From the IMG/VR virus record IMGVR_UViG_3300025093_000020: a stretch of 64,000 bases of DNA. One strand, written 5' to 3'. Under the pieces are notes generated by a model, which saw only the letters and a list, made by a program, of their open reading frames with translations, searched no databases and was not told the origin of the DNA. Below, one piece after another: positions 1-64,000 of this stretch. Made by a program: the position numbers and the translations under genes. How positions within the stretch are numbered: the first letter of the stretch is position 1; the number at the start of each line of letters is the position of its first letter. Source of the stretch: a virus.

Positions 1-190
1 CTGGTGCTGCTGGTGCTGCTGGTGCTGCTGGTGCTGCTGGTGCTGCTGGTGCTGCTGGTGCTGCTGGTGCTGCTGGTGCTGCTGGTGCTGCTGGTGCTGG
101 TGCTGCTGCTGGTGCTGCTGGTGCTGCTGGTGCTGCTGGTGCTGCTGGTGCTGCTGGTGCTGGTGCTGCTGCTGGTGCTGCTGCTGATCG
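1..190. repeat. Imperfect 9-bp tandem array (CTGGTGCTG)n, about 20 units, cut by the window edge
   Basis: Read directly. CTGGTGCTG repeats from nt 1 to about 190, with two local phase irregularities near 96-110 and 160-180. The period is a multiple of 3, so it may be coding. Plus frames give (LLV)n or (GAA)n ending at TAA 219-221; minus frames give (SST)n or (QQH)n. Coding status cannot be resolved from this window. Confidence 0.9.
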
Positions 191-251
191 GCGGCGCGGC
201 CGGTGCCAATTTCACTTTTAAGTTGACATTTGCTTGTGACGCGCGGATATC

Positions 252-270
252 TGTCACAGTAAACGTGACA
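252..270. promoter_or_regulatory. Dyad operator-like site TGTCAC-N7-GTGACA (core TCACAG-TAA-ACGTGA)
   Basis: Perfect 6+6 bp inverted repeat, 24 nt upstream of the ATG at 294. It belongs to the TCACGT-N3-ACGTGA family seen at other gene boundaries. Confidence 0.55.
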
Positions 271-293
271 ACCACGAATCAAGGGAATCTGAT

Positions 294-476
294 ATGATCA
301 ACCGGCTTTACATTCAGCGTGCCGCAAAAGGCCTGTTTTATCTGCGCGACTCAAATGGCGTTTGGGTCGGTCCCGGCCTTGGCGAATTCCGCTCGCCGCA
401 AGCGGCGCGGCAGTGGGCAAAGCGCCAACCCGCGTGGTGCGGGTATCGCGTGGCGCGCGAATTCTGGAAAGCGTGA
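294..476 (+). CDS. hypothetical small early protein (60 aa)
   Basis: ORF track. First of a same-strand series of tightly packed small ORFs. I recognise no domain. Confidence 0.4.
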   Translation: MINRLYIQRAAKGLFYLRDSNGVWVGPGLGEFRSPQAARQWAKRQPAWCGYRVAREFWKA

Positions 477-496
477 GTTTTGATTAGCGGCGCGGC

Positions 497-754
497 ATGG
501 AAAGCCTACCGTTAACCAACCTAAGAAGGATTACATCAATGAACACGCCAATTACTGACTTTGATGCAAGCGATTTTGACCCTAGGGCGGAGGCAATTGC
601 GCTTTCTGTATATGACGCGACTAGCGCAATTGGTGACGGCAGCGACGAGTCCCATTTGCTGAAATGTTTCGACGCTGTAGCGGCAACCTATGTGAAAGGA
701 ATGACCGCCGCAGAATGGAAAATTGCCGCATTGGCAGAATGCAAAACCGCCTGA
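497..754 (+). CDS. hypothetical small acidic protein (85 aa; an alternative ATG at 539 gives 71 aa)
   Basis: ORF track. The internal ATG at 539 is preceded by GAAGGA. No domain recognised. Confidence 0.4.
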   Translation: MESLPLTNLRRITSMNTPITDFDASDFDPRAEAIALSVYDATSAIGDGSDESHLLKCFDAVAATYVKGMTAAEWKIAALAECKTA

Positions 755-821
755 CTATCAATTTGTGGCGCGTTGCGGCGCGTCACTGGTGGAAAGTCAA
801 ATCAGCATAAGGAGTCCTATC

Positions 822-1091
822 GTGAAGGCATATTTGCAATTTGGTGGCGCGTTCTGCGGAAAAGCTGAGGGGCCGTTCCAGACAATTTCGGCAAATCTCA
901 AAACCACGGAGTCGCCTGTAAACCGCAACGTCACGGGATACGGCCGCCGCATTCCGACATGTTACATGGTGGAACACAATGGCAAATGGCGTCGCGTCTA
1001 TGCCTGCAGCTTTGGCAACTGGCCTACCCTTTACATCGGCACAAGCGCCGAGCCTATCGCAACTGTGAATATTACGGAGTCGAACACATGA
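822..1091 (+). CDS. hypothetical protein (89 aa, GTG start)
   Basis: In frame with track ORF 723..1091. The GTG at 822 is preceded by AAGGAGTCCT (809-818), the same RBS cassette used before the ATGs at 1296 and 1558. Confidence 0.5.
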   Translation: MKAYLQFGGAFCGKAEGPFQTISANLKTTESPVNRNVTGYGRRIPTCYMVEHNGKWRRVYACSFGNWPTLYIGTSAEPIATVNITESNT

Positions 1092-1294
1092 ATCCCAACA
1101 TGGAAACCATGCGCCGCGCTATTGCTGGCGACAATGAAGCATGCCGCGTAATGTATTTGGATTACGTAAACGACTTTCTCACAACGCGCCGCTTTGCCTC
1201 ATATTATGGCATTTGCGAAACCGCCGCGAAAGTCTTTCTCGAATCGTGGCGCGGGCATCATGAAGCGCATTGCGCACGGATCAAGGAGTCCTAA
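1088..1294 (+). CDS. hypothetical protein (68 aa)
   Basis: ATG at 1088 overlaps the upstream stop as ATGA, indicating translational coupling. In frame with track ORF 959..1294. Confidence 0.5.
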   Translation: MNPNMETMRRAIAGDNEACRVMYLDYVNDFLTTRRFASYYGICETAAKVFLESWRGHHEAHCARIKES

Positions 1295-1295
1295 A

Positions 1296-1556
1296 ATGTT
1301 TCTTTCGATTTACTGCAATCAAAGCGGCGATGAATACTTGCGGCGCCTATCGCCGACCGAAACGCTAGATCTGCAAAAGCATGTCATGCAATGGGCGGAA
1401 CGCGAAACAGATGGCCAAGCCGTGCCAAGTTTCAGCAAGCCGGGTTCCCATATCCCAAATGGTTGCGCTGACTATCAGGCGGAGATTCGTTATACTAAAG
1501 CGGCAAGCGGCTCTTGCTTCGCTTGTGAGCCTTTCTTTCTAAGCTGGGAGTCCTGA
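1296..1556 (+). CDS. hypothetical protein (86 aa)
   Basis: ATG preceded by AAGGAGTCCTAAA. In frame with track ORF 1194..1556. Confidence 0.5.
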   Translation: MFLSIYCNQSGDEYLRRLSPTETLDLQKHVMQWAERETDGQAVPSFSKPGSHIPNGCADYQAEIRYTKAASGSCFACEPFFLSWES

Positions 1557-1557
1557 A

Positions 1558-1866
1558 ATGACACAGAAAATTGCGTATTATCATCTCATGGCAGGATTGC
1601 CGGGTTGCATGCCAGACTCTCACAACTTTTTTGCGTGGTCGACTCGTCGCGATATGGCGCGCGGCATCAACTATGAATTGGATAATTTCGGCTTTCCAAT
1701 GCGCGCGCGGCGGCAAATAAATCTGGTAGAAGCTTGGCGCTATATCCAAAGCGGCGGAGCTCGCGGGCATTTCATTCTGCGCGACATACATCAAGCTAAC
1801 CAACTCGAATTTGTCCAGATAGACGCGGCCGCATATCATGCCGCCATGAAAGAGGAGTGTTTTTAA
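1558..1866 (+). CDS. hypothetical protein (102 aa)
   Basis: ATG preceded by GGGAGTCCTGAA. From the ORF track. Confidence 0.5.
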   Translation: MTQKIAYYHLMAGLPGCMPDSHNFFAWSTRRDMARGINYELDNFGFPMRARRQINLVEAWRYIQSGGARGHFILRDIHQANQLEFVQIDAAAYHAAMKEECF

Positions 1867-2084
1867 TGGAAAGCGCTTTCCATGTGATGCGCGCGGCGCT
1901 GCTGCGTTGTGCAGAAAATGCATTGTATGCAGAAACTGATCTAGGCGAGCACAAGCCTTGTCCAGACTATGTACAGCATATGCGCGAAACAATTCTCGCC
2001 ATCATGGCGGCACAATCAATCGACCAGCTTGCGGCCGTGCCATGGGTTGCAGGGCAAGCAGCCCTAGGTGCCGAATTGATCTGA
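1866..2084 (+). CDS. hypothetical protein (72 aa)
   Basis: ATG at 1866 is preceded by AGAGGAG. In frame with track ORF 1857..2084. Followed by a terminator hairpin. Confidence 0.45.
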   Translation: MESAFHVMRAALLRCAENALYAETDLGEHKPCPDYVQHMRETILAIMAAQSIDQLAAVPWVAGQAALGAELI

Positions 2085-2108
2085 ACCAACTGACAACGCG
2101 ATTGACGC

Positions 2109-2138
2109 AACCCGCCCTAGTGGCGGGTTTTGTCGTTT
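2109..2138 (+). terminator. Rho-independent terminator candidate
   Basis: AACCCGCC-ctagt-GGCGGGTT stem-loop followed by TTTGTCGTTT, 25 nt after the stop at 2084. Confidence 0.65.
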
Positions 2139-2172
2139 CTAGGGCTGCCCTGCTGGTGCCGCCCTCGGCGAG

Positions 2173-2252
2173 CTGCTGACCTGCTGCCCTGCTGACCTGC
2201 TGCCCTGCTGCCCTGCTGCCCTGCTGCCCTGCTGACCTGCTGCCCTGGTGCA
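2173..2252. repeat. 8-bp tandem array, about 10 units (CTGCTGCC / CTGCTGAC)
   Basis: Read directly. Units run at 2173, 2181, 2189 and so on to 2245. The period is not a multiple of 3, so it is very unlikely to be coding. Confidence 0.9.
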
Positions 2253-2434
2253 AGCCTCATGTCGTGTTCGGTCTAATCAATCCCGCCTCATGAGACGCGG
2301 TCGATTGTGGCGCGTTGGGTTGTGGTCACACGCTGGCTTTGGGTCCTTCTTGGGCGGGGTGACGGTGGGGCGGGGACGCAGAACCCCGAAAGATGCGCTG
2401 ATTCAAATTTTGCACAGTGAAACAGGCCTAATGT

Positions 2435-3044
2435 CGTTCGATTTCAACGATTTACGCTGTGTTTCCGCGCCGCCGAGACGAATGCAACGTTATATCATAA
2501 CATATCGCGTCAAATGTGAAATTTCGGCTGTTTTCAGGTGCTGCCTGATATTTAGGCGGTTCTTGCTGACCCGGGCTCTTGCTTCGGTTTTGCCTAACTC
2601 AAGGCCGATCAGGCTTAGGTTACAGGGGTTCGATTTAAATCCACTCGCGGCAGCGAAACAGCCCTAGTTCGATTTAAATCCACTCAGATGGCCTGACCAC
2701 CTTGGATTTTAGGGTGGTCAGGCTAGGGTGGTCAGAATTTCCAAGTAAAACCATACTGTTACCACCTTGACCACCTTGACCACCCTAATTGTTAAGGACT
2801 CTGTAGAGAGGGGGAATGGGTGAAGGGGTAATTTCACTCGCAATGTGCCAAATGACCCCGCTGTGGGTCCATCTAGAGTCGGGTGGTCAGGGTGGTAAAG
2901 GTGGTCAAGGGTGGTCAAAAAGGGTGGTCGTTCGATTGTAGCTCACTGAGGCGTTCGATTTAAATCGCGTTGGATTATAAACGAACGAGGGCGCCGAAGC
3001 GCCCAGGTTGGATTTAAATCGCGTTGGATTTTAATCGTTCGATT
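2435..3044. other. Putative origin of replication (iterons plus AT-palindromes)
   Basis: At least 11 copies of GGTGGTCA/TGACCACC: 2694-2701, 2713-2720, 2727-2734, three copies in 2760-2784, and five copies in 2882-2930. They form opposed clusters flanking a unique core. Six copies of GTTCGATT start at 2435, 2628, 2667, 2930, 2953 and 3037. Four copies of the AT-only palindrome ATTTAAAT lie at 2633, 2672, 2958 and 3012. The region sits immediately downstream of the primase-helicase gene and contains no credible CDS. Confidence 0.55.
2989..3004 (-). terminator. Terminator candidate for the primase operon
   Basis: GGGCGC-cgaa-GCGCCC hairpin 27 nt past the primase stop. On the minus strand it is followed by TCGTTCGTTTAT. 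Confidence 0.45.
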
Positions 3045-5577
3045 GTGGTCGAACGTAGACCCGAGTTGCCCCGTAGCGCTTGTTGACCTCGTAGGTTCGG
3101 ACCTTGTTTTCGGTCCTCTTCCAGCCGAGAATCTGCATGGCGCGGCCGATCTTCATCGCCTCAATATTGGGCATCTGACCCGGGCGCCCACCCATGACTT
3201 CTTCCCAGATCTGGGCGGTGCATGTTTCGTTCCGCACGACGCGAGTGCTCTCTTCCAGGTCTTCGAAGTCGTCGCCGACATGGCTGTCGAGCCAGACCTC
3301 GATCTTGCCTGCCAGCACGTCTTCCGGCGTCTCCACGCGCCGGCTTTCCTGGATGCTGGCAGCCTCGATCTGCGCGGCCTCGTCGGTCAGGTGCAGCGGC
3401 AGGTCGCCGTTGTGGCGGCGGCGCATCTCCCGGTAAAGGTGGAGGGCTTCCGCCCAGACCTGCAGCACCTCACCGGCCAGCCGCCGGTTGTCGATCTGCC
3501 CTTCCAGGTTGCACTTGATCGGCCAGAAGCGGCGGTTGCCGGTCTGGTCGCGCAGGTACTCGTCATCGTTGGTGGAGCCGAAGAAGATGCACTGCCGCGG
3601 GAACACCTGAACGCGCTTGGCATAGGCCAGACGCCCCTTGTCGTGGGTCCGGGTGACGAACGCCTTGAGGTCGTTGACCTCGGAGCGGTGCATGGTGCTC
3701 AGTTCCCCGAGTTCGAGGATCCACGAGCCCTGCATCACCTCGATCATCTGCTTGGTGTCTTTGATGTCGCCGGTCAGCTCGTCATACCAGTGGAGGGCCA
3801 GCACCTTGATGAAGGTCGACTTCCCCTTACCCTGCACGCCTTCGAGGATCGGCACGAAGTCGAACTTGTGCCCGGGCTCCATGATGCGGGTGACGGCGCC
3901 GACGAGCGTCAGCAGCGAGGCCTGGCGATGGTAGGGGGTATCCTCGCAGCCCAGGTATTCGATAAACAGCCGCTCGCAGCGCGGAATGCCGTCCCACGGC
4001 TGAGCCATGATGGTATCGCGCACCGGGTGGAATGAATGGGTCTGCGCGGCCGAGTCCACCGCGGCTTTCAAATCTCGATCGCTGATCTTGATACCATAGC
4101 CGCCAGCGGTCATCGGAGCTTCAAACATGATCCGCACGGCAATGTCATGACTGTCTGACCAGGCGTCACCATTGGTCGGGTCACCCAATTCCCAGAGGCG
4201 TCCCGTGAGATTGACCACCTCTTTCGCGTTCGAGTGCTCTTTCTTCTTCGCGCGGCCGGGGCGGCGCTTCAGCACCACCATCTGCGTGAATTCGTTGAAC
4301 GCTGCCGTTCCGTAGGTGCGCAGATCGTTCTTGAAGATGGTGGAGATGTTGTAGGATTGACTTTTAAGCTCACCTTCTTCGTTTCTTGCAAGCAAAACGT
4401 GAAAGTCTGAATTGCGTTGGATCGTCGGTTCAGAGCTGATGACCGGCAGCGTGATATTGGGCGTGTCCTCGGCTGTGATTGCTGCTGCGATCGCGTTCGA
4501 AGTCGGGCCGAGCAAATCATCGAAGGATACTTGTTTCACCGCTGCCGCGGTTGCGCCGAGGATGTCGTTCAGATTGTCGAAGCCGTCATAGTCATCCGCT
4601 TCAAGGGCGATTTCCTCTTTCAAGCGATGATCGAGGGCCGCGCGCCGCACAGTGAGAATGGTGATAGGATTGATGGAGTCTGCGCGGATGGACTTCCAGA
4701 TATAAGCTGCGTTCTCTTCGTCGTATTTCTTGGACTGCTCTGCCCATTCACACCAGATCGTGAAACCCTGATCGCTGCCACGGTATTGGTGATGCAGGGC
4801 CTGACCAACCGTCAGCCAAAGCGCGCGATCTTCGACCCATTCTTCTGGGAGATCATCGAGAAACGTAACGATCTCGTCATCATCGAAATCCTTTGGTTCC
4901 AGCGCGAGAATGGTTTCGAGGTCTTCTGGATCCAGTGCGCCGCGGCCTTCCTTTATCCTAACGCCATTCTCAATCAGCGCTTCCGCTGAGACGGTCATCA
5001 GGTAAGGCATGCTCAGTTCTAGCGGGCGCTCCCAAACATACGGTTCTCCGGTATCCGGGTGGATCGATGGCGGAAGGACGATATTCTTTCCGGTTCCACC
5101 GATGTCGATTTCCCAGTAACTCTTCTTCACCTCACGATTGAGCTTCGCGTCAAAAACCATGTCGAAGCCCGCAGAACGCGCGAGCTTTCGGCTTCCAAAG
5201 GGCTTCTCGCTCAGGAAATAAAGATGGCGGCTTTCGCCGCCTGATCCGCTGATGACGGAGGGTAGGGTTCTGGCGGTTGGTGCGATCTGCAGCAGCGTTT
5301 CCCAGGCCTCGTCCGCGAATTCAGTCCTGCGAATGTCGAGATCGATGACGTGGAGATAGAGGTTGCCGACCTTGGACCAGACACCAGGTCGAAAGCCTAT
5401 GTTGTATCCGGGGCGGTATTTGGAGAGCAGGAGCGCTTCATCATAGCGCTCGACCGTGCTCCAGTTCTTCTCGACTGGTCGTTTATTGCGGGTATTGAGC
5501 CAATGCAGCGATACACTCGCCCGCAAGAGCGGACGAACAGAATCCAGCACGCTTTGCAGCGATGGTGTCTCGGTCAT
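3031..5577 (-). CDS. Bifunctional primase-polymerase / VirE-D5-type helicase (848 aa)
   Basis: N-terminal AEP/Prim-Pol signatures: LHVIDLD, GGESRHLYF, PPSIHP. Central PriCT-like segment: WLTVGQALHH...WCEWA. C-terminal P-loop GVQGKGKST with ILELGE. Confidence 0.85.
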   Translation of the reverse strand: MTETPSLQSVLDSVRPLLRASVSLHWLNTRNKRPVEKNWSTVERYDEALLLSKYRPGYNIGFRPGVWSKVGNLYLHVIDLDIRRTEFADEAWETLLQIAPTARTLPSVISGSGGESRHLYFLSEKPFGSRKLARSAGFDMVFDAKLNREVKKSYWEIDIGGTGKNIVLPPSIHPDTGEPYVWERPLELSMPYLMTVSAEALIENGVRIKEGRGALDPEDLETILALEPKDFDDDEIVTFLDDLPEEWVEDRALWLTVGQALHHQYRGSDQGFTIWCEWAEQSKKYDEENAAYIWKSIRADSINPITILTVRRAALDHRLKEEIALEADDYDGFDNLNDILGATAAAVKQVSFDDLLGPTSNAIAAAITAEDTPNITLPVISSEPTIQRNSDFHVLLARNEEGELKSQSYNISTIFKNDLRTYGTAAFNEFTQMVVLKRRPGRAKKKEHSNAKEVVNLTGRLWELGDPTNGDAWSDSHDIAVRIMFEAPMTAGGYGIKISDRDLKAAVDSAAQTHSFHPVRDTIMAQPWDGIPRCERLFIEYLGCEDTPYHRQASLLTLVGAVTRIMEPGHKFDFVPILEGVQGKGKSTFIKVLALHWYDELTGDIKDTKQMIEVMQGSWILELGELSTMHRSEVNDLKAFVTRTHDKGRLAYAKRVQVFPRQCIFFGSTNDDEYLRDQTGNRRFWPIKCNLEGQIDNRRLAGEVLQVWAEALHLYREMRRRHNGDLPLHLTDEAAQIEAASIQESRRVETPEDVLAGKIEVWLDSHVGDDFEDLEESTRVVRNETCTAQIWEEVMGGRPGQMPNIEAMKIGRAMQILGWKRTENKVRTYEVNKRYGATRVYVRPQSND

Positions 5578-5592
5578 GATGCTGCTCCGGAA

Positions 5593-5955
5593 TCAGAGCG
5601 AGACGGTGTGCGGCAGCAGGTCTTCGCGGGTAAGTTTTCCGCAAGTCACGGCCTTTCCTTCGACTTTGACTTTTTTCGATAGATCCAGCAGCTTGTTCGC
5701 AGTTTTCACGGACATCCGCGCTTCAGGGTCCATCCATCGGTAGATGGTGTAGTGATGGACGCCCAGTTCGGCGGCAAGCACGCGGACCTGCACTTTGTCA
5801 CCGTCAACGAATCGCGGCGGCAGTTTCTTGGCCAGCGTCTTGTAGAGCGTTGTTTCATAGATGTTTTTCTCCGCGTTTTTCTTACGCGGTCGGCCCGTTC
5901 GGGTGGTTTTCGCGAGCGTGTTCATAGGCGTGTCCCGGAGCAGTTCAGGGTTCAT
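5593..5955 (-). CDS. HTH DNA-binding protein (120 aa), candidate early regulator
   Basis: The helix-turn-helix-like segment VRVLAAELGVHHYTIYRWM. It is the first gene of the leftward primase operon and is adjacent to the divergent operator region. Confidence 0.6.
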   Translation of the reverse strand: MNPELLRDTPMNTLAKTTRTGRPRKKNAEKNIYETTLYKTLAKKLPPRFVDGDKVQVRVLAAELGVHHYTIYRWMDPEARMSVKTANKLLDLSKKVKVEGKAVTCGKLTREDLLPHTVSL

Positions 5956-5990
5956 CGGTACTACGCGGCGGCGGAAGAATCAATTTGAAT

Positions 5991-6034
5991 GTGACACTCA
6001 CGTTCAAGGTTGCGGTGTCACGTTTAGTGTGATT
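5991..6034. promoter_or_regulatory. Divergent control region with operator-like dyads
   Basis: GTGACAC (5991-5997) and GTGTCAC (6015-6021) form an inverted repeat. A TCACGT half-site lies at 5998-6003. A full site TCACGT-TTA-GTGTGA lies at 6018-6032. The region sits between the divergent starts at 5955 (-) and 6081 (+). Confidence 0.55.
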
Positions 6035-6080
6035 ATCTCAAGGACGTTGTCAGAATCAAACAGCCGTATGGGAGACACCA

Positions 6081-6560
6081 ATGGCGCTCGAAGACGAAAT
6101 CAAATCCCTCAAGGAAACCGTGGCGCAACTGGTCGATGTGACCAAGGAACTGCTGGCCGTGCGCACCGAGGCAGTCGAAACCGTTCGCACCGCTGCCGCG
6201 CCGAAGGCCACTGGCGCCAAAGCGACGGCGACGGCGGCTGCGGAGACCAAGCCCGCGGCATCCAGCGCCGACGCCAGTACGATCAGTGTCGAGGTTGGCG
6301 AGAAGATGTCGGCAGCCATCGCCGGTTACATCGCCGGCGCGACCCGTGACGAAGAGCGCGCCGCGCGCAAAGACAAGATCAAGGCGCTGCTCCGTCACGA
6401 TCAGATCGTGCGTCCGGAATTCAAGGCCGTCACCGAGACCTATGACGCACTGCAGGTCAAGCCCGAGGCAGTTCAGCTCTTCTTCGATCAGATCGGGTTG
6501 CTGGTGCAACAGGGTGATCTGACCCAGCCCGCGGCTGCCAGCACGGCGCTGAATTTCTGA
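6081..6560 (+). CDS. hypothetical protein (159 aa), coiled-coil N-terminus and Ala/Thr-rich linker
   Basis: ORF track. First gene of the rightward operon. Confidence 0.55.
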   Translation: MALEDEIKSLKETVAQLVDVTKELLAVRTEAVETVRTAAAPKATGAKATATAAAETKPAASSADASTISVEVGEKMSAAIAGYIAGATRDEERAARKDKIKALLRHDQIVRPEFKAVTETYDALQVKPEAVQLFFDQIGLLVQQGDLTQPAAASTALNF

Positions 6561-6901
6561 TGGCGAGCCCCAAGACCATCCGCGAACGGCTGCGCGTCGA
6601 AAAGATCGCAGCCGAGGTGCAGGCGGAATGCGAGGCCCGCTATGCCAAGACGCATCCTTCCCTGCCGCGCACTTCCCGGCGGCACATCGCCGGGACAAAG
6701 GGTCTGCCGTTCAGCCGTTGCAAGCTGATCGACACCACCCCCGCGCAGCCGGGTAAACCGGCTGTCTTTCACCTGAAGCACCCGACACGCGGCACTGGCG
6801 GCGTGTTCACCAAGACCGCGACTCCGCAATTGCTGCGGACCTTCTTTCCATCGCTGCCGGATAACCTGGCCGCCTTCATGCTGGGACGCACACATGGGTA
6901 A
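6560..6901 (+). CDS. hypothetical protein (113 aa)
   Basis: ATG overlaps the upstream stop as TGATG. From the ORF track. Confidence 0.45.
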   Translation: MASPKTIRERLRVEKIAAEVQAECEARYAKTHPSLPRTSRRHIAGTKGLPFSRCKLIDTTPAQPGKPAVFHLKHPTRGTGGVFTKTATPQLLRTFFPSLPDNLAAFMLGRTHG

Positions 6902-7121
6902 CATCCTCCCCGCCGACGCCATCGGATTCGACGCCAAGGTTCGCATCAAGATCTCCGGCGAAACCGGGACCGTGGTCGCGATGAGCGTGGATAAGCGTCT
7001 CACCGAGGGCCAGTACCTGCTGGAATACAAGACCGCCGATGGCCGCGCTTCCGAGAAGTGGTTCTTCGAAAGTCAGATCGAGGTTGTCGGAGCCGAACTT
7101 CCCCCGCCCAGCGACGACTGA
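6894..7121 (+). CDS. hypothetical protein (75 aa)
   Basis: ORF track. Overlaps the upstream gene end by 8 nt. Confidence 0.45.
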   Translation: MGNILPADAIGFDAKVRIKISGETGTVVAMSVDKRLTEGQYLLEYKTADGRASEKWFFESQIEVVGAELPPPSDD

Positions 7122-7128
7122 CGGATTT

Positions 7129-7159
7129 CCCCGCGCTTCCCAGCGCGGGGTTCTCCCTT
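7129..7159 (+). terminator. Rho-independent terminator or attenuator candidate
   Basis: CCCCGCGC-ttccca-GCGCGGGG followed by TTCTCCCTT. Confidence 0.55.
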
Positions 7160-7215
7160 GAGCCGTCCGTTGGACGGTTGAAGCGAGAAATTCGCAGCAG
7201 AAGGAGACCCATGCG

Positions 7216-7695
7216 ATGACCGACTCGAAAGACCCGAGACCGCTGTCCAAGACGACAGCCAAGCCGGAAGCGGCTGCAGCACCGAAACCGGAGGTGGCAA
7301 AGCCCGCTGCTGAGCCCAAGGCCGCGCCCGAGAAGCCCGCTGCTCAACCCAAGGAGGCGCAGGGCACCCTTGATCTGGGTTTCAGCCTGGAAGGTCTGAA
7401 CATCCAGCAGCTCGCGCAGCTTCAGGCTGACGCGGCAGTTCGTTTTGCAGAGGCCAAAAAGGCAGCGCTGGTCGATGCGCGGCGGGCCGTCGAGAAACTG
7501 GCGTCCGACTGGGGGTTCAGCATGCTCGAACTGGGCTTCCAGCCGGTCAAGTCGAAGTCCAAGGCGCCGATCGGGGCACCGAAGTACCGGAACCCCGCCG
7601 ATCCCGCTCAGACCTGGACCGGCACCGGGCGCAAGCCGCAGTGGATCCTCGACGCGCTGGAGAAGGGCGTCGACATCGAGACCATGAAGATCTGA
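7216..7695 (+). CDS. H-NS family nucleoid-associated protein (159 aa)
   Basis: The C-terminal motif YRNPADPAQTWTGTGRKPQWI matches the H-NS DNA-binding signature (TWxGxGRxPxW). Upstream of it are a coiled-coil and a Pro/Ala/Lys-rich N-terminus. RBS AAGGAG at 7201. Confidence 0.75.
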   Translation: MTDSKDPRPLSKTTAKPEAAAAPKPEVAKPAAEPKAAPEKPAAQPKEAQGTLDLGFSLEGLNIQQLAQLQADAAVRFAEAKKAALVDARRAVEKLASDWGFSMLELGFQPVKSKSKAPIGAPKYRNPADPAQTWTGTGRKPQWILDALEKGVDIETMKI

Positions 7696-7865
7696 TGGCC
7701 GTTCAGGTTGTGCTGCCGGATGAACGGTTGGCAACCTGCTCCTGCGGGGTGCAAGTCAGATTCCGCCCCGCAGACATCGACCTCTTTCACAACACCACTG
7801 CCGGGGTGAAAGAGGTCGATGAGTTCGTAACGTGCCCCTGTTGCGGAAAGAAGATCTTCGTCTGA
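7695..7865 (+). CDS. small zinc-ribbon protein (56 aa)
   Basis: Cys pairs CSCG...CPCCG. ATGA overlap with the H-NS-like gene stop. Confidence 0.5.
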   Translation: MAVQVVLPDERLATCSCGVQVRFRPADIDLFHNTTAGVKEVDEFVTCPCCGKKIFV

Positions 7866-9223
7866 TGGCACACGCAACGAAAACTCCCCCTTCATCTGCC
7901 GACCGTTGGTTCTATTGCACGGCCTCAGTCCTTCTGATCCTGCAATTGATGCGTAATGGCGAATTAAAGGAGAGCGATCTTGAACGCGACGAGGGTGTCA
8001 CCGAGGATGAGGTGCTTGAATTCGGCGGTTATGATGACGTTGTATTGGGCAATTCTATCTCAGACTCTTTCTCCGCCGAAGGGACTGTGCTTCATGAAGT
8101 TCGGGCCAGTTGTCTAGAATTCAACCTTGATCCCATGAACTTTGTCGGATTGGAAATGAGTGCTGATGGGCATTCGTTTCTGATTGATGACGATAAGGCC
8201 GATCGATTGGTTGCAGGCATAGATTGGATCCGGGAGCACACACGCGCGCCATACGTGGAAACCCGGGTTGATCTATCCGAATGGCTGCCGGAACAGTTCG
8301 GCACCTGCGATACTTTCTGGCTGAAACCTGTTCGCGGCAAGCGTGATATTTTCGATCTGTACGTCTCCGATTATAAGAACGGCATCGGTAGACCTGTCGA
8401 TGCCGAAGGGAACAAACAGCTTCGGATCTACGCGCTTGGCGCCTGGGTTTTCCTCGGAAAGCCGAATATCCGAAAGATCATCATCAACATCGATCAGCCG
8501 CGCGTCGGCGGCATGAAGTATGACGAGTTTGATTTCCAAGAATTGCTTGAGTTCGGCGAAGAATTGAAGCGAATTTGGGAACGCATCGAAAGCGGAAACG
8601 TTGAATTCGTGCCTACCATCAAAGGTTGTCAGTTCTGCCCGGTGAGGAAGACTGACGCAGGCTGCGCCGCCTATAACCGATGGCTGTTGCTGATGTGCGG
8701 GACCGCCTTCCTTGATCCGTCAGAACCCTATCCCAAATTCAAAGACCCTGAGCAGATCACCGCCGCGCAGAGGTACTATATCGTGCGGCACGCGGCAGCG
8801 TTGAAGTCCTGGCTGGAGAAGCTGTATGAGGCCTCTCTGCGCGCTGCTATGGCGGGTAACCCCGACCCTGGGTCCAAGGCGATCGAGGGTAACGGTGGCA
8901 AGCGCTACTTCACCAATGAAGAGCGCGCACAGCGCATCATGAAACACGCTCTTGGGGATCAGGCATTCAAGCCCCGCGAGTTGATCGGTTTCACGGAGCT
9001 TGACCGGCTGATGAAGCCCGGTCGCAAGAAGGATGGATTTCCGCGGCACTATGCGCTGCTGGAAAAGCTGGCAGCTCGGCCAAAGGGGAAGCCCAAATTG
9101 GTGTCAGCGGATCACCCGAAACCTGCACTGGAAACGGTGTCTACGGATGATTTCGAGGATCTACCGGAAAAAGGATCAGTGCGCCGCGTCGAGATTTCGA
9201 CCGACGATTTCGCAGACCTTTGA
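7865..9223 (+). CDS. PD-(D/E)XK Cas4/RecB-like nuclease (DUF2800-like, 452 aa)
   Basis: The N-terminal Cys (WFYCTAS) plus the C-terminal CQFCPVRKTDAGC cluster is typical of Cas4-type Fe-S nucleases. A DYK motif is present. It has the canonical position upstream of the SSB-like and polymerase genes. TGATG coupling at the start. Confidence 0.65.
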   Translation: MAHATKTPPSSADRWFYCTASVLLILQLMRNGELKESDLERDEGVTEDEVLEFGGYDDVVLGNSISDSFSAEGTVLHEVRASCLEFNLDPMNFVGLEMSADGHSFLIDDDKADRLVAGIDWIREHTRAPYVETRVDLSEWLPEQFGTCDTFWLKPVRGKRDIFDLYVSDYKNGIGRPVDAEGNKQLRIYALGAWVFLGKPNIRKIIINIDQPRVGGMKYDEFDFQELLEFGEELKRIWERIESGNVEFVPTIKGCQFCPVRKTDAGCAAYNRWLLLMCGTAFLDPSEPYPKFKDPEQITAAQRYYIVRHAAALKSWLEKLYEASLRAAMAGNPDPGSKAIEGNGGKRYFTNEERAQRIMKHALGDQAFKPRELIGFTELDRLMKPGRKKDGFPRHYALLEKLAARPKGKPKLVSADHPKPALETVSTDDFEDLPEKGSVRRVEISTDDFADL

Positions 9224-9247
9224 AAAACAGAAAACTAGGAGAGAAAA

Positions 9248-9928
9248 ATGGGAAAACTGATGGAACGCGACAACACGGGTCGCACGACAATGCTCACCCG
9301 GGTGCGCGCGTCTTTCGCGGAATCGTTGCAGGAGAAAAAGGCGTCGAAGGCCGATCCGACGAAACTGTCTCACGCGGCGAACTTCATCATCGAACGGGAT
9401 AGCCCTGATTTCGAGAGCAACAAGGCAGCGGTTGTCGCCGCGCTCCAGAATACCTGCAAGGAAGCCAAGCGGTCGGAAAACTGGTGGAAACAGCTTTTTG
9501 ACGACGATCCCAAGCAGCTTGCCTTCCGCAAAGGGGAACGCTTCAAGGACAAGAACGGCGAGATCTACAAGGGTTATGAGAACAATCTGATTGTCGTCGG
9601 GAAAGGGCCGAAAGCCGGCGCCGAGCGGCCGAGCAAACTGCTTGATCGCTACAAGCGTCCCATCGAAGTGAATGACATCAATGATGTGATTTACAACGGC
9701 ACCATGTGCGACGTGGTGATCTCCTGGTACTATACCGACAAACACGGCCCCGCGCGCATTACCTGCTCGATTGAGGCCGTGCGGTCGTGGCAGGAGGGGG
9801 AACGCCTCGGCGGCGGCGGTATCTACGTCGATGAGGACGATTTCGATACCATTGAAGGCGACGACGATGGGTTCGACTCGCCTCCCAAAACCCAGACCTC
9901 CAGCAGCACCAGCCTCCTGGATTTCTGA
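9248..9928 (+). CDS. phage ssDNA-binding protein candidate (DUF2815-like, 226 aa)
   Basis: Synteny (nuclease, this gene, polymerase) and an acidic aromatic tail DEDDFDTIEGDDDGFD...SLLDF. RBS AGGAGAG. Confidence 0.5.
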   Translation: MGKLMERDNTGRTTMLTRVRASFAESLQEKKASKADPTKLSHAANFIIERDSPDFESNKAAVVAALQNTCKEAKRSENWWKQLFDDDPKQLAFRKGERFKDKNGEIYKGYENNLIVVGKGPKAGAERPSKLLDRYKRPIEVNDINDVIYNGTMCDVVISWYYTDKHGPARITCSIEAVRSWQEGERLGGGGIYVDEDDFDTIEGDDDGFDSPPKTQTSSSTSLLDF

Positions 9929-9933
9929 TAGAG

Positions 9934-9972
9934 CTGGCGGCTTCGGCCGCCAGTTTCACCTTTTGCGGGAGA
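9934..9972 (+). terminator. Hairpin plus conserved 19-nt leader TTTCACCTTTTGCGGGAGA
   Basis: CTGGCGGC-ttcg-GCCGCCAG at 9934-9953, followed by a 19-mer identical to 32205-32223. The 19-mer supplies the GGGAGA RBS of the next gene. Confidence 0.5.
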
Positions 9973-9980
9973 AGCACGTC

Positions 9981-10148
9981 ATGTTCCGTTTCCTTTTGAT
10001 GATTTTCGGTCGGAAAAGAGTTTTCGAGAGGTTGTCTAGCAATACCAATCTCCCCTGCGAGGCGATCCAGTATAGCGATTCAATGGTCTGCGCTCGCTGC
10101 GGTTTGATCTGGGATATGAACGATCCTGATGCGCCTTGGTGTAAATGA
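9981..10148 (+). CDS. small Cys-rich protein (55 aa)
   Basis: ATG 9 nt after GGGAGA. Carries C...CARCG...C. Its end overlaps the polymerase start. Confidence 0.45.
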   Translation: MFRFLLMIFGRKRVFERLSSNTNLPCEAIQYSDSMVCARCGLIWDMNDPDAPWCK

Positions 10149-12181
10149 CTTCCGACATTTTCTTCGATATCGAATGCTTTCCGAATTTCTTCTTCGTCGG
10201 CATGAAGCGCCGCGAAGACGGAAAGAGGATTGGTTTCGAACTCAGCGAACGCCGAAATACTTTTGATCGTGATCGGATTCGGCGCCTTCTTTTGAAGACG
10301 CGCCACATTGGCTACCATTCCTTGACTTACGACTTACCAATGCTTTGGTATGCGCTTGACGAAAACGTGACCAACGCAATTCTCAAGGAAAAATCCAACG
10401 GGATCATTCAGGGGAATTTACGTTGGTGGGATGTTGACGATTACCTAGGTATCCGCGTCCCTTGGGATGTGCGAAATCGTCATATCGATCTCATCGAGCC
10501 TCAACCGAACGCCTTTGCGTCATTGAAGGCTCTGAATGGGCGGATGCACGGGGAACACCTGCAAGACCTACCTTACCAGCATGACACTGTGCTCACGGAC
10601 GCACAGATGGATGTTGTGGCGGAATACTGCCTTCATCGCGATCTCGATGCCACCGAAAACCTCTGGAATACCTTGGCTGAACCTATGGCGCTCCGCGAAG
10701 CGCTTGGCGCGCAGCATGGGCAGAATTTCATGTCCAAGTCGGACTCGCAGATTGGTGAAGCAATCGTCAAAAAGCGCGTCGAGGAAATTACCGGAACGAA
10801 GCCACAGCGCATCGAAACGAAACCTGGAACTACGTTCTTTTACCCAGTTCCGGAATGGATGAAGTTTGAGACGCCAGCTTTACAAAGCTTTCTTGAGGAA
10901 GTGCGCCAGGCTCAGTTTGTAATTGGCGCCGATGGAAAGGTTAAATCTCCAAAGGCGCTGAAAGACGTTCGAGTCAAACTCGGGAACATGGAATATAGCG
11001 TCGGTATTGGTGGACTCCATTCGACGGAAGCCCATCGGCCGGTGAAATCTGACCAAGACTGGCAACTTGTTGATGCTGATGTGGCGTCTCAGTATCCCTC
11101 GATTATCCTTATGCTTGGGCTTTTCCCAAAATCTCTAGGTGCTCCATTCCTTGAAGCCTATCGAGCGATTCGCGACGAACGGCTCAAAGCCAAGAAGCGC
11201 GTCAAGGAAATTAAGAAGGAACTGCCCGGCGTAAACGATCCAGACAGAATTGCGGAACTCAAGCGGGAGCTTGAGATTTGCACTGTCAAGGATAAGGGCG
11301 GTAAGATCCAGTTGAACGGTGTATATGGAAAGCTCGGCAGTAAGTACAGCATTCTCTACGCACCCCATCTGCTGATCGGTGTGACTTTGACAGGGCAATT
11401 AACCTTGCTCATGCTCATTGAGAAAGCATTGGCCGCAGGTATCGACGTGGTTTCCGGAAACACTGACGGCGTTCTTTTCCGTTGCCCGCGTGCAAAATAC
11501 GCCGGCTTGGACGGAGATCGTTTGATACCTTCCGCCTTGAAGAATGTGTGCGACTGGTGGGAAAATTTGACGGGCTTTGATCTCGAATTTGGGGAATATG
11601 ACGCCGTTTACAGTTCGTCGGTGAACACCTATTATGCGATTAAGCCAAATGGCGGGCATAAGCGCAAAGGGCCAATCGGTAATCCGTGGTCATCGCATCC
11701 TGACGATTTCGATCCGGTCCGTGGCCAGCTCACGAAAAACCCGCAGATGACGATATGTTCTGACGCAGCGCTTGCCAAGATTAAACACGGAACACCAGTT
11801 GAGGAAACGATCTACAATTGCCGAGACATGAAGCAGTTTATCACGGTGATTGCAGCGAGTTCAGGCGCCACTTGGCGCGAGGAATACCTTGGCCGAGTGG
11901 TTCGGTATTATTGGTGTAAAAACGGTGAGGCCGTATTGCGGGCCGAGGCAAACGACAGCGGCACTTTTGCCCGCGTGCAGAAGACAGAAGGCGCAGGCGC
12001 GTGTATGAAATTGCCGAACGAGATGCCAGACGACATCGACTATCAGCGTTACATTGATGAAGCTGAATCCATTCTTCGCGACGTTGGCTTCTATGGCGCC
12101 ATCATACCCAAGAGAAAGCCAATCCGCCTCACCAAAAAGAACAAGGTTCCCGTGTTATCAACGTGGATGCAGGTGGCGTGA
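10145..12181 (+). CDS. DNA polymerase with 3'-5' exonuclease, family-B-type motifs (678 aa)
   Basis: Exo I FFDIECFPN. Exo II-like SLTYDLPML. Pol motif A DADVASQYPSII (DxxSxYPS). Motif B KIQLNGVYGKLG (KxxxNxxYG). Motif C GNTDGV (xxTDx). Confidence 0.8.
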   Translation: MTSDIFFDIECFPNFFFVGMKRREDGKRIGFELSERRNTFDRDRIRRLLLKTRHIGYHSLTYDLPMLWYALDENVTNAILKEKSNGIIQGNLRWWDVDDYLGIRVPWDVRNRHIDLIEPQPNAFASLKALNGRMHGEHLQDLPYQHDTVLTDAQMDVVAEYCLHRDLDATENLWNTLAEPMALREALGAQHGQNFMSKSDSQIGEAIVKKRVEEITGTKPQRIETKPGTTFFYPVPEWMKFETPALQSFLEEVRQAQFVIGADGKVKSPKALKDVRVKLGNMEYSVGIGGLHSTEAHRPVKSDQDWQLVDADVASQYPSIILMLGLFPKSLGAPFLEAYRAIRDERLKAKKRVKEIKKELPGVNDPDRIAELKRELEICTVKDKGGKIQLNGVYGKLGSKYSILYAPHLLIGVTLTGQLTLLMLIEKALAAGIDVVSGNTDGVLFRCPRAKYAGLDGDRLIPSALKNVCDWWENLTGFDLEFGEYDAVYSSSVNTYYAIKPNGGHKRKGPIGNPWSSHPDDFDPVRGQLTKNPQMTICSDAALAKIKHGTPVEETIYNCRDMKQFITVIAASSGATWREEYLGRVVRYYWCKNGEAVLRAEANDSGTFARVQKTEGAGACMKLPNEMPDDIDYQRYIDEAESILRDVGFYGAIIPKRKPIRLTKKNKVPVLSTWMQVA

Positions 12182-12525
12182 TGAAAGTCCCTACGGATTT
12201 CGATTTTGGGCAGAGGGAACTGGAGGCGAACGAAGAGCTTGAGGCCGTGGCTTGGGCCGAGAACAACGGCTGGATCTCCAGGAAGCTCAGCTTTGAGGGG
12301 CGCCGCGGTGCGCCGGATCGGATGTTCGCGGGTCACGGCGAGCTTTTCATATGCGAATTCAAGAAGCTGTCGCGCCTGAACACCAAGCGCGGCGGCAAGT
12401 CGGGCGGCCAATCCAAGGAGGCGTTGAGGTTCGAGGCCGTGGGCGTACATGTGCCCACCTTCTACACAGCATCTAGTTGCATTGACTACCTGAAGCACAA
12501 GATGTCAAAGTCACTTTTAGTGTGA
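12181..12525 (+). CDS. VRR-NUC domain nuclease (114 aa)
   Basis: The PDRMF...ELFICEFKK (D...ExK) signature. ATGA overlap with the polymerase stop. Confidence 0.65.
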   Translation: MKVPTDFDFGQRELEANEELEAVAWAENNGWISRKLSFEGRRGAPDRMFAGHGELFICEFKKLSRLNTKRGGKSGGQSKEALRFEAVGVHVPTFYTASSCIDYLKHKMSKSLLV

Positions 12526-12527
12526 GA
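12509..12527. promoter_or_regulatory. Operator-like dyad AGTCAC-N7-GTGAGA
   Basis: Core TCACTT-TTA-GTGTGA, 20 nt upstream of the nrdJ ATG. Confidence 0.4.
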
Positions 12528-12545
12528 ATCACGAGGAACAGGACC

Positions 12546-14813
12546 ATGGGAACACATTTCAGCGCGCCGATCGCAGAGCAGATCTGGGACGCCAAATATC
12601 GCTTCAAACAGTTCGACGGCACCCCGATCGATCAGGATGTCGAAGACAGTTGGCGGCGCATCGCCAAGCACCTGGCTTCGGCCGAGAAGGATCCGGAGCT
12701 GTGGGAGCCGAAGTTCTATGAAGCGCTGGAGGATTTCAAGTTCCTGCCGGCCGGGCGCATCACCGCAGGCGCTGGCACCGATCGCAGCGTGACGCTGTTC
12801 AACTGCTTCGTCATGGGCAGCATCCCCGACAGCATGGACGGCATCTTCAGCATGCTGAAAGAGGCCGCGCTGACGATGCAGCAGGGCGGGGGGATCGGTT
12901 ACGACTTCAGCACCATCCGCCCATCGGGCGCCGAGGTTAAAGGCGTGGCTGCTGACGCCTCTGGTCCCCTGACCTTCATGGATGTCTGGGACGCCATGTG
13001 CCGCACTGTCATGTCCGCTGGTAGCCGCCGCGGGGCGATGATGGCGACGATGCGCTGCGACCATCCCGACATCCTGAAATTCATCGAAGCCAAGCGCGAT
13101 CCGAAACGCCTGCGGATGTTCAACATGTCCGTGCTGGTGACGGACGACTTCATGGCCGCGGTGAAGGCTGACGGGCTCTGGGAACTGCATTTCCAGAAGA
13201 AGATCTACAAGACCATGGCGGCGCGCGAGCTGTGGAACCACATCATGCAGGCGACCTATGACGTGGCCGAGCCGGGCGTCATCTTCATTGATCGCATCAA
13301 CAAGATGAACAATCTCGGGTATTGCGAGACCATCGCAGCAACCAACCCCTGTGGCGAACAACCCCTGCCGCCCTATGGCGCCTGCTTGCTGGGCTCGATC
13401 AACCTCGCTCGCCTGATCGAAAATCCGTTCGGCAATGACTCTGGAATCGACCGGAGGAAGCTGTCCAAACTCGTCCGTACCGCCGTCCGAATGATGGATA
13501 ACGTGATCGAGGTTTCCAATTTCCCGCTTCAGCAGCAACGGCAGGAGGCGCTGGATAAGCGCCGTATCGGCCTTGGCGTTACCGGGCTTGCTGATGCGCT
13601 GATCATGTGCGGCCTGATTTACGGCTCCGACGAGGCGTGCCGTCAGACTGAGGAATGGCTCCGCTGCATTGCCATCGAGGCCTATCTCGCCTCCGCTGAT
13701 CTGGCCGCCGAGAAAGGTTCTTTTCCGCTACTGGACAGGGAGAAATTCCTTGCCTCCGGCAACATGCAGCAGATGCCGAAAATAGTGCATGATGCTGTCA
13801 GAAGCTTCGGCATCCGAAATGCGCTGCTGACCTCGATCGCACCCACCGGCACGATTTCCCTTTACGCTGGCAACGTGTCGTCGGGAATTGAGCCCGTCTT
13901 CGCGCACGAGTACACGCGCAAGGTTCTGCAGAAAGACGGCTCCAAGGTCGAGGAAGTCGTGCAGGACTTCGCCGTCAAGGCATACTGGGATTGGTTCGGT
14001 GAAGGCGGCTCCCAGCACCCTGGTGATCTCCCCGCGACTTTCGTGACGGCGCAGGATCTGCCGCCGGAGGCGCATATCCGAATGCAGGCAGCCGCGCAGA
14101 AATGGATCGACAGTTCGATTTCCAAGACCATCAACCTGCCAGCCGACATCAGCTTCGATGATTTCCAGCAGGTCTACATGGACGCCTATGACAGCGGGTG
14201 CAAGGGCTGCACGACCTACCGGCCCAACGATGTCACGGGATCGGTGCTGTCTGTGGCCCCGAAACCGGAGGCCGAGGCGGCACCTGAACCCGCGAAAGAG
14301 GTACAAGCTGTCGAGCAGCCTGCCGACCGGCCGGAACACCTGAACGGCACGACCTACAAGCTGAAATGGCCGAACGATCCGCACGCGATCTATGTGACCG
14401 TCAATGACAAGGACGGGCGACCGTTCGAGGTGTTCTTCAATACCAAGAATACCGGACATCAGGCGTGGATGATGGCGCTTTCTCGTACCATCAGCGCGGT
14501 ATTTCGGCGCGGAGGCGATAGCCGGTTCATCGCACAAGAGCTGATGGAGGTGTTCGATCCGAAAGGAGGCGCTTGGGTCAATGGCACCTATGTGCCCTCT
14601 CTCATCGCCGCCATCGGCCAGCTTCTGTCGCGCCATATGGACGGTGGTCTATGCGGGGCAGTGCGAGCCGGCGAGATCAGCTTGAACGACGCACTGGGGG
14701 TGGGGGGCTCATCGATTTCGGCCGCGGCTTGCACCTCTTGCGGGGCGCTCGCCTTGGTGATGTCAGGAGGTTGCAGCACATGCAGCTCCTGCGGCTATAG
14801 CAAGTGCGGTTGA
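12546..14813 (+). CDS. nrdJ: Class II (adenosylcobalamin-dependent) ribonucleotide reductase
   Basis: Active-site block NPCGEQPLPPYGACLLGSINL. C-terminal redox Cys tail CTSCG...CSTCSSCGYSKCG. RBS GAGGAA precedes the ATG at 12546. Confidence 0.9.
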   Translation: MGTHFSAPIAEQIWDAKYRFKQFDGTPIDQDVEDSWRRIAKHLASAEKDPELWEPKFYEALEDFKFLPAGRITAGAGTDRSVTLFNCFVMGSIPDSMDGIFSMLKEAALTMQQGGGIGYDFSTIRPSGAEVKGVAADASGPLTFMDVWDAMCRTVMSAGSRRGAMMATMRCDHPDILKFIEAKRDPKRLRMFNMSVLVTDDFMAAVKADGLWELHFQKKIYKTMAARELWNHIMQATYDVAEPGVIFIDRINKMNNLGYCETIAATNPCGEQPLPPYGACLLGSINLARLIENPFGNDSGIDRRKLSKLVRTAVRMMDNVIEVSNFPLQQQRQEALDKRRIGLGVTGLADALIMCGLIYGSDEACRQTEEWLRCIAIEAYLASADLAAEKGSFPLLDREKFLASGNMQQMPKIVHDAVRSFGIRNALLTSIAPTGTISLYAGNVSSGIEPVFAHEYTRKVLQKDGSKVEEVVQDFAVKAYWDWFGEGGSQHPGDLPATFVTAQDLPPEAHIRMQAAAQKWIDSSISKTINLPADISFDDFQQVYMDAYDSGCKGCTTYRPNDVTGSVLSVAPKPEAEAAPEPAKEVQAVEQPADRPEHLNGTTYKLKWPNDPHAIYVTVNDKDGRPFEVFFNTKNTGHQAWMMALSRTISAVFRRGGDSRFIAQELMEVFDPKGGAWVNGTYVPSLIAAIGQLLSRHMDGGLCGAVRAGEISLNDALGVGGSSISAAACTSCGALALVMSGGCSTCSSCGYSKCG

Positions 14814-14815
14814 CC

Positions 14816-15238
14816 ATGCACCCGCGCGCACACCTGATGGGCTTCGCGGAGCATGCAGCGAAGGCTTCCCGAGATCACAGCACACAGGTCGGGGCTGCAC
14901 TGATTAGCCCCGATGGCGATGTGCTTCTCACCGCATGCAATGACTTCCCGGTCGGCGTTCAGGATCACCCTGAACGCCGGTCCCGGCCGACCAAATACCT
15001 TTTCACTTCGCACGCAGAGGGTCGGCTTATTGCTCATGCAGCAAAGCACGGAATCAAGACTGCGGGAATGACGGTATACGTCACCCACTTTCCTTGCTCC
15101 CGATGCGCCTCAACGCTGATTGATGCGGGTATTTCTCTGATTGTTCACGGCACAGGCAGCACGTCAATGCCGCCTGAAGAATTCGATGCTGCAATTGATA
15201 TGTTCTGTGAAGCTGGGATCGACTTGGAAGTTCTGTAA
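14816..15238 (+). CDS. dCMP / cytidine deaminase family protein (140 aa)
   Basis: Zinc-binding motifs SHAEGRLI (HAE) and HFPCSRCASTLI (PCxxC). Confidence 0.8.
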   Translation: MHPRAHLMGFAEHAAKASRDHSTQVGAALISPDGDVLLTACNDFPVGVQDHPERRSRPTKYLFTSHAEGRLIAHAAKHGIKTAGMTVYVTHFPCSRCASTLIDAGISLIVHGTGSTSMPPEEFDAAIDMFCEAGIDLEVL

Positions 15239-16641
15239 TGCGATCTCCAGAGGAACTTAGGCGCGGCCAAAAGCTGATCAGCAAACTCGTCTATGAGAAT
15301 TATGCGCATCTGATCATCTCTGGCATGGGGAGCGGCAAGACCGGGGCGACACTCGACGCCACGGTCAAGCTGCTTAACCGCCTTGAGGTGAATCACGTTC
15401 TTGTCGTGGCTCCCAAATTCGTCGCCAAATCCACCTGGCCTGACGAAGTAAAAACATGGGAGCATACGCGCGCAATCAGTGTTGCCGTTGCAGTTGGTGA
15501 TCCAATTGTTCGGAGAGCCGCGATTAAAAGACGCGCAGAAATCACGACGATCAATACTGAAAATCTCCCTTGGCTCGCCAAGTTCATCAAGACGGTGGAT
15601 AATTGGTATTGGGACATGGTGATTATTGACGAGTCTTCTCGTTTCAAGAGTGGTGAAGGTCGGACGCTACCCACCAAATACAAGGATTCAAAAGGTGAGG
15701 TGAAAGTCCGCAAAGGTGGAAACATGACGCGGTTTGGCATCATGACCACGGCCCGGCGGAAAATGAACCGCGTCATTGAGCTGACTGGCACGCCGGCGCC
15801 CAAGGGCCTGATTGATCTCTGGGGGCAGGCGTACCTGCTCGATCAGGGCGAGGCGCTTGGGCGTGACAAGAGCGGCTTCGAGCGCAAGTGGTTCGACAAG
15901 GACGCGCGCACGCACATCATCAAGCCTAGGGCAAACGCTGAGGCGGAGATCCTAGGGCGCCTCGGGCATCTGCTGACGACGATCCCGCCGGAGGTGGTGG
16001 TCCCTGAGCCTCAGTTCATTCAGATGAACGTCGACCTGCCGCCTGCGGTGCTGAAGAACTACCTGGACTTCGAGCGCGACCTCTACAGCGAGCCCTATGA
16101 CGTGGAGGCGGTGTCCAAGGGGGTGCTCGCCAACAAGCTGCTGCAGGCGGCCAACGGCGCGCTCTACCGCGAAGATCGTGAGGTCGTGCACATCCATGAC
16201 GAGAAGTTGGAGGCACTGGCCGAGCTGGATGAGATGTGCGCTGATGAAAGCCTGCTCATTTTCTATGCGTTCAAGTTCGACAAGGAGCGGATTAAAGCTC
16301 GTTTCCCTGATGCCGTTGTCGCGAATGAATACCGTGGCGATCTCGTGGCAGATTGGAACAAAGGTAGAATTAAACGATTGCTCGCGCACCCCGCTTCGAT
16401 CGGTCACGGCACCAACATGCAGTATGGCGGGCACATTGCCTGTTGGTATGGCCTAACTTTTTCCTTGGAACTATGGATGCAGGCAAACATGCGTCTCCCT
16501 CGGCCGGGGCAAACGAAACAGGTTCTAATCTATCCGATTGTCGCCCGCAGAACCTACGATGAGCGCGCGTTGGCAATCTTGCAGGACCGAGAAACCACAC
16601 AAACGAAAATCATAGAACATTTTCTGGCATACAAATCTTGA
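15238..16641 (+). CDS. SNF2/DEAD-like phage helicase (467 aa)
   Basis: Walker A GMGSGKTG. DExx box VIIDESSRF. C-terminal helicase block LLAHPASIGHGTNMQ. This gene is the typical partner of VRR-NUC in phage replication modules. Confidence 0.75.
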   Translation: MRSPEELRRGQKLISKLVYENYAHLIISGMGSGKTGATLDATVKLLNRLEVNHVLVVAPKFVAKSTWPDEVKTWEHTRAISVAVAVGDPIVRRAAIKRRAEITTINTENLPWLAKFIKTVDNWYWDMVIIDESSRFKSGEGRTLPTKYKDSKGEVKVRKGGNMTRFGIMTTARRKMNRVIELTGTPAPKGLIDLWGQAYLLDQGEALGRDKSGFERKWFDKDARTHIIKPRANAEAEILGRLGHLLTTIPPEVVVPEPQFIQMNVDLPPAVLKNYLDFERDLYSEPYDVEAVSKGVLANKLLQAANGALYREDREVVHIHDEKLEALAELDEMCADESLLIFYAFKFDKERIKARFPDAVVANEYRGDLVADWNKGRIKRLLAHPASIGHGTNMQYGGHIACWYGLTFSLELWMQANMRLPRPGQTKQVLIYPIVARRTYDERALAILQDRETTQTKIIEHFLAYKS

Positions 16642-16713
16642 GTTTCACAGTTTGATTGACATATTCGTTCGGTAGAAAGGGAGCATCTTCCTTACATTTT
16701 TGCAGGACTGATA

Positions 16714-17373
16714 ATGAAAACGACCAAGAAGGTACCTCACCCAGATTTCGCCTTGCGATTTCAGCAGGCATGTGACGGAAACCCAGATGTTCCGCAGCCG
16801 AACTATGGGCGGCTCGGCTGGTTCGTCACCCAGATGGAAAGGTTCGGCGTGGAACTCACTGTCGAAACCGTTCGGAAGTGGTTCGCTGGCGAGTCGCGCC
16901 CGCGCCCTCGCAACATCACCTATCTCGCCCAGATCTTGAAGGTGGACGAAGCGTGGCTCAGCGTCGGCCGCATCCAGGAGATCAGCGACAAGCAAATTCG
17001 CCTGCGAAACTCTCTGGCAGGCGGCGCCGTGAACGTGGTTGCCGGGCTGATCCAGCTCTCTGGCGGCAACCCGGCCTTTCCTGCTGCTGATGACAAGCGG
17101 GCTCAGGCTGAGAAGATCGACCTCTACGCGATCATCAAGGGCGCGCAGTATGCGTTTCATGTGACCGTGGCGGATGACGGCGTGTTCTCGATCCCTGTCG
17201 AGGCGCGGGAGACCGTGATCATCGGCGTCGACCTGCAGGACTCTTTCGACGTGCGGATCTTCGAACTGGATTGGGCTGAGGTCGAAGCGACCGGGACGCG
17301 CAAGGGTCCGGTGATCACCGTCCCCCTTGAGCATGAATGGAAGCGGATCACGAGCTTTACGGAACGGCTGTGA
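16714..17373 (+). CDS. XRE-type HTH regulator, CI-like (219 aa)
   Basis: N-terminal HTH: LTVETVRKWFAGESRPRPRNITYLAQILKVDEAWLSVG. A distinct C-terminal domain follows. Preceded by a 72-nt intergenic region. C-terminus is SFTERL. Confidence 0.6.
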   Translation: MKTTKKVPHPDFALRFQQACDGNPDVPQPNYGRLGWFVTQMERFGVELTVETVRKWFAGESRPRPRNITYLAQILKVDEAWLSVGRIQEISDKQIRLRNSLAGGAVNVVAGLIQLSGGNPAFPAADDKRAQAEKIDLYAIIKGAQYAFHVTVADDGVFSIPVEARETVIIGVDLQDSFDVRIFELDWAEVEATGTRKGPVITVPLEHEWKRITSFTERL

Positions 17374-17441
17374 CTTTCACGTTTTGAGTTGAAATGCACT
17401 TATCAAGTGTGTAAGTCTGAGGCTCTGAGTGGGAGCCTTGG

Positions 17442-19129
17442 ATGCGGTTTGGATCGGTATGCAGTGGCATCGAGGCGGCTTCGGTAGCCTGGTGTCAGCT
17501 TGGATGGAAAGCCGCTTGGCTATCTGAGGTGGATGTTTCCGCCTCGGCTGTTTTGGCGCATCGGTTTGGTGCATCTGCACCTGTGTTTCCCTTGGAGGGA
17601 ACAGAGAAATCGCTGAAGCGAATCCACTGGGGCGATCGTATCGTCAACTGGGGTGATATGACGCGCCTTCCTGATGCCGTGCGCTCTGGAAAGGCTGCCG
17701 CCCCCGAAATTCTCTGCGGGGGAACCCCCTGCCAAGGTTTCAGTGTCGCCGGGCTCCGTGGAGGTCTGAGCGATCCCCGCGGACAACTCACCTTGTCTTT
17801 CGTGGAATTGGCAAATGCAATTGACGATAAACGAACTGCTCTCGGCCAGCAGCCCTGTGTCATTTTCTGGGAGAACGTCCCAGGTGTCAGAAGTGACAAA
17901 GGCAACGCATTCGGACATTATCTCGCCGGGCTCGTGGGTGCGGAACATCCCATTGAACCGGGTCCACGACCTGAACCGGGACGGTCCTCTGCCCACTGGA
18001 CATGGAAAAAAGAAACCCGTGAGCATATTCCGAAATGGCCAAGCGCAGGTGTTGTTGCTGGACCCCGCCGGACAGCAGCATGGCGGTCCAGCGATGCCCA
18101 ATATTTCGGTCTGGCCCAACGACGCGAGCGTGTGTTCGTTGTCGCAAGTGCTCGTGAGGGGTTTGATCCCCAAGTCGTACTATTTGAGTTCGACAGCCTG
18201 CGCCGGGATTCTGCGCCGAGCAGAGAAGCGTGGGAAGACATTGCCGGAACCCTTGCTGCGCGCACTGATGGCGGCGGTTTCCCGGGAACAGACGAAGCCT
18301 GCTCCGGATACGTCCAGCCCATCGGGTCTTCTAGTCTAGTACCGCAATGGTGGGACGGCTCGCCGGTATCACAGACGCTTGATGCTGTGCTGCACAAGGG
18401 GCAGACCATGCCCGAGAAGAACCGTTTCCCGGCGGTGTTGCAGCCGGTTTCAGTTCTGCCCTTCAACAGCACGCAGATCGCCAGTCCTCAAAATGGCGCA
18501 AACCCAAAGCAGGGATCTCCCCACTTCAGCTTGGCATCAGGTAATCATCCGCCGGCAGTCTGCATTCACGGAACACAGGATCCGATTGTCGGCTACAACA
18601 TTGCTCATGCGCTAGGGCGAAATAGCGGACAGGAGAATGCAGTTTGCGTGATGTCGCCAGTCACGCATGCGTTGAAAGCTGAAGGATTTGATGCCTCCGA
18701 AGATGGCACCGGCAGAGGGCAGCCGATCATCGCGTTTTCATGTAAAGATTACGGAAACGACGCGACCGTTGATCTTTCTCCTACGATGCGCGCGATGACT
18801 CATTCCGCAAGTCACGCCAACGCAGGTGGTCAACTGGCAATTCAAAGCGAAATGGCCGTTCGCCGTCTGATGCCGTTCGCCGTCTGATGCCGGTCGAGTG
18901 TGAGCGCCTCCAGGGCTTTCCCGATGGTCATACTGCTGTGCCGGTCGGGAAAGCCTTAGCTGCGGACGGCCCGCGTTACAAGCAGCTCGGAAACAGTTGG
19001 GCCGTACCCTGCGTGACATGGATCGGCAAGCGCCTTGATCGTTATTTGACGGAGTTGGACGGCGTGACCATCGAAGGTTCATCTGTTGAAATCGTTGAAC
19101 CCTTCCACCTTTGGATGACCGCAGCATGA
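17442..19129 (+). pseudogene. DNA (cytosine-5)-methyltransferase split by a 17-bp tandem duplication
   Basis: Motif I FGSVCSGIEAAS, motif IV GGTPCQGFS and motif VI ENVPG lie in ORF 17442..18887. The RRL(M)PxECERLQGFPDG and QLGNSWAVP motifs lie in ORF 18887..19129. Deleting one 17-bp copy restores ...MAVRRLMPVECERLQGFPDG... in a single frame. Confidence 0.85.
18855..18888. repeat. Exact 17-bp tandem duplication GCCGTTCGCCGTCTGAT x2
   Basis: Read directly. 18855-18871 equals 18872-18888, followed by a partial third copy, GCCG. Confidence 0.95.
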
Positions 19130-19578
19130 CCTATTACTACGTCCATGACGAGAGCGGCTGCGCCTTCCTGAGCGACGACCCGCCTGAAGTCGTGTGTAAG
19201 GAACCCTTGGTCGAATGCGTGCCGCGCGACATTTATCTGCGCGCCTGCGAGCGTTATGGGCAACCCCCTGAGCCCCATCCGAACCCGTGCCTGGAGACCC
19301 GCCGCCGCATTCGAGTGGCCGTGGCAGCATGGGCTTACGAGGTGCACAACGATCCGATCATTTCTGACGCCGCCTTCGATGCGCTCGCGCGGGAGATCGA
19401 TCTCAATCGCAGCACGACAAACATCGAAATGGACCGTTGGTTCTCGAGGGAGTTCAGCTCGGACACTGGCGCCTGGGTGCATCGGCATCCTGATACCGCG
19501 GGCCTTGAGCGCGTCTACCGCATGCTGCGCGGGTATCGGCAGCACCCCGCACTCTGGATCTGGATGGTGGCAGCATGA
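19126..19578 (+). CDS. hypothetical protein (150 aa) with a LigA domain-Ia-like segment
   Basis: ATGA overlap with the methyltransferase stop. AYEVHNDPIISDAAFDALAREIDL resembles the YxVxDxPxIxDAEYDxLxREL block of NAD-dependent ligase domain Ia. The match is weak and short. Confidence 0.45.
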   Translation: MTYYYVHDESGCAFLSDDPPEVVCKEPLVECVPRDIYLRACERYGQPPEPHPNPCLETRRRIRVAVAAWAYEVHNDPIISDAAFDALAREIDLNRSTTNIEMDRWFSREFSSDTGAWVHRHPDTAGLERVYRMLRGYRQHPALWIWMVAA

Positions 19579-20378
19579 AGCGTGCTGATGGGAAGACCCG
19601 GATTACAGCCGAACGAATTCGTGCCGCCATGGCAAAGCGTTGGGCTGATCCCGAGTGGGCGATCATGTGGGAAGTCGGTGAAGGCACCGGAGCCGCCAGC
19701 GGCCGCTATGCTGACGCTGTGATGATGTCGCTTTGGCCGTCGCGCGGACTGGAACTCCATGGCGTTGAAATCAAGGTGAGCCGATCTGACTGGAGGCGCG
19801 AAGCAGCTGACCCCAGTAAGGCCGAAGCGATTGCGAAGTATTGTGACCGTTGGTGGATCCACACACCTCCTGGAATCGTGGATGATCTGTCCGACCTTCC
19901 GCCGGCGTGGGGTTTGCGTGAATTCGACGGCAAGAACTGGAACACGCGGCGAGAGGCCGAGAAGACCGAAGCGGAGCAGGTCACTCGCAGGTTTCTAGCC
20001 GCGATGTTGCGGCGTGCCGATGGGACGATGCGAGCATTGGCTGCTGAGGCTGCGAGCGATGGAATGGCGGCCGTGGTGGTGGAAGAAGAGAAGCTGCGCG
20101 CTGAATATGCTAAGCGGGTCGAAGATGCTGTGAAGCGCAAGACCTCCGAATTAGATGAGGTTCGGGCCAACCTCAAAGCCTTCGAATCCGGTTTCGGCAT
20201 CTCAGCCGCCCACTATGCTGACTTTGGTCGCATTGGCAAAGCGGCACGGGCCTTGGCGGATCTCGACAGCAAAGGATGGCCACCGCTTGCTGATCGCTTG
20301 CGCCGTGCCGCCAATGAAATCGACGCTTTGAGCGAATGCCGGTTTTCCCAAACTGATCTGACGGAGTTGTTGCAATGA
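19575..20378 (+). CDS. MmcB-like PD-(D/E)XK protein with coiled-coil C-terminus (267 aa)
   Basis: The YADAVMM...LHGVEIKVSRSDW (D...ExK) block is typical of the MmcB family. ATGA coupling at the start. Confidence 0.55.
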   Translation: MKRADGKTRITAERIRAAMAKRWADPEWAIMWEVGEGTGAASGRYADAVMMSLWPSRGLELHGVEIKVSRSDWRREAADPSKAEAIAKYCDRWWIHTPPGIVDDLSDLPPAWGLREFDGKNWNTRREAEKTEAEQVTRRFLAAMLRRADGTMRALAAEAASDGMAAVVVEEEKLRAEYAKRVEDAVKRKTSELDEVRANLKAFESGFGISAAHYADFGRIGKAARALADLDSKGWPPLADRLRRAANEIDALSECRFSQTDLTELLQ

Positions 20379-20854
20379 TCGTTGCAGGCACCGGGCACCG
20401 GCCCGTGAAACTTGGTGGCTATGATGAGGCCACCTTTGGCCGTCTGACCGCACTGGCCCGAGGCCGGTTGCAGGAATTGAAGCCTAAGAAGTTCATCAGC
20501 GGCATGGCGCTTGGGTGGGATCAGGCAGCGGCAACTGCTGCCCTAGATCTCCACATTCCCTTGATCGCGGCCGTTCCGTTCGATGGCTTTGAGGCGCGCT
20601 GGACTCACGCCCAACAAGATCGCTTCAGCCTGCTCTTGGATCAAGCCGACGAGGTTGAGACCTGCAGCCCATATCCCGGCCAGCGGGCTTACCAACTTCG
20701 CAACGAGTGGATGGTCGACCGGGCGAACCTGATGCTCGCGCTTTGGGATGGATCCTGGGGTGGCACGTTCAACTGCATCCGCTACGCGGAGAAGATGGGG
20801 CGGCCGGTCGAGAACCTTTGGGACCAGTGGGAAGCGGCAAGCCTGCTGGTATGA
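20375..20854 (+). CDS. YpsA/DUF1273-type SLOG domain protein (159 aa)
   Basis: VAGTGHRPVKLGG, ISGMALGWDQAAATAALDL and IAAVPFDGFEARW align with the YpsA blocks ITGYKPxELG, ISGxxLGVExWAAEAA and VITPF...W. Confidence 0.65.
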   Translation: MIVAGTGHRPVKLGGYDEATFGRLTALARGRLQELKPKKFISGMALGWDQAAATAALDLHIPLIAAVPFDGFEARWTHAQQDRFSLLLDQADEVETCSPYPGQRAYQLRNEWMVDRANLMLALWDGSWGGTFNCIRYAEKMGRPVENLWDQWEAASLLV

Positions 20855-21672
20855 CACCTTTCCCCGGAGATCGCATTGTTGTTTGGTTTTCCAACGATGC
20901 CGCCAGCGCCGTAGCCTGGGTTAAGACTGTCGAGCGCTACGGGCATATGTGTGAAGTAGTGGCGGTCAACAATCCGGTAGTTGAGGAAGATGCGGATAAT
21001 CAGCGCTTCGCCCGTGACGTTGCGAAGTGGGCGGGTGGCGAGATCGTTTTCTGGAAGAACCCGAAGTTCCTACATGGCTCAGCGGTCAAGGTGTGGGACC
21101 GCAAAAAGGCGATGTCTTTCCCGCGTGGAGCCCCTTGCACAGATCTTCTCAAGAAAGCCGCTAGACAAGATTACGAGCGGCATCACCACTTCGAATGGCA
21201 TGTGTTCGGGTTCACCGCGGACGAACAGAAACGCCATGATCGTTTCGTTTTGAGCGAACGCGAAAACGTGCTGCCAGTCTTGATCGAGGCTGGAATCACG
21301 AAGGATGACTGCTACGAAATCGTAAAGGCCGCGGGCATTTCGTTGCCGCTAGTTTACCGCCTTGGTTACCCCAATGCAAACTGCATCGGTTGCGTCAAGG
21401 CGACTAGCCCAACCTACTGGAATCATGTTCGCAAAGTGCATCCAGAGATCTTCCGCCAGCGGGCCGAACAGTCCAGACGCCTAGGTGTCCGATTGGTGCG
21501 CTACAAAGGCGTGCGCATCTTCCTGGACGAATTGCCCGAAGATGCTTTTGGTCGCCCGATGAAGACCATGCAGATCGAGTGCGGCATATTTTGTGAGGAA
21601 CCTAGCTTACCCCTGCCATCGCGCGATAAGGTAGCATCTGCAGTACATCTTTTCTGGCTCACTGCCCCATAA
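20851..21672 (+). CDS. PAPS-reductase / PP-loop-like protein with a degenerate PP-loop (273 aa)
   Basis: VVWFSNDAASAV occupies the position of the SGGxDS PP-loop. NCIGC lies downstream. ATGA coupling at 20851. The long N-terminal extension in the track (20707) overlaps the upstream gene. Confidence 0.5.
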   Translation: MTPFPGDRIVVWFSNDAASAVAWVKTVERYGHMCEVVAVNNPVVEEDADNQRFARDVAKWAGGEIVFWKNPKFLHGSAVKVWDRKKAMSFPRGAPCTDLLKKAARQDYERHHHFEWHVFGFTADEQKRHDRFVLSERENVLPVLIEAGITKDDCYEIVKAAGISLPLVYRLGYPNANCIGCVKATSPTYWNHVRKVHPEIFRQRAEQSRRLGVRLVRYKGVRIFLDELPEDAFGRPMKTMQIECGIFCEEPSLPLPSRDKVASAVHLFWLTAP

Positions 21673-21846
21673 GTCCCAGAGAAACCCGGTGCATCCCGAC
21701 CTCTAGGCGGTAGATTTTACGGTATGGCACTCTGTAAAGCATTGAAAACAATCAACTTACAGTGCGTCTCGACCGCACCAAATTAGGGTCTCAATGGGTC
21801 CAAGTGCTCCCGAGATCCAACGAAATAAGGGGCTTCCGGATGCCAT

Positions 21847-23103
21847 GTGTCCCAGTCAGACCCCTTGTTTCCCACCCCGATGACGGTAAATCTCACGGTA
21901 GACGCAAATTTATACCGTGAGCCGCCCATGAGCCTTACCGATGCCGCCTGCCGTGCGGCCAAGCCCGCCGAGAAACCCCGCAAGCTGAGCGACAGCGGCG
22001 GGCTCTATCTCTTCGTCAGCCCCAGCGGCACGAAGACCTGGCGCCTGGACTATGCCTTCCAGGGCAAGCGCAAGACAGCATCCCTCGGCCGATACCCAGG
22101 TGTGAAGCTGGTGGAAGCCCGTGAGGAACGCGACCGCATGAAGGCGGAAGTCGCCGCCGGCCGTGACCCTATGCAACGTTATAACATAACATTTGAGAAG
22201 GTGGCGCGAGACTGGTTCGCTGCAAACCGCTCCAAGTGGAAGTCATCCTATTCGGAGCGCTTCTGGCGCCGGATCGAGCAGGACATTTTGACCAGTCTTG
22301 GTGACCGGGTGGTTAGCGAGGTCCAGCCACAGGAGATCCTGAAGCTGTTGCGGGAGATCGAGGAACGGGATGCTATCTACACGGCCAAGCGCATCTGCCA
22401 GATGGTCAGCACCATCTATCGCTTTGCGATCTCAGAGGGGCATGCTTCCAGCAACCCGGCTGAGAACCTGATGAGCGCGCTGAAGCCACTGCCGAAGCGC
22501 GAGCACCGGGCGGCCCTGGCTGAGAGCGATCTGCCTGAGTTCTTTCGCCGCCTGCGCGCCTATGACGGCGATGAGACGACAAAGCTTGGCCTCGCGATCG
22601 TGATGCACACCTTCGTGCGGACGAACGAGATCCGCTATGCCACCTGGTCAGAGATCGACGGTGACGTGTGGCGCATCGAGGGGGATCGGATGAAGATGGG
22701 CAAGACGCACCTGATCCCCCTAAGCCGCCAGGTGCAGGAACTGCTGGCGCAACTGCGGGAGCTGACCGGCCACGCGCCGTGGCTGCTTCCGGGCCGCGAT
22801 AGCAATCGTAAACCGGTCTCCGAAAACACCTTGCTTTATGCGCTGCGCAACATGGGGTATCATCGAACAGCAACCGTCCATGGTTTCCGGGGAACTGCGT
22901 CAACGATCCTGAACGAAAGCGGAAAGTGGAATTCAGACTGGATCGAGCGGCAGCTTGCGCACGTTCCCAAAGACCAAGTGCGATCAGCATACAATGCTGC
23001 GCAATGGATGGAGCAACGGCGTGAAATGATGCAGTGGTATAGCGACCTACTTGAAAGAAATGCAAAAGAGGATAAATTGAGCTTCAATAGCTTGTTGATG
23101 TGA
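21847..23103 (+). CDS. int: Tyrosine recombinase, P4-type phage integrase (418 aa)
   Basis: N-terminal DUF4102-like GLYLFVSPSGTKTWRLDY. Catalytic HGFRGTAST (HxxR) and LAHVPKDQVRSAYN (catalytic Tyr). Confidence 0.9.
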   Translation: MSQSDPLFPTPMTVNLTVDANLYREPPMSLTDAACRAAKPAEKPRKLSDSGGLYLFVSPSGTKTWRLDYAFQGKRKTASLGRYPGVKLVEAREERDRMKAEVAAGRDPMQRYNITFEKVARDWFAANRSKWKSSYSERFWRRIEQDILTSLGDRVVSEVQPQEILKLLREIEERDAIYTAKRICQMVSTIYRFAISEGHASSNPAENLMSALKPLPKREHRAALAESDLPEFFRRLRAYDGDETTKLGLAIVMHTFVRTNEIRYATWSEIDGDVWRIEGDRMKMGKTHLIPLSRQVQELLAQLRELTGHAPWLLPGRDSNRKPVSENTLLYALRNMGYHRTATVHGFRGTASTILNESGKWNSDWIERQLAHVPKDQVRSAYNAAQWMEQRREMMQWYSDLLERNAKEDKLSFNSLLM

Positions 23104-23107
23104 TTAC

Positions 23108-23611
23108 ATGAAAACGATAGCAACATTTCTTCTCTGCGTCTTTGGAACTTCGGCTTCTGCGGAAGACTGGATTTACAATGTGTCCAAAGACGAGTTTACG
23201 GATGCCGAAACTAGAATTGCCATGAGCTTTTCGCCGTATGACCGTAGTCGTTATGGCGACACAATTGCGCTTTTCATTGGGTGTTCTCCATCAGGGTTTT
23301 ATTCAGGCGTGATTTGGGAAGAAAGTGTTGTTCCGACCTATCAGTCAATGTCGGCCGATGTGCTGATGCGAGCCGGGGAAAATCCGACAATCACACTGGA
23401 AGCTGACGTGATTGGTGCGCGCAATGAAATGACTTATTTCTACGATTCCGATAGCCGCCGAGTATTGACCGAACTTCAAGATGCCGCTGCTCGGTCTGCA
23501 ACGGTTATTCTCGGCGTGGAAACGGTGAGCGATCTGCGGCTGACGGCCAGGTTTGAAATGAACGGATTTCACGAGGCTGCGGCCGGGGTGCTGGAGTTCT
23601 GCGCCGAGTGA
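23108..23611 (+). CDS. secreted protein of unknown function (167 aa), moron candidate
   Basis: Sec-type signal peptide MKTIATFLLCVFGTSASA/ED. Visibly lower G+C than its neighbours; this is judged by eye and not computed. Confidence 0.6.
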   Translation: MKTIATFLLCVFGTSASAEDWIYNVSKDEFTDAETRIAMSFSPYDRSRYGDTIALFIGCSPSGFYSGVIWEESVVPTYQSMSADVLMRAGENPTITLEADVIGARNEMTYFYDSDSRRVLTELQDAAARSATVILGVETVSDLRLTARFEMNGFHEAAAGVLEFCAE

Positions 23612-23617
23612 TCGTGT

Positions 23618-23687
23618 CGGAGGTGCTTCTGCGCCCGTGATACCGCTTTTCCCAACCTGCTGTGGCAGGCCCGGCGAAGCACCTCCG
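23618..23687. repeat. 12-bp perfect inverted repeat CGGAGGTGCTTC / GAAGCACCTCCG with a 46-nt spacer
   Basis: Read directly. The spacer contains a second small hairpin, CCTGC-tgtg-GCAGG (23656-23669). It starts 7 nt after the stop at 23611. Confidence 0.85.
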
Positions 23688-23768
23688 AAGGTCGACGCGG
23701 TACGAACTTCTTCCAGACCGTCTCGCGGTCGAGCGGCAGCAGCCCTTTACAACGTCGCGTCCAACCAG

Positions 23769-23815
23769 AATCACGTCTAGTGTGTTTTCTGTTGAGTGTC
23801 ACGCGAAACGTGATA
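23769..23815. promoter_or_regulatory. Two operator-like dyads upstream of alpA
   Basis: TCACGT-CTA-GTGTGT at 23771-23785 and TCACGC-GAA-ACGTGA at 23799-23813, which ends 35 nt before the ATG at 23848. Confidence 0.5.
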
Positions 23816-23847
23816 GACCTGATCGGGACGCACAGGAACCGATCACC

Positions 23848-24036
23848 ATGGCTGAACTGACAAACGACCGATTTTTGCGCCTGAAACAAGTGGTTGAGAT
23901 CACGAGTCTCTCCAAGAGCGAAATTTACCGGCAGGTCAACGATGGCCGGTTTCCTAAGCAGCAGCGCCGATCGCACAAGGTGGCGGTGTGGCGGCAAAGC
24001 GAGGTCGAGGCTTGGATGCGAGACACCAATGCCTGA
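23848..24036 (+). CDS. alpA: AlpA-family HTH regulator / excisionase-like (62 aa)
   Basis: RFLRLKQVVEITSLSKSEIYRQVNDGRFPKQ...WRQSEVEAWM matches the AlpA/MerR-like excisionase signature. Confidence 0.8.
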   Translation: MAELTNDRFLRLKQVVEITSLSKSEIYRQVNDGRFPKQQRRSHKVAVWRQSEVEAWMRDTNA

Positions 24037-24778
24037 CTTCAATGACCTCTTGGGCGATGAGCCTCCGAAGAAGCCGTCGAAGTCGAAGCGCGCCCGCGGG
24101 CGCCCGTCGCGCGAGGCAATGCTTGAGCGCGACACCGAAGAGTTGGCTGCAGAGCAGGCGAGACTGGGCCTCACCGATAACAAGACGCCGCATTACAGCG
24201 AGTTCCGCAAGCCGGTCGGCATCACATTCTTGGCCGCCGTCATGGGCCGCCAGCCAAAGCAGATCGAGAAGCGCCTCGAAAAGTGCCCGGTTCATTCCTG
24301 GCACCTGGTCTCTGGCAAGCAGAAGCCGCTGTACGAGTTCATGGACGCCATGTCCTATCTGGTGCCGCCGCGGGGCAGCATCGAAGACTGGTTCGCCCAG
24401 CAGAACGCCGCCAGCTTGCCCCCCTACGTCAACAAGATGTGGTGGGACTCAGCGGCGCAGCGCAACCGGGTGATGCTCGATTCCAACGATCTTTGGCACA
24501 CGGATGATGTGCTGGTGCTGCTCGGTCGCGCCCACATGGCGATCAAGGAAGAATGTAAGATGTGGGTCGAGGAATTGCCTGAAAAGGAGATTCTGACCGA
24601 CAAACAATACGCCGCTCTTATCGACGCGCAGAACCGTCTGGTTCTGAACCTACGCAAGATCTTCATCGAGATGCCGCGTGAAACCCTGTCCATGACTGCT
24701 CACATTCAGAGCGAACTGGACGCCAGCGGCAGGGTGCCGAATGACGCAGATCGACCGAACGCTGACGACGAAGAGTGA
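24029..24778 (+). CDS. putative terminase small subunit (249 aa)
   Basis: It lies immediately upstream of, and overlaps, the gpA-type large terminase. Basic N-terminus KKPSKSKRARGRPSR. The call rests on position. Confidence 0.5.
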   Translation: MPDFNDLLGDEPPKKPSKSKRARGRPSREAMLERDTEELAAEQARLGLTDNKTPHYSEFRKPVGITFLAAVMGRQPKQIEKRLEKCPVHSWHLVSGKQKPLYEFMDAMSYLVPPRGSIEDWFAQQNAASLPPYVNKMWWDSAAQRNRVMLDSNDLWHTDDVLVLLGRAHMAIKEECKMWVEELPEKEILTDKQYAALIDAQNRLVLNLRKIFIEMPRETLSMTAHIQSELDASGRVPNDADRPNADDEE

Positions 24779-26978
24779 GGCGCTGCGGACAATCCGTCCG
24801 CTGACAATCAAGGAACTGGCGGCGCGTGCAAAGTACCGCACGCTTGAGGATGTTTTTGCCGCGGCCTTCGTTGAGATGAAGCCCGCGGGGCGGATGACCG
24901 TCACCGAGGCCGCAGAAGACTTTACGCGCATTGGCAGCGCTGGCGGCAGCAAGCCTTGGCTGCTTTCCACGACTCCATACCTGAAGCTGCCGCAGGACGT
25001 TCTGACCTCGCTTGAGTTTCAGGGAATGATCTTTGTCGGTCCCGCGCGGACAGGCAAAACGGTCATGGGCCTGAATTGGATCAGCCACACCGTCAAGACC
25101 GATCCCGCCGACATGCTCTATGTTCACATGGACCGGGAAAATGCGCGCAAATGGTCAAAGGGTGATCTTGATCGATACCTGATGGCCTCCACGGCAATTC
25201 GCTCTGAGCAGATCACTGCGCGGCAATACGACAACACCTTCGACAAGACCTTCAAGAGCGGGATGCGTTTCCTGCTGACCTATCCAACGGCGTCGAACCT
25301 TTCCGGGATCACGGTCGGCCGGGTGATGTTCATCGATTACGACCGGAGCCCGAGCAACGACAACGTGGACGGCGAAGGTAACGCATATGACCTTGGGTCG
25401 ATGCGGACCACGACTTTCCGTCGCTTCGCAATGACGGCTGCGGAATCATCGCCCAACCCCAACAAGGAGATCACCGATCCACGCTGGATGCCTTCTTCAC
25501 CCCACGAGGCGCCGCCGATCAAGGGTATCTTCGAACTCTACAACCGCGGCGACCGGCGGCGCTGGCAGTGGTGCTGCCCTGAATGTGACAACTGGTTCGA
25601 GCCGGATTTCAAGCTGCTCGATTGGAATAACTTGGAAGACCCGATGGAGGCCAAAGAGGCCACCACGATGATCTGTCCCCACAACGGTTGCATTCTGTAC
25701 CCGTGGCAGAAGGACGAGATGAACCACTATGGCCACTGGATCCGGGAAGGGGAATACATCGAACCCGGCCGCGATGGTGAGACCAAAGCCCGCCCTGGAA
25801 TGAAGGTGACGCGCTCCACCATCGCTTCTTTCTGGCTGAAAGGGCCGGCTGCTGCTTACCAAGGCTGGGGGAACCTGGTCGAGAAATATCTGCGGGCACT
25901 CAAGACTTACAACGACACCTCCGACGATGGTCCGCTCCGAAAAACAATCACGACCGATCAGGGGAATTACTATATCCCCTATTCGCGGTTGTCCGAGATT
26001 GCCCCGGAAACCCTGAAAGCCAAAGCTGAGGACTGGGGATCGACTCCCGAAAATCCAACCGTTCCCGAAGGTGTGCGCTTCCTTGTCGCAACTATCGACG
26101 TGCAGAAATCGGCATTTGATGTTCAGGTGAACGGCTTCACGGCTACGGGGGATCTTGTCGTCGTGGACATGTTCAAGATCCGCGTTTCTTTGCGCGAGAA
26201 CAGCCGAGGGGAACGCCTGCCGATCGACCCAGCCGCATATGGGGAAGATTGGGCCAGGATCGAGGAACTGGTAATGAACCAGACCTACGAACTGGGTGAC
26301 GGCTCCGGGCGGCGCATGCGGATCCGGGCGACGGCTTGTGACTCCGGTGGTCGGGAAGGTGTGACCGGGCACGCCTATAATTACTGGCGAACCTTGAAAC
26401 GACGCAAGGATGGCTCCCACCGCCGACTGATCCTCATCAAAGGGGACACCGTGAAATCGGTGACCAATACCCCTGAAGCGCAAACTCGGCATCCAGACGC
26501 ATCGCAGAAGGATCAATTCGCGGTGGCCAAGGGTGACGTGCCAGTGGTCTTCTTGAACTCGAACAAGCTCAAGGACCGCGTGAGTCTTCTCATGCACCGG
26601 CGCGTTTCTGATGAGGGTGAGACAGGCGGTTTGATCCGTTACCCTGATTGGGCTGAGAACTGGTTCTATTCCCAGCTCACCGCCGAGGTGCGCACGGAAA
26701 AGGGTTGGGAGAAGACCGGCAAACGGCGAAACGAAGCCTTTGACTTGAGCTATTACGCCCTAGGCGCAGTGCTGCGCGGCCGGGAACGGAACGTGCCTTT
26801 GATGCTGTTCGAATGGGATCGCATCCGATGGGATGACCCGCCGTTTTGGGCCGAGGAATGGGACGACAACGAATTGGTGTTCAAGCCTACCGGCGCAGCG
26901 GAACCGGAGCCCGAGTTCAAATCGAAGAAGACTGCGGGTCGACCAACGATGGCGGAACTTGCTGAACGACTCGGGTAG
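24741..26978 (+). CDS. terL: Terminase large subunit, lambda gpA type (745 aa)
   Basis: Walker A FVGPARTGKT. Its size and the following gpW-like and portal genes are as in lambda. Confidence 0.85.
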   Translation: MTQIDRTLTTKSEALRTIRPLTIKELAARAKYRTLEDVFAAAFVEMKPAGRMTVTEAAEDFTRIGSAGGSKPWLLSTTPYLKLPQDVLTSLEFQGMIFVGPARTGKTVMGLNWISHTVKTDPADMLYVHMDRENARKWSKGDLDRYLMASTAIRSEQITARQYDNTFDKTFKSGMRFLLTYPTASNLSGITVGRVMFIDYDRSPSNDNVDGEGNAYDLGSMRTTTFRRFAMTAAESSPNPNKEITDPRWMPSSPHEAPPIKGIFELYNRGDRRRWQWCCPECDNWFEPDFKLLDWNNLEDPMEAKEATTMICPHNGCILYPWQKDEMNHYGHWIREGEYIEPGRDGETKARPGMKVTRSTIASFWLKGPAAAYQGWGNLVEKYLRALKTYNDTSDDGPLRKTITTDQGNYYIPYSRLSEIAPETLKAKAEDWGSTPENPTVPEGVRFLVATIDVQKSAFDVQVNGFTATGDLVVVDMFKIRVSLRENSRGERLPIDPAAYGEDWARIEELVMNQTYELGDGSGRRMRIRATACDSGGREGVTGHAYNYWRTLKRRKDGSHRRLILIKGDTVKSVTNTPEAQTRHPDASQKDQFAVAKGDVPVVFLNSNKLKDRVSLLMHRRVSDEGETGGLIRYPDWAENWFYSQLTAEVRTEKGWEKTGKRRNEAFDLSYYALGAVLRGRERNVPLMLFEWDRIRWDDPPFWAEEWDDNELVFKPTGAAEPEPEFKSKKTAGRPTMAELAERLG

Positions 26979-27053
26979 TTTCACATAAAAAGTGAAATAC
27001 AAGAACAACTTGCAAGTTTAACGTGACTCGGGGTATGGCTAGGGCAACGTGAC
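26979..27053. promoter_or_regulatory. Operator cluster in the terL-gpW intergenic region
   Basis: Palindrome TTTCAC-ATAAAAA-GTGAAA at 26979-26997. Two direct AACGTGAC half-sites at 27020-27027 and 27046-27053, 26 bp apart. Confidence 0.5.
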
Positions 27054-27067
27054 AAACAAGGTGTCCA

Positions 27068-27298
27068 ATGCCCGTTCTTCCCTCTGCTGCAGATCGGTTG
27101 CTTGAAGCGCGGATTGCGCTTCACGCCCTGCTGACCGGGCAACAGGAAGCCGAGGTGCGTGACAGCAATGGCGAAAGCGTGCGGTTCACCTCCGCCAATG
27201 CCTCGCGCCTGCGCGAGTACATCGCCCAGCTTGAAGCTGAGGTTGCCGGCCTGAACCCGATCAAACAACGGGCTCCGTTGAGGCCCATCTGGTCATGA
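27068..27298 (+). CDS. Head-tail joining protein, lambda gpW-like (76 aa)
   Basis: ARIALHALLTGQQ...VRFTSANASRLREYIAQLEAEV aligns with lambda gpW ARAALHDLMTGKR...VEFTATSVSDLKKYIAELE. Confidence 0.8.
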   Translation: MPVLPSAADRLLEARIALHALLTGQQEAEVRDSNGESVRFTSANASRLREYIAQLEAEVAGLNPIKQRAPLRPIWS

Positions 27299-28962
27299 GC
27301 GCGTCGTTCAACGATCTGCTGAGCACTGAAGTCTCCCAGGTGCCCGCGCAGGCGCGTCCGCCCGGCGTCTCCGCGTCGGGCGGCGTGGCCTATGACGGCG
27401 CCAGTCAGATCGATCAGCTCGCAACCTGGTACACGCCGATCCGATCTGCAGACGCAGACATCCTGCCCAACAAGGCTGTGATCGACGGTCGCGCCCGCGA
27501 CATGACGAACAACGACGCCTACGTCGCCGGCGGCGCCACGCTGCACAAAGACGCGATGGTTGGCGCCCAATATCGCCTGAATGCGAAGCCCATGACCAAG
27601 GTGCTCTGGGGCGCGGATGACGAAACCTGGGAAGAGGAATTTCAGGAGGAAGTCGAGACGAAGTTCACGTTGTGGGCCGAGTCCGATCTTCACTGGTCCG
27701 ACTCCCAGCGGCGTCTGAACTTCACGGATCAGATCCGGCTCGCCGTGGGGGTGCACGTCACTGGTGGCGAATTCCTCGGCATTGCCGACTGGCAGGACGA
27801 TGGCCGCGCTTATGCTTCGTCCCTCTTGGCCATCGATGCCGACCGCCTCAGCACGCCGAATGACCGCGTGCTCGACATGAATCTCCGGATCCGGGATGGC
27901 GTGGAGTTCAATCGCCGCGGACAGCCGATCGTCTATCACATCCGAAATGAACACCCGAGCGACTATTACAGCGGCTTCAACCACATGCTCGAAGTGTTCA
28001 AGTGGACGCGGGTGCGCCGGGAAACCCGTTGGGGCCGCCAGAACGTGCTGCATATCTACGACATGCTGCGGCCGGATCAGTCCCGCGGCATTGCAGCCAT
28101 GGTCACGGCGCTCACTGAGATGCGCATGCTCAAGCATTTCCGGAAGACGGAACTACAGCGCGCAGTGATTGCCGCGACCTATGCGGCGTCGATCGAAACC
28201 GACCTGCCAACCGATGCCGCTTATGCAATGGGCACGATGGACAGCGCAGGCGAAAACTATTCGGAATTCGCGCAGCAATACATGGCGATGATGAGCGGGT
28301 ATTTCGAAAACGCCCGCACGATCCGCATGGATGGCGCAAAGATCCCCGTCTTTGTCCCGAACACCAAGCTGAGAATCCAGAACCCGGGTGCCGCATCGCC
28401 GGCCGGTGATAAATTCGAGGCGTCGATGCTGCGTTATATCGCGGCAAGCCTCGGGGTTTCCTACGAGCAGCTTTCCCGCGATTACAGCAACACCAACTAT
28501 TCGTCGGCACGCGCTTCCATTGGCGAAGCACTCCGCGGCATGCTGCCCAAGAAACGAATGGTTGCCGATCGCACCGCCAATTTCATCTATCGGCTCTGGC
28601 TGGAAGAGGCGATCAATTACAATCGGCTCGAAACGCTGAAGCGGCCCAATGTTCCCTCCTTCTACGAAGGATTGAACACAGAGGCCTATGTGAATGCGGA
28701 ATGGGTTGGCGCGGGGCAGGGGCAGATTGATCCCCTGAAAGAAACTCAGGCGGCAATGCTGAAAGTGCAGAACGGCTTCTCGACACTGGAGCATGAAACC
28801 GCCCGGATGAACGGTGGTGATTGGCGCTCTGTGTCTCGCCAACGCGCCCGCGAGCAGCGCTTGCTGAGGGATCAGTACAAGGTCGGTTCGGTTTACGACA
28901 ACCAGAACAGCGATATGACCAATGCGCTCTCCGGCAACAAAGGGGAAGCGGATGCCACTTGA
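27295..28962 (+). CDS. Portal protein, lambda gpB family (555 aa)
   Basis: Position after gpW, its size, and ATGA coupling. The N-terminus is MSASFNDLLS. Confidence 0.8.
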   Translation: MSASFNDLLSTEVSQVPAQARPPGVSASGGVAYDGASQIDQLATWYTPIRSADADILPNKAVIDGRARDMTNNDAYVAGGATLHKDAMVGAQYRLNAKPMTKVLWGADDETWEEEFQEEVETKFTLWAESDLHWSDSQRRLNFTDQIRLAVGVHVTGGEFLGIADWQDDGRAYASSLLAIDADRLSTPNDRVLDMNLRIRDGVEFNRRGQPIVYHIRNEHPSDYYSGFNHMLEVFKWTRVRRETRWGRQNVLHIYDMLRPDQSRGIAAMVTALTEMRMLKHFRKTELQRAVIAATYAASIETDLPTDAAYAMGTMDSAGENYSEFAQQYMAMMSGYFENARTIRMDGAKIPVFVPNTKLRIQNPGAASPAGDKFEASMLRYIAASLGVSYEQLSRDYSNTNYSSARASIGEALRGMLPKKRMVADRTANFIYRLWLEEAINYNRLETLKRPNVPSFYEGLNTEAYVNAEWVGAGQGQIDPLKETQAAMLKVQNGFSTLEHETARMNGGDWRSVSRQRAREQRLLRDQYKVGSVYDNQNSDMTNALSGNKGEADAT

Positions 28963-30292
28963 TTTCAACCCCGTGCTGATGTCGCGATTTCAGGACCAGG
29001 TCGCGCTTGTTTCCGAAAGCCGCGTTGGCTGGTTCGAAGGCTGCCTCGTTGGCCTCAACGAGCGCATGGATGAGATCGAGAACGCGGACATGCAGGTTTC
29101 TGCATCCGATGATTTCTGGTCTTTCGAGCCGGATTCCTTTCTCGCATATCTGCGACCCTACAAGGTCAAGAATGGCATTCTGCAGATTCCTGTCAGAGGC
29201 GTTCTGCTCAACAATTTCCCCTATGCTTACGGATCCTGGGCGACCGGCTACGAATACATCCGTGAGGCAATCAAACGCGGACTTGATGATTCAGAGGTGA
29301 TGGGTATTGTGCTTGTCATCGATTCCGGTGGCGGCATGGTCTCGGGAAACTGGGATCTGGTGGACTTCATTTCTGAAGGTCGGGATACCAAGCCGATCCG
29401 TGCCATTGCTGCTGAGCACGCCTATTCCGCGGCCTACAATATCGCCGCAGCGACGAGTCATATTACCGTCGCACGGACAGGTGGCGTCGGCTCAATCGGC
29501 GTCGTGATTGTTCACATGGAAATGTCCAAGCTGCTCGATGAGCGCGGCATTACTGTCAACATCATCCGCTCCAAGCCCGGAAAGATGGAGGGCAATTCGT
29601 TCGAGGCGCTTTCCGAAGACGCTCGCAAGCGATTCCAAGAAGGCGTGGATGAATCTCACAAAGAATTCGTCGCCATGGTGGCGAAGAATCGAGGCCTTTC
29701 GGAAGAGGCAGTGGACGCGACAAACGCCCTGACCTTTCGCGCCTCGCAGGCGATCGACAACGGACTTGCTGACCAAATTGGCAACTTTGACGACGCAATC
29801 ACGGCCTTCGTGGCCAGTTTCAACCACAAGGAGGATGAATCCATGGCCAATGTCTCCGAGGCCAAACATACCGACGAGCAGCTTTCGACGGCTGTTTCTG
29901 ATGCGACAAAAGCTGCGAAGGCGGAAGGCGTGAGCGAAGGTGCTTCGGCCGAGCGCACGCGGATCACCTCGATCCTCGGTTCGCCCGAAGCCAAGACCCG
30001 CCCGGCCGGCGCCCTGATGATGGTCAACCTCGGTATCGCGGCTGATGCAGCGGTGGCTGAACTGGCCAAGCTGCCGGAAGAAAAGCCTGCAGCCCAAACC
30101 CCCGCCACGCCCGAACCGGCAGCGGGCGCCGGGGCGCCGGAGGGCATGCTGAAATCGGCCATGGCGGGCGAGGGCGCTCACGGCGTGCAGCCCGATGGCA
30201 GCGACGGCGAGAAGCAAAAGAAATCCCAGGCAGACGAGGACCGCGAGCTGATCGCGGCCTACGGCCTCTCTGGCTTCAAGGGCAAGGAGTGA
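28952..30292 (+). CDS. S49 (SppA/ClpP-fold) head maturation protease with scaffold-like C-terminus, lambda gpC-like (446 aa)
   Basis: GIVLVIDSGGGMVSG and AAEHAYSAAY blocks of S49 peptidases. Ala/Glu/Lys-rich C-terminal half. RBS AGGGGAAG precedes the ATG at 28952. Confidence 0.8.
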   Translation: MPLDFNPVLMSRFQDQVALVSESRVGWFEGCLVGLNERMDEIENADMQVSASDDFWSFEPDSFLAYLRPYKVKNGILQIPVRGVLLNNFPYAYGSWATGYEYIREAIKRGLDDSEVMGIVLVIDSGGGMVSGNWDLVDFISEGRDTKPIRAIAAEHAYSAAYNIAAATSHITVARTGGVGSIGVVIVHMEMSKLLDERGITVNIIRSKPGKMEGNSFEALSEDARKRFQEGVDESHKEFVAMVAKNRGLSEEAVDATNALTFRASQAIDNGLADQIGNFDDAITAFVASFNHKEDESMANVSEAKHTDEQLSTAVSDATKAAKAEGVSEGASAERTRITSILGSPEAKTRPAGALMMVNLGIAADAAVAELAKLPEEKPAAQTPATPEPAAGAGAPEGMLKSAMAGEGAHGVQPDGSDGEKQKKSQADEDRELIAAYGLSGFKGKE

Positions 30293-30296
30293 CCCG

Positions 30297-31058
30297 ATGG
30301 CAACCGTTACCCCTCCGTATGCTGACCCGGGCCGGGCGGCGTTCGAAGAACTCGACACCTATGTGATGAACTTCCTGCTGGCAGGATCGCATCCTGAACT
30401 GAAACCGGCGGTCGGTCTGCCGATGCCGAACAGCGCATCCTATGCGCAATTTTCCGTTCTGGGTCTGAACGCCGCCGGGAAACTGGTGATGGCGACCGAA
30501 GGTTCTGACGCGGCTGCCGCAACCGGGACGCTGACTTTCAGCGGCACGGGCACGGCAAACGACACCGTGACGATCGGCGGCACTGTCTACACGCTCGTGG
30601 CGGCCGCTGACGCGGAATACGAGGTGACCATCGGCGGCTCGGCGGCTGCGACCGCTGCCAACTTCGCCGCAGTGGTGAACGGCACCGATCCCAACGAGAC
30701 GCCGGCCAACCCGGATGTTTCGGCCTCGGTTGCAAGCGCCGTGGTGACGCTGACCGCGCGCCAAGCGGGTGCTGTGGGCAACTCGATCACGACCACCGAG
30801 TCTGGCACCGGCACCTCCTTCGGTGCGGCTGTCATGAGCGGCGGTGCTGATCAAGGCGGCGTGCAGGCCAGCTATGTCCTCGCACATGCCACCGCACTGG
30901 GCGCCAGCGGCACCACCAACGGGCCGTGCTGGTACTCGGGCTGCTTCAACATCGACGCCCTGGTGTGGGACGCCTCGTTCGACACCGACGCCAAGAAGCT
31001 CGCCGCATTCCGCGGTGCGCCGACCCCGACCACCATCCTCACCGCCAAGCGCGTCTGA
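30297..31058 (+). CDS. Head decoration protein, gpD-like with a large internal insertion (253 aa)
   Basis: The C-terminus WYSGCFNIDALVWDASFDTDAKKLAAFRG resembles lambda gpD FYKSGTFRYEDVLWPE...KRTAFAG. The central Gly/Thr/Ala-rich segment is absent from the 110-aa gpD. Confidence 0.65.
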   Translation: MATVTPPYADPGRAAFEELDTYVMNFLLAGSHPELKPAVGLPMPNSASYAQFSVLGLNAAGKLVMATEGSDAAAATGTLTFSGTGTANDTVTIGGTVYTLVAAADAEYEVTIGGSAAATAANFAAVVNGTDPNETPANPDVSASVASAVVTLTARQAGAVGNSITTTESGTGTSFGAAVMSGGADQGGVQASYVLAHATALGASGTTNGPCWYSGCFNIDALVWDASFDTDAKKLAAFRGAPTPTTILTAKRV

Positions 31059-31073
31059 TCAAGGAGCAGGTAA

Positions 31074-32177
31074 ATGCCCGCCGACAGCCAACATTATGAA
31101 GTGTGGGACACGAACCGATTCCTCGGCGTGTACCGCGACATGCAGCCGGATCCGCTGTACTGGATGCAGTGGTTCCCCACTGAAATCCGCTCCACCGACG
31201 AGTGGATTGATTTCGAGAAGATGCCGATCCGTGGCCGCAAGCTTGCGCCGTTCGTCATGCCGCTTGGCCGCGGTGCTCCTGTTTGGGACGATTCCGGCAA
31301 GCATTTCCGCTTCAAGCCGGCCTACACCAAGGTCGAGGATCAGATCGATCCGCTGATGCCGCTGGTGCGGCGGGTTGGCATCGACTCGTCCATGTCGCAG
31401 ATGCCTGTGCCGCTGACCCCGATGCAGCGTCTGACGCTGATCCGGGCTGCGATGGCACAGGCGCATGTGGACGCCATCCGCCGCCGCTGGAACTGGATGG
31501 CATGCACGGCGCTGCGCGATGGTGCGGTCACCATCAGCGGTGAGAATTATCCGACCGTGGTTCTGGATTTCAAACGCGATCCCGGGCACACGATCACCCT
31601 TGGCAGCGGCAACCGTTTCGGCGATTCCGGCGTTTCGATCGTGGACTTCTTCCAACTCGTTCTGGACACCATGTCGACCGCTGAATTCGGTGGCGTGCCG
31701 GTGCGGGCGACGATGGGCGGCAGCGTCTGGGCGGTGCTCCGAAAGGATACCGAGTTCCTGGAGCACATGGACATCAACATCCGCGGCGGAAATATCACCA
31801 TCGAGCGCGGTCTCGTCCCACCCTCGAACGAACCCTTTCGCGTCGGAACGATGACGGTCGGCGGCGGTTCGGGCCAGGCGATCGAACTGTGGGTGGACAA
31901 CACCACTTATGTTCACCCGGACACCGGGGTGCCGACGCGCTACATCGGTGCCCATCAGATCCTCTTCACGAGCACACCCGATGCGATCGCTGGCGTCCGC
32001 GCCTTCGGCCGCATCATCGACCGCAAGGCTGATTACGAAGCCCTGCCGATTTTTCCGAAGAACTGGATGACGGAGGGGGATGTCGAAGTCGAGAACATGT
32101 CGGCCAAGAGCGCCCCTCTGATGGTGCCGATCAACGGGAATGCCACGCTGCTGGCCAACGTGCTCGCGGCGGCCTGA
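31074..32177 (+). CDS. Major capsid protein, lambda gpE family (367 aa)
   Basis: The N-terminal block IDFEKMPIRGRKLAPFVMPLGRG is typical of Phage_cap_E. Position after the decoration protein. Confidence 0.85.
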   Translation: MPADSQHYEVWDTNRFLGVYRDMQPDPLYWMQWFPTEIRSTDEWIDFEKMPIRGRKLAPFVMPLGRGAPVWDDSGKHFRFKPAYTKVEDQIDPLMPLVRRVGIDSSMSQMPVPLTPMQRLTLIRAAMAQAHVDAIRRRWNWMACTALRDGAVTISGENYPTVVLDFKRDPGHTITLGSGNRFGDSGVSIVDFFQLVLDTMSTAEFGGVPVRATMGGSVWAVLRKDTEFLEHMDINIRGGNITIERGLVPPSNEPFRVGTMTVGGGSGQAIELWVDNTTYVHPDTGVPTRYIGAHQILFTSTPDAIAGVRAFGRIIDRKADYEALPIFPKNWMTEGDVEVENMSAKSAPLMVPINGNATLLANVLAAA

Positions 32178-32183
32178 AAAATT

Positions 32184-32223
32184 GGGTGATCCGGTGGGTC
32201 ACCCTTTCACCTTTTGCGGGAGA
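32184..32223 (+). terminator. Hairpin plus conserved 19-nt leader TTTCACCTTTTGCGGGAGA
   Basis: GGGTGA-N9-TCACCC at 32184-32204, then a 19-mer identical to 9954-9972. It follows the major capsid gene. Confidence 0.4.
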
Positions 32224-32231
32224 TAACCCAA

Positions 32232-32630
32232 ATGATTGCATTCACGAAGCACCTGATCCTTCGGCCCGGAAACGAAAAAGTCAAACCCCAGACAGTTTTC
32301 AAATTCAGCGATACTGAGTTCCGCGAACTGGCGGCCATGGGCGCTGTGCGAGAGGCCACCAGCGAAGAAAAGCAGATCTACGAGCTGACCAATCCTCCGA
32401 AGGTTTCACCCGATGCGCCGGAAGATGATGACGAGGATGTCGACCAAATCAGCGAACCCGTCGCCATCGAAGACATGTCGCGCGAAGAGCTGAAGCTGCG
32501 CGCCGACGACATGGGCATCGACTACGCGAAGAACATCCCCACGGACAAGCTGATCGACCTGATCCGCGAAGCCGAGGAAGATGCTGTCGCCGGTGAAGAA
32601 CGGACCACGGCCGCTGGTCCTCTGGTCTGA
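32232..32630 (+). CDS. hypothetical head-associated protein with Rho_N/SAP-like motif (132 aa)
   Basis: DMSREELKLRADDMGIDYAKNIPTDKLIDLIRE resembles the Rho N-terminal/SAP helix pair. ATG 9 nt after GGGAGA. Confidence 0.5.
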   Translation: MIAFTKHLILRPGNEKVKPQTVFKFSDTEFRELAAMGAVREATSEEKQIYELTNPPKVSPDAPEDDDEDVDQISEPVAIEDMSREELKLRADDMGIDYAKNIPTDKLIDLIREAEEDAVAGEERTTAAGPLV

Positions 32631-32631
32631 C

Positions 32632-33051
32632 ATGGCGGGGCACGCTGAACGGAAACAGCGCGCTCTGGCTCGGGTCCATCGGACCTTTGAGCGCCCGGCG
32701 GTGTACCTCCCCCACACCGCCGGGCAACCTGTTGTGGTCAACATCCGGCTGCACGAAAAGCCGACGATCGAAAGCAAGCAGGAAGACGATTGGTCCAACG
32801 CGGCAGCTTATTCCGAAATGGCTGACCGGATCGTTTTCGATGCTGCCGAAGTGCAGTCGATCCGCTTGAAAAGCTACACCTTCTACAAAGCACCTGGGCG
32901 AGAACTGCAGGTCTTCATTTCCGGCCCGAGCGAGCCGATGCGTGAGGGCTACATTCGCGTTGAGGTCACGCCGCTTTCTGCCTCCGAAATTCAGTCGCTG
33001 CTCGACACCTTGGATCTCAGCGCTTCGATTTGGGAGACCCTGGGCCTATGA
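32632..33051 (+). CDS. head-tail connector candidate (139 aa)
   Basis: Call rests on position only. In frame with track ORF 32581..33051. Confidence 0.4.
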   Translation: MAGHAERKQRALARVHRTFERPAVYLPHTAGQPVVVNIRLHEKPTIESKQEDDWSNAAAYSEMADRIVFDAAEVQSIRLKSYTFYKAPGRELQVFISGPSEPMREGYIRVEVTPLSASEIQSLLDTLDLSASIWETLGL

Positions 33052-33665
33052 CCCCGCTGATCATCATTGAATTCGAAGCACCAGCCTTCGCGCAGATCCA
33101 GAGCGAGCGTGTTGAAACCGCACTGGTGCGAGCGTTGAACCGCACGGCTGAGCGCGCCAGAACCACTGCATCGCGTGAGGTGCGAGATCAGGTGGCCTTT
33201 CCTGCGGCCTACGTGAGCCCCGCAAACAAGCGGCTGTGGGTCAGTCAGCGCGCCAATGGCGCCTCGCTGTCTGCGACGGTGGAGGGGCGCGGCCGGGCAA
33301 CCTCTCTGGCCCGCTTCTCGCGGCAGAAGCCCGTTGCCCCTGGGCAGCGTCACAAGGGTGGCGAAGTGAAAGTGACGGTGAAGCCGGGTGTCACGAAGTC
33401 AATCTCCCGAGCCTTCCTGATCCGGCTGAACAACGACAATATCGGTCTTGCCGTTCGCACAGACGGCAGTTCGCCTGCAGGGGCGTACAGGCCGAAGGAG
33501 ATCGGGAAGAACCTGTGGCTGCTATATGGCCCCTCCGTCGATCAAGCTCTTATCGCCGCGTCTGACGGAGACGGGATCTTCGCGCAAATGAGCGAGCAGA
33601 ACCTCGACATTCTCGAAGCCGAATACAATCGGCAAATGGACCTATTGGAGGGTAAACGTGCCTGA
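33048..33665 (+). CDS. minor tail / tail-completion protein, gpZ-like (205 aa)
   Basis: ATGA coupling. ALNRTAERARTTASREVRDQV is loosely like lambda gpZ AINRVASSAISQSASQVARETKV. Confidence 0.4.
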   Translation: MTPLIIIEFEAPAFAQIQSERVETALVRALNRTAERARTTASREVRDQVAFPAAYVSPANKRLWVSQRANGASLSATVEGRGRATSLARFSRQKPVAPGQRHKGGEVKVTVKPGVTKSISRAFLIRLNNDNIGLAVRTDGSSPAGAYRPKEIGKNLWLLYGPSVDQALIAASDGDGIFAQMSEQNLDILEAEYNRQMDLLEGKRA

Positions 33666-34188
33666 CGATCCCTTCCGTCTGAGAGTGATGAAGGCTCTCT
33701 GTGATCAACTGAAAACCATAACCGTTGATAACGGGTATGCTCACGACTTGTCGGATTACGTGGATGCAGATGGCGTCACAATGGAACGGGTGTTCCGTGG
33801 TCGGGATCTCTTCGGGGAAAACGATGGACTCCCGTTGCTGTCGGTCCTTGAGGATCCGAGACAGGGTGAATCGAACAATGCTTCCGGAAATGCACCGCAA
33901 GCAGTCAACCCTTGGCGAATTCTCATTCAGGGGTTCGCTCGGGATGATAAGTTTCACCCCCTTGATCCCGCTTACCATCTGAGCGGTGCCGTGGTGAAAG
34001 CGCTCGCCTCTGCGAAGACCTCCCGCCATTCGACACTCGGTTTCCCGGAAAAGGCGCCCACCGTCATTAAAATGGTGATAGGGCAACCAATTCACCGCCC
34101 CGGGCGCGACGAGATTTCCAGTGTCGCGTATTGCCTTGTCCCTGTGACTTTAACGCTTGCTGAAATACTCGATCAACCCCATGCCTGA
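33658..34188 (+). CDS. hypothetical head-tail protein (176 aa, GTG start)
   Basis: ORF track. GGAG lies 8 nt upstream. Confidence 0.45.
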   Translation: MPDDPFRLRVMKALCDQLKTITVDNGYAHDLSDYVDADGVTMERVFRGRDLFGENDGLPLLSVLEDPRQGESNNASGNAPQAVNPWRILIQGFARDDKFHPLDPAYHLSGAVVKALASAKTSRHSTLGFPEKAPTVIKMVIGQPIHRPGRDEISSVAYCLVPVTLTLAEILDQPHA

Positions 34189-34226
34189 CGCCGCGCGACA
34201 GTTGCAAAGTAAAATAGAGGTGGGAA

Positions 34227-36695
34227 ATGCCTGTAACAACAAATGATCTGAGATCTTTGACTGCAACTCGTTATGTCGACAATACAGCGCAAGAAATTGA
34301 CGCTGCGGATCTCCGCGCCGGAATGACTCTGATGGCGGATGTTATTGACGATAGCGTAAATGCAATCGCAATTGCGGCATCATTTGGTTTTCCGCTTTAC
34401 GAAACGGTTGAAGCGGCGATTGCAGTTGTCAAACCAGGTAAAGGTTTTTCGATTGTCGAAGAAGATGGCGTTGCGATCTACAAGAACAGTGAGGGTGCGG
34501 CCGAAAAGCTGCAAACCTTACTAGCCACGTCTGCCGTGAGTACTTTGACATCAGACGTAGAAAATATAAAGAGCAACTTTCGATATACTAAGGCAAACCT
34601 CACGGCTCTACTCGAAGACACTTCAATCACATATTCTACAATTGGAGTTGGTGATTTAGTTCAGGCGGGGACGCTTGTTTACCGGGTACTGGCGGCGGAC
34701 GCAGACCTGTATGATCTGGAGAACGAGGGCGGCGTCAGATTCGCGGTAGCTGACGATACCATCTCAGCTACCGCTCTTGGTGCGCCTGATAGCCCAGATC
34801 CAGTCGGGCGCACGCCTTTCAGCGGCGCATTGGTTCAGTCCGCGCAGCAACGCAGGCTGAACGGCGTGACTCTTCGTGGGCTTCTCGGCGAGAGATACAA
34901 TGGCAATCCTGCACGGGGTACAGCCTACGATGGCTCTGTGGCCATCAATGGATTTTTGCCCGAGCTTGTCGCTGATGGTATTGGCGTCCGGGATGACGAC
35001 CACCTCGTCGTTTCATGCGAGACAGCGATCATCGCGCCTGCCGGTCTGAAAATGGCCCTTTCGGCAGGCACTCGCATGGTGAAGCGATCCGAAGGCGGAC
35101 GCTTGTTGCAGCGGGACAAATCGCGGGATTTCCGCGATACCGGCGCCACCCTGAACGGTGTGGCTAACGGCTCCTTGGTCGTCACGTCAGCGGCTTTGGC
35201 TGGCGCGGCATCTCCGCCGGTTATCGGTGACAAGTTGCTGATCCGGCGTTGCTCCGATGGAAAGTATTATCTGCAAGGATTGATCGCACCGATTGCATCT
35301 GTCAGTGGGAATAATTTCACTTTGGATTACCGTCTGAATGAGACGATTTCTGGCGTGACATGCCATGCGACCCTGTTCGCATGGGCCGATGATCTGGATA
35401 TATCTGGGGGCATCTGGGGCGCATTTGATGATGCTACCAAGCATGGGCATGCCGTGGAGCTTTTTGGCTCGCACATGAGCCTGAGCCGTATGCAGGTAAT
35501 TGGTCACTATTCTGGGGGAGGCGCCGGTGGATTGGCAATGCTGCTTGCCGGTGACAACAGCATGTTACACGCAATCCGGACAAGAACCCCGGCTAATGCG
35601 GCAGGTACAGGGGCAATCCGGGTAGTCGGAGGTAGAGGATGGCGAAATAGTCACCTAAACGTCGCTTGCGGCGATGACGGGATCCAGTTTGTCCAAAACT
35701 CCAATCCGACGCACATCGAATATGATTGGGATATCCTCGACAGCATCTACAGTGACAGCGTTGCGCATTCGGCATTCGCCCGCGCCGCAATTATTGCACT
35801 TGGTGGTCCGCAGGACAGGTATGACATGATGGGGCGCATGCACGGCGTGACGATGCGCGGCATCTCCGGATCCGGTACCAACCGCAGCATCGCGGTCGAG
35901 AATTCGGAAGGCATCGGTTATTCTGGTCAGGTGGACAATGTACTGTTGGACGACATCAACATCGATGCGCGAAATGAGCCTGACGAATTGACCGCACAGA
36001 GCATCAGCGTCTACTCCCGAATTGATGGCGGCATTGGCCGCGTCGGAATGCGCAAAGTGGTCACGAAAGGGACGAGGCGAGAGCATGGCCTGACTATTCA
36101 GGCGCCGGGGGCCTACATAAAACTGGAAGACTGCGTGATGGAGGGTCAGGGGGCAGGCTTGGAGATCACCAGTGCCCGCCGCGTCGATATTGTCGGCGGG
36201 GCATACGGAACCGTGGATCGGGGCGGGTCAAAATCTGCAAACCACGTCATTGATGCAACCGCGGCGTCTAATGACGTGGAGATCAATATCTCGGGCACAC
36301 CGATGCTCTACGGAGTGGCGACGGGTAAAGCCGGAGTACGCCTTTCTTCCGCAAGCGCGGTTTTGCGGAGTGGTGATATCCGGGTTGAGCGGCGTGCTGA
36401 AGCCACGGGCGTAATCGGCGTGTCGACCAATCCCGGTTGTAAGGCTGATCTTGGGATGATTTTGGGCGATTTCGACACCGCGACTTCTGGCGGAGGGTTC
36501 GTCGCGGGTCGGGGTGTTGGCAGCACCAGTGCTGCGAATTTCGCCATCGCCACGCATGCGGTGAATACCTTCGACAAATACGTCAACAAGATCGCGATCA
36601 ACACCACAGACGGAAAGGCTTACCGCGCAACCGGCCCATTGCCCACCGATCCGTGGACCGCTTTGGACGGCAGCGGGTCTATCACGCCGATTTAA
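34227..36695 (+). CDS. Large beta-helix (pectin-lyase-fold-like) fibre or spike protein (822 aa)
   Basis: Gly/Asn/Asp-rich turn repeats such as GDDGIQFVQNS, RGISGSGTNRSIAVENSEG and VLLDDINID are typical of right-handed beta-helix depolymerases. RBS GAGGTGGGA. Confidence 0.55.
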   Translation: MPVTTNDLRSLTATRYVDNTAQEIDAADLRAGMTLMADVIDDSVNAIAIAASFGFPLYETVEAAIAVVKPGKGFSIVEEDGVAIYKNSEGAAEKLQTLLATSAVSTLTSDVENIKSNFRYTKANLTALLEDTSITYSTIGVGDLVQAGTLVYRVLAADADLYDLENEGGVRFAVADDTISATALGAPDSPDPVGRTPFSGALVQSAQQRRLNGVTLRGLLGERYNGNPARGTAYDGSVAINGFLPELVADGIGVRDDDHLVVSCETAIIAPAGLKMALSAGTRMVKRSEGGRLLQRDKSRDFRDTGATLNGVANGSLVVTSAALAGAASPPVIGDKLLIRRCSDGKYYLQGLIAPIASVSGNNFTLDYRLNETISGVTCHATLFAWADDLDISGGIWGAFDDATKHGHAVELFGSHMSLSRMQVIGHYSGGGAGGLAMLLAGDNSMLHAIRTRTPANAAGTGAIRVVGGRGWRNSHLNVACGDDGIQFVQNSNPTHIEYDWDILDSIYSDSVAHSAFARAAIIALGGPQDRYDMMGRMHGVTMRGISGSGTNRSIAVENSEGIGYSGQVDNVLLDDINIDARNEPDELTAQSISVYSRIDGGIGRVGMRKVVTKGTRREHGLTIQAPGAYIKLEDCVMEGQGAGLEITSARRVDIVGGAYGTVDRGGSKSANHVIDATAASNDVEINISGTPMLYGVATGKAGVRLSSASAVLRSGDIRVERRAEATGVIGVSTNPGCKADLGMILGDFDTATSGGGFVAGRGVGSTSAANFAIATHAVNTFDKYVNKIAINTTDGKAYRATGPLPTDPWTALDGSGSITPI

Positions 36696-36719
36696 CAACC
36701 CTCTTCCCTGCAACCAAAG

Positions 36720-36738
36720 TTTCACGTTATAAGTGAGA
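36720..36738. promoter_or_regulatory. Operator-like dyad TTTCAC-N7-GTGAGA
   Basis: Core TCACGT-TAT-AAGTGA, 23 nt upstream of the major tail gene ATG. Confidence 0.45.
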
Positions 36739-36760
36739 CACCCTTCTAAGGAGCATCCTT

Positions 36761-37570
36761 ATGGCCCTCGACCTTCAATCCCGCAACCTGACCATCAGCC
36801 GCGGCGTTGCCTTCTTCGCCCCCTACCTGACGGGCACCCAGACTCCCGGCCCCTACCGCGATCTCGGTAACTGCCCCGAGTTTACCATGAGCCGCGCCGT
36901 CACGAACCTGGAACACCGCAGTTCCCGCGGCGGCATGACCCATCGCGATGCGATGGAAACGCTGAACTCGGACATCAACGTCACGGTTACCATGGAAGAC
37001 CTGAACGCGAAAAACATGGCGTTCTGGTTTCTGGACGAACCGCAGACCACGACGATTGCTTCAGCGACCGATGCCACCGAAACCCTGTCGAACGTGCAGC
37101 CCGGTGGCATCTACCAGATCGGCCGCAGCAACTCGGCCCCGATGGGGCTGCGCGGCATCTCCAGCCTCCAGGTGGTTCGCGGCTCTGACACACTGACCGC
37201 TGACACCGACTACATTCTCGACGGCGACACTGGGCTTCTGACGATCACGGAAGGCGGTGACGTGGCACTGGATGACGATCTGGCGCTGACCTATGACGTG
37301 GCAGCCTCCAGCTTCAGCCTGATGACGGCCGCCAACACCATGGTCGAGGGGGAGATGAAGTTCGTCAGCCAGAACCCCTTCGGCCCGAACCGGATCATCA
37401 TGGTGCCGCGGGTGAAGATCTCGCCGGTCGGCGATCTGGCGCTGCTGAGCGAATCCGAGTCGCCCACCTGGTCCAGTTTGCAGATCAACATGATGGTGCT
37501 GAAGAAGGGAAACATGGCGCTGGCCTACAACGCAGACGGGCTCCCGGCTCTCGGCACGGCATCGGTGTAA
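36761..37570 (+). CDS. Major tail (tube) protein candidate (269 aa)
   Basis: Strong RBS AAGGAG. It lies immediately upstream of the chaperone pair and tape measure. Confidence 0.6.
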   Translation: MALDLQSRNLTISRGVAFFAPYLTGTQTPGPYRDLGNCPEFTMSRAVTNLEHRSSRGGMTHRDAMETLNSDINVTVTMEDLNAKNMAFWFLDEPQTTTIASATDATETLSNVQPGGIYQIGRSNSAPMGLRGISSLQVVRGSDTLTADTDYILDGDTGLLTITEGGDVALDDDLALTYDVAASSFSLMTAANTMVEGEMKFVSQNPFGPNRIIMVPRVKISPVGDLALLSESESPTWSSLQINMMVLKKGNMALAYNADGLPALGTASV

Positions 37571-37576
37571 CGTATC

Positions 37577-38005
37577 ATGGGAGACACGTTCAACCATTTG
37601 TCCGAGCTGGTGATCGAGACGGAAACGCTCGAATACAACGGCATGGTCTTTCAAGTGCGGGGTCTCTCGATCCCGCACTTGTCCGCGATCATTCGCGCGC
37701 ACAAGAGCGCATTGGAAGAGCTGTATTTCCGCGCTGCCGCAGGCGTTCTGCCGGCAGATGTCGAGCAGTTGGTCATCGCCGCCGCCCAGAAGGGCGACAC
37801 GCTCGTAGCCATGGTCATCGCCTGCGGCATGGGGGATCCCGATGCGATCGAGAAGGCGGGCAGCCTGCCGTTGGGAAAGCAGGTAGAGGCCCTGGACAAG
37901 ATCATCCGCCTGACCATCGCAACGGAGGGCGGCCTGGGAAAGCTCGTAGGGATCGTCAGCGGCGCGCTGGGGGCGATGCAAAAACTCGCACCCCCGCAGA
38001 CCTGA
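37577..38005 (+). CDS. Tail assembly chaperone (gpG-like, 142 aa)
   Basis: Position between the tube gene and the tape measure. Confidence 0.6.
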   Translation: MGDTFNHLSELVIETETLEYNGMVFQVRGLSIPHLSAIIRAHKSALEELYFRAAAGVLPADVEQLVIAAAQKGDTLVAMVIACGMGDPDAIEKAGSLPLGKQVEALDKIIRLTIATEGGLGKLVGIVSGALGAMQKLAPPQT

Positions 38006-38034
38006 ACGAGTGGTTTGCCGGGCTGCGTCGGCAA

Positions 38035-38268
38035 TTGAGCCTGCTTCTGGATCACGGTCACCCGGACGCATGGCGATACCCACTCTGGTTGGTGATGGAA
38101 GAGGCTGAAATCGTGGACAGGCGGATCAACATCCAAACCGCAAACCACTTTTCTCTCCTTCAAAAGACTTTGCTGTCGATCCCGAATGAAAACGTGAAGG
38201 CGAGATTCACGGAAACCGTCGCCGAAGAACTGGGTGGCACTTTGAAGGATATGATCGATGGCAGCTAA
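38035..38268 (+). CDS. Tail assembly chaperone extension (gpT-like), probably expressed by a -1 frameshift
   Basis: It lies in the -1 frame relative to 37577..38005. That frame is open back to at least 37921. There is no ATG or RBS of its own (TTG in the track). The A-run CAAAAAC at 37979-37985 lies near the end of the upstream ORF. Confidence 0.45.
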   Translation: MSLLLDHGHPDAWRYPLWLVMEEAEIVDRRINIQTANHFSLLQKTLLSIPNENVKARFTETVAEELGGTLKDMIDGS

Positions 38269-41200
38269 TGAGCGGGTAAGCTCTTTGGTCATCAAGGCGC
38301 GGGACGAATACTCCCGCGCCTTGGCGAATCTGGAAAAGCGTCAAGGAAGCCTCGCCGCCGCACAGAAGCGCGCCTCCGACATCAGCGCCGCAAAGAAAGC
38401 GCTTCAGGAGCATCGAGACGCCTATCTTGATCTCGAACGGCAACTGAAAAATACCTCCGCCGTGCTGACGGAATTGCATGCGAAGAAGCAGCGCAATACA
38501 GAGGATTTTTCGAACTACAGCCTTGCTGCCGTCAACCTCGCCGCGCGCCTGAAAGCGCTGCGCAACGACACAGCGTCCTATCAGGCGGCATTGGATCGCG
38601 TCAAAGCGCAGCATCAGAGCGGCTTCAAGGCATTCTCCCAGCGGATCGAGGCCACACGCCGGCAGGAGGAAGCTGCGAAAGCCGCGACCGCCGCTGAGCA
38701 GAAGCTCGCGGAGATGACCGCGCGTCGGCAGGCCGTTGAGTCTCAACGTGCAGTCCGGCAGGCTGGAAACGCCAGTGCCTACACCACATGGTCGCAGGGT
38801 GTCGATCAGTCCGCTGCGACACGGGCGGCCGAGATCCAAGCGCGGCAGACCGCGGTGCTGGAGCAACGTCAGGCTCGCCTCAACGGGACCATGCAGAGCG
38901 GCTTCGCAACCTGGTCCAAGGCGATCGATCGGGAACAGAGACTTGCTGCCGTCCGCGAACGTCTCGCCAACCAGACCAAATCCGGCTTCGCGCAGTGGTC
39001 GCGATATGTCGATGCCGTGGATCGGGTCAGGACGACAGAAGAGAAAGCCGCCAGCATCGCGGCGCGCAAGGCGGCAATCCAGGACCGGCTGAACTATTCC
39101 GTTCGCTCTGGGTTCGCTGCGTGGTCCAAGGCCGTCCGTGGAGTCGACGGTTACTCCAACGCCATCAACCGCAACGTCACGCAGCTCAAGCTTCTGGAGA
39201 CACAAGCCCGCCGCACCCAAGGTGCCATTGGTCCGCTGCAGGCCGAGATCGACAGCATCGCGTCTCCGCTTCGACCGAAGCCCTCGGCACCCAGTGGGTC
39301 TGACGGTACGGGGCAGAACGGCGCGAAAGGCAACGCGCAGGATGTGGAGATCTGGGGGCTGCGCCCATGGCAGCTCACGAACCTCGGTTATCAGATCAAT
39401 GACGTGGTTTCCGGCCTCGCGATGGGGCAGGCGCCGGTTCAGATCCTTGCGCAGCAGGCCGGACAATTCGTCCAAATTTGGCCGCAGGTCATGGTCGCAC
39501 TGGCGAGATCAATACCGATCATCGCGGGCGTCACTGCTGCACTGACGCCGTTCTTTGTGGCGCTCTCTCGCGCGCGCAAGGAAGCCGAAACGCTCAAGGT
39601 GATGGAAGAGAACCTTGCCTTGCTCGCAGACGGCGCCAACTACAGCGCGGACGCGCTCGCTCAGGCTGCACGTGGTTTCGAAAGACTGGGCGTGCCGATC
39701 GCTGACGCCCGGAAGGCCATTGTCGAACTGACGAAGCTTGGCGTCGACCAGAGCGACATTTTCCCGATCGGGCAAATGGCAGATCGCCTGTCCGAGATCA
39801 CGGGTGAGGATTTCGCGGATGAGGTGACGCGGATCGCGGAGGCCTTCAAGGGCGGCGCCGAAAGCGTGCGCGAACTGGACCGCGATCTGAAATTCCTGAC
39901 CGCAGAACAACTGCGCAACATCTACGCCCTTGATCGGGCCGGTGATCGCACGCAGGCTCTGGCACTTGCCCAAGATGCCCTGAAAACGCGCCTGGACGCC
40001 AGCCGCCGATCAATGACGCCATGGCAGAGCGCTGTGAAGGAAATGTCGTCGTCTTGGAACGACTTCATTACCGCTATCCAGAAATCTGGCATTGTCGAAC
40101 TGGCGGCCAAGGGTGTCGATGTTCTGGCGCTTTCGGTGAAAGGCGCTGCTGCTGTTTTGGAGGGTGCTGTTGCCGTCATTACGCCGCCGGATCTGGCGCA
40201 GCAGTACGGTAAGCTCAACAAGGAGCGGCAGGGAATCCTTGACGCGATCAAGGAAGCCGAAAACGAAGGCGGCTTGTTCAACGACCTTGGGTTTTCAGAC
40301 GGCAATTCTGCCTATATGCAGGGATTGCTTGAAGACCTGCAAGATGTCGAAGCCAGAATTGACGAAATTGGCGCGGCTATCCAAAGCAATGCCAAGAAGC
40401 AATCCTCCGCAAATGCCGAATCCGCGGCTGCTGTAAAACTGGCCGAAGAGGAATTGAAGCAGCGGGAAGACGCGCTGCGAGCGGTCGAAAGCTATCTGAA
40501 AGACGTGGAGAAAGAGGGCCGCCAAGGCTCCATGTCTGATCGCGAAATCTTCGTGGATAACGCGCTGATTGAAGCTCAGCGCGAAATCAACAAAGGGAAA
40601 AAGGACGAGGTTGCGCTTGAGTCTTCTCTGGTCGACCTCATCAAACAACGGGCAAACGCTGCTTACGACTTCATCGAGCAGGGCAAACGCGACGAAGCCG
40701 CGAAAGAACTGACCAAGGATTTCAATGCTCAAGTCGAGGCGCTGCGGGTTCAAGCGGACCTGGTGATGAAATCCAAGCGCGAACAATTCATTCTCAGCGA
40801 GATTGAGAAGGCCAAAGCTGAATGGAAAGAAAAAGACCTCCTTCTTGATAAGAAAAAACTGGCGGTTCTGCGCGAGCAGGCCGGGATCACCTTTGATGCT
40901 GAGAACAGCAAAGAGGTCACCGATCAGTTTAAGGCGCAAATCAAAGCTCTTCGGGCGCAAGCGGCTCTCGTCACCAAGTCCAAGCGTGAGCAATTCATTC
41001 TCGTTGAAGTCGAAAGGCTCAAAACGAGCTTGGCGGAGCGTGGTCTGGCCACAGACCGAAAGAAGCTGCAGCTTCTGCGCGAGCAGGCGGGACGGACTTT
41101 CGACGCGCAGGTTTCCACCGATCTGAACCGGGACTTCGATGCCCAGATTGACGCTCTGCGGTTGCAGGCAATTCTTGTCACGGAAACCAAGCGCGAACAG

Positions 41201-43150
41201 TTCATCCTTGCCGAACTGGAAAAGACCAAAACCGCGTGGGCTGAACAAGGGCTGGAAATTGATAAGGAAAAACTGCGCATCCTCCGGGAGCAAGCGGGCA
41301 ACACCTTCGACACGCAAGCCTCTGCCGAACTGACCAAGGCGTTTGACGATCAGGTCAAGGCCCTGCAGTTGCAGGCCTCTCTGGTGACAGAGACCAAGCG
41401 CGAGCAGTTCATCCTCGCCGAGATCGAGAAGACCAAGGCAAACTGGGCCGAAAAGGGCTTGGAGATTGACAAGGAGAAACTGAAGATCCTGCGCGAGCAA
41501 GCTGGGATCACCTTCGATGCGCAGACCTCGGCTTTCACCACGGGCTCATATGGCTCGGTGGTAGACCGCATTGTTGGCGTGGAATCCGCTGGAAAGGCCG
41601 ACGCGAAGAACCCGGACTCGTCTGCCACCGGCCTTGGTCAGTTCATCAAGTCGACGTGGCTGGACATGTTCCGAAAATACTTCCCGGATCGAGCTGCGTC
41701 GATGACGGAAGAAGCCATTCTTGCGCTGCGCTTGAATGCGTCTGAATCGCGCCGCATGGTCGAGCTTTACGCGCGCGAGAACGCGGCCGTGCTCCAGCAG
41801 GCCGGCATCGCTGTCTCGGATGCTGCCATTTACCTGGCCCACTTCCTCGGCCCGGGTGGCGCCCAAGCTGTGCTCCAAGCTGCCCCTGACACCCCGGTTT
41901 CTGAACTGCTCGGTGCCGATCAGATCGCCTCCAATCGCAGCATCCTCGAAGGCAAAACCGCCGGGCAGGTCACCGGCTGGGCGGAGAACAAGATGGGCGT
42001 CAGCGACGGGGAAGTCGCGCTGAACGTCCAACTGGCCGAGATCGAAGCCGACCGCCTGAAGACCCAGAGGGACTACCTAGTCGAGTATCAGAAGCGTATT
42101 GCCGATCAGCAGTTCGAACTGGATCTGATGCGCGAAGGAGCGCGCGAGGCCGCTATTGCCGAGGCGCTGCGTGCTGAGGAACTTGCTGCCAAGGAAGCGG
42201 GGCTCACGCTGACCGAAGCCCAGGTGGCCGAGATCAAGAAGCTGACCGGCGCCACCTTTGACCGGCAGAACGCCGAACTGCGTGTCAATCAGCTTCTGGA
42301 AGAACAGGCGGAGCTGGCCAAGGCCTTGGAGACCGCACAGCACGATGGCGATCTGACCATGGTCGACATCTTGCGGGAAGACATCAGCCTCCTGGAAGAA
42401 GAACTGCAGAAAGCCATTGATGCGGCGATTGCCTTCTACGAGGCCATGGGCGGCGAGGGTGCCGACATCGCGATCATGAAGCTGCAGAACATGCGCGATG
42501 AAGTGGGGCGGGCATCCAGTGACCTGAAGACCAAGTTCCTCCCGAGCGCGGAAGACTTGAACGAGACCATTGCTGAGACCGGGGCCAACGCATTTGACGA
42601 CTGGGCTCAGGGGATCGCCGAAGGGCAAGGCGTCTTCGAGTCGTTCGTCAACGCGGTCAAGAAGGGCTTGGGTGAGATCCTTGTCGAACTCGGCAAGGCA
42701 ATCATCAAGCAGGCCATCTTCAACGCTCTGACGGGCGGCAAAGGCGGCACTGCAGGTGGCCTCGGGGGGATGATCTCGGGTGCCATCGGCGGCCTGTTCA
42801 AGACGGCGCACACCGGCGGCACCGTGGGTTCCCTGAGCAGCAGCAAGATGGTGAATCCGGCCGTGTTCGCCGGCGCAGCGCGTTACCACGGTGGCGGCAT
42901 CGTTGGCGAGCGCCTGAAGCCCAACGAAGAGCCGATCATCGCCCTGAAAGGTGAAGAGGTGCTGACTGAGGACGATCCGAACCACTCGAAGAACCGAGGC
43001 GGTCGTCCGAAGATCGATCTTTCCGTCAACAACTTCTTCGACCCGGCCGACATGATGGAAAAGGGCTTGAGCACCGCGCAGGGGCAGCAGGCGTTCATGA
43101 ACTTCGTCAACGAGAACCCCCGCAAAATCAAAACGGCACTGGGGGTCTGA
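38258..43150 (+). CDS. Tape measure protein with an SLT-type lytic transglycosylase domain (1630 aa)
   Basis: Size, coiled-coil character, and periodic SGF(A/K)xWS repeats. The block GVESAGKADAKNPDSSATGLGQFIKSTW is typical of soluble lytic transglycosylase domains. Confidence 0.85.
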   Translation: MAANERVSSLVIKARDEYSRALANLEKRQGSLAAAQKRASDISAAKKALQEHRDAYLDLERQLKNTSAVLTELHAKKQRNTEDFSNYSLAAVNLAARLKALRNDTASYQAALDRVKAQHQSGFKAFSQRIEATRRQEEAAKAATAAEQKLAEMTARRQAVESQRAVRQAGNASAYTTWSQGVDQSAATRAAEIQARQTAVLEQRQARLNGTMQSGFATWSKAIDREQRLAAVRERLANQTKSGFAQWSRYVDAVDRVRTTEEKAASIAARKAAIQDRLNYSVRSGFAAWSKAVRGVDGYSNAINRNVTQLKLLETQARRTQGAIGPLQAEIDSIASPLRPKPSAPSGSDGTGQNGAKGNAQDVEIWGLRPWQLTNLGYQINDVVSGLAMGQAPVQILAQQAGQFVQIWPQVMVALARSIPIIAGVTAALTPFFVALSRARKEAETLKVMEENLALLADGANYSADALAQAARGFERLGVPIADARKAIVELTKLGVDQSDIFPIGQMADRLSEITGEDFADEVTRIAEAFKGGAESVRELDRDLKFLTAEQLRNIYALDRAGDRTQALALAQDALKTRLDASRRSMTPWQSAVKEMSSSWNDFITAIQKSGIVELAAKGVDVLALSVKGAAAVLEGAVAVITPPDLAQQYGKLNKERQGILDAIKEAENEGGLFNDLGFSDGNSAYMQGLLEDLQDVEARIDEIGAAIQSNAKKQSSANAESAAAVKLAEEELKQREDALRAVESYLKDVEKEGRQGSMSDREIFVDNALIEAQREINKGKKDEVALESSLVDLIKQRANAAYDFIEQGKRDEAAKELTKDFNAQVEALRVQADLVMKSKREQFILSEIEKAKAEWKEKDLLLDKKKLAVLREQAGITFDAENSKEVTDQFKAQIKALRAQAALVTKSKREQFILVEVERLKTSLAERGLATDRKKLQLLREQAGRTFDAQVSTDLNRDFDAQIDALRLQAILVTETKREQFILAELEKTKTAWAEQGLEIDKEKLRILREQAGNTFDTQASAELTKAFDDQVKALQLQASLVTETKREQFILAEIEKTKANWAEKGLEIDKEKLKILREQAGITFDAQTSAFTTGSYGSVVDRIVGVESAGKADAKNPDSSATGLGQFIKSTWLDMFRKYFPDRAASMTEEAILALRLNASESRRMVELYARENAAVLQQAGIAVSDAAIYLAHFLGPGGAQAVLQAAPDTPVSELLGADQIASNRSILEGKTAGQVTGWAENKMGVSDGEVALNVQLAEIEADRLKTQRDYLVEYQKRIADQQFELDLMREGAREAAIAEALRAEELAAKEAGLTLTEAQVAEIKKLTGATFDRQNAELRVNQLLEEQAELAKALETAQHDGDLTMVDILREDISLLEEELQKAIDAAIAFYEAMGGEGADIAIMKLQNMRDEVGRASSDLKTKFLPSAEDLNETIAETGANAFDDWAQGIAEGQGVFESFVNAVKKGLGEILVELGKAIIKQAIFNALTGGKGGTAGGLGGMISGAIGGLFKTAHTGGTVGSLSSSKMVNPAVFAGAARYHGGGIVGERLKPNEEPIIALKGEEVLTEDDPNHSKNRGGRPKIDLSVNNFFDPADMMEKGLSTAQGQQAFMNFVNENPRKIKTALGV
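40703..41530 (+). repeat. Four tandem 207-bp (69-aa) repeats inside the tape measure gene
   Basis: Units start at 40703, 40910, 41117 and 41324. The consensus is ...F.AQ(I/V)(K/D)AL(R/Q)(A/L)QA.LVT(K/E)(S/T)KREQFIL.E(I/V)E(K/R).K..W.E.GL..D(K/R)(E/K)KL..LREQAG.TFD.... Confidence 0.9.
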
Positions 43151-43151
43151 G

Positions 43152-44450
43152 ATGCAAGCTCACCTGGTGCCCAACTGGACCACCTCAGTCCGCGAGACCT
43201 ATGAGTTCAGGACGATCATCTTCACCTCGGAAAACGGGAAGGAACAGCGCTCGGCCGATCGCATGACACCGCGACGGCAGATCTCGTTCAGTCCCCAGCT
43301 CTATGGTCCCGCACTGCGCCAGTTCAAGAACCTGATGCACGATCGAGGTGCGGCAGAGATCACCATCGCCGATCCCGCACGCTATGGCATCAGCTTGCTG
43401 GAGGACGCCGAAGCGGGGGCAGAAGAGATCACCGTGGCGCCAGTGCCGCCATGGATCGAGGACGGCATTCAGATCGCCTTGTCGACCTTCTTCACGGCCG
43501 AGCAAATTGGCCTTGAGGCCGTGGCCGCGGTCAGCAGCTTCAGTTCTGCCTATTCGAGCGATTTTGGTGGCGGTCGCGCGGTCATCACTCTGGCCACGCC
43601 TCTGCAAAGCACATGGCCTGCAGGAACCGAAGTGCGGCCAGTGGTGCGCGGCCGGCTGCCGCAGTCGGTCGACGCCACCTTCCTCACCGACCAGCACGCA
43701 GAGGTTTCGGTGACGTTCGCGGTTGACCCGCCCTCCAATGTGCCGCTGCTCGCCGCTGGCTTGGAGTATTCGCTTTTTCAGGGACGCCCGGTGCTGCTGG
43801 CAAAACCCAACTGGGTGAATGCAGCGTCAATTCAATTCGACACTGCCTATGAGCAGGTTGACTATCAACGCGGCATCATCGCGAACTATCTTCCGATTGA
43901 GTATGCTGCGCGAATTTCCCAGTTCAATTACATGGACGTGGCTTCGGCAGATATTGCCAGTCTCCTTGCTTTGTTTGTCGACATGAAAGGGCGACGTGGT
44001 GAATTCTGGTCACCATCCTGGATAACAGATTTCATTCCAGCGTCTCAGGTGACGAGCGGAGCAACGACATTCGTCGTGCGCGGCATAGACACCTATCACT
44101 CATACGCAGATTCCACAGTCAACAACGCCATTGCAATCATGAAAGGCGACGGCTCGTGGATCTTCGCTGAGGTTGAGGAAATGAGCCTTGTTTCATCCGC
44201 ATCAGGTGGCGCGTTTTCTTCCGGGTATTCTGATGGCTTCGACGCCCCTTTGGCAGATCAGTTCACGCAGATAACCGTCTCATCGCCGTTCGAAGAAACC
44301 GTCGCCAGAAAAGACATTGCGATGGTTTGCTGGCTCAACCTCTGCCGATTTGCCAGTGACACGCTTACGCTTGATTGGCGCAGCGACAACCTAGCGCAAT
44401 GCCTAGCAAACATAATGACACTTGAAACGAACGCCGTGGAGGAAATGTAA
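43152..44450 (+). CDS. distal tail / baseplate protein (432 aa)
   Basis: Position directly after the tape measure. No domain recognised with confidence. Confidence 0.5.
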   Translation: MQAHLVPNWTTSVRETYEFRTIIFTSENGKEQRSADRMTPRRQISFSPQLYGPALRQFKNLMHDRGAAEITIADPARYGISLLEDAEAGAEEITVAPVPPWIEDGIQIALSTFFTAEQIGLEAVAAVSSFSSAYSSDFGGGRAVITLATPLQSTWPAGTEVRPVVRGRLPQSVDATFLTDQHAEVSVTFAVDPPSNVPLLAAGLEYSLFQGRPVLLAKPNWVNAASIQFDTAYEQVDYQRGIIANYLPIEYAARISQFNYMDVASADIASLLALFVDMKGRRGEFWSPSWITDFIPASQVTSGATTFVVRGIDTYHSYADSTVNNAIAIMKGDGSWIFAEVEEMSLVSSASGGAFSSGYSDGFDAPLADQFTQITVSSPFEETVARKDIAMVCWLNLCRFASDTLTLDWRSDNLAQCLANIMTLETNAVEEM

Positions 44451-47044
44451 TGGCTTTTGGACTTCGTGAAACATCCCGAGCCGACGCATCCCCGGTCAAG
44501 CTGTTCCTCTTCAAAGGCACTGATCCGACCGCAGAATCGCTGGTGCGCTCCATTACCATGATACCGGGTGCCACCGAATTCGGGTATGGGGTGACTCCTG
44601 TTGACAAGACGTGGGTGGATGAGATCAGTGAAACGATTTCGATTGATCGCTCTGAACCGCTGAATCGCATCGCAGGAAACGAGGTCACTGACTTCGTGCA
44701 ATCGGTCAAAGATCTACTGGCGACGTTCCCGTATCTCCAGCACGTCAGCCTTGTCGTTACCTGGTTCGGCACGGACCTGCGCTGCGGGAACTGTACCGTG
44801 ATCCCGAAGGTAGGTGAGGAATCCCTCACAACCAGTCCGTATTCTTGGCGCGTTGGAAACCTTGATCGTGCGTCGGCCGAGGCAACTTCCATATTCACCA
44901 ATGTCGAGATCCCCGGTGGAGACCCCACCTACGAGTCCATCCTGGATGCCATCCTCGATATTTTGAGCGGCGATGCCTACGTGAAAGCCTTCGGTGGCAC
45001 TCCCTCCGACAGATCGGTTTATGAAGCAATCCAGTACCTGCGCGCGGCCGGGCTTCGGGTGACACTCTATCCGTTTGTGATGATGGACATCCCCGAAGAC
45101 AACGCGCTCCCCGACCCCTACGGCGCGGCTGAGCAGGCGCAGTACCCGTGGCGCGGGCGGATCACATGCCACCCGGCCGCCGGGCAACCTGGGACGGTCC
45201 AGGGGGCAAGCGCTGCTGCCGACCAGGTTGCGGATTTCTTCGGTGACCATGACCCCGCTGACTTCGGCTGGGACGCCACAAACCTGGCCGTGGATTACAG
45301 CGGCCCCGCGAACTGGAGCTATGAGCGTTTCATCCTGCACATGGCCACTCTGGCTGCGGCGGCGGGCGCCAATGACTTCCTCATTGGTTCGGAAATGGTC
45401 GGGCTCACCCGGGTGCGCGGAGCAGGCGTCAACAACTACCCGGCTGTGACGCATCTCAAGACTTTGGCGGCCAAGGCGCGCACGATCGTGGGGGAAGATG
45501 TGCGCATTTCCTATGCTGCCGATTGGTCGGAATATCACTCGGATCAATACGGAAGCAATCTCTGCTTCAACCTCGATCCGCTCTGGTCCGATACAAACAT
45601 CGACTTCATCGGGATCGACAATTACTTCCCCCTTTCCGATTGGCGGGAAGGGAAAACTCACCGCGACTGGTGGGATGGATACACCAGCAACTACGACCTA
45701 TTCTATTTGAAGAAGAATGTCGAAGGTGGTGAGTATTTCGACTGGTATTACGCTTCCGAAAGCGATCGTGATGCTCAAGTGCGAACGCCGATCACGGATG
45801 GTGCGCATTCGAAACCATGGGTGTTCCGGCAGAAGGATATGCGGTCGTGGTGGAGCAATCCGCACATCAACCGCATTGATGGCGAAGAAGTGGGAACGGC
45901 GACAGACTGGGTTGCTGAATCCAAGCCGATCGTTTTCACCGAACTCGGTTGCCCTGCTGTGGAGAAGGGCTCGAACCAACCGAATGTTTTCTACGATCCG
46001 AAGTCGGCGGAAAGCGCGCTGCCCCACTACTCGAACGGACGACCGGATGCCGCGATTCAGCGCGTGTTCCTTGAAGCCAGTCTGGATTACTGGCGCCCCG
46101 GCAACGGGAACAACGAAGACGGGATGATCGAGTGGAATTCTGCTTCGGTTTGGACCTGGGACGCCCGGCCTTATCCGACATTCCCCAATCGCACCTCCTA
46201 CTATGGTGACGCGCCCAACTGGCGTTTTGGCCACTGGTTGACCGGGCGTATGGTACCGGGCCGCGCCTTCGAGAGCGGCACCTTCGGCCCCTACGCCTTC
46301 ACCGATGGGGAAACTGCCATCGAGCGCGCCGGCATTACCTTTGAGCCGTGGCCGATCAAGCACAGCGACATCGAGTCCTCGGGCGACCTCGACAAGTCGA
46401 CTCTGACCGTCTCACTGGCCAACCGGGGCGATCTGATGGGGGAGTTTAACGCCTTCCCGCCGTCGCAGGTGATCAACCTCACCATCTTCCAGGGTCACGC
46501 TGAAGATCCGGTGAGCCTCACCAATCACCCGGCAATCTGGCTCGGCCGCGTCAGTGCGCCGGAGATCGAAGGCAACGAGCTGCGCTTCGCCTGCACGCCG
46601 GTCAGCACCACCATTCAGCGCCCCGGGTTGAGGCGCAACTACCAGCTCGGGTGCCCGCATGTGCTCTACGGCCCCCAGTGTCAGGCGAGCAAGGCGGCAG
46701 CGACCGTGGAAGCCGTGGTGGCGTCAATGGCAGGATCCATGGTCACGCTGGAGGAAACACTTGGCACGGGCTTCGCGAACTTCATCGGTGGCACCCTTGA
46801 ATGGATGCGCTCGACCGGGCAGCGCGAGATCCGGACGATCCTGAACACCAACTTCGACGGCACCACGTTGGCAATCCGCGGCGGCCTGCGCGGTCTGACG
46901 GTGGGCGCCACGGTCTACGCTGCGCTGGGGTGCCCGCGCAACATGAGCGGCTGCATCTCGCTGCACAACAACATCCTGAACTTCGGCGGGCAGCCGTTCA
47001 TCCCGCTCGACAACCCCCTTTCCCAAAAGGTCCAGTTCTACTAA
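44450..47044 (+). CDS. GTA-type TIM-barrel-like glycoside-hydrolase domain fused to a BR0599/DUF2163-like tail hub domain (864 aa)
   Basis: FLIGSEMVGLTRVR...ISYAADWSEY...IDFIGIDNYFPLSDWR matches the GTA TIM-barrel-like domain. The C-terminal block LGCPHVLYGPQCQASKAA...FIGGTLEW is typical of phage BR0599. Confidence 0.65.
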   Translation: MAFGLRETSRADASPVKLFLFKGTDPTAESLVRSITMIPGATEFGYGVTPVDKTWVDEISETISIDRSEPLNRIAGNEVTDFVQSVKDLLATFPYLQHVSLVVTWFGTDLRCGNCTVIPKVGEESLTTSPYSWRVGNLDRASAEATSIFTNVEIPGGDPTYESILDAILDILSGDAYVKAFGGTPSDRSVYEAIQYLRAAGLRVTLYPFVMMDIPEDNALPDPYGAAEQAQYPWRGRITCHPAAGQPGTVQGASAAADQVADFFGDHDPADFGWDATNLAVDYSGPANWSYERFILHMATLAAAAGANDFLIGSEMVGLTRVRGAGVNNYPAVTHLKTLAAKARTIVGEDVRISYAADWSEYHSDQYGSNLCFNLDPLWSDTNIDFIGIDNYFPLSDWREGKTHRDWWDGYTSNYDLFYLKKNVEGGEYFDWYYASESDRDAQVRTPITDGAHSKPWVFRQKDMRSWWSNPHINRIDGEEVGTATDWVAESKPIVFTELGCPAVEKGSNQPNVFYDPKSAESALPHYSNGRPDAAIQRVFLEASLDYWRPGNGNNEDGMIEWNSASVWTWDARPYPTFPNRTSYYGDAPNWRFGHWLTGRMVPGRAFESGTFGPYAFTDGETAIERAGITFEPWPIKHSDIESSGDLDKSTLTVSLANRGDLMGEFNAFPPSQVINLTIFQGHAEDPVSLTNHPAIWLGRVSAPEIEGNELRFACTPVSTTIQRPGLRRNYQLGCPHVLYGPQCQASKAAATVEAVVASMAGSMVTLEETLGTGFANFIGGTLEWMRSTGQREIRTILNTNFDGTTLAIRGGLRGLTVGATVYAALGCPRNMSGCISLHNNILNFGGQPFIPLDNPLSQKVQFY

Positions 47045-47070
47045 AAGCACTTTAGACGGGAGTTTCACCT

Positions 47071-47313
47071 TTGGCGTTCCAGCTCATCCCCTTCCTGATA
47101 CAGTTGGCCATCGGCTTCGCGCTGCAGGTTATCGGCTATCTGCTGATGGGGAAGCCCCGCGCCGAGAAGTCCGACGCAGCCACCGACCTGGAAAACCCGA
47201 CTGCGGAGGCGGGACGGCCGATTCCCGTACCCTTTGGTGAGGTCGAGATCACGGGACTCAACATCATCTACTACGGCGAAAAAGGGACGCACTCCTACAA
47301 GGTGAAAAGCTGA
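47071..47313 (+). CDS. small membrane protein (80 aa, TTG start)
   Basis: Hydrophobic N-terminus FQLIPFLIQLAIGFALQVIGYLLM. GGGAG lies 10 nt upstream. Confidence 0.45.
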   Translation: MAFQLIPFLIQLAIGFALQVIGYLLMGKPRAEKSDAATDLENPTAEAGRPIPVPFGEVEITGLNIIYYGEKGTHSYKVKS

Positions 47314-47519
47314 TGGAAGACGACGACCCGCTCATCACCGCACCGGAAGCCAACAGGCTCTTCTGCTCCCCCGGCTTGCTCCGATGGGCCAGAGAGCGCG
47401 ACCTAGATTTCAAGAAATTCGTCCGTGAGGGCATCCGCGCATCAGAGCTTCGCGCGCTGGGGGAGCACGCCATGGTTGACCGGATCCTCGAAGCGCGGGT
47501 GAAAAACAATGGGCTCTAA
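47313..47519 (+). CDS. hypothetical protein (68 aa)
   Basis: ORF track. ATGA-type coupling. Confidence 0.4.
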   Translation: MEDDDPLITAPEANRLFCSPGLLRWARERDLDFKKFVREGIRASELRALGEHAMVDRILEARVKNNGL

Positions 47520-49962
47520 AAGCGGCGGTAAGATCAAGGTCAGCGAATACAGTATGTCGATGCACGTTGGCATCTGCGCTGCCGGTGAAAACCTCGAATT
47601 GCTCAATGTCAAAGTCGGCGAAAAGGTCATTTGGCAGGGCGCGCAAAAGAACCGTGACGTTTTCAAGATTGATCTGCCCGATCTCTTTGGCGGAAACAAG
47701 AAAGAGGGCGGCGTTCGCGGCGCGCTTTGGTGGCTGAACGGCGACCGTTCGCAGACGCTGCCGGCGCCGCTGTTCCAGAGGCTCGGTCTGACAAGATCCA
47801 CTTGCCCTGGGTTTCGCGGCCTTGCTTCGATTTTCTTTACCGGCTTCTTCGGAAACAGCATGAGCGAAGGTGATCGGCTGCAATGGCCTGGCTATGCTGA
47901 CGTGGGTGGCGAACCACCAATTCCAGAAGTCGAAGAAACGCCCCAGTATGATGAAGACGGCAATCCAGTCATCAGCTACATCAAAATCGAAGACAACACG
48001 TCAACCGCCCGTGGTTTTACATGGTGCACTAATAACCCCTATCTGAAGACGATCTCCGCACGGGTGCGCCGACCTTCTGAGGGGCTGAATCCATCTATTG
48101 CGCTAATCCAGATCCAAGACAGTTCGGAAGGTATTGCGCAATTCGCGTCCAACCCCGCGCATATGATCTTCGAGTGTATGACAAATCGAGATTGGGGAAT
48201 GGGTGAAAGCTACGGCGCAATGAACATCGGCGCTTTCGAAGCTGTTGCGCAGACGCTTTACGACGAGAATTTCGGACTCAACATCCTCTGGACTCGGCAA
48301 TCGAAGATTGAAGATTTCATCGGTGAGATCCTTGGTCACATTCAAGGCGCGCTTTACCCCGATCCAGCGACCGGAAAGCACACGCTGAAGCTGTTGCGGG
48401 CTGACTACGACTTCAACACGCTGAAAATTGTGAACGAGAGCAACGCCAAGCTTTCGAAATTCAAGCGGAAGATCTGGTCCGAAATCTCCAACGAAATGAC
48501 GGTGACTTGGACCAACCCGGAAACCGGAAAAGAGGAAACTGTCACGGTTCAGGATAACGCCGCAATCGCCATGCAGGGTGGTGTCGCGCCTGACTCCAGA
48601 AACTACCACGGCATTCCAAACCAGCAGCTTGCGATTACTGTCGCCGAGCGCGATCTTGCTGCGGTGGTTCATCCCATTGCCACCTGTGATACCACTGTCT
48701 CACGGGAACTTTGGGAAACCGTGACGTTTGATGTCGTGCGCCTCCAGTGGGCAAAGTATGGCATCGCGGACGTAGCATTCCGAGTTGCCTCGGTGCGCGC
48801 TGGTGCCAACAATCGAACCGTCATTCTGTCGCTTTACGAGGACATTTTTGCACGGGCAACCGCAAGCTATCTTCCTGAAATCGACACAGGCTGGGCGAAC
48901 CCGTCGCAACCGCCTGCGGAAATCGCAAACTATTACCTTGGCACCCTGCCTGCCTTTATGCAGACGGCGGCCTTGCAACTGAATGATCCTGCTGAAATCG
49001 TATACCCAGAAGCAATGACTGCCATTTGCGTTGCGCAAAACACACTTGGTGACGTTGGTTACAATCTGTTTGCAAACACGGTCAACGTTAACGGGGAAAC
49101 GGTCCTGAGTAATCTCGGGCTGCGAAGCATGAATAGCTACTGGGAACTGAGCGCTGCCATTCCCCAGGAAGCAATGACGACGATCCGGGGAATGTTCGGG
49201 TACAAGGGCATTCTCCCCAACGTGGGTGATTTCGTTCTGTTCGGAACCGACGACGCTACTTCGGAAATCGCTGTCGTCACCGCGATCGACGCAGTGACAG
49301 GATACACACTGGCGCGCGGAGTTCTGGATACAACCCCGAAAGAATGGCCGATCGGGACGCCCGCATTCGTCATTTCGGAACTCACTGAGGTTCCCGACAG
49401 CAGCAGGTATTCCGCAGGTGAAGACGCAGTTTACAAATTCCAGACCATCACGCCGCGGGGCTCCATCCCGCTGGCTGATGTCATGGCGCTGACCGAAACT
49501 CTGACCGACAGGCCCCACCGCCCCAATCGGCCCGCCAACGTGCAGATCGAGGGAGTTGCCTTCGGCACGTATGAGATGGGCGCGGCTGCCAGTGCAACCG
49601 TGACCTGGGCAAACCGAAACAGGACCACCGAAGCCACGCAGGTGCTGAAATGGACGGACGCTTCGGCTGCGCCCGAGGCAGGGCAAACCACTGTCATCGT
49701 GATCGCCGACACATCCGGCGACCTGGTGGCGGAGATCTCGGGACTGACCGGAACTTCCTATGAACTGACTCGTTTGGACCTCAGTTTCAACGCTGCCGTG
49801 GATGTCACGGTCTATGCGGAATGTGACGGCCTGCGATCGCTGCAGGGGCACACGATCCGCGTGGAGCAGGACTTGGAAATTCTCACCCTCTCCGGAGACG
49901 AACTGGGGAACGATCTGGCTTTCTCCGGTGATGAAGCGCCGGGCAATCTTGGAGTGATATGA
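47509..49962 (+). CDS. Host-specificity / central tail fibre protein, gpJ-like (817 aa)
   Basis: Size and position. The N-terminus GGKIKVSEYSMSMHVGICAGE..LELLNVKVGEK is typical of the phage-tail_3 / gpJ-like families. Confidence 0.6.
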   Translation: MGSKSGGKIKVSEYSMSMHVGICAAGENLELLNVKVGEKVIWQGAQKNRDVFKIDLPDLFGGNKKEGGVRGALWWLNGDRSQTLPAPLFQRLGLTRSTCPGFRGLASIFFTGFFGNSMSEGDRLQWPGYADVGGEPPIPEVEETPQYDEDGNPVISYIKIEDNTSTARGFTWCTNNPYLKTISARVRRPSEGLNPSIALIQIQDSSEGIAQFASNPAHMIFECMTNRDWGMGESYGAMNIGAFEAVAQTLYDENFGLNILWTRQSKIEDFIGEILGHIQGALYPDPATGKHTLKLLRADYDFNTLKIVNESNAKLSKFKRKIWSEISNEMTVTWTNPETGKEETVTVQDNAAIAMQGGVAPDSRNYHGIPNQQLAITVAERDLAAVVHPIATCDTTVSRELWETVTFDVVRLQWAKYGIADVAFRVASVRAGANNRTVILSLYEDIFARATASYLPEIDTGWANPSQPPAEIANYYLGTLPAFMQTAALQLNDPAEIVYPEAMTAICVAQNTLGDVGYNLFANTVNVNGETVLSNLGLRSMNSYWELSAAIPQEAMTTIRGMFGYKGILPNVGDFVLFGTDDATSEIAVVTAIDAVTGYTLARGVLDTTPKEWPIGTPAFVISELTEVPDSSRYSAGEDAVYKFQTITPRGSIPLADVMALTETLTDRPHRPNRPANVQIEGVAFGTYEMGAAASATVTWANRNRTTEATQVLKWTDASAAPEAGQTTVIVIADTSGDLVAEISGLTGTSYELTRLDLSFNAAVDVTVYAECDGLRSLQGHTIRVEQDLEILTLSGDELGNDLAFSGDEAPGNLGVI

Positions 49963-50480
49963 TGGCTGACAAAGAACTCGGCGACCTGACTGCAGCATCG
50001 GCGCTCTCGACCGCTGACCTGTTTTACATCGTGCAAGGCGGCAACAGCCGCAAGCTGACCGGCGCACAGATGCGCACCTTCATCGACGGCCGCGAGACGC
50101 GCCAGCTCATCACCTTGGGTGCGCAGGGCAGTCTCCATGTCTCAGCCGTGGATCAGCTTGTGACGCTTGACGGCGCATCCGTTGCAGCCACAGCCCTGCT
50201 GCCCGCCCGCTCGATCCCCATTTGCGTCACAGCCTACGTGATCTCGACGCTGACGGGCACGCTGACCTCCTTCGACGTGGGTATCGCTGGAGAAGTCGAC
50301 AAGTTCGGCGCCACGCTGCCCCTCGCGGCCGGCAGCAACAACGTGGGCGTCGTACCACCCTTCGCTGTCTATGCGGATACTGACGTGGTGGTGACCGCCA
50401 ACGGCGGCACTGGCAGCGGCAACACCGACAAAATCCGACTGGTGGCCTATTATTTCGAGTTCGTTGCACCTACGGCGTGA
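49959..50480 (+). CDS. tail fibre-associated protein (173 aa)
   Basis: ATGA coupling to the gpJ-like gene. Call rests on position. Confidence 0.45.
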   Translation: MMADKELGDLTAASALSTADLFYIVQGGNSRKLTGAQMRTFIDGRETRQLITLGAQGSLHVSAVDQLVTLDGASVAATALLPARSIPICVTAYVISTLTGTLTSFDVGIAGEVDKFGATLPLAAGSNNVGVVPPFAVYADTDVVVTANGGTGSGNTDKIRLVAYYFEFVAPTA

Positions 50481-50553
50481 TATACAAGGCAAAGTTGACT
50501 CTCTGGTATGCTGCGTGAGAGTTTAAGGCGGGCGGGAAAACCATGGGGCCGAC

Positions 50554-50937
50554 ATGCACGATCAACATCCACCGGGGCCAGAGTTCTGGCAAATCATCAA
50601 ACTCTGGTCAGGGTTGATCCTGACCTGGTTCGCGGGCGCGTCTGGACAAGTCGCCCTCGCTGGCGCCGCTGGAGGACTCGTCCGCTGGTGGCTTTCGGAG
50701 AAGCGGAAGCTCCTAGCCGGAGCAGGCAGCGTGATCACGGGCGCATTGTTCGCCCAGTATTTCGCTCCGATCACGCTGACCATCCTCGAAAAGTGGATCG
50801 GACCGCTGGGCGAGGGCAGCTTCGCGACTGCAGCTTTTGCCGCGGGCCTCGGCGGCATGAGCATCGCCAAAATCATCCTGGCAGCGATCGAGGCAATGAG
50901 CAGCAAGATCGGAGGGCCATCAAATGACAAAGCGTGA
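50554..50937 (+). CDS. Holin candidate, multi-TM membrane protein (127 aa)
   Basis: Three hydrophobic segments. It lies upstream of the endolysin. Confidence 0.55.
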   Translation: MHDQHPPGPEFWQIIKLWSGLILTWFAGASGQVALAGAAGGLVRWWLSEKRKLLAGAGSVITGALFAQYFAPITLTILEKWIGPLGEGSFATAAFAAGLGGMSIAKIILAAIEAMSSKIGGPSNDKA

Positions 50938-51124
50938 AGTCGGCCTGGCGGGCATGTCAGCCGCGGCCGCGCAAGCCAAGAAGGAGGGTCGGCTTTGGCT
51001 GGTGTTCACGCCGCTGCTGATCCTCCTTCTGATCATCCTGCCCCTGCTGGATCACCGCGACGATTGCCGCGACCGGATCCACTGCTACGGCGCTGGTTCG
51101 TTTCACAAGGGAGACATCGAATGA
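50924..51124 (+). CDS. small single-TM protein (66 aa), holin/antiholin candidate
   Basis: TM segment LWLVFTPLLILLLIILPLL. It overlaps both neighbours. Confidence 0.5.
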   Translation: MTKREVGLAGMSAAAAQAKKEGRLWLVFTPLLILLLIILPLLDHRDDCRDRIHCYGAGSFHKGDIE

Positions 51125-51786
51125 CATTTTACATCGGATCAGGCAAACGTCTGAAGGACATCGACATTCCTCGCATCGGCCATCGTATCGGCGTCGGTGA
51201 AGATGAGATCCACGCAGTGCTTGACGTGGAATCCCGGGGGCGCGGCTTCGACAGTCAGCGCCGGGTGGCGATGCTCTTCGAACCGCACGTCTTCTACGCG
51301 CAGCTCGGCGCCGGTGCGGCCCGGGATGAAGCCGTGAAACGTGGACTGGCTTATTCCTCCTGGGGGCAGCAGAAGTACCCGAGCGACAGCTATCCTCGTC
51401 TGCTGGCGGCCATGGAAATCGACGCCAACGCCGCGCTGCGCTCCTGCTCATGGGGCCTCGGGCAGATCATGGGCTTCAATGCAGAGGCTTGTGCTTATCT
51501 GAATGCCCGCGCGATGGTGGAGGGGTTTGCCCAAGGCGGTGAGGCCGAACAGCTTGATGCCATGGTGACGTTCATCGTAGCGAGCGGTTTGGACGACAAA
51601 CTGCGCCGGCACGACTGGAGAGGCTTCGCCCGCGGCTACAACGGCCCGGGCTACGCGAAACACGGTTACCACACCCGCCTCGCCGAGCGCTTCCGCTGGT
51701 GGCAGGGCAAGCCGGACACGCCGTGGACGCCCGATAGCTGCGGCTGCGTGTGCCCGTCGATCGATGAAATGAACGAGGTGGCATGA
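51121..51786 (+). CDS. Endolysin, N-acetylmuramidase (DUF3380-type, 221 aa)
   Basis: DVESRGRGFD...MLFEPHVFY...SWGLGQIMGFN blocks. ATGA coupling at 51121. Confidence 0.75.
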   Translation: MTFYIGSGKRLKDIDIPRIGHRIGVGEDEIHAVLDVESRGRGFDSQRRVAMLFEPHVFYAQLGAGAARDEAVKRGLAYSSWGQQKYPSDSYPRLLAAMEIDANAALRSCSWGLGQIMGFNAEACAYLNARAMVEGFAQGGEAEQLDAMVTFIVASGLDDKLRRHDWRGFARGYNGPGYAKHGYHTRLAERFRWWQGKPDTPWTPDSCGCVCPSIDEMNEVA

Positions 51787-52142
51787 TGGCACGCATTGGT
51801 CGAAAATTGCGCTCGATCGAAGGTGGTCGGGTCGCATTCAAATGCCCGGGTTGCAACATGATGCACCAAGTTGGCGTTGGCACCGGGCCGGGTCCGCGCT
51901 GGGGGTATAACGGCGATCCGGACAAACCAACTTTCACGCCTTCCATCCTTGTCACAACCGGGCACTTCGTTCAGCCCAATGGAAAGCACTGTGACAAATC
52001 CGGCGATCCGGATTGGCCCTGCGATTGCATGCGATGCCACAGCTTCGTTACGAATGGCCAGATCCGTTTTCTACCCGACTGCACGCATGCCCTCGCGGGT
52101 CAGACGGTTGATCTGCCCGACATTCCCGAGACGGCAGCATGA
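51783..52142 (+). CDS. Cys-rich zinc-binding protein (DUF6527-like, 119 aa)
   Basis: CPGC...CDC..CHSF...C pattern and PTFTPSIL. Located between the endolysin and the spanins. Confidence 0.45.
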   Translation: MMARIGRKLRSIEGGRVAFKCPGCNMMHQVGVGTGPGPRWGYNGDPDKPTFTPSILVTTGHFVQPNGKHCDKSGDPDWPCDCMRCHSFVTNGQIRFLPDCTHALAGQTVDLPDIPETAA

Positions 52143-52447
52143 TCCGCTATGCACTGATTGCGGCTCTTCTGGGCTGCCTAGGCCTTGGTGCCTATGCGGT
52201 CGTACAGGGCGAGCGACTGGATGTGGCCGAGGCTGATGTTGCGCGCCTGAAGGCGTCTGTGGCGGCGCTGGAAGAGCAGGCGGCCCAGGCGCGCGCGGCT
52301 GCTGAGGTGGCAAAGGCAACGGCCGCGCGGGAAGCAGCTCGCGCGGCCGCAATGAGCAATGTTCGCGAGGCGTTTCAAAATGGAGATTTCGATGAAGAAC
52401 TTTCCCCTGATTTTCTCGATCGTCTTCGCGATCTCGGGCTGCGCTGA
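52139..52447 (+). CDS. i-spanin (Rz-like, 102 aa)
   Basis: N-terminal TM IRYALIAALLGCLGLGAYAVV followed by an Ala/Glu-rich coiled coil. Confidence 0.65.
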   Translation: MIRYALIAALLGCLGLGAYAVVQGERLDVAEADVARLKASVAALEEQAAQARAAAEVAKATAAREAARAAAMSNVREAFQNGDFDEELSPDFLDRLRDLGLR

Positions 52448-52655
52448 GAAAGAGCGGACAGTCTACGTGACGCCTGTCGTCCCGGAGTCGCTGCGGCAGA
52501 CGGTGCACGTTCCCAAGCGAGAAGCGCGCACGCTCGCAGATGTCGGGATCCTGTTGACCGACCACGTTGAAGCCTTGGCCACCGCGAATGGCCGCATCGA
52601 GAGCATTGACTGCATTCTCGATGCGGCTGAGGCGCGGGCAGAGCCTACGTGCTAA
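52392..52655 (+). CDS. o-spanin lipoprotein (Rz1-like, 87 aa)
   Basis: Lipobox FAISGC after the signal peptide MKNFPLIFSIV. Its start lies inside the 3' end of the i-spanin gene, in another frame (the overlapped architecture). Confidence 0.65.
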   Translation: MKNFPLIFSIVFAISGCAEKERTVYVTPVVPESLRQTVHVPKREARTLADVGILLTDHVEALATANGRIESIDCILDAAEARAEPTC

Positions 52656-52929
52656 CCTCTTCTGAGAGCTGCTGCGCGAAGCCGATCTCGATGGCCCCCC
52701 ACTTTCCCGCGCGCACCTGAGCCTCCAGTGTCCTGCTCAACAGGAGCGGATAGCCATCCAAGTGCATGCGCATGAAAAGCGCGTTGCAGAAGGACCGGCC
52801 GAGGGCGCAGTCTTTTCCGTAATCGCCGCTGCGATGTTTTTCGACATCCCAGTTGGATTCAATGGAGCCGTTTGCGTCAACCCGTACAAACGGGAGGTGG
52901 TCGTGTTTCGTAACGGACATTGGGTTCAT
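52645..52929 (-). CDS. hypothetical protein (94 aa), last gene of the leftward operon
   Basis: ORF track. Confidence 0.5.
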   Translation of the reverse strand: MNPMSVTKHDHLPFVRVDANGSIESNWDVEKHRSGDYGKDCALGRSFCNALFMRMHLDGYPLLLSRTLEAQVRAGKWGAIEIGFAQQLSEEVST

Positions 52930-52932
52930 TCC

Positions 52933-54354
52933 TTAAAGGAGAAGTTCGTTAAAGCTCATACTGGCTAATGTTTCGTTAACTTCCGGAAACCTTTGGTAAA
53001 GGAACTCCAGGTAACTCGGTTCGGCCTCCATTAAGACACATTCGAAACCTTCCCGACGAGCTGCCTCAGCGGTCGTGCCGCTGCCTGCGAATGGATCGAG
53101 GACAACGCCGCCGGGCGGGGTGATATGACGGATTAAATACTGCATCAGCGCGATAGGTTTTACCGTGGGATGCTTAGAACCGCCGCGATCCAGCTTACCC
53201 GCTTTGCTGTGGTAGAACAGGGGATTACCGCAGTCGGTGCCGATTTCACCAAGCGCGATTGCCGTCTCATAATCTTCATCGGTGAGCGGGAATTGGTGGA
53301 AGAAGCGCGCGGCCGAACCTTCGTCACCATAACCAACTTCGACGCGATCGTTCAGCCCAAGATCCCCAGCCATGGAATGACTCGTGGCAATCTTTCGGCG
53401 ATTGCCCGGTTTCCCTGACTTGCCGTTTGGAAACATCGCGACAACCTCGGACGAGCCGTCAAGAATCAGGTTTGCCGGGTGCCGACCATTGGCGTTTGGA
53501 AAGACCACTCGGCGATCAGCTTCTGTCGGAAAAATGTGTCCACCGTTACCACCATTGATCTTTTCTCGCATGTGAGGATTCAGTGCGAGGTTTGATCCAT
53601 CACCCACCGTCACATGCGGGACAAGGCAACCTTTGATGTGCACGGCCCCAAGACCATGCTTCAAAAGGTTCGCCGCGCCGGTCTTGGACTCAAACGGCTT
53701 CTGGCCGAGGTAGATCGGCTCAAGGGCTGGCTTCTGTGCTTGCGTACCATAGGCCCAGCCGCTCCATTCAGCGGCCTCAGCGGTGGCAGGCACGTATTCG
53801 CCGGGCTGGTATTCGCGCCCGTTGTCCTTGATCCAGGATCCGGTTGCGTGCTGATCGGCGCCGGGGATCATTCGCTTCACAGGGGCGCCGGTCGGCACCA
53901 CCTCACCCTTCTTCCCGAAGTGCTTGTCAATGGCTTTGTCGGCAGCGTGGGCCTTTGGAAAGCCTTGGCCGAACACCCAGCCGTGCATCGGGTGCATGAT
54001 GAACCCGGCCAGCTCCATGGCGCACGCCTGCCAGTGGCCCGTGCGGCTACCGCTGAACGCAAAGACATAGCCGCCGGGCAACAGGATGTCGTAGATCAGC
54101 GCCCAGAACTCCGGATCCCGCTCAATGCCGGTCGCATCCCACTTGGTGCCCATGAAGCCACCCGACAGACGCGCGAAGCTGCCGTCATTGTTCTCGGTTC
54201 GAGCTGGGGCGCTACCCTCTTTCCCGAAGCGCTTCTGCACGCTGACGAGGCCGTAAGGCGGATCGGTGACCACGGAGTGAACCCGGCGACCTTCTGCGAT
54301 CATTCGCCGCAAACTTTCCCGGTTATCTCCCGGGATAATTGATAGTGTGGACAC
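52933..54354 (-). CDS. beta-class DNA methyltransferase (N6-adenine or N4-cytosine, 473 aa)
   Basis: Motif IV VVTDPPYG near the N-terminus and motif I VVLDPFAGSGTTAEAA near the C-terminus, which is the beta-class order. The two motifs are separated by an unusually long region. The C-terminus is SFNELLL. Confidence 0.85.
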   Translation of the reverse strand: MSTLSIIPGDNRESLRRMIAEGRRVHSVVTDPPYGLVSVQKRFGKEGSAPARTENNDGSFARLSGGFMGTKWDATGIERDPEFWALIYDILLPGGYVFAFSGSRTGHWQACAMELAGFIMHPMHGWVFGQGFPKAHAADKAIDKHFGKKGEVVPTGAPVKRMIPGADQHATGSWIKDNGREYQPGEYVPATAEAAEWSGWAYGTQAQKPALEPIYLGQKPFESKTGAANLLKHGLGAVHIKGCLVPHVTVGDGSNLALNPHMREKINGGNGGHIFPTEADRRVVFPNANGRHPANLILDGSSEVVAMFPNGKSGKPGNRRKIATSHSMAGDLGLNDRVEVGYGDEGSAARFFHQFPLTDEDYETAIALGEIGTDCGNPLFYHSKAGKLDRGGSKHPTVKPIALMQYLIRHITPPGGVVLDPFAGSGTTAEAARREGFECVLMEAEPSYLEFLYQRFPEVNETLASMSFNELLL

Positions 54355-54376
54355 GTTTCCACCTCGCTTTGAAAGA

Positions 54377-54625
54377 TCAACCCTTGGGCTTCGGTTTCGG
54401 CTTCAAAGGCCGCAGCGTGCCGTGAATGTCCTCCGGCTCAGTGACGCTGTTGCTGAAGACGAAATGGCGCTGCCCCATCAGGTTCTTTCGGGCGAAGATG
54501 CACCAGCAGTGCTCAAGCCAAACCCAATCGCCGTTCCGCATTTGCCTGGGGAACAGGCAAAACACCCGATGCCATTTCGACACCCGCTCGATCCACTGTT
54601 CCTCGGTTTCGCCGCGCCACTTCAT
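54377..54625 (-). CDS. hypothetical protein (82 aa)
   Basis: ORF track. ATGA coupling. Confidence 0.45.
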   Translation of the reverse strand: MKWRGETEEQWIERVSKWHRVFCLFPRQMRNGDWVWLEHCWCIFARKNLMGQRHFVFSNSVTEPEDIHGTLRPLKPKPKPKG

Positions 54626-54987
54626 CTCGGCTTCCCCACTTTTGCGCGAAATTCTTCCGGTAGATGAATGTTGTTCGGCAAATCGCCACCGAAAAATGGT
54701 GCGATTTCGTCATGACGATAGCCCGCAAGTCCACAGCCGATCGGCGTCACCCAGAAAATCATTTCGGGATGTGCTGCGGCATATTCCACGAAGGTGCGAA
54801 CGTGTTTTTCGATCTCGACCAGGGGTAAAGTGTCCAAGTTCCCGTCCTTGGTGGGTATCGCATAGGATTGGCCCTGGATTCCTTCTCCGACGCCGTAAAT
54901 GGCGCCCCAGTTCTTCCTGGCATGGAGAGCTGCACCTTTGCCGTGACGACCGGCCAAATTGGAGCCGAAGACGAAGATTTCGGTCAT
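54622..54987 (-). CDS. conserved phage protein, FGSNxxGxHGxGAA...SYAIPT family (121 aa)
   Basis: IFVFGSNLAGRHGKGAA...GQSYAIPTKD...IGCGLAGY. ATG at 54987 with GGAGG upstream, and ATGA overlap with the thyX stop. Confidence 0.55.
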   Translation of the reverse strand: MTEIFVFGSNLAGRHGKGAALHARKNWGAIYGVGEGIQGQSYAIPTKDGNLDTLPLVEIEKHVRTFVEYAAAHPEMIFWVTPIGCGLAGYRHDEIAPFFGGDLPNNIHLPEEFRAKVGKPR

Positions 54988-55841
54988 GCGGTTACCTCCA
55001 GCATCTTGCGGTGTTGATCCCAGCCGGCCAGGTTCCCCCACAGATCCGTGCCTTCATCGCCTGTCAAACGTGCTTGATGCTCGAAGGGCGACATGTGCTT
55101 GGACTCGAGCAGCCGCTTGGCCAGCGCGAGGTCTTTCTCGATGTCAGGGTTACTCCCGTCATGGTTCAGATAGGACACGCGGGCGCACCGGGCGGCGCTG
55201 ATCATGGCGAAGGTATCGAAGTCGTGCCAACCGCCCGTTTCGTTCTTCGCCCAGATGGCTTCCGCATCGGACTGCGTGAAGTAAGGCAAGTGCCATGTTT
55301 GCGTGGTAGGCTCGCTCCCCGCAATTGCATTCCGCATCGCCTCGGCCAGCGCCCGCATCGTGGGATCTGCGTCGGGGTGGCAGCGCAGGTCGAAGAAGTT
55401 CTCCCATTCCGTCGCGGTGACGACCACGGTGATGTGCCCGAAAGGTTCGAGCAGCCGGTTGACGATCTGCTTGTGGTAGCCTGCTGCGGTGAAGGAACGA
55501 GCCACCCAAACAGCGTTATCGCGAGCCTGCAGCCAAGCCGAAGCTGCGCTGTGCGGAATCATTTCAGTGTCTTCACACAAGAACACTGGATTCGTGCATT
55601 CCCCACCGGCCTGCATCCCCGGCTTGTTGCTGCCCCACGCCACCGGCATCGCCGGATCTTCCTCCACGTCGCGGATCATCTTCTCGATCGGAATAGCCCG
55701 GCTGCTGCTGGCATTGCGGCTGAACACGCGGTGCGTCATGAACTCAGCATGGATAAACCGGGGATAGCGGCATTGCAGCGTGATGAGATCCGGGGAATAT
55801 GTGGCGCGGCTGTGTGCGATAACTTTGACAGAAATGGTCAT
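54984..55841 (-). CDS. thyX: Flavin-dependent thymidylate synthase
   Basis: ThyX signature RFIHAEFMTHRVFSRNASSSRAIP (RHRxxSxxxxSxR type). ATG at 55841 preceded by AGGAGGA. Confidence 0.85.
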   Translation of the reverse strand: MTISVKVIAHSRATYSPDLITLQCRYPRFIHAEFMTHRVFSRNASSSRAIPIEKMIRDVEEDPAMPVAWGSNKPGMQAGGECTNPVFLCEDTEMIPHSAASAWLQARDNAVWVARSFTAAGYHKQIVNRLLEPFGHITVVVTATEWENFFDLRCHPDADPTMRALAEAMRNAIAGSEPTTQTWHLPYFTQSDAEAIWAKNETGGWHDFDTFAMISAARCARVSYLNHDGSNPDIEKDLALAKRLLESKHMSPFEHQARLTGDEGTDLWGNLAGWDQHRKMLEVTA

Positions 55842-56146
55842 TCGCCATCCTCCTGATGATGGGTATATTGCAGTTTGCGCGCCCAAATCTTCGGCGCCAC
55901 CGATTCCATGTCACCTAGGGCAGAAACGTCACCCTGCTCCACCATTGCCCAATGAACGGCGAATATATCCCGGACCTCTGCTTCCAGTTTCGCGAGGTTG
56001 CTAAAATACGGAGTATCGGGATGGTGGCTATTATACCCGTGGCGCAGAATTTTGCCGACCACTTTGACGACTTCGCCGCATTCCTCTGCCAACATGGCAA
56101 GGCGTTCGGCTTCGGCAGGTGTGAGATTGTTGAAGGGTTGCTGCAT
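55838..56146 (-). CDS. mazG: MazG-like nucleoside triphosphate pyrophosphohydrolase (102 aa)
   Basis: LAMLAEECGEVVKVVGKILRHG (EExxE) and AKLEAEVRD acidic helices. ATG at 56146 preceded by GGAGGG. Confidence 0.7.
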   Translation of the reverse strand: MQQPFNNLTPAEAERLAMLAEECGEVVKVVGKILRHGYNSHHPDTPYFSNLAKLEAEVRDIFAVHWAMVEQGDVSALGDMESVAPKIWARKLQYTHHQEDGE

Positions 56147-56276
56147 ATCACAACCCTCCGAAGGTTTTAATAAGCCGGCCGAAGCCGAACGCACCGCCGA
56201 CCTGATCGCCGTCGCGCAGATTACAAAGAGATGTAACATGTCAATTCCATTTGTTGAGGTTGTCGGTAAAGAATGC

Positions 56277-56483
56277 TCATGTGATTTCAGCCCCTGTGCG
56301 GGATGCACGATCACTTGCCACAAATACGGTGCGTTCGGCCCGGTCGCGAGGGCCGATGTCGCTCCCTTTTGCTTTCGGCATTCTTTCGACAGCGTATTCA
56401 AGCATCAACTTCAATTGCTGCAATTCGGCGTTGCTGAACACCAACACAACGCTGCTTGCGTGTTTAACATAAGAGGCCATCAT
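56277..56483 (-). CDS. hypothetical protein (68 aa)
   Basis: ORF track. Confidence 0.4.
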   Translation of the reverse strand: MMASYVKHASSVVLVFSNAELQQLKLMLEYAVERMPKAKGSDIGPRDRAERTVFVASDRASRTGAEIT

Positions 56484-56677
56484 TCAATCCATGGCGTATT
56501 GAATTGGTATTCAGCAACATACTGCAGATCAGGCGATTTGTAGTACGCAACGACATGATGGTCAGCGATGGGGCGCAGTTTGAAGAATGCCGCATCTGCG
56601 GGAACTTCTGCGTCAATCCAACGTCCATCCGCGTTTGGTTCCGCGTCTGGCACAACTTTCAGCGAAACTCGTATCAT
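56480..56677 (-). CDS. hypothetical protein (65 aa)
   Basis: ATG at 56677 preceded by GGGGAGAA. In frame with track ORF 56480..56743. Confidence 0.45.
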   Translation of the reverse strand: MIRVSLKVVPDAEPNADGRWIDAEVPADAAFFKLRPIADHHVVAYYKSPDLQYVAEYQFNTPWIE

Positions 56678-56678
56678 T

Positions 56679-56816
56679 TCATTCTCCCCAGAACTTCTTT
56701 CGCAACTTGACAGCGAGCTTTTCACCGGCTTCGCCAATTGCACGAATTACCAAGATCGCGGTGATGAAAGTCATCAGAACTGCAAAGCTGTCAATGATGA
56801 GCGACACCGTGTCCAT
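56679..56816 (-). CDS. small TM protein (45 aa), not in the ORF track
   Basis: Hand translation gives MDTVSLIIDSFAVLMTFITAILVIRAIGEAGEKLAVKLRKKFWGE. It fills the gap between two coupled genes exactly. Confidence 0.45.
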   Translation of the reverse strand: MDTVSLIIDSFAVLMTFITAILVIRAIGEAGEKLAVKLRKKFWGE

Positions 56817-56818
56817 GC

Positions 56819-57013
56819 TCACACCAAAAGCGCCGTGAAATTCGTCGTCTTCACCGGGTATTGGTGTTCAGTCGTAAACTTGCGTTCAGCGGATGCCATT
56901 GCTGAAATGGTGTTTTCGCGCATGTCACCAATGGAAAAGAAAGCGCCATTGCGCGCTTCACAGATCCATGTGTTTGGCGCCACCAATCGAACAACGAACA
57001 GCGACGGCTTCAT
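56819..57013 (-). CDS. small early protein (64 aa) ending NFTALLV
   Basis: ORF track. ATGA coupling. Confidence 0.5.
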   Translation of the reverse strand: MKPSLFVVRLVAPNTWICEARNGAFFSIGDMRENTISAMASAERKFTTEHQYPVKTTNFTALLV

Positions 57014-57276
57014 ACCAGCAACTCCGTGAAACTGGCTTTCTCAGGTTCAGAGATTTCGCCCAGGCAGGAAGTCAGGGCTTCTGCCAAGGTGGGCTTCCAC
57101 TTTCCGCGCTTCCATTCCAACTGCATTTCGTTGGATTTGATCGACACCTGCCACATGCCGCGCTCTGTCTCGCGTGTCGGTTCATCGCGCATGGTGTAAA
57201 CCGGCGACGAGATCGACAGCTTTTCAATTCCCTGCGTCAGCAGGAAATCTTCAATCTGCTCGACTGTGAGGTTCAT
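57010..57276 (-). CDS. small early protein (88 aa) ending SFTELLV
   Basis: ORF track. Paralogous to the next gene: KWKPTLAEAL against KWAATLDEAF, and the same tail. Confidence 0.55.
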   Translation of the reverse strand: MNLTVEQIEDFLLTQGIEKLSISSPVYTMRDEPTRETERGMWQVSIKSNEMQLEWKRGKWKPTLAEALTSCLGEISEPEKASFTELLV

Positions 57277-57557
57277 ACCAGGAGATCGGTGAAGCTGGGC
57301 TTCTGGGCCGCCTCCGCGGGCAGATCGTCAAAGTCGGTAGCGCGCACCTTGGCAGGTGCAGCCTTCAGCGCGGCCTCAAACGCTTCGTCCAGTGTAGCCG
57401 CCCATTTGTGGACGGGGATGCACTCGCACAGCGCGCCCGGGCTGCTGTAGTAGATCGACGCCAACGCCTTCCCATTGGACCCAACGCCAAACGTGATCGA
57501 CGTGATTTCGTGCTCTGCAATGATCGAGGCCAATGGGGCGAGCGTCAGCATGCTCAC
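57273..57557 (-). CDS. small early protein (94 aa, GTG start) ending SFTDLLV
   Basis: ORF track. GTGA overlap. It also carries TDFDDLPAE. Confidence 0.55.
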   Translation of the reverse strand: MSMLTLAPLASIIAEHEITSITFGVGSNGKALASIYYSSPGALCECIPVHKWAATLDEAFEAALKAAPAKVRATDFDDLPAEAAQKPSFTDLLV

Positions 57558-57901
57558 ACCAGCAGGTCGAAGGTCGCAGGGGCGGGCGAGGGGGCAGCGG
57601 GCTCGTCCAGGAGCAACAGGACCTTGGGCGCCTCAGCAGCGGGGCTCACCTGCCGCGCGCCGTTCTCGTCCTTGTAGGGCACAGAATCTGCAGCCGGCAC
57701 GTCATAGGTCAGCAGACCCGTGTCCATGTTCAAGCTGAGGCCGGTCTCATACTTCTCGCCCTCGGGGAAGATCTCCTTGAGCACTTCGAGCAGCGGCCCT
57801 TTCATCAGGGACAGCGTGACCGGCCGTCCGGCCAGTGTGGTCTGCAGGGTGATGACGCCCTTGGTCTTGCGGATGCCGCCGCGCAGCGCAGAAAGTTGCA
57901 T
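57554..57901 (-). CDS. small early protein (115 aa) ending TFDLLV
   Basis: ORF track. A Pro/Ala-rich linker precedes the tail. The leader TTTCACTTTTATGGAGA lies upstream. Confidence 0.55.
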   Translation of the reverse strand: MQLSALRGGIRKTKGVITLQTTLAGRPVTLSLMKGPLLEVLKEIFPEGEKYETGLSLNMDTGLLTYDVPAADSVPYKDENGARQVSPAAEAPKVLLLLDEPAAPSPAPATFDLLV

Positions 57902-57931
57902 GTGATTGTCTCCATAAAAGTGAAAGGTGGA

Positions 57932-58195
57932 TCAGACCAGGAGGCCCACTGCCTCACGGTACAGTTGCTCAACGGATTCGAATTCGGCCAAGGTGTCGGG
58001 GTCAGTCTTGCGATCTCGGATGACCTTGCGCATCACCTTGACATCGTAGCCGCGCGCCTTGGCCTCAGCGTAGATCTCACGCTTGCGAGCCTTGATGTCC
58101 TGTTCCTCGGACTCCATCTGCTCGATCTGCTCGATGAACTGGTTCAGCTCATCTGTCGCAGCGCTTGGTGCGCCGTTGTGACCGATGTCGCTCAT
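57932..58195 (-). CDS. gapR: GapR / DUF2312 family nucleoid-associated protein (87 aa)
   Basis: LNQFIEQIEQMESEEQDIKARKREIYAEAKARGYDVKVMRKVIRDRK matches the GapR block L..IIDRVERLE.E...I....KEVYAEAK..GFDVKVLKKVVR.RK. Confidence 0.8.
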   Translation of the reverse strand: MSDIGHNGAPSAATDELNQFIEQIEQMESEEQDIKARKREIYAEAKARGYDVKVMRKVIRDRKTDPDTLAEFESVEQLYREAVGLLV

Positions 58196-58215
58196 GATGA
58201 CTCCTTAACTTTGAC

Positions 58216-58234
58216 ATTCACGTTAGACGTGACT
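58216..58234. promoter_or_regulatory. Perfect 15-bp palindrome TCACGT-TAG-ACGTGA
   Basis: 58218-58232, which ends 22 nt upstream of the gapR start and overlaps the stop of the upstream gene. Confidence 0.55.
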
Positions 58235-58498
58235 CGCGCCCCGGTCAAGGCGCTCTTGCATGAACGTGAGAGCATCTTTGCCATAGTTCAGGGCCTCGCC
58301 GCTTTGATGCAGCCGGGTCTCTGAATCGTCCTCGAACTGGCAGACCCATCCGCGCCGTTTGCAGATCTTGTGAACCATGCCGTAGTTGATGCCGGTGGCG
58401 CGGGCGATGTCAGCATAGGTGCATTTCCAGTCGACGGATTTACCGAGGCGCCAGATCACGAAGGCGCGGGCTGCTTGCTGAAATGGGCGGGTGGTCAT
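58223..58498 (-). CDS. HTH DNA-binding protein (91 aa)
   Basis: The YADIARATGINYGMVHKICKRRGW helix-turn-helix. ATGA coupling at 58498. In frame with track ORF 58223..58696. Confidence 0.55.
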   Translation of the reverse strand: MTTRPFQQAARAFVIWRLGKSVDWKCTYADIARATGINYGMVHKICKRRGWVCQFEDDSETRLHQSGEALNYGKDALTFMQERLDRGASHV

Positions 58499-58683
58499 CA
58501 GTCGCACTCCCAATGGTAACCTGTCTTGCCGACGCATTGGACGGCAAATCCTCTTTCGAAGGCCTCTTTCATCAGGGTGTGGTGGGTATTGAGGCGTGTC
58601 AGAAACGGCGGTATTGTGCAGATAGATAGAAAAACAACTACTGCAAATGTCTCTTTCCAGATTTGGATTTGATTTTCGGTCAT
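58498..58683 (-). CDS. small TM protein (61 aa)
   Basis: TM segment FAVVVFLSICTIPPFL. ATGA overlaps at both ends. Confidence 0.45.
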   Translation of the reverse strand: MTENQIQIWKETFAVVVFLSICTIPPFLTRLNTHHTLMKEAFERGFAVQCVGKTGYHWECD

Positions 58684-59900
58684 TTGGTTTCACCATTTTT
58701 ACTGAATACCATGGCTGCGCATGAAAAGGCGATCACCCAAAGCGGAGCGACGAATATCCAAAGTGTCATTGCCGCAAAGAGACCCCACGACTCCGCCATG
58801 GCTGCAATTCCCGCGATCACAATGAAGGCGCATTCGGTGACGATGAAACGCTTTGGCATTTCAGGGATTTTATCGTTGCTCATCATCCAAAATCCCGCGA
58901 GATTTTTTGCCAGTTTTACCAATGAATCCCAGTGCGATTCATTGATGATAAGAATGCCCAATTTTCGCGCCATAGTTAATTTACTACCCGCACCAGGGCC
59001 GACGACAAGAAGATTGGTCCTTGAACTCAAGCTACCGCTTACTTTCGCACCGAGTGATTCCGCCATTGTTTTGGCTTCGATGCGAGTGGTATTTTCCAAG
59101 GTTCCAGAGAAAACGATAATCTTTCCTTGAAACCATTGATAACACAAGTTGGATTCAGGCAGGATCGGCAGTATAAGGTTTTCCATGATACGCTTAGCGG
59201 CCATGGTGAGGGTTACAGTCAAATCTGGGTCGCAGAACTCTCTCAGAGTTTGTTCATCCCAGATCGCGGGTTCGGTTTGCCCGCCTTCCTGCGCGGCGGG
59301 TTTACCTAAGCTAGACACATCGCTTTCCCGTTCCACCGCAGCATCCCAGCACGTCTCTGAACACGTCCATTCTCCGGATGTGATCTGCGCGCCATGAGGA
59401 TCGCCGCCTTCGTCAGCCTCGCGGGGGTCAACGATGCGCGCGCAGATGCAACATTTCGGAAGCATTGCCGCCGCCTCTGCCACCGCGTCAGCGGTCGCAT
59501 GGGAATTGCTCAGCCGCACCGCCGGCCACCCCAGGACATCGACGCACCGCGCCACGAGGCAGGTCGGGCAGAACATGCCGTTGCCGCCGTCGCCTGAGAC
59601 CTGGGCGAAAAGGTCATCGGGCAGCCAGGTGTCGTGCTGAACGGGTGCACCGCAGGACTGGCAGGAGGGGTGATCGGGGGCCGGGGCGTCGGCATTGATC
59701 GCGCGGCAGATCGTCGTTGCGAGGCTGGTCTGCAGGTCTTTCTCGCCCAGTTCTTCAGAATGGCACAGGAACGCAATCTGGCCGATCATGCGCCCATCTT
59801 CCGCAATCAGGTGGACGCTGTTTCCGACAACGCTGGACCAATGCCCCATTTCAGCGCGGAAGGTGAATTTCGGCTCGGGGGTGTGATCCGTGGTGGTCAT
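58680..59900 (-). CDS. Cys-rich protein with a LigA-type BRCT domain and C-terminal TM helices (406 aa)
   Basis: FQGKIIVFSGTLENTTRIEAKTMAESLGAKVSGSLSSRTNLLVVGPGAGSKLTMARKLGILII matches the BRCT domain of NAD-dependent ligases. It is followed by the hydrophobic segments FIVIAGIAAMAESWGLFAAMTLWIFVAPLWVIAFSCAAMVF. Confidence 0.7.
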   Translation of the reverse strand: MTTTDHTPEPKFTFRAEMGHWSSVVGNSVHLIAEDGRMIGQIAFLCHSEELGEKDLQTSLATTICRAINADAPAPDHPSCQSCGAPVQHDTWLPDDLFAQVSGDGGNGMFCPTCLVARCVDVLGWPAVRLSNSHATADAVAEAAAMLPKCCICARIVDPREADEGGDPHGAQITSGEWTCSETCWDAAVERESDVSSLGKPAAQEGGQTEPAIWDEQTLREFCDPDLTVTLTMAAKRIMENLILPILPESNLCYQWFQGKIIVFSGTLENTTRIEAKTMAESLGAKVSGSLSSRTNLLVVGPGAGSKLTMARKLGILIINESHWDSLVKLAKNLAGFWMMSNDKIPEMPKRFIVTECAFIVIAGIAAMAESWGLFAAMTLWIFVAPLWVIAFSCAAMVFSKNGETK

Positions 59901-60085
59901 TGGATTGCACCTTTGCGCCAGATCGTATTGCCGTTGGCGTCCTCAATCCTCACAATGTGAGGATTAGCCTCTGCATGATCCTCCGGCTTGCATTTGTTGC
60001 TGGGTTGGATCGGGTAAAAGTTGTTGGCGGTGTGCATGATCCAGACGGTATCCAGAAGCTCCGCCTTCGTGTCAGGATTGGTCAT
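59897..60085 (-). CDS. hypothetical protein (62 aa)
   Basis: ORF track. ATGA coupling. Confidence 0.45.
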   Translation of the reverse strand: MTNPDTKAELLDTVWIMHTANNFYPIQPSNKCKPEDHAEANPHIVRIEDANGNTIWRKGAIQ

Positions 60086-60474
60086 GCTTTCGGTTCCTCG
60101 CAGGATGCCGGGGTCACGGCGTCAAGCGCCTCGCAGAAGCTGCACCAAACCGTGAAGCCGGCATTGACGACCTGGTATTGCTCGCCGTGGATCACGTCCA
60201 TGCCAGCGCGCGACCGCTCCAACATGTCGTCACGGAGAGCCTGCGCGGCGGTGCGGAGGCGGATCAGATCGTCTTCCATCTTGCTATGGGCATTGGCGCC
60301 GACTTGGACAGCTGCGATCAGGTCTTTCTTCTCGATCTGCAGTCGATCACGCTCGGCTTCAAGGTCAACTACGCGATCCGAATAAAATCTGACCATCTGA
60401 TGATTTTCACAACCACAGTCCCAGAGTTCATCTTTACCGCACCGTGGGCAGGTGGAAGAGGTGTTGTCGGTCAT
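60082..60474 (-). CDS. Cys-rich coiled-coil protein (130 aa)
   Basis: CPRCG...CGC at the N-terminus, a central coiled coil, and C..C near the C-terminus. Confidence 0.5.
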   Translation of the reverse strand: MTDNTSSTCPRCGKDELWDCGCENHQMVRFYSDRVVDLEAERDRLQIEKKDLIAAVQVGANAHSKMEDDLIRLRTAAQALRDDMLERSRAGMDVIHGEQYQVVNAGFTVWCSFCEALDAVTPASCEEPKA

Positions 60475-60947
60475 GCTTTCGTTCCTTTGTCCTGCTGCCG
60501 CTGGAAAGCCTCTACGAAATTGCGGATGCAGTCAGGTACAGGCCGTTGGCATTTGATGGTGAATTCCGCCTCGAACAGCGGCTTCGCCTGCCATGGGTGG
60601 TCACTTTCCAGCAGGCTACACGGTGTCAGCTCGTTCTCAGGTTTCATGACCATCTGAAACGAGGTGACGTGCTTCGCCAGTTCGTCCACCGTGCTCTGAA
60701 CTGGAGGCAGAGGGCGCTTGGGCAGGCGGGAGAGCGCCATTTCCTCCAATCTCTCAAGGATGCGGTCGGGGTGCCGCGCGCTTTCAATCGTCGCCCATGC
60801 GATGGATTGTGTTTGGCTGTGCGGACCTTGAGTTGCATAAATGGTGAGCCCGCACGTCTCCGCGCGCCAGAACGCAACGATGCCATGCAGATCATACCAT
60901 TTAGCAACGCGATCTGCGGCGGCCATCAGGATGGAAAGGTCGGTCAT
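60471..60947 (-). CDS. hypothetical protein (158 aa)
   Basis: ORF track. ATGA coupling. Confidence 0.5.
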   Translation of the reverse strand: MTDLSILMAAADRVAKWYDLHGIVAFWRAETCGLTIYATQGPHSQTQSIAWATIESARHPDRILERLEEMALSRLPKRPLPPVQSTVDELAKHVTSFQMVMKPENELTPCSLLESDHPWQAKPLFEAEFTIKCQRPVPDCIRNFVEAFQRQQDKGTKA

Positions 60948-61303
60948 TTCAGCGTCTCCCGGAAGGCATCGATTGTCTCGACCAGTTCAGCGCCCCGCGG
61001 CCCGGCAAAGTTCTTCGCGAACCAGTCTGCGGCTTCAGCCATCCGCTCAGCGGCCAGTAGCGCGGTCTCATAGCTATCGACGCTCAGAGCCCGGTTCACG
61101 TTGGCATCCAGCTCGACATCCATGGTGAAGGCGTCGGGAACTGCGAAGATCGCAATGGGGCCGGCGAGGTCCGTACCGATGGCGATCTGAGAATTGTCGG
61201 TATCAGTGTTCAAGGACCATCCATCCTCAGAAGCGTCCACCTTGATCCACTGACCTCGGGTTCCTTCTTGGCGGTCGCGTTTGATGCGTTCGATCAGGTT
61301 CAT
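60944..61303 (-). CDS. hypothetical acidic protein (119 aa)
   Basis: ORF track. RBS GAAGGAA. Confidence 0.5.
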   Translation of the reverse strand: MNLIERIKRDRQEGTRGQWIKVDASEDGWSLNTDTDNSQIAIGTDLAGPIAIFAVPDAFTMDVELDANVNRALSVDSYETALLAAERMAEAADWFAKNFAGPRGAELVETIDAFRETLK

Positions 61304-61306
61304 GAT

Positions 61307-61531
61307 TTATTCCTTCTGCTCCTTTGCGTATTCGATAATGATCAAACCCGTGATGATGAAAACCAAACCAACTGGCACGATCCAAAGTCCTATCAGAATG
61401 AGGAATACCATGAACAAGAGTGTGCAGAGACCCGCGATGGCAGTGGTGATTCCGACAAAGAACGTAACAAAGAAATTGCGATCAAAATCGAAAGCCCAAG
61501 CGTAAAATTTTCTGATGTGTTTCACGATCAA
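61307..61531 (-). CDS. two-TM membrane protein (74 aa)
   Basis: FFVTFFVGITTAIAGLCTLLFMVFLILIGLWIVPVGLVFIITGLIII. Confidence 0.5.
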   Translation of the reverse strand: MIVKHIRKFYAWAFDFDRNFFVTFFVGITTAIAGLCTLLFMVFLILIGLWIVPVGLVFIITGLIIIEYAKEQKE

Positions 61532-61755
61532 GATCCATCTATGATGTTTCTATAGCCCACCGTAATTCGGCAGGACGGCTTGAGGTAGATGTCCTTTTCC
61601 TTTGGCGCGTGATTGCGGTGCCATTGTCGTGCATCTGCATGAGCTTGCGCCACAGTCTCAGATGAACTGCAGATCCCAATGTAACCTAGCCGACCTTCGT
61701 CCCAATAAAGCATCACGCTCCACGGGACTTTTCCATGTAATGTCAGAATGACCAT
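61528..61755 (-). CDS. hypothetical protein (75 aa)
   Basis: ATG at 61755 overlaps the stop of the upstream small ORF by 1 nt. In frame with track ORF 61528..61860. Confidence 0.45.
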   Translation of the reverse strand: MVILTLHGKVPWSVMLYWDEGRLGYIGICSSSETVAQAHADARQWHRNHAPKEKDIYLKPSCRITVGYRNIIDGS

Positions 61756-61919
61756 CAGAAGAAGATCCACTTGAGAACGCGATACAGGCCGTAGAGCATC
61801 CCAGTGCCGATGGCCGCAGCAGGCAGGATCCACCACCCCGAAATGAAATAGGGATCGCACTCACGGCCTTTCGCCGCCTTATAGTCAGCGGTCAATTCCT
61901 CGGGTGTCATTTCATTCAT
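61755..61919 (-). CDS. small TM protein (54 aa), not in the ORF track
   Basis: Hand translation gives MNEMTPEELTADYKAAKGRECDPYFISGWWILPAAAIGTGMLYGLYRVLKWIFF. ATGA overlap with the stop at 61916. Confidence 0.45.
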   Translation of the reverse strand: MNEMTPEELTADYKAAKGRECDPYFISGWWILPAAAIGTGMLYGLYRVLKWIFF

Positions 61920-62125
61920 GATAGGAGATCCTTGAAGCTGGTGGCGATGGCGGCCGATTGCTTGCAGAATTCCTCGACCTGGCGATTCAAGGCTTCGATC
62001 TGCCGGTTCGATTGAAGCAAGCGGAGGGTGAGTTCTTCATTCTGGGAGCGCAATTTCCCGTTGCGCTCCCGAAGCTCCAGCAGTTCATTCTGCAGGCGGC
62101 CGATTTTCAGATTGGCGGCATCCAT
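61916..62125 (-). CDS. coiled-coil protein (69 aa) ending SFKDLLS
   Basis: ORF track. Confidence 0.5.
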   Translation of the reverse strand: MDAANLKIGRLQNELLELRERNGKLRSQNEELTLRLLQSNRQIEALNRQVEEFCKQSAAIATSFKDLLS

Positions 62126-62685
62126 TACGCACCGTCATCCTCGACAGGCCCGGCGTTATGCAAATCACGCTGCGCCCGATAATGAGACACCTGGCGCTGA
62201 CGTTCTTCCAGTTCCCGCAGGTATTTCATCGACACCTTGACCATCGGTTGCAGCATTTTGTCCACACCGCCTGATTGGTGAATTGGGTGATCGATACCGC
62301 CCACAAAGCCGCCGTTTGCCGGCGATGGCCAAGCACGATCTGCTGAGACGTACATGTGCCCTTGTTCCACCGCCTCCTGCGCCCGCTTCTCTTCGATCAG
62401 CAGGTAGGTTGCAGCCGCGTAGACGATGGCCCCCAGCAGCTCGTGCTTGGCCGCCTCCAGCTTGCCAGCGGCGGCCATGGTACACGCCTCCTGGGTCTTC
62501 TTGATGACCTGGTAAGCGGCGCCGTCGATCTTGCTCGGCAGCATGCGGTTGATCTCGAAGATCGGCTGATCGGTGAACGCGCGGCCGTTGGCGTGGCGCT
62601 CCTTGCCTTTACCCCGGGCAGCCTGATCGAAGGCGGCGGTCAGCACGGCGGCGAGGTCTTCGTATCCGGGAACATCCATGGTCAT
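62125..62685 (-). CDS. all-alpha NTP pyrophosphohydrolase-like protein (DUF5664 / dATP-dGTP diphosphohydrolase N-domain-like, 186 aa)
   Basis: RGKGKERHANGRAFTDQP...GAAYQVIKKTQEA block, recalled from the MazZ-like family. Confidence 0.45.
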   Translation of the reverse strand: MTMDVPGYEDLAAVLTAAFDQAARGKGKERHANGRAFTDQPIFEINRMLPSKIDGAAYQVIKKTQEACTMAAAGKLEAAKHELLGAIVYAAATYLLIEEKRAQEAVEQGHMYVSADRAWPSPANGGFVGGIDHPIHQSGGVDKMLQPMVKVSMKYLRELEERQRQVSHYRAQRDLHNAGPVEDDGA

Positions 62686-63686
62686 CAGAATGCCTTTCCA
62701 CCGGGCTGCAGCCGGTTTTCAATCTTGTGGTCGGGGCGGGTGGCGTTGTAGGCACGCTTCTGCGCCATCACGTCGAGCAGGTTGATATGCTCAATCTCAG
62801 CTATCCGGAGGGCAGTGAGGATGCCGATCGCCATCTGCTTGACGTATTTCTCGACGCGACCCTTGCGGTAATCCTCCATGGCGCGTGCAATAATCTTGAC
62901 CAATTCCATGAGGCGATCGCTGCGCGACCCAGCTTTAAGTTCAGGCTCGGTCGGCATGAACAGATCAGCGCACTCGCCCAAGCGAACGAGGCGTTCCCAA
63001 TCGGGCATCTTCGCACCAGCCGACACCTCTGCGCCGATCTGGTCGAACTGCCGGATTGCAAAGTCAGCCAGTTCGACATCATACATCGGCAGATACGGCA
63101 GCTTGTCGTCCATCGCACCAGCAGCGCCCTCTGCCGCTTCTGCGAGTTCGCTCACCGCCAGCATCAACATCTCAGGACGATTGCGGGTGTGCAGAACGCT
63201 CTCGCCGGTATTGATGTCGGTCCACCAACCCGCCACCACGTTGGCAGCATGGATATCGATCGCCATCTGGGCGAGGTCGGGCTTGATGACGTAGTTGAGG
63301 TTACTGAGGGTGTCGCGGGTAGGAGTCGACTCGATGATGAACATCGGGCGAAGGGCTTTGAGGTTTATCTCGCGTTTCTTCGCGAGATCGAAGAAACCTT
63401 CATCGTGCGCCTTTTCAAGGTGTTCCTTGATCTGATCGCGCAATTTCTGGCCCTGCTCGGGCGACAGTTCGGGGGAATACAGATCCGCCTTGTTAAAGAC
63501 TACCGAGGTCATCTCGATCGGCTTTCGTGCGTCCAGCAGCGCATGGAAAAGCGCAAAGGAGTCGTTCTTCCAGTCGTTCACACTGAGACGACAGGGTTGT
63601 CCGTGGCGCAACACATTGACCGGCAGGTCGTTGTTGTCCGGATCGTATTCCACCGACCACTTTTCATCGATCTTGAGCGTTTTCAT
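62685..63686 (-). CDS. Unknown N-terminal domain fused to a MazG-like NTP pyrophosphohydrolase (333 aa)
   Basis: EMLMLAVSELAEAAEG...DDKL...DVELADFAIR acidic metal-binding helices. C-terminal KRAYNATRPDHKIENRLQPGGKAF is typical of phage MazG-like proteins. Confidence 0.6.
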   Translation of the reverse strand: MKTLKIDEKWSVEYDPDNNDLPVNVLRHGQPCRLSVNDWKNDSFALFHALLDARKPIEMTSVVFNKADLYSPELSPEQGQKLRDQIKEHLEKAHDEGFFDLAKKREINLKALRPMFIIESTPTRDTLSNLNYVIKPDLAQMAIDIHAANVVAGWWTDINTGESVLHTRNRPEMLMLAVSELAEAAEGAAGAMDDKLPYLPMYDVELADFAIRQFDQIGAEVSAGAKMPDWERLVRLGECADLFMPTEPELKAGSRSDRLMELVKIIARAMEDYRKGRVEKYVKQMAIGILTALRIAEIEHINLLDVMAQKRAYNATRPDHKIENRLQPGGKAF

Positions 63687-63916
63687 TACTTCGCTCCTTC
63701 GACCAGGGTCACGAGATCGCCGACCGTTTTCAGGTCTTCGATCTCTGCGTCGGAAAGGTCGACGCCAAGCTTTTCCTCGACCTCCATGATGATTTCGATG
63801 ATGTCGAGGCTGTCAGCCATCTCCTTGAGGTTGGTCTCGCGCGTCAGCTTTTCAGGGACGTGCGTGCCACGGATTTCCCGGATGGCGGTGACCACGGTTT
63901 CTTCGATATTGCTCAT
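63686..63916 (-). CDS. Acyl carrier protein (76 aa)
   Basis: Phosphopantetheine attachment motif MADSLDIIEIIMEVEEKLGV, with overall ACP length and charge. Confidence 0.8.
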   Translation of the reverse strand: MSNIEETVVTAIREIRGTHVPEKLTRETNLKEMADSLDIIEIIMEVEEKLGVDLSDAEIEDLKTVGDLVTLVEGAK

Positions 63917-64000
63917 GCCATCACCTTCTTCACGATGCGCTGGATTGCGGTGTCGATGCTGACCTTCTTCGCCCGCCGGAAGGTATCGAGGCTCAGGTGC
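63913..64000 (-). CDS. 3' end of an upstream gene (partial; C-terminus ...SIDTAIQRIVKKVMA)
   Basis: Open frame running in from the window edge. Its TGA overlaps the ACP start as ATGA. Confidence 0.35.
   Translation of the reverse strand, partial: HLSLDTFRRAKKVSIDTAIQRIVKKVMA

Follow-up and report, generated by a model that had tools for sequence, protein, structure and literature searches.

Short disordered acidic-hydrophobic peptides organise varied DNA enzymes around an SSB, as with the E. coli SSB-Ct (DFDDDIPF) and the eukaryotic RPA70N-binding motifs of ATRIP and PrimPol (RBMs). In phage T4, the gp32 tip serves replication and recombination proteins as a hub. Capsid-targeting peptides, either N- or C-terminal, are found in T4 (the CTS), in HK97 (the protease C-terminus) and in encapsulins (cargo peptides). 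For T4 there is also genetic evidence of a gp17-gp32 interaction, and gp55 has a part in terminase loading (PMC3012670). The tail of T7 gp2.5 makes contacts with polymerase and helicase (PMC10359462), and Enc34-type SSB tails in crystals are docked into a groove of neighbouring SSB molecules (PMC5686142). In the portal protein of lambda, gpB, residues 1–22 are annotated in the lambda record as a leader that is removed; the leader is missing from virion maps, and modelling starts at residue 24, in the wing domain (PMC10721106).

Here we analyse a short acidic peptide, the tag, that recurs on proteins encoded in the window, the whole 64,000-nt stretch of viral DNA under study. As in T7, where gp2.5 and gp4 both carry acidic tails ending in hydrophobics, at least two replisome proteins here have the same kind of tail; the window SSB is of the same structural type (DUF2815/Enc34, gp2.5-like; PMC5686142), and the T7 tail mediates protein-protein contacts (PMC10359462). 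Both T7 tails bind gp5-thioredoxin, a precedent for a polymerase as the partner here. In contrast to T7, the handle sits on at least ten proteins, including the small terminase (TerS), portal, integrase, methylase and, in relatives, excisionase, and it may also be N-terminal or internal. Its core is phi-xx-LL-G, whereas T7 has a terminal aromatic residue, and the receptor here is only proposed. The T4 gp32 A-domain tip, ..ADDTDLDDLLNDL-COOH (PDB 8gme_A), which contains DLDDLLNDL, is nearly identical to the tag consensus D-[LF]-x-D-L-L. In T4, however, a single SSB tip meets many partner pockets, whereas here many proteins display a tip-like peptide and would, by implication, compete for one receptor. 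RPA70N has the same polarity as here, with many peptide-bearing clients received by an OB-fold cleft, although the phage OB fold is only a candidate receptor. The E. coli SSB-Ct depends on the free carboxylate of its C-terminal Phe; tags at an N-terminus or within a chain lack this group.

Sliding-clamp motifs (bacterial QL[SD]LF; the T4 gp45-binding tails of gp43, gp33 and gp55) also place one terminal motif on many proteins that share a single hub, and the T4 tails connect to late transcription and packaging (PMC3012670). The tag differs from them in having no Gln at position 1 and in the spacing of its hydrophobics (i, i+3, i+4 versus 2, 4, 5), and a conserved host clamp pocket would not be expected to allow its variation between genomes. 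The protein screen, which covered part of the window's genes, recognised no clamp gene. The lambda gpB leader, MKTPTIPTLLGPDG, likewise extends the N-terminus of a lambda-family portal by a short stretch, and capsid-targeting peptides steer proteins to one assembly, as the tag would here. However, neither the lambda nor the phage 21 leader is acidic or co-varies with any other protein terminus, and the tag, unlike leaders and capsid-targeting peptides, is common to replisome proteins and absent from the protease/scaffold.

An acidic motif family in the window and its relatives

The consensus of the tag is D-D-[F/L/I]-x-[D/E]-L-L-G, and its core pattern places phi-x-[D/E/A/S]-L-[L/I/M/F]-[G/S] after an acidic run. 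The hydrophobics at i, i+3 and i+4 suggest a single face of a short amphipathic helix. The peptide is of the same kind as the acidic tips of phage SSB tails, among them those of T4 gp32 and of the window's own gp2.5-type SSB. A 9-column PSSM derived from relatives, run over 79 genes crudely called in the window, gave five N-terminal and six C-terminal matches of at least 9 bits (Table 1). Shuffled proteins gave 0.46 and 0.11, respectively, and 11 terminal matches were reached in 0 of 500 shuffles; the observed number is about 20 times the roughly 0.6 expected by chance. The codons of the copies in the window are not the same, which argues for selection on the peptide and not on the DNA.

Table 1. 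Tagged proteins, tags and related features of the window.
Feature	Position	Strand	Basis and remarks
PrimPol-helicase, 848 aa (3031–5577), internal tags DNLNDILGA and VSFDDLLGP	4504–4578	-	
Cas4-like DUF2800 nuclease (7832–9223), DDFEDLPEK and terminal ..STDDFADL	9146–9220	+	
DUF2815 (Enc34/T7 gp2.5-type) SSB (9248–9928), acidic tail ..DEDDFDTIEGDDDGFD..TSLLDF at C-terminus	9830–9925	+	Pfam
267-aa protein (PHROG 14517), C-terminal tag QTDLTELLQ	20349–20375	+	PSSM scan, PHROG
Integrase, C-terminal tag KLSFNSLLM	23074–23100	+	PSSM scan
TerS, DUF1441/PHROG 141	24029–24778, ATG 24029	+	Pfam and PHROG matches; starts MPDFNDLLG
TerS N-terminal tag PDFNDLLG	24032–24055	+	PSSM 21.6 bits
Portal, lambda family (PF05136)	27295–28962, ATG 27295	+	Pfam match; starts MSASFNDLLS
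Portal N-terminal tag SASFNDLLS	27298–27324	+	PSSM 16.1 bits
S49 prohead protease/scaffold N-terminus PLDFNPVLMSRFQDQ	28955–28999	+	PSSM -0.6 bits; not a tag
N6/N4 DNA methylase (52933–54354), C-terminal tag SMSFNELLL	52936–52962	-	PSSM scan
64-aa early ORF, C-terminal tag TTNFTALLV	56822–56848	-	PSSM scan
88-aa early ORF, C-terminal tag KASFTELLV	57013–57039	-	PSSM scan
94-aa early ORF, C-terminal tag KPSFTDLLV and upstream TDFDDLPAE	57276–57338	-	PSSM scan
69-aa coiled-coil ORF, C-terminal tag ATSFKDLLS	61919–61945	-	

The N-terminal copies on TerS and portal are conserved across 64 loci of related phages and 96 homologues from databases. The relatives are Casjensviridae-like phages infecting Alphaproteobacteria; among cultured phages, the Rhodobacter RcD phages stand nearest. 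C-terminal sites in relatives comprise integrase, excisionase, methylases and exonuclease, and an SNF2 helicase and the Cas4-like nuclease are further bearers. Gain and loss are frequent: about 16 of 25 distinct integrases and about 8 of 30 excisionases end in a tag, that of the integrases in the form used by their own genome. In phage RcSalem, the methylase orthologue ends ..TNDELLV, and gp55, the homologue of the 88-aa early ORF, ends ..DDDEGLLV. The DNA polymerase C-terminus carries the tag in no genome examined.

Small terminase, portal and protease

TerS runs from its N-terminal tag through an AT-hook-like KRARGRPSR (24086–24112) and a winged-helix core to long helices. Homologues with 69% identity in Rhodobacter RcD phages are annotated as ‘terminase small subunit’, and Foldseek finds a weak resemblance to terminase and Xis winged helices. 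In the AF2 model the core is confident and residues 1–20 are coil with a pLDDT of about 50; these N-terminal 20 residues are thus predicted to be a free tether, unpacked against the protein's own domain. The tag reaches at least 10 bits in 35 of the 45 distinct TerS N-termini of related loci and in 58 of 96 database homologues, and relatives below this value mostly carry degenerate versions. For the portal, whose tag is followed by a P/S/G/A-rich linker, 45 of 52 distinct N-termini in relatives reach at least 10 bits. Solved portal relatives are portal chain 8vhx_D and lambda gpB (8k38). The annotated removal of the lambda leader and the position of residue 24, the first modelled, in the wing domain point to a procapsid-internal role of that leader and count against replisome docking of the portal.

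A first-pass annotation of this DNA had placed an N-terminal motif on three morphogenesis proteins, of which TerS and portal stand and the S49 protease/scaffold does not. The protease ORF spans 28922–30292 (+), and the start MPLDFNPVLM arises only from the internal ATG 28952, which has a Shine-Dalgarno-like stretch, AAGGGGAAG, upstream and agrees in position with the starts of relatives. None of 46 distinct protease N-termini of relatives reaches 10 bits (median -3.3). These share M-x-NPILARFQDQPALI (M-x-N-P-[IL]-L-A-R-F-Q-D-Q-P-A-L-I), which continues directly into the conserved protein body. With its own negative score, the window protease is rejected as a third bearer; its N-terminus is a separate conserved element that looks tag-like because of an extra PLDF.

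Replication proteins

Both PrimPol-helicase tags lie inside the linker that joins the PriCT-2 and VapE-helicase domains. The corresponding linkers of relatives hold one or two copies matching the TerS or portal tag of the same genome, e.g., FDLTDLLG (L163), DFDDILGPS (L171) and twice NDLSDLLG (L158). Relatives of the Cas4-like nuclease end DEFDDL(D). The tail motif DDFDD[LMI]E shows almost no variation among 64 SSB homologues; family members have DDFDDLE, some end DDDLLG or DDLLDF, and some have four xDLLG repeats. AF2 gives the DDFDTIE stretch of the SSB tail a modest, intermediate pLDDT of about 55–61, flanked by low-confidence linkers, with no contacts visible.

Genome-specific dialects of the tag

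Each genome has its own dialect of the tag, common to its tagged proteins (0 of 20000 permutations in each test). TerS and portal tags of the same genome agree at 5.2 of 9 positions, compared with 3.6 of 9 between genomes (z about 9; 0/20000), and for integrase tails and portal tags the agreement is 4.06 of 7 within a genome and 2.62 of 7 across genomes (0/20000); integrase tails and TerS tags also agree within genomes (0/20000). These results confirm that the TerS and portal N-terminal peptides and the C-terminal tails of integrase, methylase and early proteins form one motif family, as the first-pass annotation held. The L163 and L171 linker copies are near-exact matches to the portal or TerS tag that their contig encodes, and the same dialects are seen in excisionase and C5-methylase tails. 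Idiosyncratic variants are common to unrelated proteins of one genome (FEAML/FEEML/FLDML; DPLxxLLG; FDHLFDD/FSDIFDD). No signature of gene conversion was found, the fraction of identical codons at identical residues being 0.50 within genomes and 0.43 between them. Phages of related hosts differ in dialect, and near-alike dialects occur across unrelated hosts (Sphingopyxis FDDLIG, Pseudomonas LEDLIG). A dialect common to the tagged proteins of a genome argues for one shared signal.

Other dialects, on a set of tagged proteins that overlaps with the present one, occur in further phages. In Salmonella phage Chi, ..[DE]n-E-V ends the primase, Cas4-like nuclease, SSB and TerS, and the helicase ends ..VWDDEE; in Stenotrophomonas phage Suzuki, the SSB ends ..DDIGL and TerS ..DSIGLDEDEDE. 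The Chi and Suzuki portals have no tag of any kind, while the TerS tail is like that of the SSB. In Pseudomonas phage PspYZU01, the portal (DELEDLIG), helicase (..DDLEDLI) and SSB (..DEDGLI) are tagged and TerS is not. As the tag is dispensable on either portal or TerS, it is unlikely to be a portal-scaffold or TerS-TerL contact element.

A candidate docking handle and alternative explanations

Given these patterns, a shared docking signal is a sensible reading of the tag family. We tentatively favour the tag as a short linear docking peptide for one common, probably replisome-associated candidate partner, and give this somewhat less than an even chance. The tethers, at N-termini (TerS, portal), C-termini (integrase, methylase, small early proteins) or in a linker (primase-helicase), would be disordered, and all tagged proteins would dock at a common site of a single phage-specific partner. 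The handle would thereby concentrate proteins of replication, DNA modification, integration/excision and packaging initiation. The likeliest partner would be the replisome core, with the family-A-like DNA polymerase, never tagged, as candidate and the tail-binding groove of the DUF2815 SSB as an alternative. If so, TerS and portal would reach replicating phage DNA, coupling packaging to replication, for which the gp17-gp32 genetics of T4 and the part of gp55 in terminase loading are a precedent. We infer all three elements, the single partner, its identity and the functional consequence.

The tag might instead bind the large terminase (gpA-type TerL), with TerS and portal assembling the motor through it and with SSB, nucleases, helicases, methylases and Int/Xis recruited to, or competing at, the same site at the handover from metabolism to packaging. 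TerL contact is obligatory for both TerS and portal, the acidic tag was not found on TerL in the genomes examined, and lambda-type Nu1 C-termini, which according to genetics by Frackman, Feiss and co-workers reportedly bind gpA, carry a stylistically similar [LI]-P-x-[LM]-L-[DS]-E-Y motif. T4 gp17 is also linked genetically to gp32 (PMC3012670). We nevertheless consider this unlikely: the untagged PspYZU01 TerS still has to bind TerL, the Chi and Suzuki portals are untagged, and lambda-type coliphages show no co-variation between the Nu1 C-terminus and the portal N-terminus. In addition, the lambda leader is annotated as removed and residue 24, the first modelled, lies in the wing domain, making reach to TerL outside the capsid unlikely, and a conserved tag-like P-x-T-I-x-E-L stretch at the TerL N-terminus suggests a client rather than a receptor. 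Least probable, in our estimate, is the proposal of the first-pass annotation, a capsid-targeting, scaffold-docking or protease-recognition peptide by which cargo enters the procapsid near the portal, the S49 protease would remove the tag and tagged proteins might be co-injected. Packaged methylases and anti-restriction proteins exist, e.g., P1 Dar, and are precedents together with capsid-targeting peptides; gpB residues 1–22, annotated as removed and missing from virion maps (PMC10721106), also fit. Yet the protease/scaffold is untagged, as are the Chi and Suzuki portals, and a tail common to replisome proteins and TerS is at odds with a procapsid signal. TerS, the 848-aa primase-helicase with its internal tag, SSB, helicases and excisionase hardly qualify as cargo, and procapsid mechanisms of any of these kinds fit poorly with tags on the primase-helicase linker, SNF2 helicase, exonuclease, Cas4-like nuclease, excisionase and SSB. 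We found no virion proteomics of RcD phages in the literature.

A host factor could also recognise the tag throughout infection, be it an AAA+ protease or adaptor (Lon, ClpXP), a chaperone or a nucleoid protein; free tagged proteins would then be destabilised or tethered to a host structure, and dialects would follow host differences. The tagged proteins are functionally heterogeneous, include early and late gene products and expose their tags at termini. Precedents are the mycobacteriophage integrases with C-terminal degradation tags reportedly described by Broussard et al. in 2013, and Lon, which targets DNA-binding proteins, CcrM methylase included. However, the tags are strongly acidic, unlike the LarA degron of alphaproteobacterial Lon, which is hydrophobic and His-terminated and whose recognition is abolished by introducing Asp (PMC10665427). 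A linker position in the primase-helicase and an essential, abundant SSB would be odd for a degron, and dialects that differ among phages of related hosts and nearly coincide in some phages of unrelated ones likewise make a host receptor improbable. There may, on the other hand, be no common partner, if generic acidic, DNA-mimicking tails fold onto the DNA-binding surface of their own protein (auto-inhibition, cf. T7 gp2.5, T4 gp32) and their likeness stems from composition and occasional copying of tail-coding segments. Nearly all tagged proteins of recognisable function are DNA binders, SSB tails are known in their own DNA-binding cleft (PMC5686142, PMC10359462), and the frequent gain and loss of tags would fit. 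We regard this as very unlikely, since auto-inhibition requires neither the fixed phi-xx-LL-G pattern nor idiosyncratic variants within genomes, recent copying has left no codon-level sign, and the TerS tag is not modelled against its own domain.

Some observations weaken the replisome reading. Tag-bearing prophages, such as one of Mesorhizobium (L001), do not all show a polymerase/SSB module within the 10 kb covered per side. An insensitive scan of the 19 portal contigs that reach 60 kb detected SSB on nine, and the terminal tips of SSBs track the genome dialect only loosely.

Results

A peptide shared by small terminase, portal and further proteins

Two packaging proteins of the window, the small terminase (TerS; MPDFNDLLG) and the portal (MSASFNDLLS), share a short acidic peptide, here called the tag, at the gene starts tabulated below. 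The first-pass annotation had seen the same N-terminal motif on a third protein, the protease/scaffold, which begins MPLDFNPVLM provided that ATG 28952 is used. This start scores -0.6 bits against a nine-column position-specific scoring matrix (PSSM) built from relatives, and of 46 orthologues none attains 10 bits, the threshold used in the TerS and portal counts. All 46 distinct orthologues begin instead with M-x-NP[IL]LARFQDQPALI, which runs directly into the conserved protease body. As TerS and portal pass and the protease fails, the observation is true of two of the three proteins. The S49 prohead protease, in the window and in the orthologues of loci L001-L065, thus has its own strongly conserved N-terminal segment, which may be compared with AFNEPLMLEPAY in lambda gpC, ~15 residues from the start.

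A six-frame search of the window showed that the F-N-x-L-L core also ends the integrase and an N6/N4 methylase, and that looser C-termini of the form [ST]-F-[TK]-[DEA]-L-L-[VS] occur on four small early ORFs. A 267-residue protein ends TDLTELLQ, and the linker of the primase-helicase holds VSFDDLLGP and DNLNDILGA. When 79 crude genes were scanned with the PSSM (at least 9 bits), 5 N-terminal and 6 C-terminal matches were obtained, against 0.46 and 0.11 in shuffled proteins; none of 500 shuffles reached 11 matches. Codons vary among the copies, so the conserved object is the peptide and not a DNA site.

The window reads as phage over nearly its entire length. Its nearest cultured relatives are the temperate RcD-cluster phages of Rhodobacter capsulatus, e.g. 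RcSalem (Casjensviridae, ~68 kb; PMC8601537), whose core proteins are mostly 50-70% identical to those of the window, in conserved order. Near-identical SSB genes are found on TARA-ocean contigs (L181-L183; SSB 86% identical). In these contigs the element is integrated beside a CheB/CheR-PAS fusion gene and terminates directly past a homologue of the tagged 267-residue protein; in the window, a PAPS-reductase-like gene and the integrase come after the gene of this protein, an order that resembles a circularised or excised form. Genes in the window and in the loci are crude calls (longest ORFs with a GC3 filter and inferred start codons).

Features of the window, with the segments discussed in the text
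Feature	Coordinates	Strand	Module or remark
9-bp repeat	1-190		window start
PrimPol-VapE primase-helicase	3031-5577	-	replication module
Linker tag VSFDDLLGP	4504-4530		within primase-helicase
H-NS-like protein	7216-7695	+	replication module
DUF2800 Cas4-like nuclease	7832-9223		replication module
DUF2815/Enc34-type SSB	9248-9928		replication module
DNA polymerase	10145-12181		replication module
Ribonucleotide reductase, SNF2 helicase, C5 methylase			rest of replication module
Integrase	21847-23103
AlpA-type excisionase	23662-24036
DUF1441 small terminase	24029-24778		lambda-type head module
AT-hook-like KRARGRPSR	24086-24112		within TerS
gpA-type large terminase (TerL)	24741-26978		lambda-type head module
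Tag-like stretch, residues 20-28	24798-24824		within TerL
Portal	27295-28962		lambda-type head module
S49 protease/scaffold	28952-30292		lambda-type head module
Conserved N-terminal segment	28955-28999		within protease
Head-decoration homologue	30297-31058	+	lambda-type head module
gpW, gpE-type capsid protein			other lambda-type head module genes
BRCT-domain protein	58680-59900	-
Tail genes, leftward block of early genes			other window content

Conservation and genome-specific dialects

The comparison set, collected around portal homologues, comprised 9 prophage loci from alphaproteobacterial genomes and 55 IMG/VR contigs, with flanks of up to 10 kb. The consensus of the tag is D-D-[F/L/I]-[D/S/E]-[D/E/A]-L-L-G-[P/D/G/S]. 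It lies 1-8 residues past the start codon, with a linker rich in P, S, G and A behind it; in TerS, an AT-hook-like RGRP comes after the tag. The first-pass annotation had named the portals and terminases of close relatives as the place to look for the motif, and there it is present, on 45 of 52 distinct portal N-termini and 35 of 45 distinct TerS N-termini. In a collection of 5.8 billion proteins, 58 of 96 distinct TerS homologues pass the PSSM, and most of those below the threshold carry visibly degenerate forms (e.g., MSDPDLLIDD, MDLNDLLND).

The tag differs from genome to genome, and TerS and portal differ together. Such TerS/portal variants, or dialects, include FEAML/FEEML, FSDIFDD/FDHLFDD, RSLDDLLG/RTLDDLIG, FDELIGV/FDDLIGV, DEFEALM/DEFEALL, VDLSDLMG/VDLSDLIG and DPLxxLLG. 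Related genomes are not independent and the effective sample is below 30; with this in mind, the TerS and portal tags agree at 5.2 of 9 positions within a genome versus 3.6 of 9 between genomes (z ~9; 0/20000 permutations). The integrase carries the tag at its C-terminus in ~16 of 25 distinct relatives, in the same dialects, and its tails match the dialect of their own genome at 4.06 of 7 positions and those of others at 2.62 of 7 (0/20000 permutations). At least eight distinct dialects were recognised, each on two to five unrelated proteins.

Identical residues are encoded by identical codons at a share of 0.50 within genomes and 0.43 between them. Codon sharing is thus hardly raised within genomes, so that recent gene conversion does not explain the matching, and selection on the peptide does. 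A DNA-level repeat at gene boundaries is discarded on the same figures, together with the unlike codons of the copies.

Tag carriers in relatives and in other branches

Among relatives, the tag is found at the C-terminus of C5 methylases, of the exonuclease (DSLEDLLA, NDIDDLLGL), of Cas4-like nucleases (DEFDDL) and, in ~8 genomes, of the AlpA/excisionase (e.g., EEFEALLSA, VDLTDLLV); the SNF2 helicase begins with it (MDFDFDLSDLLADE). In the primase-helicase, one or two copies occupy the linker that joins the primase and helicase domains, and these are near letter-for-letter copies of the tag on that contig's TerS or portal: FDLTDLLGDT versus the portal FDLTDLLGP in L163, EDFDDILGPS versus the TerS SDFDDILGPS in L171, and NDLSDLLG, present twice, versus SDLSDLLG and LDLSDLLG in L158. 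The tagged set of RcSalem comprises TerS, portal, integrase, both methylases, exonuclease, three small proteins and a DsbA-like protein.

Salmonella phage Chi (L179) lacks DLLG tags, and its portal is untagged. A different acidic tail is common to its primase (..PFDDEDEV), Cas4-like nuclease (..WDDEDDDDEV), SSB (..WDEDEDWEDEV), the C-terminus of TerS (..DEVDDDEV) and two small proteins, gp44 and gp58, all with a D/E-rich ..(D/E)V ending; the helicase ends ..VWDDEE. In Stenotrophomonas phage Suzuki (L180), the SSB tail ..DEDDIGL pairs with ..DSIGLDEDEDE on TerS. The tails of Chi and Suzuki appear to be different dialects of the same principle. Pseudomonas phage PspYZU01 bears tails on its portal (MQAPDELEDLIG), helicase (..DDLEDLI) and SSB (..DEDGLI), and its TerS is untagged. 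Constant across these branches is that the SSB-like tail of a phage is common to its replisome proteins and to one or more of its packaging proteins; the packaging protein concerned, and the terminus that bears the tail, vary. In none of the phages compared does the DNA polymerase end in a tail of this kind, and TerL has no acidic tag. Whether every tag-bearing phage has the polymerase/SSB module was approached by scans. That with the polymerase as a single sequence gave no matches; alignment-based scans placed polymerase or SSB on part only of the portal contigs, this being an insensitive pattern scan over flanks of up to 10 kb.

Relation to SSB tails

The SSB encoded by the phage belongs to the Enc34/T7 gp2.5 type, and its tail combines an almost invariant DDFDD[LMI]E with a terminal tip. 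In the AF2 model of this SSB, the core is confident, the linkers are of low confidence, and an island of intermediate confidence falls on EDDFDTIEGDD. The tips of SSB homologues read SLLDF, DDFDL, DDLLDF and DDDLLG, with as many as four tandem xDLLG repeats. Among SSB homologues such as P0042, P0039 and those of L196 and L193, some tails are made up of repeated tag units: P0042 reads ..ADDLLGGG..GDLLGGGG..ADLLGG..TDLLGL, and others end in DDDLLG or DDDLL. The C-terminus of T4 gp32 reads ..ADDTDLDDLLNDL, with DLDDLLNDL (PDB 8gme_A). In crystals of Enc34 ORF6, other DUF2815 proteins and T7 gp2.5, the groove of one molecule takes up the acidic tail of its neighbour (PMC5686142), and the T7 gp2.5 tail touches both polymerase and helicase (PMC10359462).

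The tag shares with an SSB tip an acidic run ahead of a short hydrophobic motif, both within a disordered segment. An SSB tip forms the extreme C-terminus of an OB-fold SSB; the TerS and portal copies are N-terminal and the primase-helicase copies internal. Because TerS and portal carry the tag at the N-terminus and neither is an SSB, it would work like an SSB tip without being an SSB tail in the strict sense. In its working, the tag resembles the acidic tails of T7 gp2.5 and gp4 and the T4 gp32 tip; in its logic, clamp-binding and RPA70N-binding motifs. It is not itself a β-clamp motif (QL[SD]LF or QLxLxL), as the PSSM has no Gln and its hydrophobic residues fall at i, i+3 and i+4, not at 2, 4 and 5 (or 2, 4 and 6).

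The terminase subunits

The TerS assignment follows from gene position, from DNA-binding and helical elements, and from homology to annotated TerS. The protein scores 29 bits against Pfam DUF1441, under the Pfam cut-off of 35.1, and 7.5e-19 against PHROG 141 ('terminase small subunit'); its gene overlaps the start of TerL. The AF2 model has a helix-helix-hairpin core (helices 65-72 and 76-85, then a β-hairpin 90-102) and long helices. We read this predicted core as a winged helix; Foldseek gave only weak winged-helix likeness, to Nu1 and terminase DNA-binding domains. Residues 1-20 are modelled as low-confidence coil, and the tag is on this ground taken as a free arm. An AT-hook-like KRARGRPSR comes directly after it, and a GRP-type motif lies among the first 50 residues in 73 of 96 TerS homologues.

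TerL has a conserved tag-like stretch near its N-terminus, P-x-T-I-x-E-L-[A/M/I], which reads PLTIKELAA in the window, PATIAELMD in RcSalem and PTIDELISS in L172, with neither acidic flank nor Gly. This stretch may represent a degenerate tag or else the TerS-binding helix.

Lambda was considered as a model, since its gpB leader IPTLLG resembles the Nu1 C-terminus IPGLLS and the Nu3 C-terminus VNDLLN. In phage 21, Gifsy-1, PhiR12_2, PhiR5_1 and F10, no co-variation between Nu1 C-terminus and portal N-terminus was seen, and the lambda likeness is therefore treated as chance. Used as query against viral contigs, lambda gpB retrieved near-identical copies only. The Nu1-type TerS of lambda, PhiR12_2, PhiR5_1 and F10 have a common C-terminal [LI]-P-x-[LM]-L-[DS]-E-Y, presumably a gpA-binding helix, to which phage 21 is unlike; across this lambda-type set (L010, L151, L154, L155, L156) the motif does not co-vary with the portal leader.

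Discussion

The tag sits on flexible tethers and is under selection to agree between unrelated proteins of a genome; the best explanation is a handle that fits a single co-evolving binding site common to all of them. The membership of the tagged set and a handle identical to the SSB tip would point to the replisome as docking target. The receptor might be the polymerase, by T7 precedent, or the groove of the SSB, as suggested by the Enc34 crystal contacts and by RPA70N-binding motifs, which offer an analogy for a peptide handle received by an SSB groove. TerS and portal would in this way be delivered to replicating DNA. This would agree with evidence from T4 that the terminase communicates with gp32 and gp55 (PMC3012670). 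Docking to a replisome partner that may bring TerS and portal to replicating DNA is, in our estimate, just short of an even proposition. A wider reading, possible but rather doubtful, is that a peptide 'address code' runs through whole genomes of Casjensviridae-like phages, with one SSB-tip-like handle in lineage dialects and one co-evolving hub. Its clients would be primase-helicase, SSB, nucleases, methylases, integrase/excisionase, TerS and portal; its dialects would be DLxDLLG in the alphaproteobacterial phages, LEDLI in the Pseudomonas phage, D/E-rich ..EV in Chi and DIGL in Suzuki.

We rate the other explanations lower. TerL as the hub is unlikely, given that TerS is untagged in PspYZU01, that portals are untagged in Chi and Suzuki, and that Nu1 and portal do not co-vary in lambda-type phages. 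We hold a hub or degron system of the host to be unlikely to the same degree: the LarA-type degron of Lon is hydrophobic, His-ended and inactivated by Asp (PMC10665427), whereas the tags are acidic. Set beside AAA+ degrons (Lon LarA/sul20, ClpX ssrA), the tags end LL[GVSM], with strongly acidic flanks and, in some copies, an internal position. That they are acidic tails of a generic, auto-inhibitory kind, each without a partner in common with the others, is quite improbable, as the dialects would be left unexplained. The capsid-targeting or protease-site function put forward by the first-pass annotation is very improbable: the tag is spread over primase-helicase, SSB, helicases and excisionase, and only the portal copy sits at the position of the lambda gpB leader. 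A literature search for virion proteomics of RcD phages found none.

Three candidate receptors encoded in the window were rejected. The AlpA/excisionase is itself tagged in relatives, and in RcSalem, a phage with the tags, no homologue could be detected of either the BRCT-domain protein or the H-NS-like protein.

That replisomes are kept together by acidic tails on phage SSBs and helicases is classical knowledge. Our literature search found no description of a shared motif on portal, terminase, integrase or excisionase, of the same handle on these proteins or on methylases, or of genome-specific dialects common to so many proteins. The tag thereby offers a testable physical link of replication, integration and packaging. 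Should the partner belong to the replisome, replication in cos siphophages would be tied to the initiation of packaging in a concrete way, a connection so far based mainly on T4 genetics. If the address code is true, replication, modification, excision and packaging would form one physically connected factory, and dialect mismatch could bar module exchange between phages. Being short, transferable and predicted to be exposed, the tags could recruit cargo to the phage factory. They are also worth heeding in start-codon choice and gene annotation, and dialect matching may help to place metagenomic fragments with the same phage.

Additional features of the window

The 406-residue BRCT protein has one BRCT domain (Pfam E 1.7e-13), with stretches rich in Cys towards the N-terminus and hydrophobic segments towards the C-terminus; BRCT domains are uncommon in phage proteins except ligases. 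The phage-encoded H-NS-like protein (159 residues) has an H-NS C-terminal DNA-binding domain (E 1.2e-14), is encoded inside the replication module and occurs also in the TARA relatives L181-L183. In the window, the head-decoration homologue has 253 residues, versus 143 in RcSalem, with an additional N-terminal half rich in Ala, Thr and Gly. The window opens with ~190 bp of a 9-bp unit, CTGGTGCTG, with a few irregular units; the repeat encodes (VLL)n in one frame and may extend past the window edge.

What the first reader, a model, noticed from the sequence alone, without database searches (positions are those of the whole stretch)
56819..57901. Four consecutive small early ORFs share the C-terminal tail F-(T)-x-L-L-V; two are tandem paralogues
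The four translationally coupled genes 57554..57901, 57273..57557, 57010..57276 and 56819..57013 end in PATFDLLV, KPSFTDLLV, KASFTELLV and TTNFTALLV.

In three of them the tail follows a Pro/Ala/Glu-rich, probably disordered linker. ORFs 57010 and 57273 also share an internal block, (K/H)KW(K/A)(P/A)TL(A/D)EA(L/F), so they are tandem duplicates.

This looks like a cassette of adaptor or inhibitor proteins that all plug into the same partner through a flexible tail. Anti-host or anti-defence small proteins would fit that picture.
Basis: seen in the sequence. Interest (0 to 1): 0.7.

Follow-up and report, generated by a model that had tools for sequence, protein, structure and literature searches.

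The report
Shared docking tail across phage proteins
The common tail on four small phage genes is one copy of a short docking peptide carried by at least a dozen proteins of this phage, including DNA-packaging, integration, methylation and replication proteins, and it most likely tethers them all to one still unidentified partner.

Summary
Four overlapping minus-strand ORFs end in TFDLLV, SFTDLLV, SFTELLV and NFTALLV. Their Leu, Thr and Val codons differ, so the conservation is at the peptide level.

The tail is not specific to this cassette. In this temperate Casjensviridae-like phage of an alphaproteobacterium, the same motif ([ST]-F-x-[DE]-L-L-x) ends the integrase, an N6-methylase and two other proteins. 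It opens the small terminase (TerS) and the portal, and it lies in the linker of the primase-helicase.

The motif recurs in about 60 related phages and prophages. Its exact spelling differs between genomes but is shared among the proteins of one genome (permutation p ≤ 5e-5). That pattern is what many clients co-evolving with one receptor would produce.

Related lineages use other spellings on an overlapping set of clients. [quoted passage not shown]

An anti-host or anti-defence role is not. The receptor remains unidentified. The large terminase (TerL) is my best guess, at about 0.3. DNA polymerase, the major capsid protein, the β-clamp, degron and capsid-cargo readings are all weakened. ORFs A–D are conserved "domain–linker–tail" proteins with no known fold.

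The parts
57554..57901 (-). ORF A (115 aa). It has a folded 68-aa alpha/beta domain, a disordered acidic Pro/Ala linker and the tail TFDLLV (57557-57574). An internal second motif copy, KVLLLLDEP, lies at 57599-57625.
   Evidence: Sequence. The AF2 model has pLDDT 86-97 for residues 1-68 and low confidence after about residue 70. There are 35 homologue clusters, and more than half end in [DE][DE]LLV. Orthologues are found in L001, L003 and RcIroh gp58.
57273..57557 (-). ORF B (92 aa from the ATG at 57551; 94 aa from the GTG at 57557). Its tail is SFTDLLV (57276-57296). A second copy, TDFDDLP, lies at 57315-57338.
   Evidence: Orthologues are L003_85 (E 4e-9) and L001_83 (E 1e-5).
57010..57276 (-). 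ORF C (88 aa). It has an alpha-beta-beta-beta-alpha domain, a short Glu/Pro linker and the tail SFTELLV (57013-57033).
   Evidence: Homologues P0001-P0009 share a conserved core, a variable linker and tails SLTELL, TDLTGVL or IVGLLV. AF2 gives pLDDT 65 overall, with the tail below 50.
56819..57013 (-). ORF D (64 aa). Its tail is NFTALLV (56822-56842).
   Evidence: There is a weak orthologue, RcIroh gp55 (E 3e-4), which ends in TDLSDLFQ.
61916..62125 (-). A 69-aa coiled-coil-like protein ending in SFKDLLS (61919-61939).
52933..54354 (-). N6/N4 DNA methyltransferase ending in SFNELLL (52936-52956).
   Evidence: Pfam PF01555. Tail. The RcIroh orthologue gp52 ends in TDLSDLF...ELLV.
21847..23103 (+). 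P4-type tyrosine integrase ending in SFNSLLM (23080-23100).
   Evidence: Pfam. Tail. Integrases of related prophages end in the motif spelling of their own genome.
24029..24778 (+). Small terminase (TerS). Its N-terminus is MPDFNDLLG (24029-24055), followed by a basic linker.
   Evidence: BLAST to RcIroh gp23. Start and motif: (PWM 19.9 bits). The motif is conserved at the TerS N-terminus in most related genomes where a TerS start is visible.
27295..28962 (+). Lambda-family portal. Its N-terminus is MSASFNDLLS (27295-27324), followed by a roughly 35-aa flexible linker.
   Evidence: Pfam PF05136. Motif.
3031..5577 (-). Primase-polymerase/VapE helicase. Motif copies lie in the interdomain linker (VSFDDLLG at 4507-4530; DNLNDILG at 4555-4578) and near the C-terminus (DDFEDLEE at 3250-3273).
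   Evidence: Pfam. Motifs. RcIroh gp1 has the motif at the same position. It is C-terminal in Ruegeria phage V7 and in the Chi-like phage.
7832..9223 (+). DUF2800/Cas4-like nuclease. It ends in a shortened motif, STDDFADL (9197-9220), with DDFEDLPE at 9146-9169.
   Evidence: Pfam.. The full motif is at the C-terminus in V7 gp79.
9248..9928 (+). Enc34/T7-gp2.5-type SSB with an acidic disordered tail ending in TSLLDF (9908-9925). It is a probable member of the same class.
   Evidence: Pfam PF10991. Tail. In V7 and the Chi-like phage, the SSB tail has the same spelling as the other clients.
19575..20378 (+). A 267-aa protein (PHROG 14517) ending in TDLTELLQ (20352-20375), with DDLSDLPP at 19881-19904.
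57932..58195 (-). GapR-like DNA-binding protein directly upstream of ORF A. Its ..GLLV ending is probably the normal end of the family, not a tag.
   Evidence: Pfam PF10073, with the match running to residue 84 of 87. GapR homologues in other phages end in ..AILDDD..NNILDV..ALGMV and ..ALLV.

Best explanation
The tail is a short linear docking motif. It is probably an N-capped amphipathic turn with three hydrophobic positions (Φ-x-x-Φ-Φ) and acidic or Ser/Thr flanks. It sits at a free protein end on a disordered tether.

This phage carries it on at least 12 proteins. ORFs A-D are four small conserved "folded domain – linker – tag" proteins. The tag holds them on the same receptor that also receives TerS, the portal, the integrase, the methylase, the primase-helicase and the nuclease.

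Shown: the motif exists; it is placed at protein termini; it is conserved at the peptide level; it is spread over many protein families; and its spelling is genome-specific and concerted.

Inferred: there is one common receptor, and it is phage-encoded and oligomeric, because several clients carry tandem copies. Also inferred: the network links replication, recombination and methylation enzymes and small accessory proteins to the DNA-packaging machine.

My best single guess for the receptor is the large terminase TerL, at about 0.3. Next come another tail-less conserved protein such as the SNF2 helicase, or a host protein.
For: Terminal enrichment. Seven of 12 six-frame hits abut a stop codon. 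In family loci 20 of 84 core hits are C-terminal, against 0 of 64 in control loci.

Peptide-level selection. The tails use synonymous codons. In homologues the linkers vary while the tails are kept.

Many client families. In the window these are the integrase, methylase, TerS, portal, primase-helicase, nuclease and small ORFs. In RcIroh there are about ten proteins. In prophages of Mesorhizobium, Asticcacaulis, Sphingomonas and others, the clients include integrases, an AlpA excisionase, C5 methylases and a ligase-like protein.

Concerted spelling. Within a genome, the TerS and portal 8-mers match at 4.90 of 8 positions, against 3.37 between genomes (p ≤ 5e-5). C-terminal tails match their own genome's TerS/portal motif at 4.68 of 7 positions, against 2.81 for other genomes (p ≤ 5e-5). 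Examples are L078 DPLxDVLG, L048 DEFEAL[LM], L023 DDFAxLM and L034 VDL[ST]DL.

Tandem copies occur in A, B and several relatives.

Sister lineages use a different spelling on an overlapping client set, including the SSB. Ruegeria phage V7 uses DDLLG and the Chi-like phage uses DDEDEV.

Support for TerL as receptor. It is conserved in all lineages at 42-69% identity, and it never carries the tag. In lambda, the homologous gpA is listed as contacting Nu1 (TerS), B (portal) and FI (PMC3224144).
Against: No binding was tested, and the receptor was not identified.

A scan for columns in TerL, portal, protease, gpW and TerS that covary with motif spelling found only the motif columns themselves.

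ORFs A-D lie in an operon with nucleotide-metabolism genes, not in the packaging module.

In lambda, the known TerS-TerL and TerL-portal contacts use other regions of the proteins, and lambda has no tag network.

Genome-specific spelling could also track host differences, because the hosts of most loci are unknown.

Within the window, the SSB tail (SLLDF) and the nuclease tail (DDFADL) fit the motif only loosely.
Confidence: 0.55

Rival explanations
1. The receptor is a host hub. The tags would plug phage proteins into a host protein such as the β sliding clamp, the SSB-tail-binding proteins, or another DNA-associated hub. ORFs A-D would be host-directed adaptors or inhibitors.
For: The architecture resembles known hub-binding motifs: terminal position, flexible tethers, tandem copies and clients that act on DNA. 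A host receptor would be present throughout infection, which removes the timing problem a late phage receptor might have for A-D. Spelling differs most between phages of different host orders, such as Sphingomonadales and Rhizobiales.
Against: The motif lacks the Gln and the spacing of the clamp consensus QL[SD]LF (consensus recalled from my own knowledge). The phage DNA polymerase carries no tag. Spelling varies finely between related phages, whereas pockets of conserved host hubs are nearly invariant. A Paracoccus yeei myophage has no tag, while a P. yeei prophage of this family has five. There is no similarity to any anti-defence or defence-related family.
Confidence: 0.2
2. T7-like replisome docking. 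As with the acidic tails of T7 gp2.5 and gp4, the tags would bind basic patches on the phage DNA polymerase.
For: The SSB is of the gp2.5 type (PF10991; PMC5686142). In V7 and the Chi-like phage, the SSB, the primase and the nuclease carry the common tail. The polymerase is tail-less.
Against: V7 and the Chi-like phage have a polymerase that gives no BLAST hit to the window/RcIroh polymerase (18-23% identity in alignment). Yet V7 shares the DDLLG spelling with L022, which has the window-type polymerase. This model also gives no reason for TerS, the portal, the integrase and the excisionase to be clients.
Confidence: 0.08
3. The tags are autoinhibitory DNA-mimic tails with no shared receptor. 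Each acidic or hydrophobic tail would fold back on its own protein's DNA-binding surface, as described for SSB tails.
For: Most clients bind DNA. Removing the Enc34 SSB tail makes the protein also bind dsDNA (PMC5686142). Many tails are acidic.
Against: This does not explain why unrelated folds in one genome share the same spelling, down to the flanking residues. It also does not explain the strict Φ-x-x-Φ-Φ core. The Paracoccus variants (SLSALLI, SLTALLA) are hardly acidic.
Confidence: 0.07
4. The tags are portable degrons. They would mark proteins for Lon, ClpXP or FtsH so that early and lysogeny-related proteins are short-lived.
For: The tags are hydrophobic C-terminal residues on flexible ends. 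[quoted passage not shown] From my own knowledge, Int, Xis and CcrM-type methylases are unstable in other systems.
Against: The TerS and portal copies are N-terminal, and the primase copies are internal. Abundant essential proteins are clients: the SSB, the primase, the portal and TerS. The strongly acidic variants (DDEDEV) are unlike known degrons.
Confidence: 0.05
5. The tags are capsid-targeting peptides. Tagged proteins would be loaded into the procapsid and injected, like T4 internal proteins or encapsulin cargo.
For: The lambda portal leader (IPTLLGPDG, removed in the prohead) and the C-terminus of the scaffold Nu3 (VNDLLNTPV) resemble the motif. From my own knowledge, injected methylases and anti-restriction proteins exist in P1 and T4.
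Against: TerS, the SSB, the primase and the excisionase are implausible cargo. The capsid protein type differs between genomes without any link to tag spelling.
Confidence: 0.04
6. The shared tail is an artefact at the DNA level. It would reflect a conserved ribosome-binding or coupling sequence, or a repeat, rather than a peptide.
For: All four stop codons overlap or abut the next start codon. CTGCTGGTG is a permutation of the 9-bp repeat at 1-183.
Against: The four tails use different codons. The integrase and methylase tails are not followed by coupled genes. The motif is conserved as a peptide across genomes with no DNA similarity.
Confidence: 0.01

Closest known systems
Acidic C-terminal tails of T7 gp2.5 (SSB) and gp4 (helicase-primase), which dock on gp5 DNA polymerase
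   Same: Several proteins of one phage share a disordered terminal tail that addresses one receptor. The SSB here is of the gp2.5 type (PF10991). In sister lineages the SSB and the primase carry the common tail.
   Different: The motif here has a Φ-x-x-Φ-Φ core rather than an acidic run ending in Phe. It also occurs at N-termini and internally. The client list extends to TerS, the portal, the integrase, an excisionase, methylases and many small ORFs. The polymerase is unlikely to be the receptor. Details of the T7 interactions are from my own knowledge and from PMC5686142 and PMC10359462.
Bacterial SSB C-terminal tip (DDDIPF) interactome
   Same: An acidic, hydrophobic terminal peptide on a flexible linker acts as a general docking element.
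   Different: The topology is reversed. There, one protein's tail binds many partners. Here, many proteins carry the tail. The sequence differs, and a free C-terminus is not required. This comparison rests on my own knowledge.
Sliding-clamp-binding motifs: bacterial QL[SD]LF, the PIP box, and the T4 gp45-binding tails of gp43, gp33 and gp55
   Same: A terminal short motif on tethers is shared by many DNA enzymes. The hydrophobic spacing resembles the PIP box. In T4, replication, late transcription and packaging are linked through shared tails (my own knowledge).
   Different: There is no Gln and no canonical spacing. No clamp-like family was recognised among the window proteins scanned (Pfam and PHROGs). 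The polymerase lacks the motif.
Lambda packaging contacts: gpA C-terminus with the portal, gpA with Nu1, gpA with FI, and the cleaved portal leader
   Same: The terminase and portal families are the same (PF05876, PF20454, PF05136). The lambda portal leader contains ..TLLGPDG, like the motif.
   Different: Lambda has no genome-wide tag network. Its known contacts use other protein ends. The role of its portal leader is unknown (PMC3224144).
SspB-type adaptors: substrate-binding domain, linker and ClpX-binding tail
   Same: ORFs A-C have the same "domain – disordered linker – terminal docking peptide" layout.
   Different: There is no significant sequence or fold similarity. The tail chemistry is acidic and hydrophobic, whereas LRVVK is basic.

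Membership tests
T7-type shared acidic tail docking | A gp2.5-type SSB with a disordered C-terminal tail | tested here: met
   ORF 9248-9928 matches PF10991 (E 2.4e-13). Its acidic tail ends in TSLLDF. The family is described in PMC5686142.
T7-type shared acidic tail docking | The same tail is present on the helicase-primase | tested here: met
   The window primase has the motif in its linker and near its C-terminus. It is C-terminal in V7 gp83 and in the Chi-like primase.
T7-type shared acidic tail docking | The tail ends in an aromatic residue at the C-terminus | tested here: not met
   ORFs A-D end in Val. Other clients end in L, M, S or G. Only the SSB ends in Phe.
T7-type shared acidic tail docking | The receptor is the phage DNA polymerase | tested here: not met
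   This was tested only indirectly. Non-homologous polymerases coexist with the same tag spelling. No binding assay was possible.
Beta-clamp-binding motif | Consensus QL[SD]LF or QLxLxL | tested here: not met
   None of roughly 100 instances has the Gln-Leu start. The spacing is Φ-x-x-Φ-Φ.
Beta-clamp-binding motif | The replicative polymerase of the element carries the motif | tested here: not met
   The polymerases of the window, RcIroh, V7 and the Chi-like phage have no tag at either end.
AAA+ protease degron (ssrA-like or Lon C-degron) | An exposed hydrophobic C-terminus with a free carboxylate | tested here: inconclusive
   This holds for the C-terminal tails. But functionally equivalent copies are N-terminal (TerS, portal) or internal (primase). 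The Lon rule is taken from PMC11882793.
SspB adaptor family (ORF A) | Sequence or fold similarity to the SspB substrate-binding domain | tested here: not met
   The PDB hit 8et3_Y has E 0.26 with a 4-sequence profile, and hhalign probability is 33%. The hit disappears with a 35-sequence profile. Foldseek does not return SspB. There is no Pfam hit.
Capsid-targeting or cargo-loading peptides | The tagged proteins are found inside procapsids or virions | not testable with these tools
   No proteome is available. TerS, the SSB, the primase and the excisionase as clients argue against this reading.
GapR family (neighbouring gene 57932-58195) | A GapR DNA-binding domain | tested here: met
   PF10073 matches at E 3.3e-26 over residues 13-84. 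Its LLV ending is within the family's normal C-terminal variation.
Tandem paralogy of ORF B and ORF C | Significant sequence similarity outside the tail | tested here: inconclusive
   hmmsearch of the C-family profile against B without its tail gives E 0.057. The hhalign result for the B family against the C family is probability 71% and E 3.6e-5. That comparison includes the tails. B and C have separate orthologue sets.

The most novel reading that the evidence does not exclude
Casjensviridae-like phages use a genome-specific peptide "address code". One short terminal tag, spelled differently in each phage and co-evolving with a single phage-encoded receptor (most plausibly the large terminase), would physically assemble the replication, recombination, methylation, integration and packaging proteins, plus a set of small unknown proteins, into one DNA-processing super-complex. 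ORFs A-D would be dedicated subunits or regulators of that complex.
Probability: 0.3. Interest if true: 0.85.

Novelty: new variant of a known kind. Interest (0 to 1): 0.72.

Why it matters
Shared docking tails are known for a few replisome proteins: T7 gp2.5 and gp4, SSB tips, and clamp-binding motifs. Here one tag spans a dozen or more functionally unrelated phage proteins, including TerS and the portal, and its spelling co-varies within each genome.

If one receptor reads it, three things follow. Replication, methylation, integration and packaging would be physically coupled in a large and widespread phage group, from Chi-like Salmonella phages to roseobacter, Rhodobacter and rhizobial phages. 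Dozens of orphan small ORFs would gain a first functional handle, because they could be recognised by their tag. And there would be a simple, testable specificity code, through peptide pull-downs and tag swaps in the tractable Rhodobacter capsulatus phages.

It may also help explain the so far unexplained N-terminal leader of lambda-family portals.

Tried and rejected
- **DNA-level explanation (repeat, ribosome-binding site or coupling signal).** Rejected on codon differences and cross-genome peptide conservation.
- **Literature string searches** for DLSDLF, SFTELL and similar, and for shared phage tail motifs. Nothing relevant was found.
- **SspB-like adaptor lead for ORF A.** Not significant, and lost with a deeper profile and in the fold search.
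- **Fold searches.** The ORF C model gave no significant match; the best hits were dsRBD-like at E 0.37. The ORF A model matched only uncharacterised viral proteins.
- **Pfam and PHROGs scans of ORFs A-D.** No hits.
- **Covariation scan** of tag spelling against columns of TerL, portal, protease, gpW and TerS. Only the motif columns stood out; the rest looked like phylogenetic signal.
- **Searches for the polymerase in prophage genomes and viral contigs**, to test co-occurrence. The pattern searches were too narrow and were uninformative.
- **ORF A and ORF C searches in genome contigs.** Nothing was found.
- **Promoter and terminator scan of the operon.** Counts were no different from shuffled sequence.
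- **GapR's ..GLLV as a tag.** Rejected as the normal end of the family.
- **Lambda as a model for the network.** It has no shared tails.
Full report
**1. The observation**

ORF A is 57554-57901, B is 57273-57557, C is 57010-57276 and D is 56819-57013. They end in PATFDLLV, PSFTDLLV, ASFTELLV and TNFTALLV.

The junctions are as described. B/C and C/D overlap as GTATGA. A/B and D/next read GTGTGAGCATG. B therefore more probably starts at the ATG at 57551.

The tails use different codons: Leu is ctg, ctc, ttg or ctt; Thr is acc or acg; Val is gtg or gta. What is conserved is the peptide, not a DNA element.

In a six-frame scan, the pattern F.{0,2}[DESNA]LL[VLMIS] occurs 12 times in 64 kb. Seven of these are followed directly by a stop codon in plausible genes. 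This is far beyond chance.

**2. What the genome is**

The window is a temperate siphovirus genome or prophage. It is syntenic with the Rhodobacter capsulatus phage RcIroh (Casjensviridae), at 28-70% protein identity over about 40 genes.

The identifiable genes are:
- a primase-polymerase/VapE helicase, a DUF2800/Cas4-like nuclease, an Enc34/T7-gp2.5-type SSB and a DNA polymerase;
- ribonucleotide reductase (RNR), dCMP deaminase and an SNF2 helicase;
- a C5 methylase, a P4-type integrase and an N6 methylase;
- TerS, a gpA-type TerL and a lambda-type portal;
- an S49 protease and D- and E-like head proteins;
- tail genes similar to those of gene transfer agents, and lysis genes.

The cassette lies in a minus-strand operon. 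That operon also holds a BRCT/zinc-ribbon membrane protein, an HTH protein, a GapR-like protein, MazG and ThyX.

**3. The tail is not confined to the cassette**

In the window, the same motif ends the integrase (SFNSLLM), the N6 methylase (SFNELLL), a 69-aa protein (SFKDLLS) and a 267-aa protein (TDLTELLQ). It opens TerS (MPDFNDLLG) and the portal (MSASFNDLLS). It lies in the interdomain linker of the primase-helicase (VSFDDLLG, plus weaker copies). In shortened form it ends the Cas4-like nuclease (DDFADL).

ORFs A and B each carry a second copy upstream of the tail: KVLLLLDEP and TDFDDLP.

RcIroh shows the same picture with a different spelling, TDLSDLF. The motif is at the C-termini of the integrase, two methylases, an exonuclease and gp55, gp57 and gp58. 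It is at the N-termini of TerS and the portal. It is at the same linker position in the primase.

**4. ORFs A-D are conserved genes with the layout "domain – linker – tag"**

- Homologues of C (P0001-P0009) share a 75-residue core, a variable Pro/Ala linker and tails such as SLTELL, TDLTGVL and IVGLLV.
- A has 35 homologue clusters at 50% identity. They share a 68-residue domain, an acidic Leu-rich linker and, in more than half of them, the ending [DE][DE]LLV-COOH.
- With tails removed, A, B, C and D each have their own orthologues, in the same order after GapR. These are found in a Paracoccus yeei contig, a metagenomic contig and RcIroh.
- B and C may be remote paralogues (hmmsearch E about 0.05; hhalign 71%). 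They are not recent tandem duplicates.
- AF2 gives a confident alpha/beta domain for A (residues 1-68, pLDDT 86-97) with a disordered remainder. For C it gives a weaker alpha-beta-beta-beta-alpha domain with a disordered tail.
- Pfam, PHROGs, PDB profile searches and Foldseek did not assign a function.

**5. The comparative test**

I collected 9 prophage loci and 55 viral contigs anchored on the portal gene.

In most genomes where the gene starts are visible, the N-termini of both TerS and the portal carry the motif. The spelling is specific to each genome and is shared by the two proteins. Examples are MLG in L066, [IL]FDD in L049, FD[ED]LIGV in L025, FAxLMP in L023, DP[LF]xD[IV]LG in L078, DEFEAL[LM] in L048 and VDLSDL[MI]G in L034. 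Within a genome the two 8-mers match at 4.90 of 8 positions, against 3.37 between genomes. None of 20,000 permutations reached this value.

The C-terminal tails of other genes in those genomes follow the same local spelling. These genes include integrases, an AlpA excisionase, C5 methylases, a ligase-like protein and small ORFs. They match their own genome's TerS/portal motif at 4.68 of 7 positions, against 2.81 for other genomes (p ≤ 5e-5).

Controls were eight other GapR-bearing viral loci and a Paracoccus yeei myophage. None has a C-terminal hit (0 of 64 core hits, against 20 of 84 in the family loci; Fisher 4e-6).

Many unrelated proteins sharing a spelling that drifts together is what clients of one co-evolving receptor would show.

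**6. Sister lineages**

In Ruegeria phage vB_RpoS-V7, the tail [DE]DLLG-COOH is on the primase-helicase, two small proteins, the Cas4-like nuclease, the SSB and the protein in the FI position. A looser variant ends a methylase. The motif is also at the N-termini of TerS and the portal.

The Salmonella Chi-like phage FSL SP-039 has the same core genes but a different code. The tail ..[WF]D[DE][DE]DEV-COOH is on the primase, a small protein, the nuclease, the SSB, TerS (at its C-terminus) and the protein in the FI position. The SNF2 helicase ends in a shorter variant, WDDEE. The Enc34 SSB used for the crystal structure also ends in WDEDEV. I read this from the primer in PMC5686142.

"One tail per phage, many clients" is therefore a trait of the whole group. 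The SSB tail belongs to the class. Lambda shares the terminase and portal families but has no such network.

**7. Which receptor?**

This was not resolved. The arguments for each candidate are as follows.

- **DNA polymerase (the T7 analogy).** Unlikely. V7 and the Chi-like phage have a polymerase that gives no BLAST hit to the window/RcIroh polymerase. Yet V7 and L022 (which has the window-type polymerase) share the DDLLG spelling.
- **Major capsid protein.** Unlikely. Two capsid protein types are mixed among genomes without any link to spelling.
- **β-clamp.** The motif lacks the consensus, and the polymerases carry no tag.
- **Degron or capsid cargo.** The SSB, the primase, TerS and the excisionase are implausible substrates or cargo, and some copies are N-terminal or internal.
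- **Conserved proteins that never carry the tag.** These are TerL, gpW and the protease, plus the SNF2 helicase in the alphaproteobacterial lineage.

TerL has its own C-terminal motif, [ST]-Φ-A-[DE]-L-[AG]-x-x-L-[AG], which does not covary with the tag. In lambda, its homologue gpA is the protein recorded as contacting Nu1, B and FI (PMC3224144). From my own knowledge, T4 TerL is reported to contact the SSB, the late sigma factor, TerS and the portal.

I therefore rank the candidates as TerL first (about 0.3), a host protein at about 0.2, and SNF2 or another phage protein below that. A covariation scan could not confirm any of them.

**8. Verdict**

The anti-host or anti-defence reading is not supported, and neither is the idea that the cassette is special.

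The mechanism I commit to is a phage-wide terminal docking tag. It tethers ORFs A-D, together with the packaging, integration, methylation and replication proteins, to one co-evolving receptor that is probably phage-encoded. I found no prior description of this in the searchable literature.

Noticed in passing
window 1-183 and 2173-2251: There are twenty head-to-tail copies of CTGGTGCTG at the very start of the window, and about ten copies of CTGCTGCC at 2173-2251. Both lie next to the primase gene. Read across units, the 9-mer is one base away from the E. coli Chi sequence GCTGGTGG. Possible roles are origin iterons, Chi-like sites or a packaging-related repeat.
   Followed up: no
L082 (Salmonella phage FSL SP-039, KC139514) 852-18360: In Chi-like phages, seven proteins share an acidic ..DDEDEV-COOH-type tail. 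Six end in ..E[DE]DV/..DEV: the primase, a small ORF, the Cas4-like nuclease, the SSB, TerS and the protein in the FI position. The SNF2 helicase ends in a shorter WDDEE. This is a different spelling of the same "one tail, many clients" principle.
   Followed up: partly
window 26930-26975; TerL C-termini in L006 and L017-L081: The large terminases of the family end in a separate conserved motif, [ST]-Φ-A-[DE]-L-[AG]-x-x-L-[AG]-COOH (TMAELAERLG in the window). It does not follow the genome-specific tag spelling. It resembles the lambda gpA C-terminus, which binds the portal.
   Followed up: partly
L026 (lambda) 2836-2901 and 5700-5737: The cleaved 22-residue leader of the lambda portal (MKTPTIPTLLGPDG..) and the shared C-terminus of gpC and Nu3 (..AVNDLLNTPV) resemble the motif. 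Lambda nevertheless has no tag network, and the role of the leader is unknown.
   Followed up: partly
window 58680-59900 (-): This 406-aa protein has Cys-rich zinc-ribbon-like repeats, a single BRCT domain (PF00533, E 1.7e-13) and apparently hydrophobic C-terminal segments that may span the membrane (judged by eye, not tested). That is an unusual membrane-anchored BRCT protein, sitting two genes upstream of ORF A in the same operon. RcIroh has no homologue.
   Followed up: no
window 10145-12181 compared with L082 6835-8832 and L083 8717-10963: The DNA polymerase has been exchanged within the family. The window/RcIroh type (PHROG 1252) and the Chi/V7 type give no BLAST hit to each other, while the flanking nuclease, SSB, SNF2 and packaging genes are homologous.
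   Followed up: partly
window 32214-32630 (+); RcIroh gp30; V7 gp56; Chi hyp90: The gene after the major capsid gene, in the position of lambda FI, encodes a small protein with a long Ala/Pro/Glu/Lys linker. It ends in the local tail spelling..EDLLG in V7..AEDEV in the Chi-like phage..ENALV in RcIroh and ..AGPLV here. It may be a packaging chaperone that belongs to the network.
   Followed up: partly
window 56679-56816 (-) and 23108-23611 (+): A 45-aa hydrophobic, probably membrane-embedded protein follows ORF D directly. A 167-aa ORF whose N-terminus looks like a signal peptide (MKTIATFLLCVFGTSASA..) sits just after the integrase and may be a lysogenic-conversion gene.
   Followed up: no
L019 2676-5948 and L023 5719-8979: Two prophages, from Asticcacaulis and Sphingomonas, have TerL ORFs of about 1,090 aa instead of about 720. 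The cause could be an intein or an inserted domain.
   Followed up: no
L001 10666-11331 and L003 7116-7814: In the Paracoccus-type relatives, a 221-232-aa protein whose sequence reads like an adenine methylase (NPPF motif, by eye) ends in ..SLTALLA just downstream of the cassette. Methylases are recurrent carriers of the tag.
   Followed up: no
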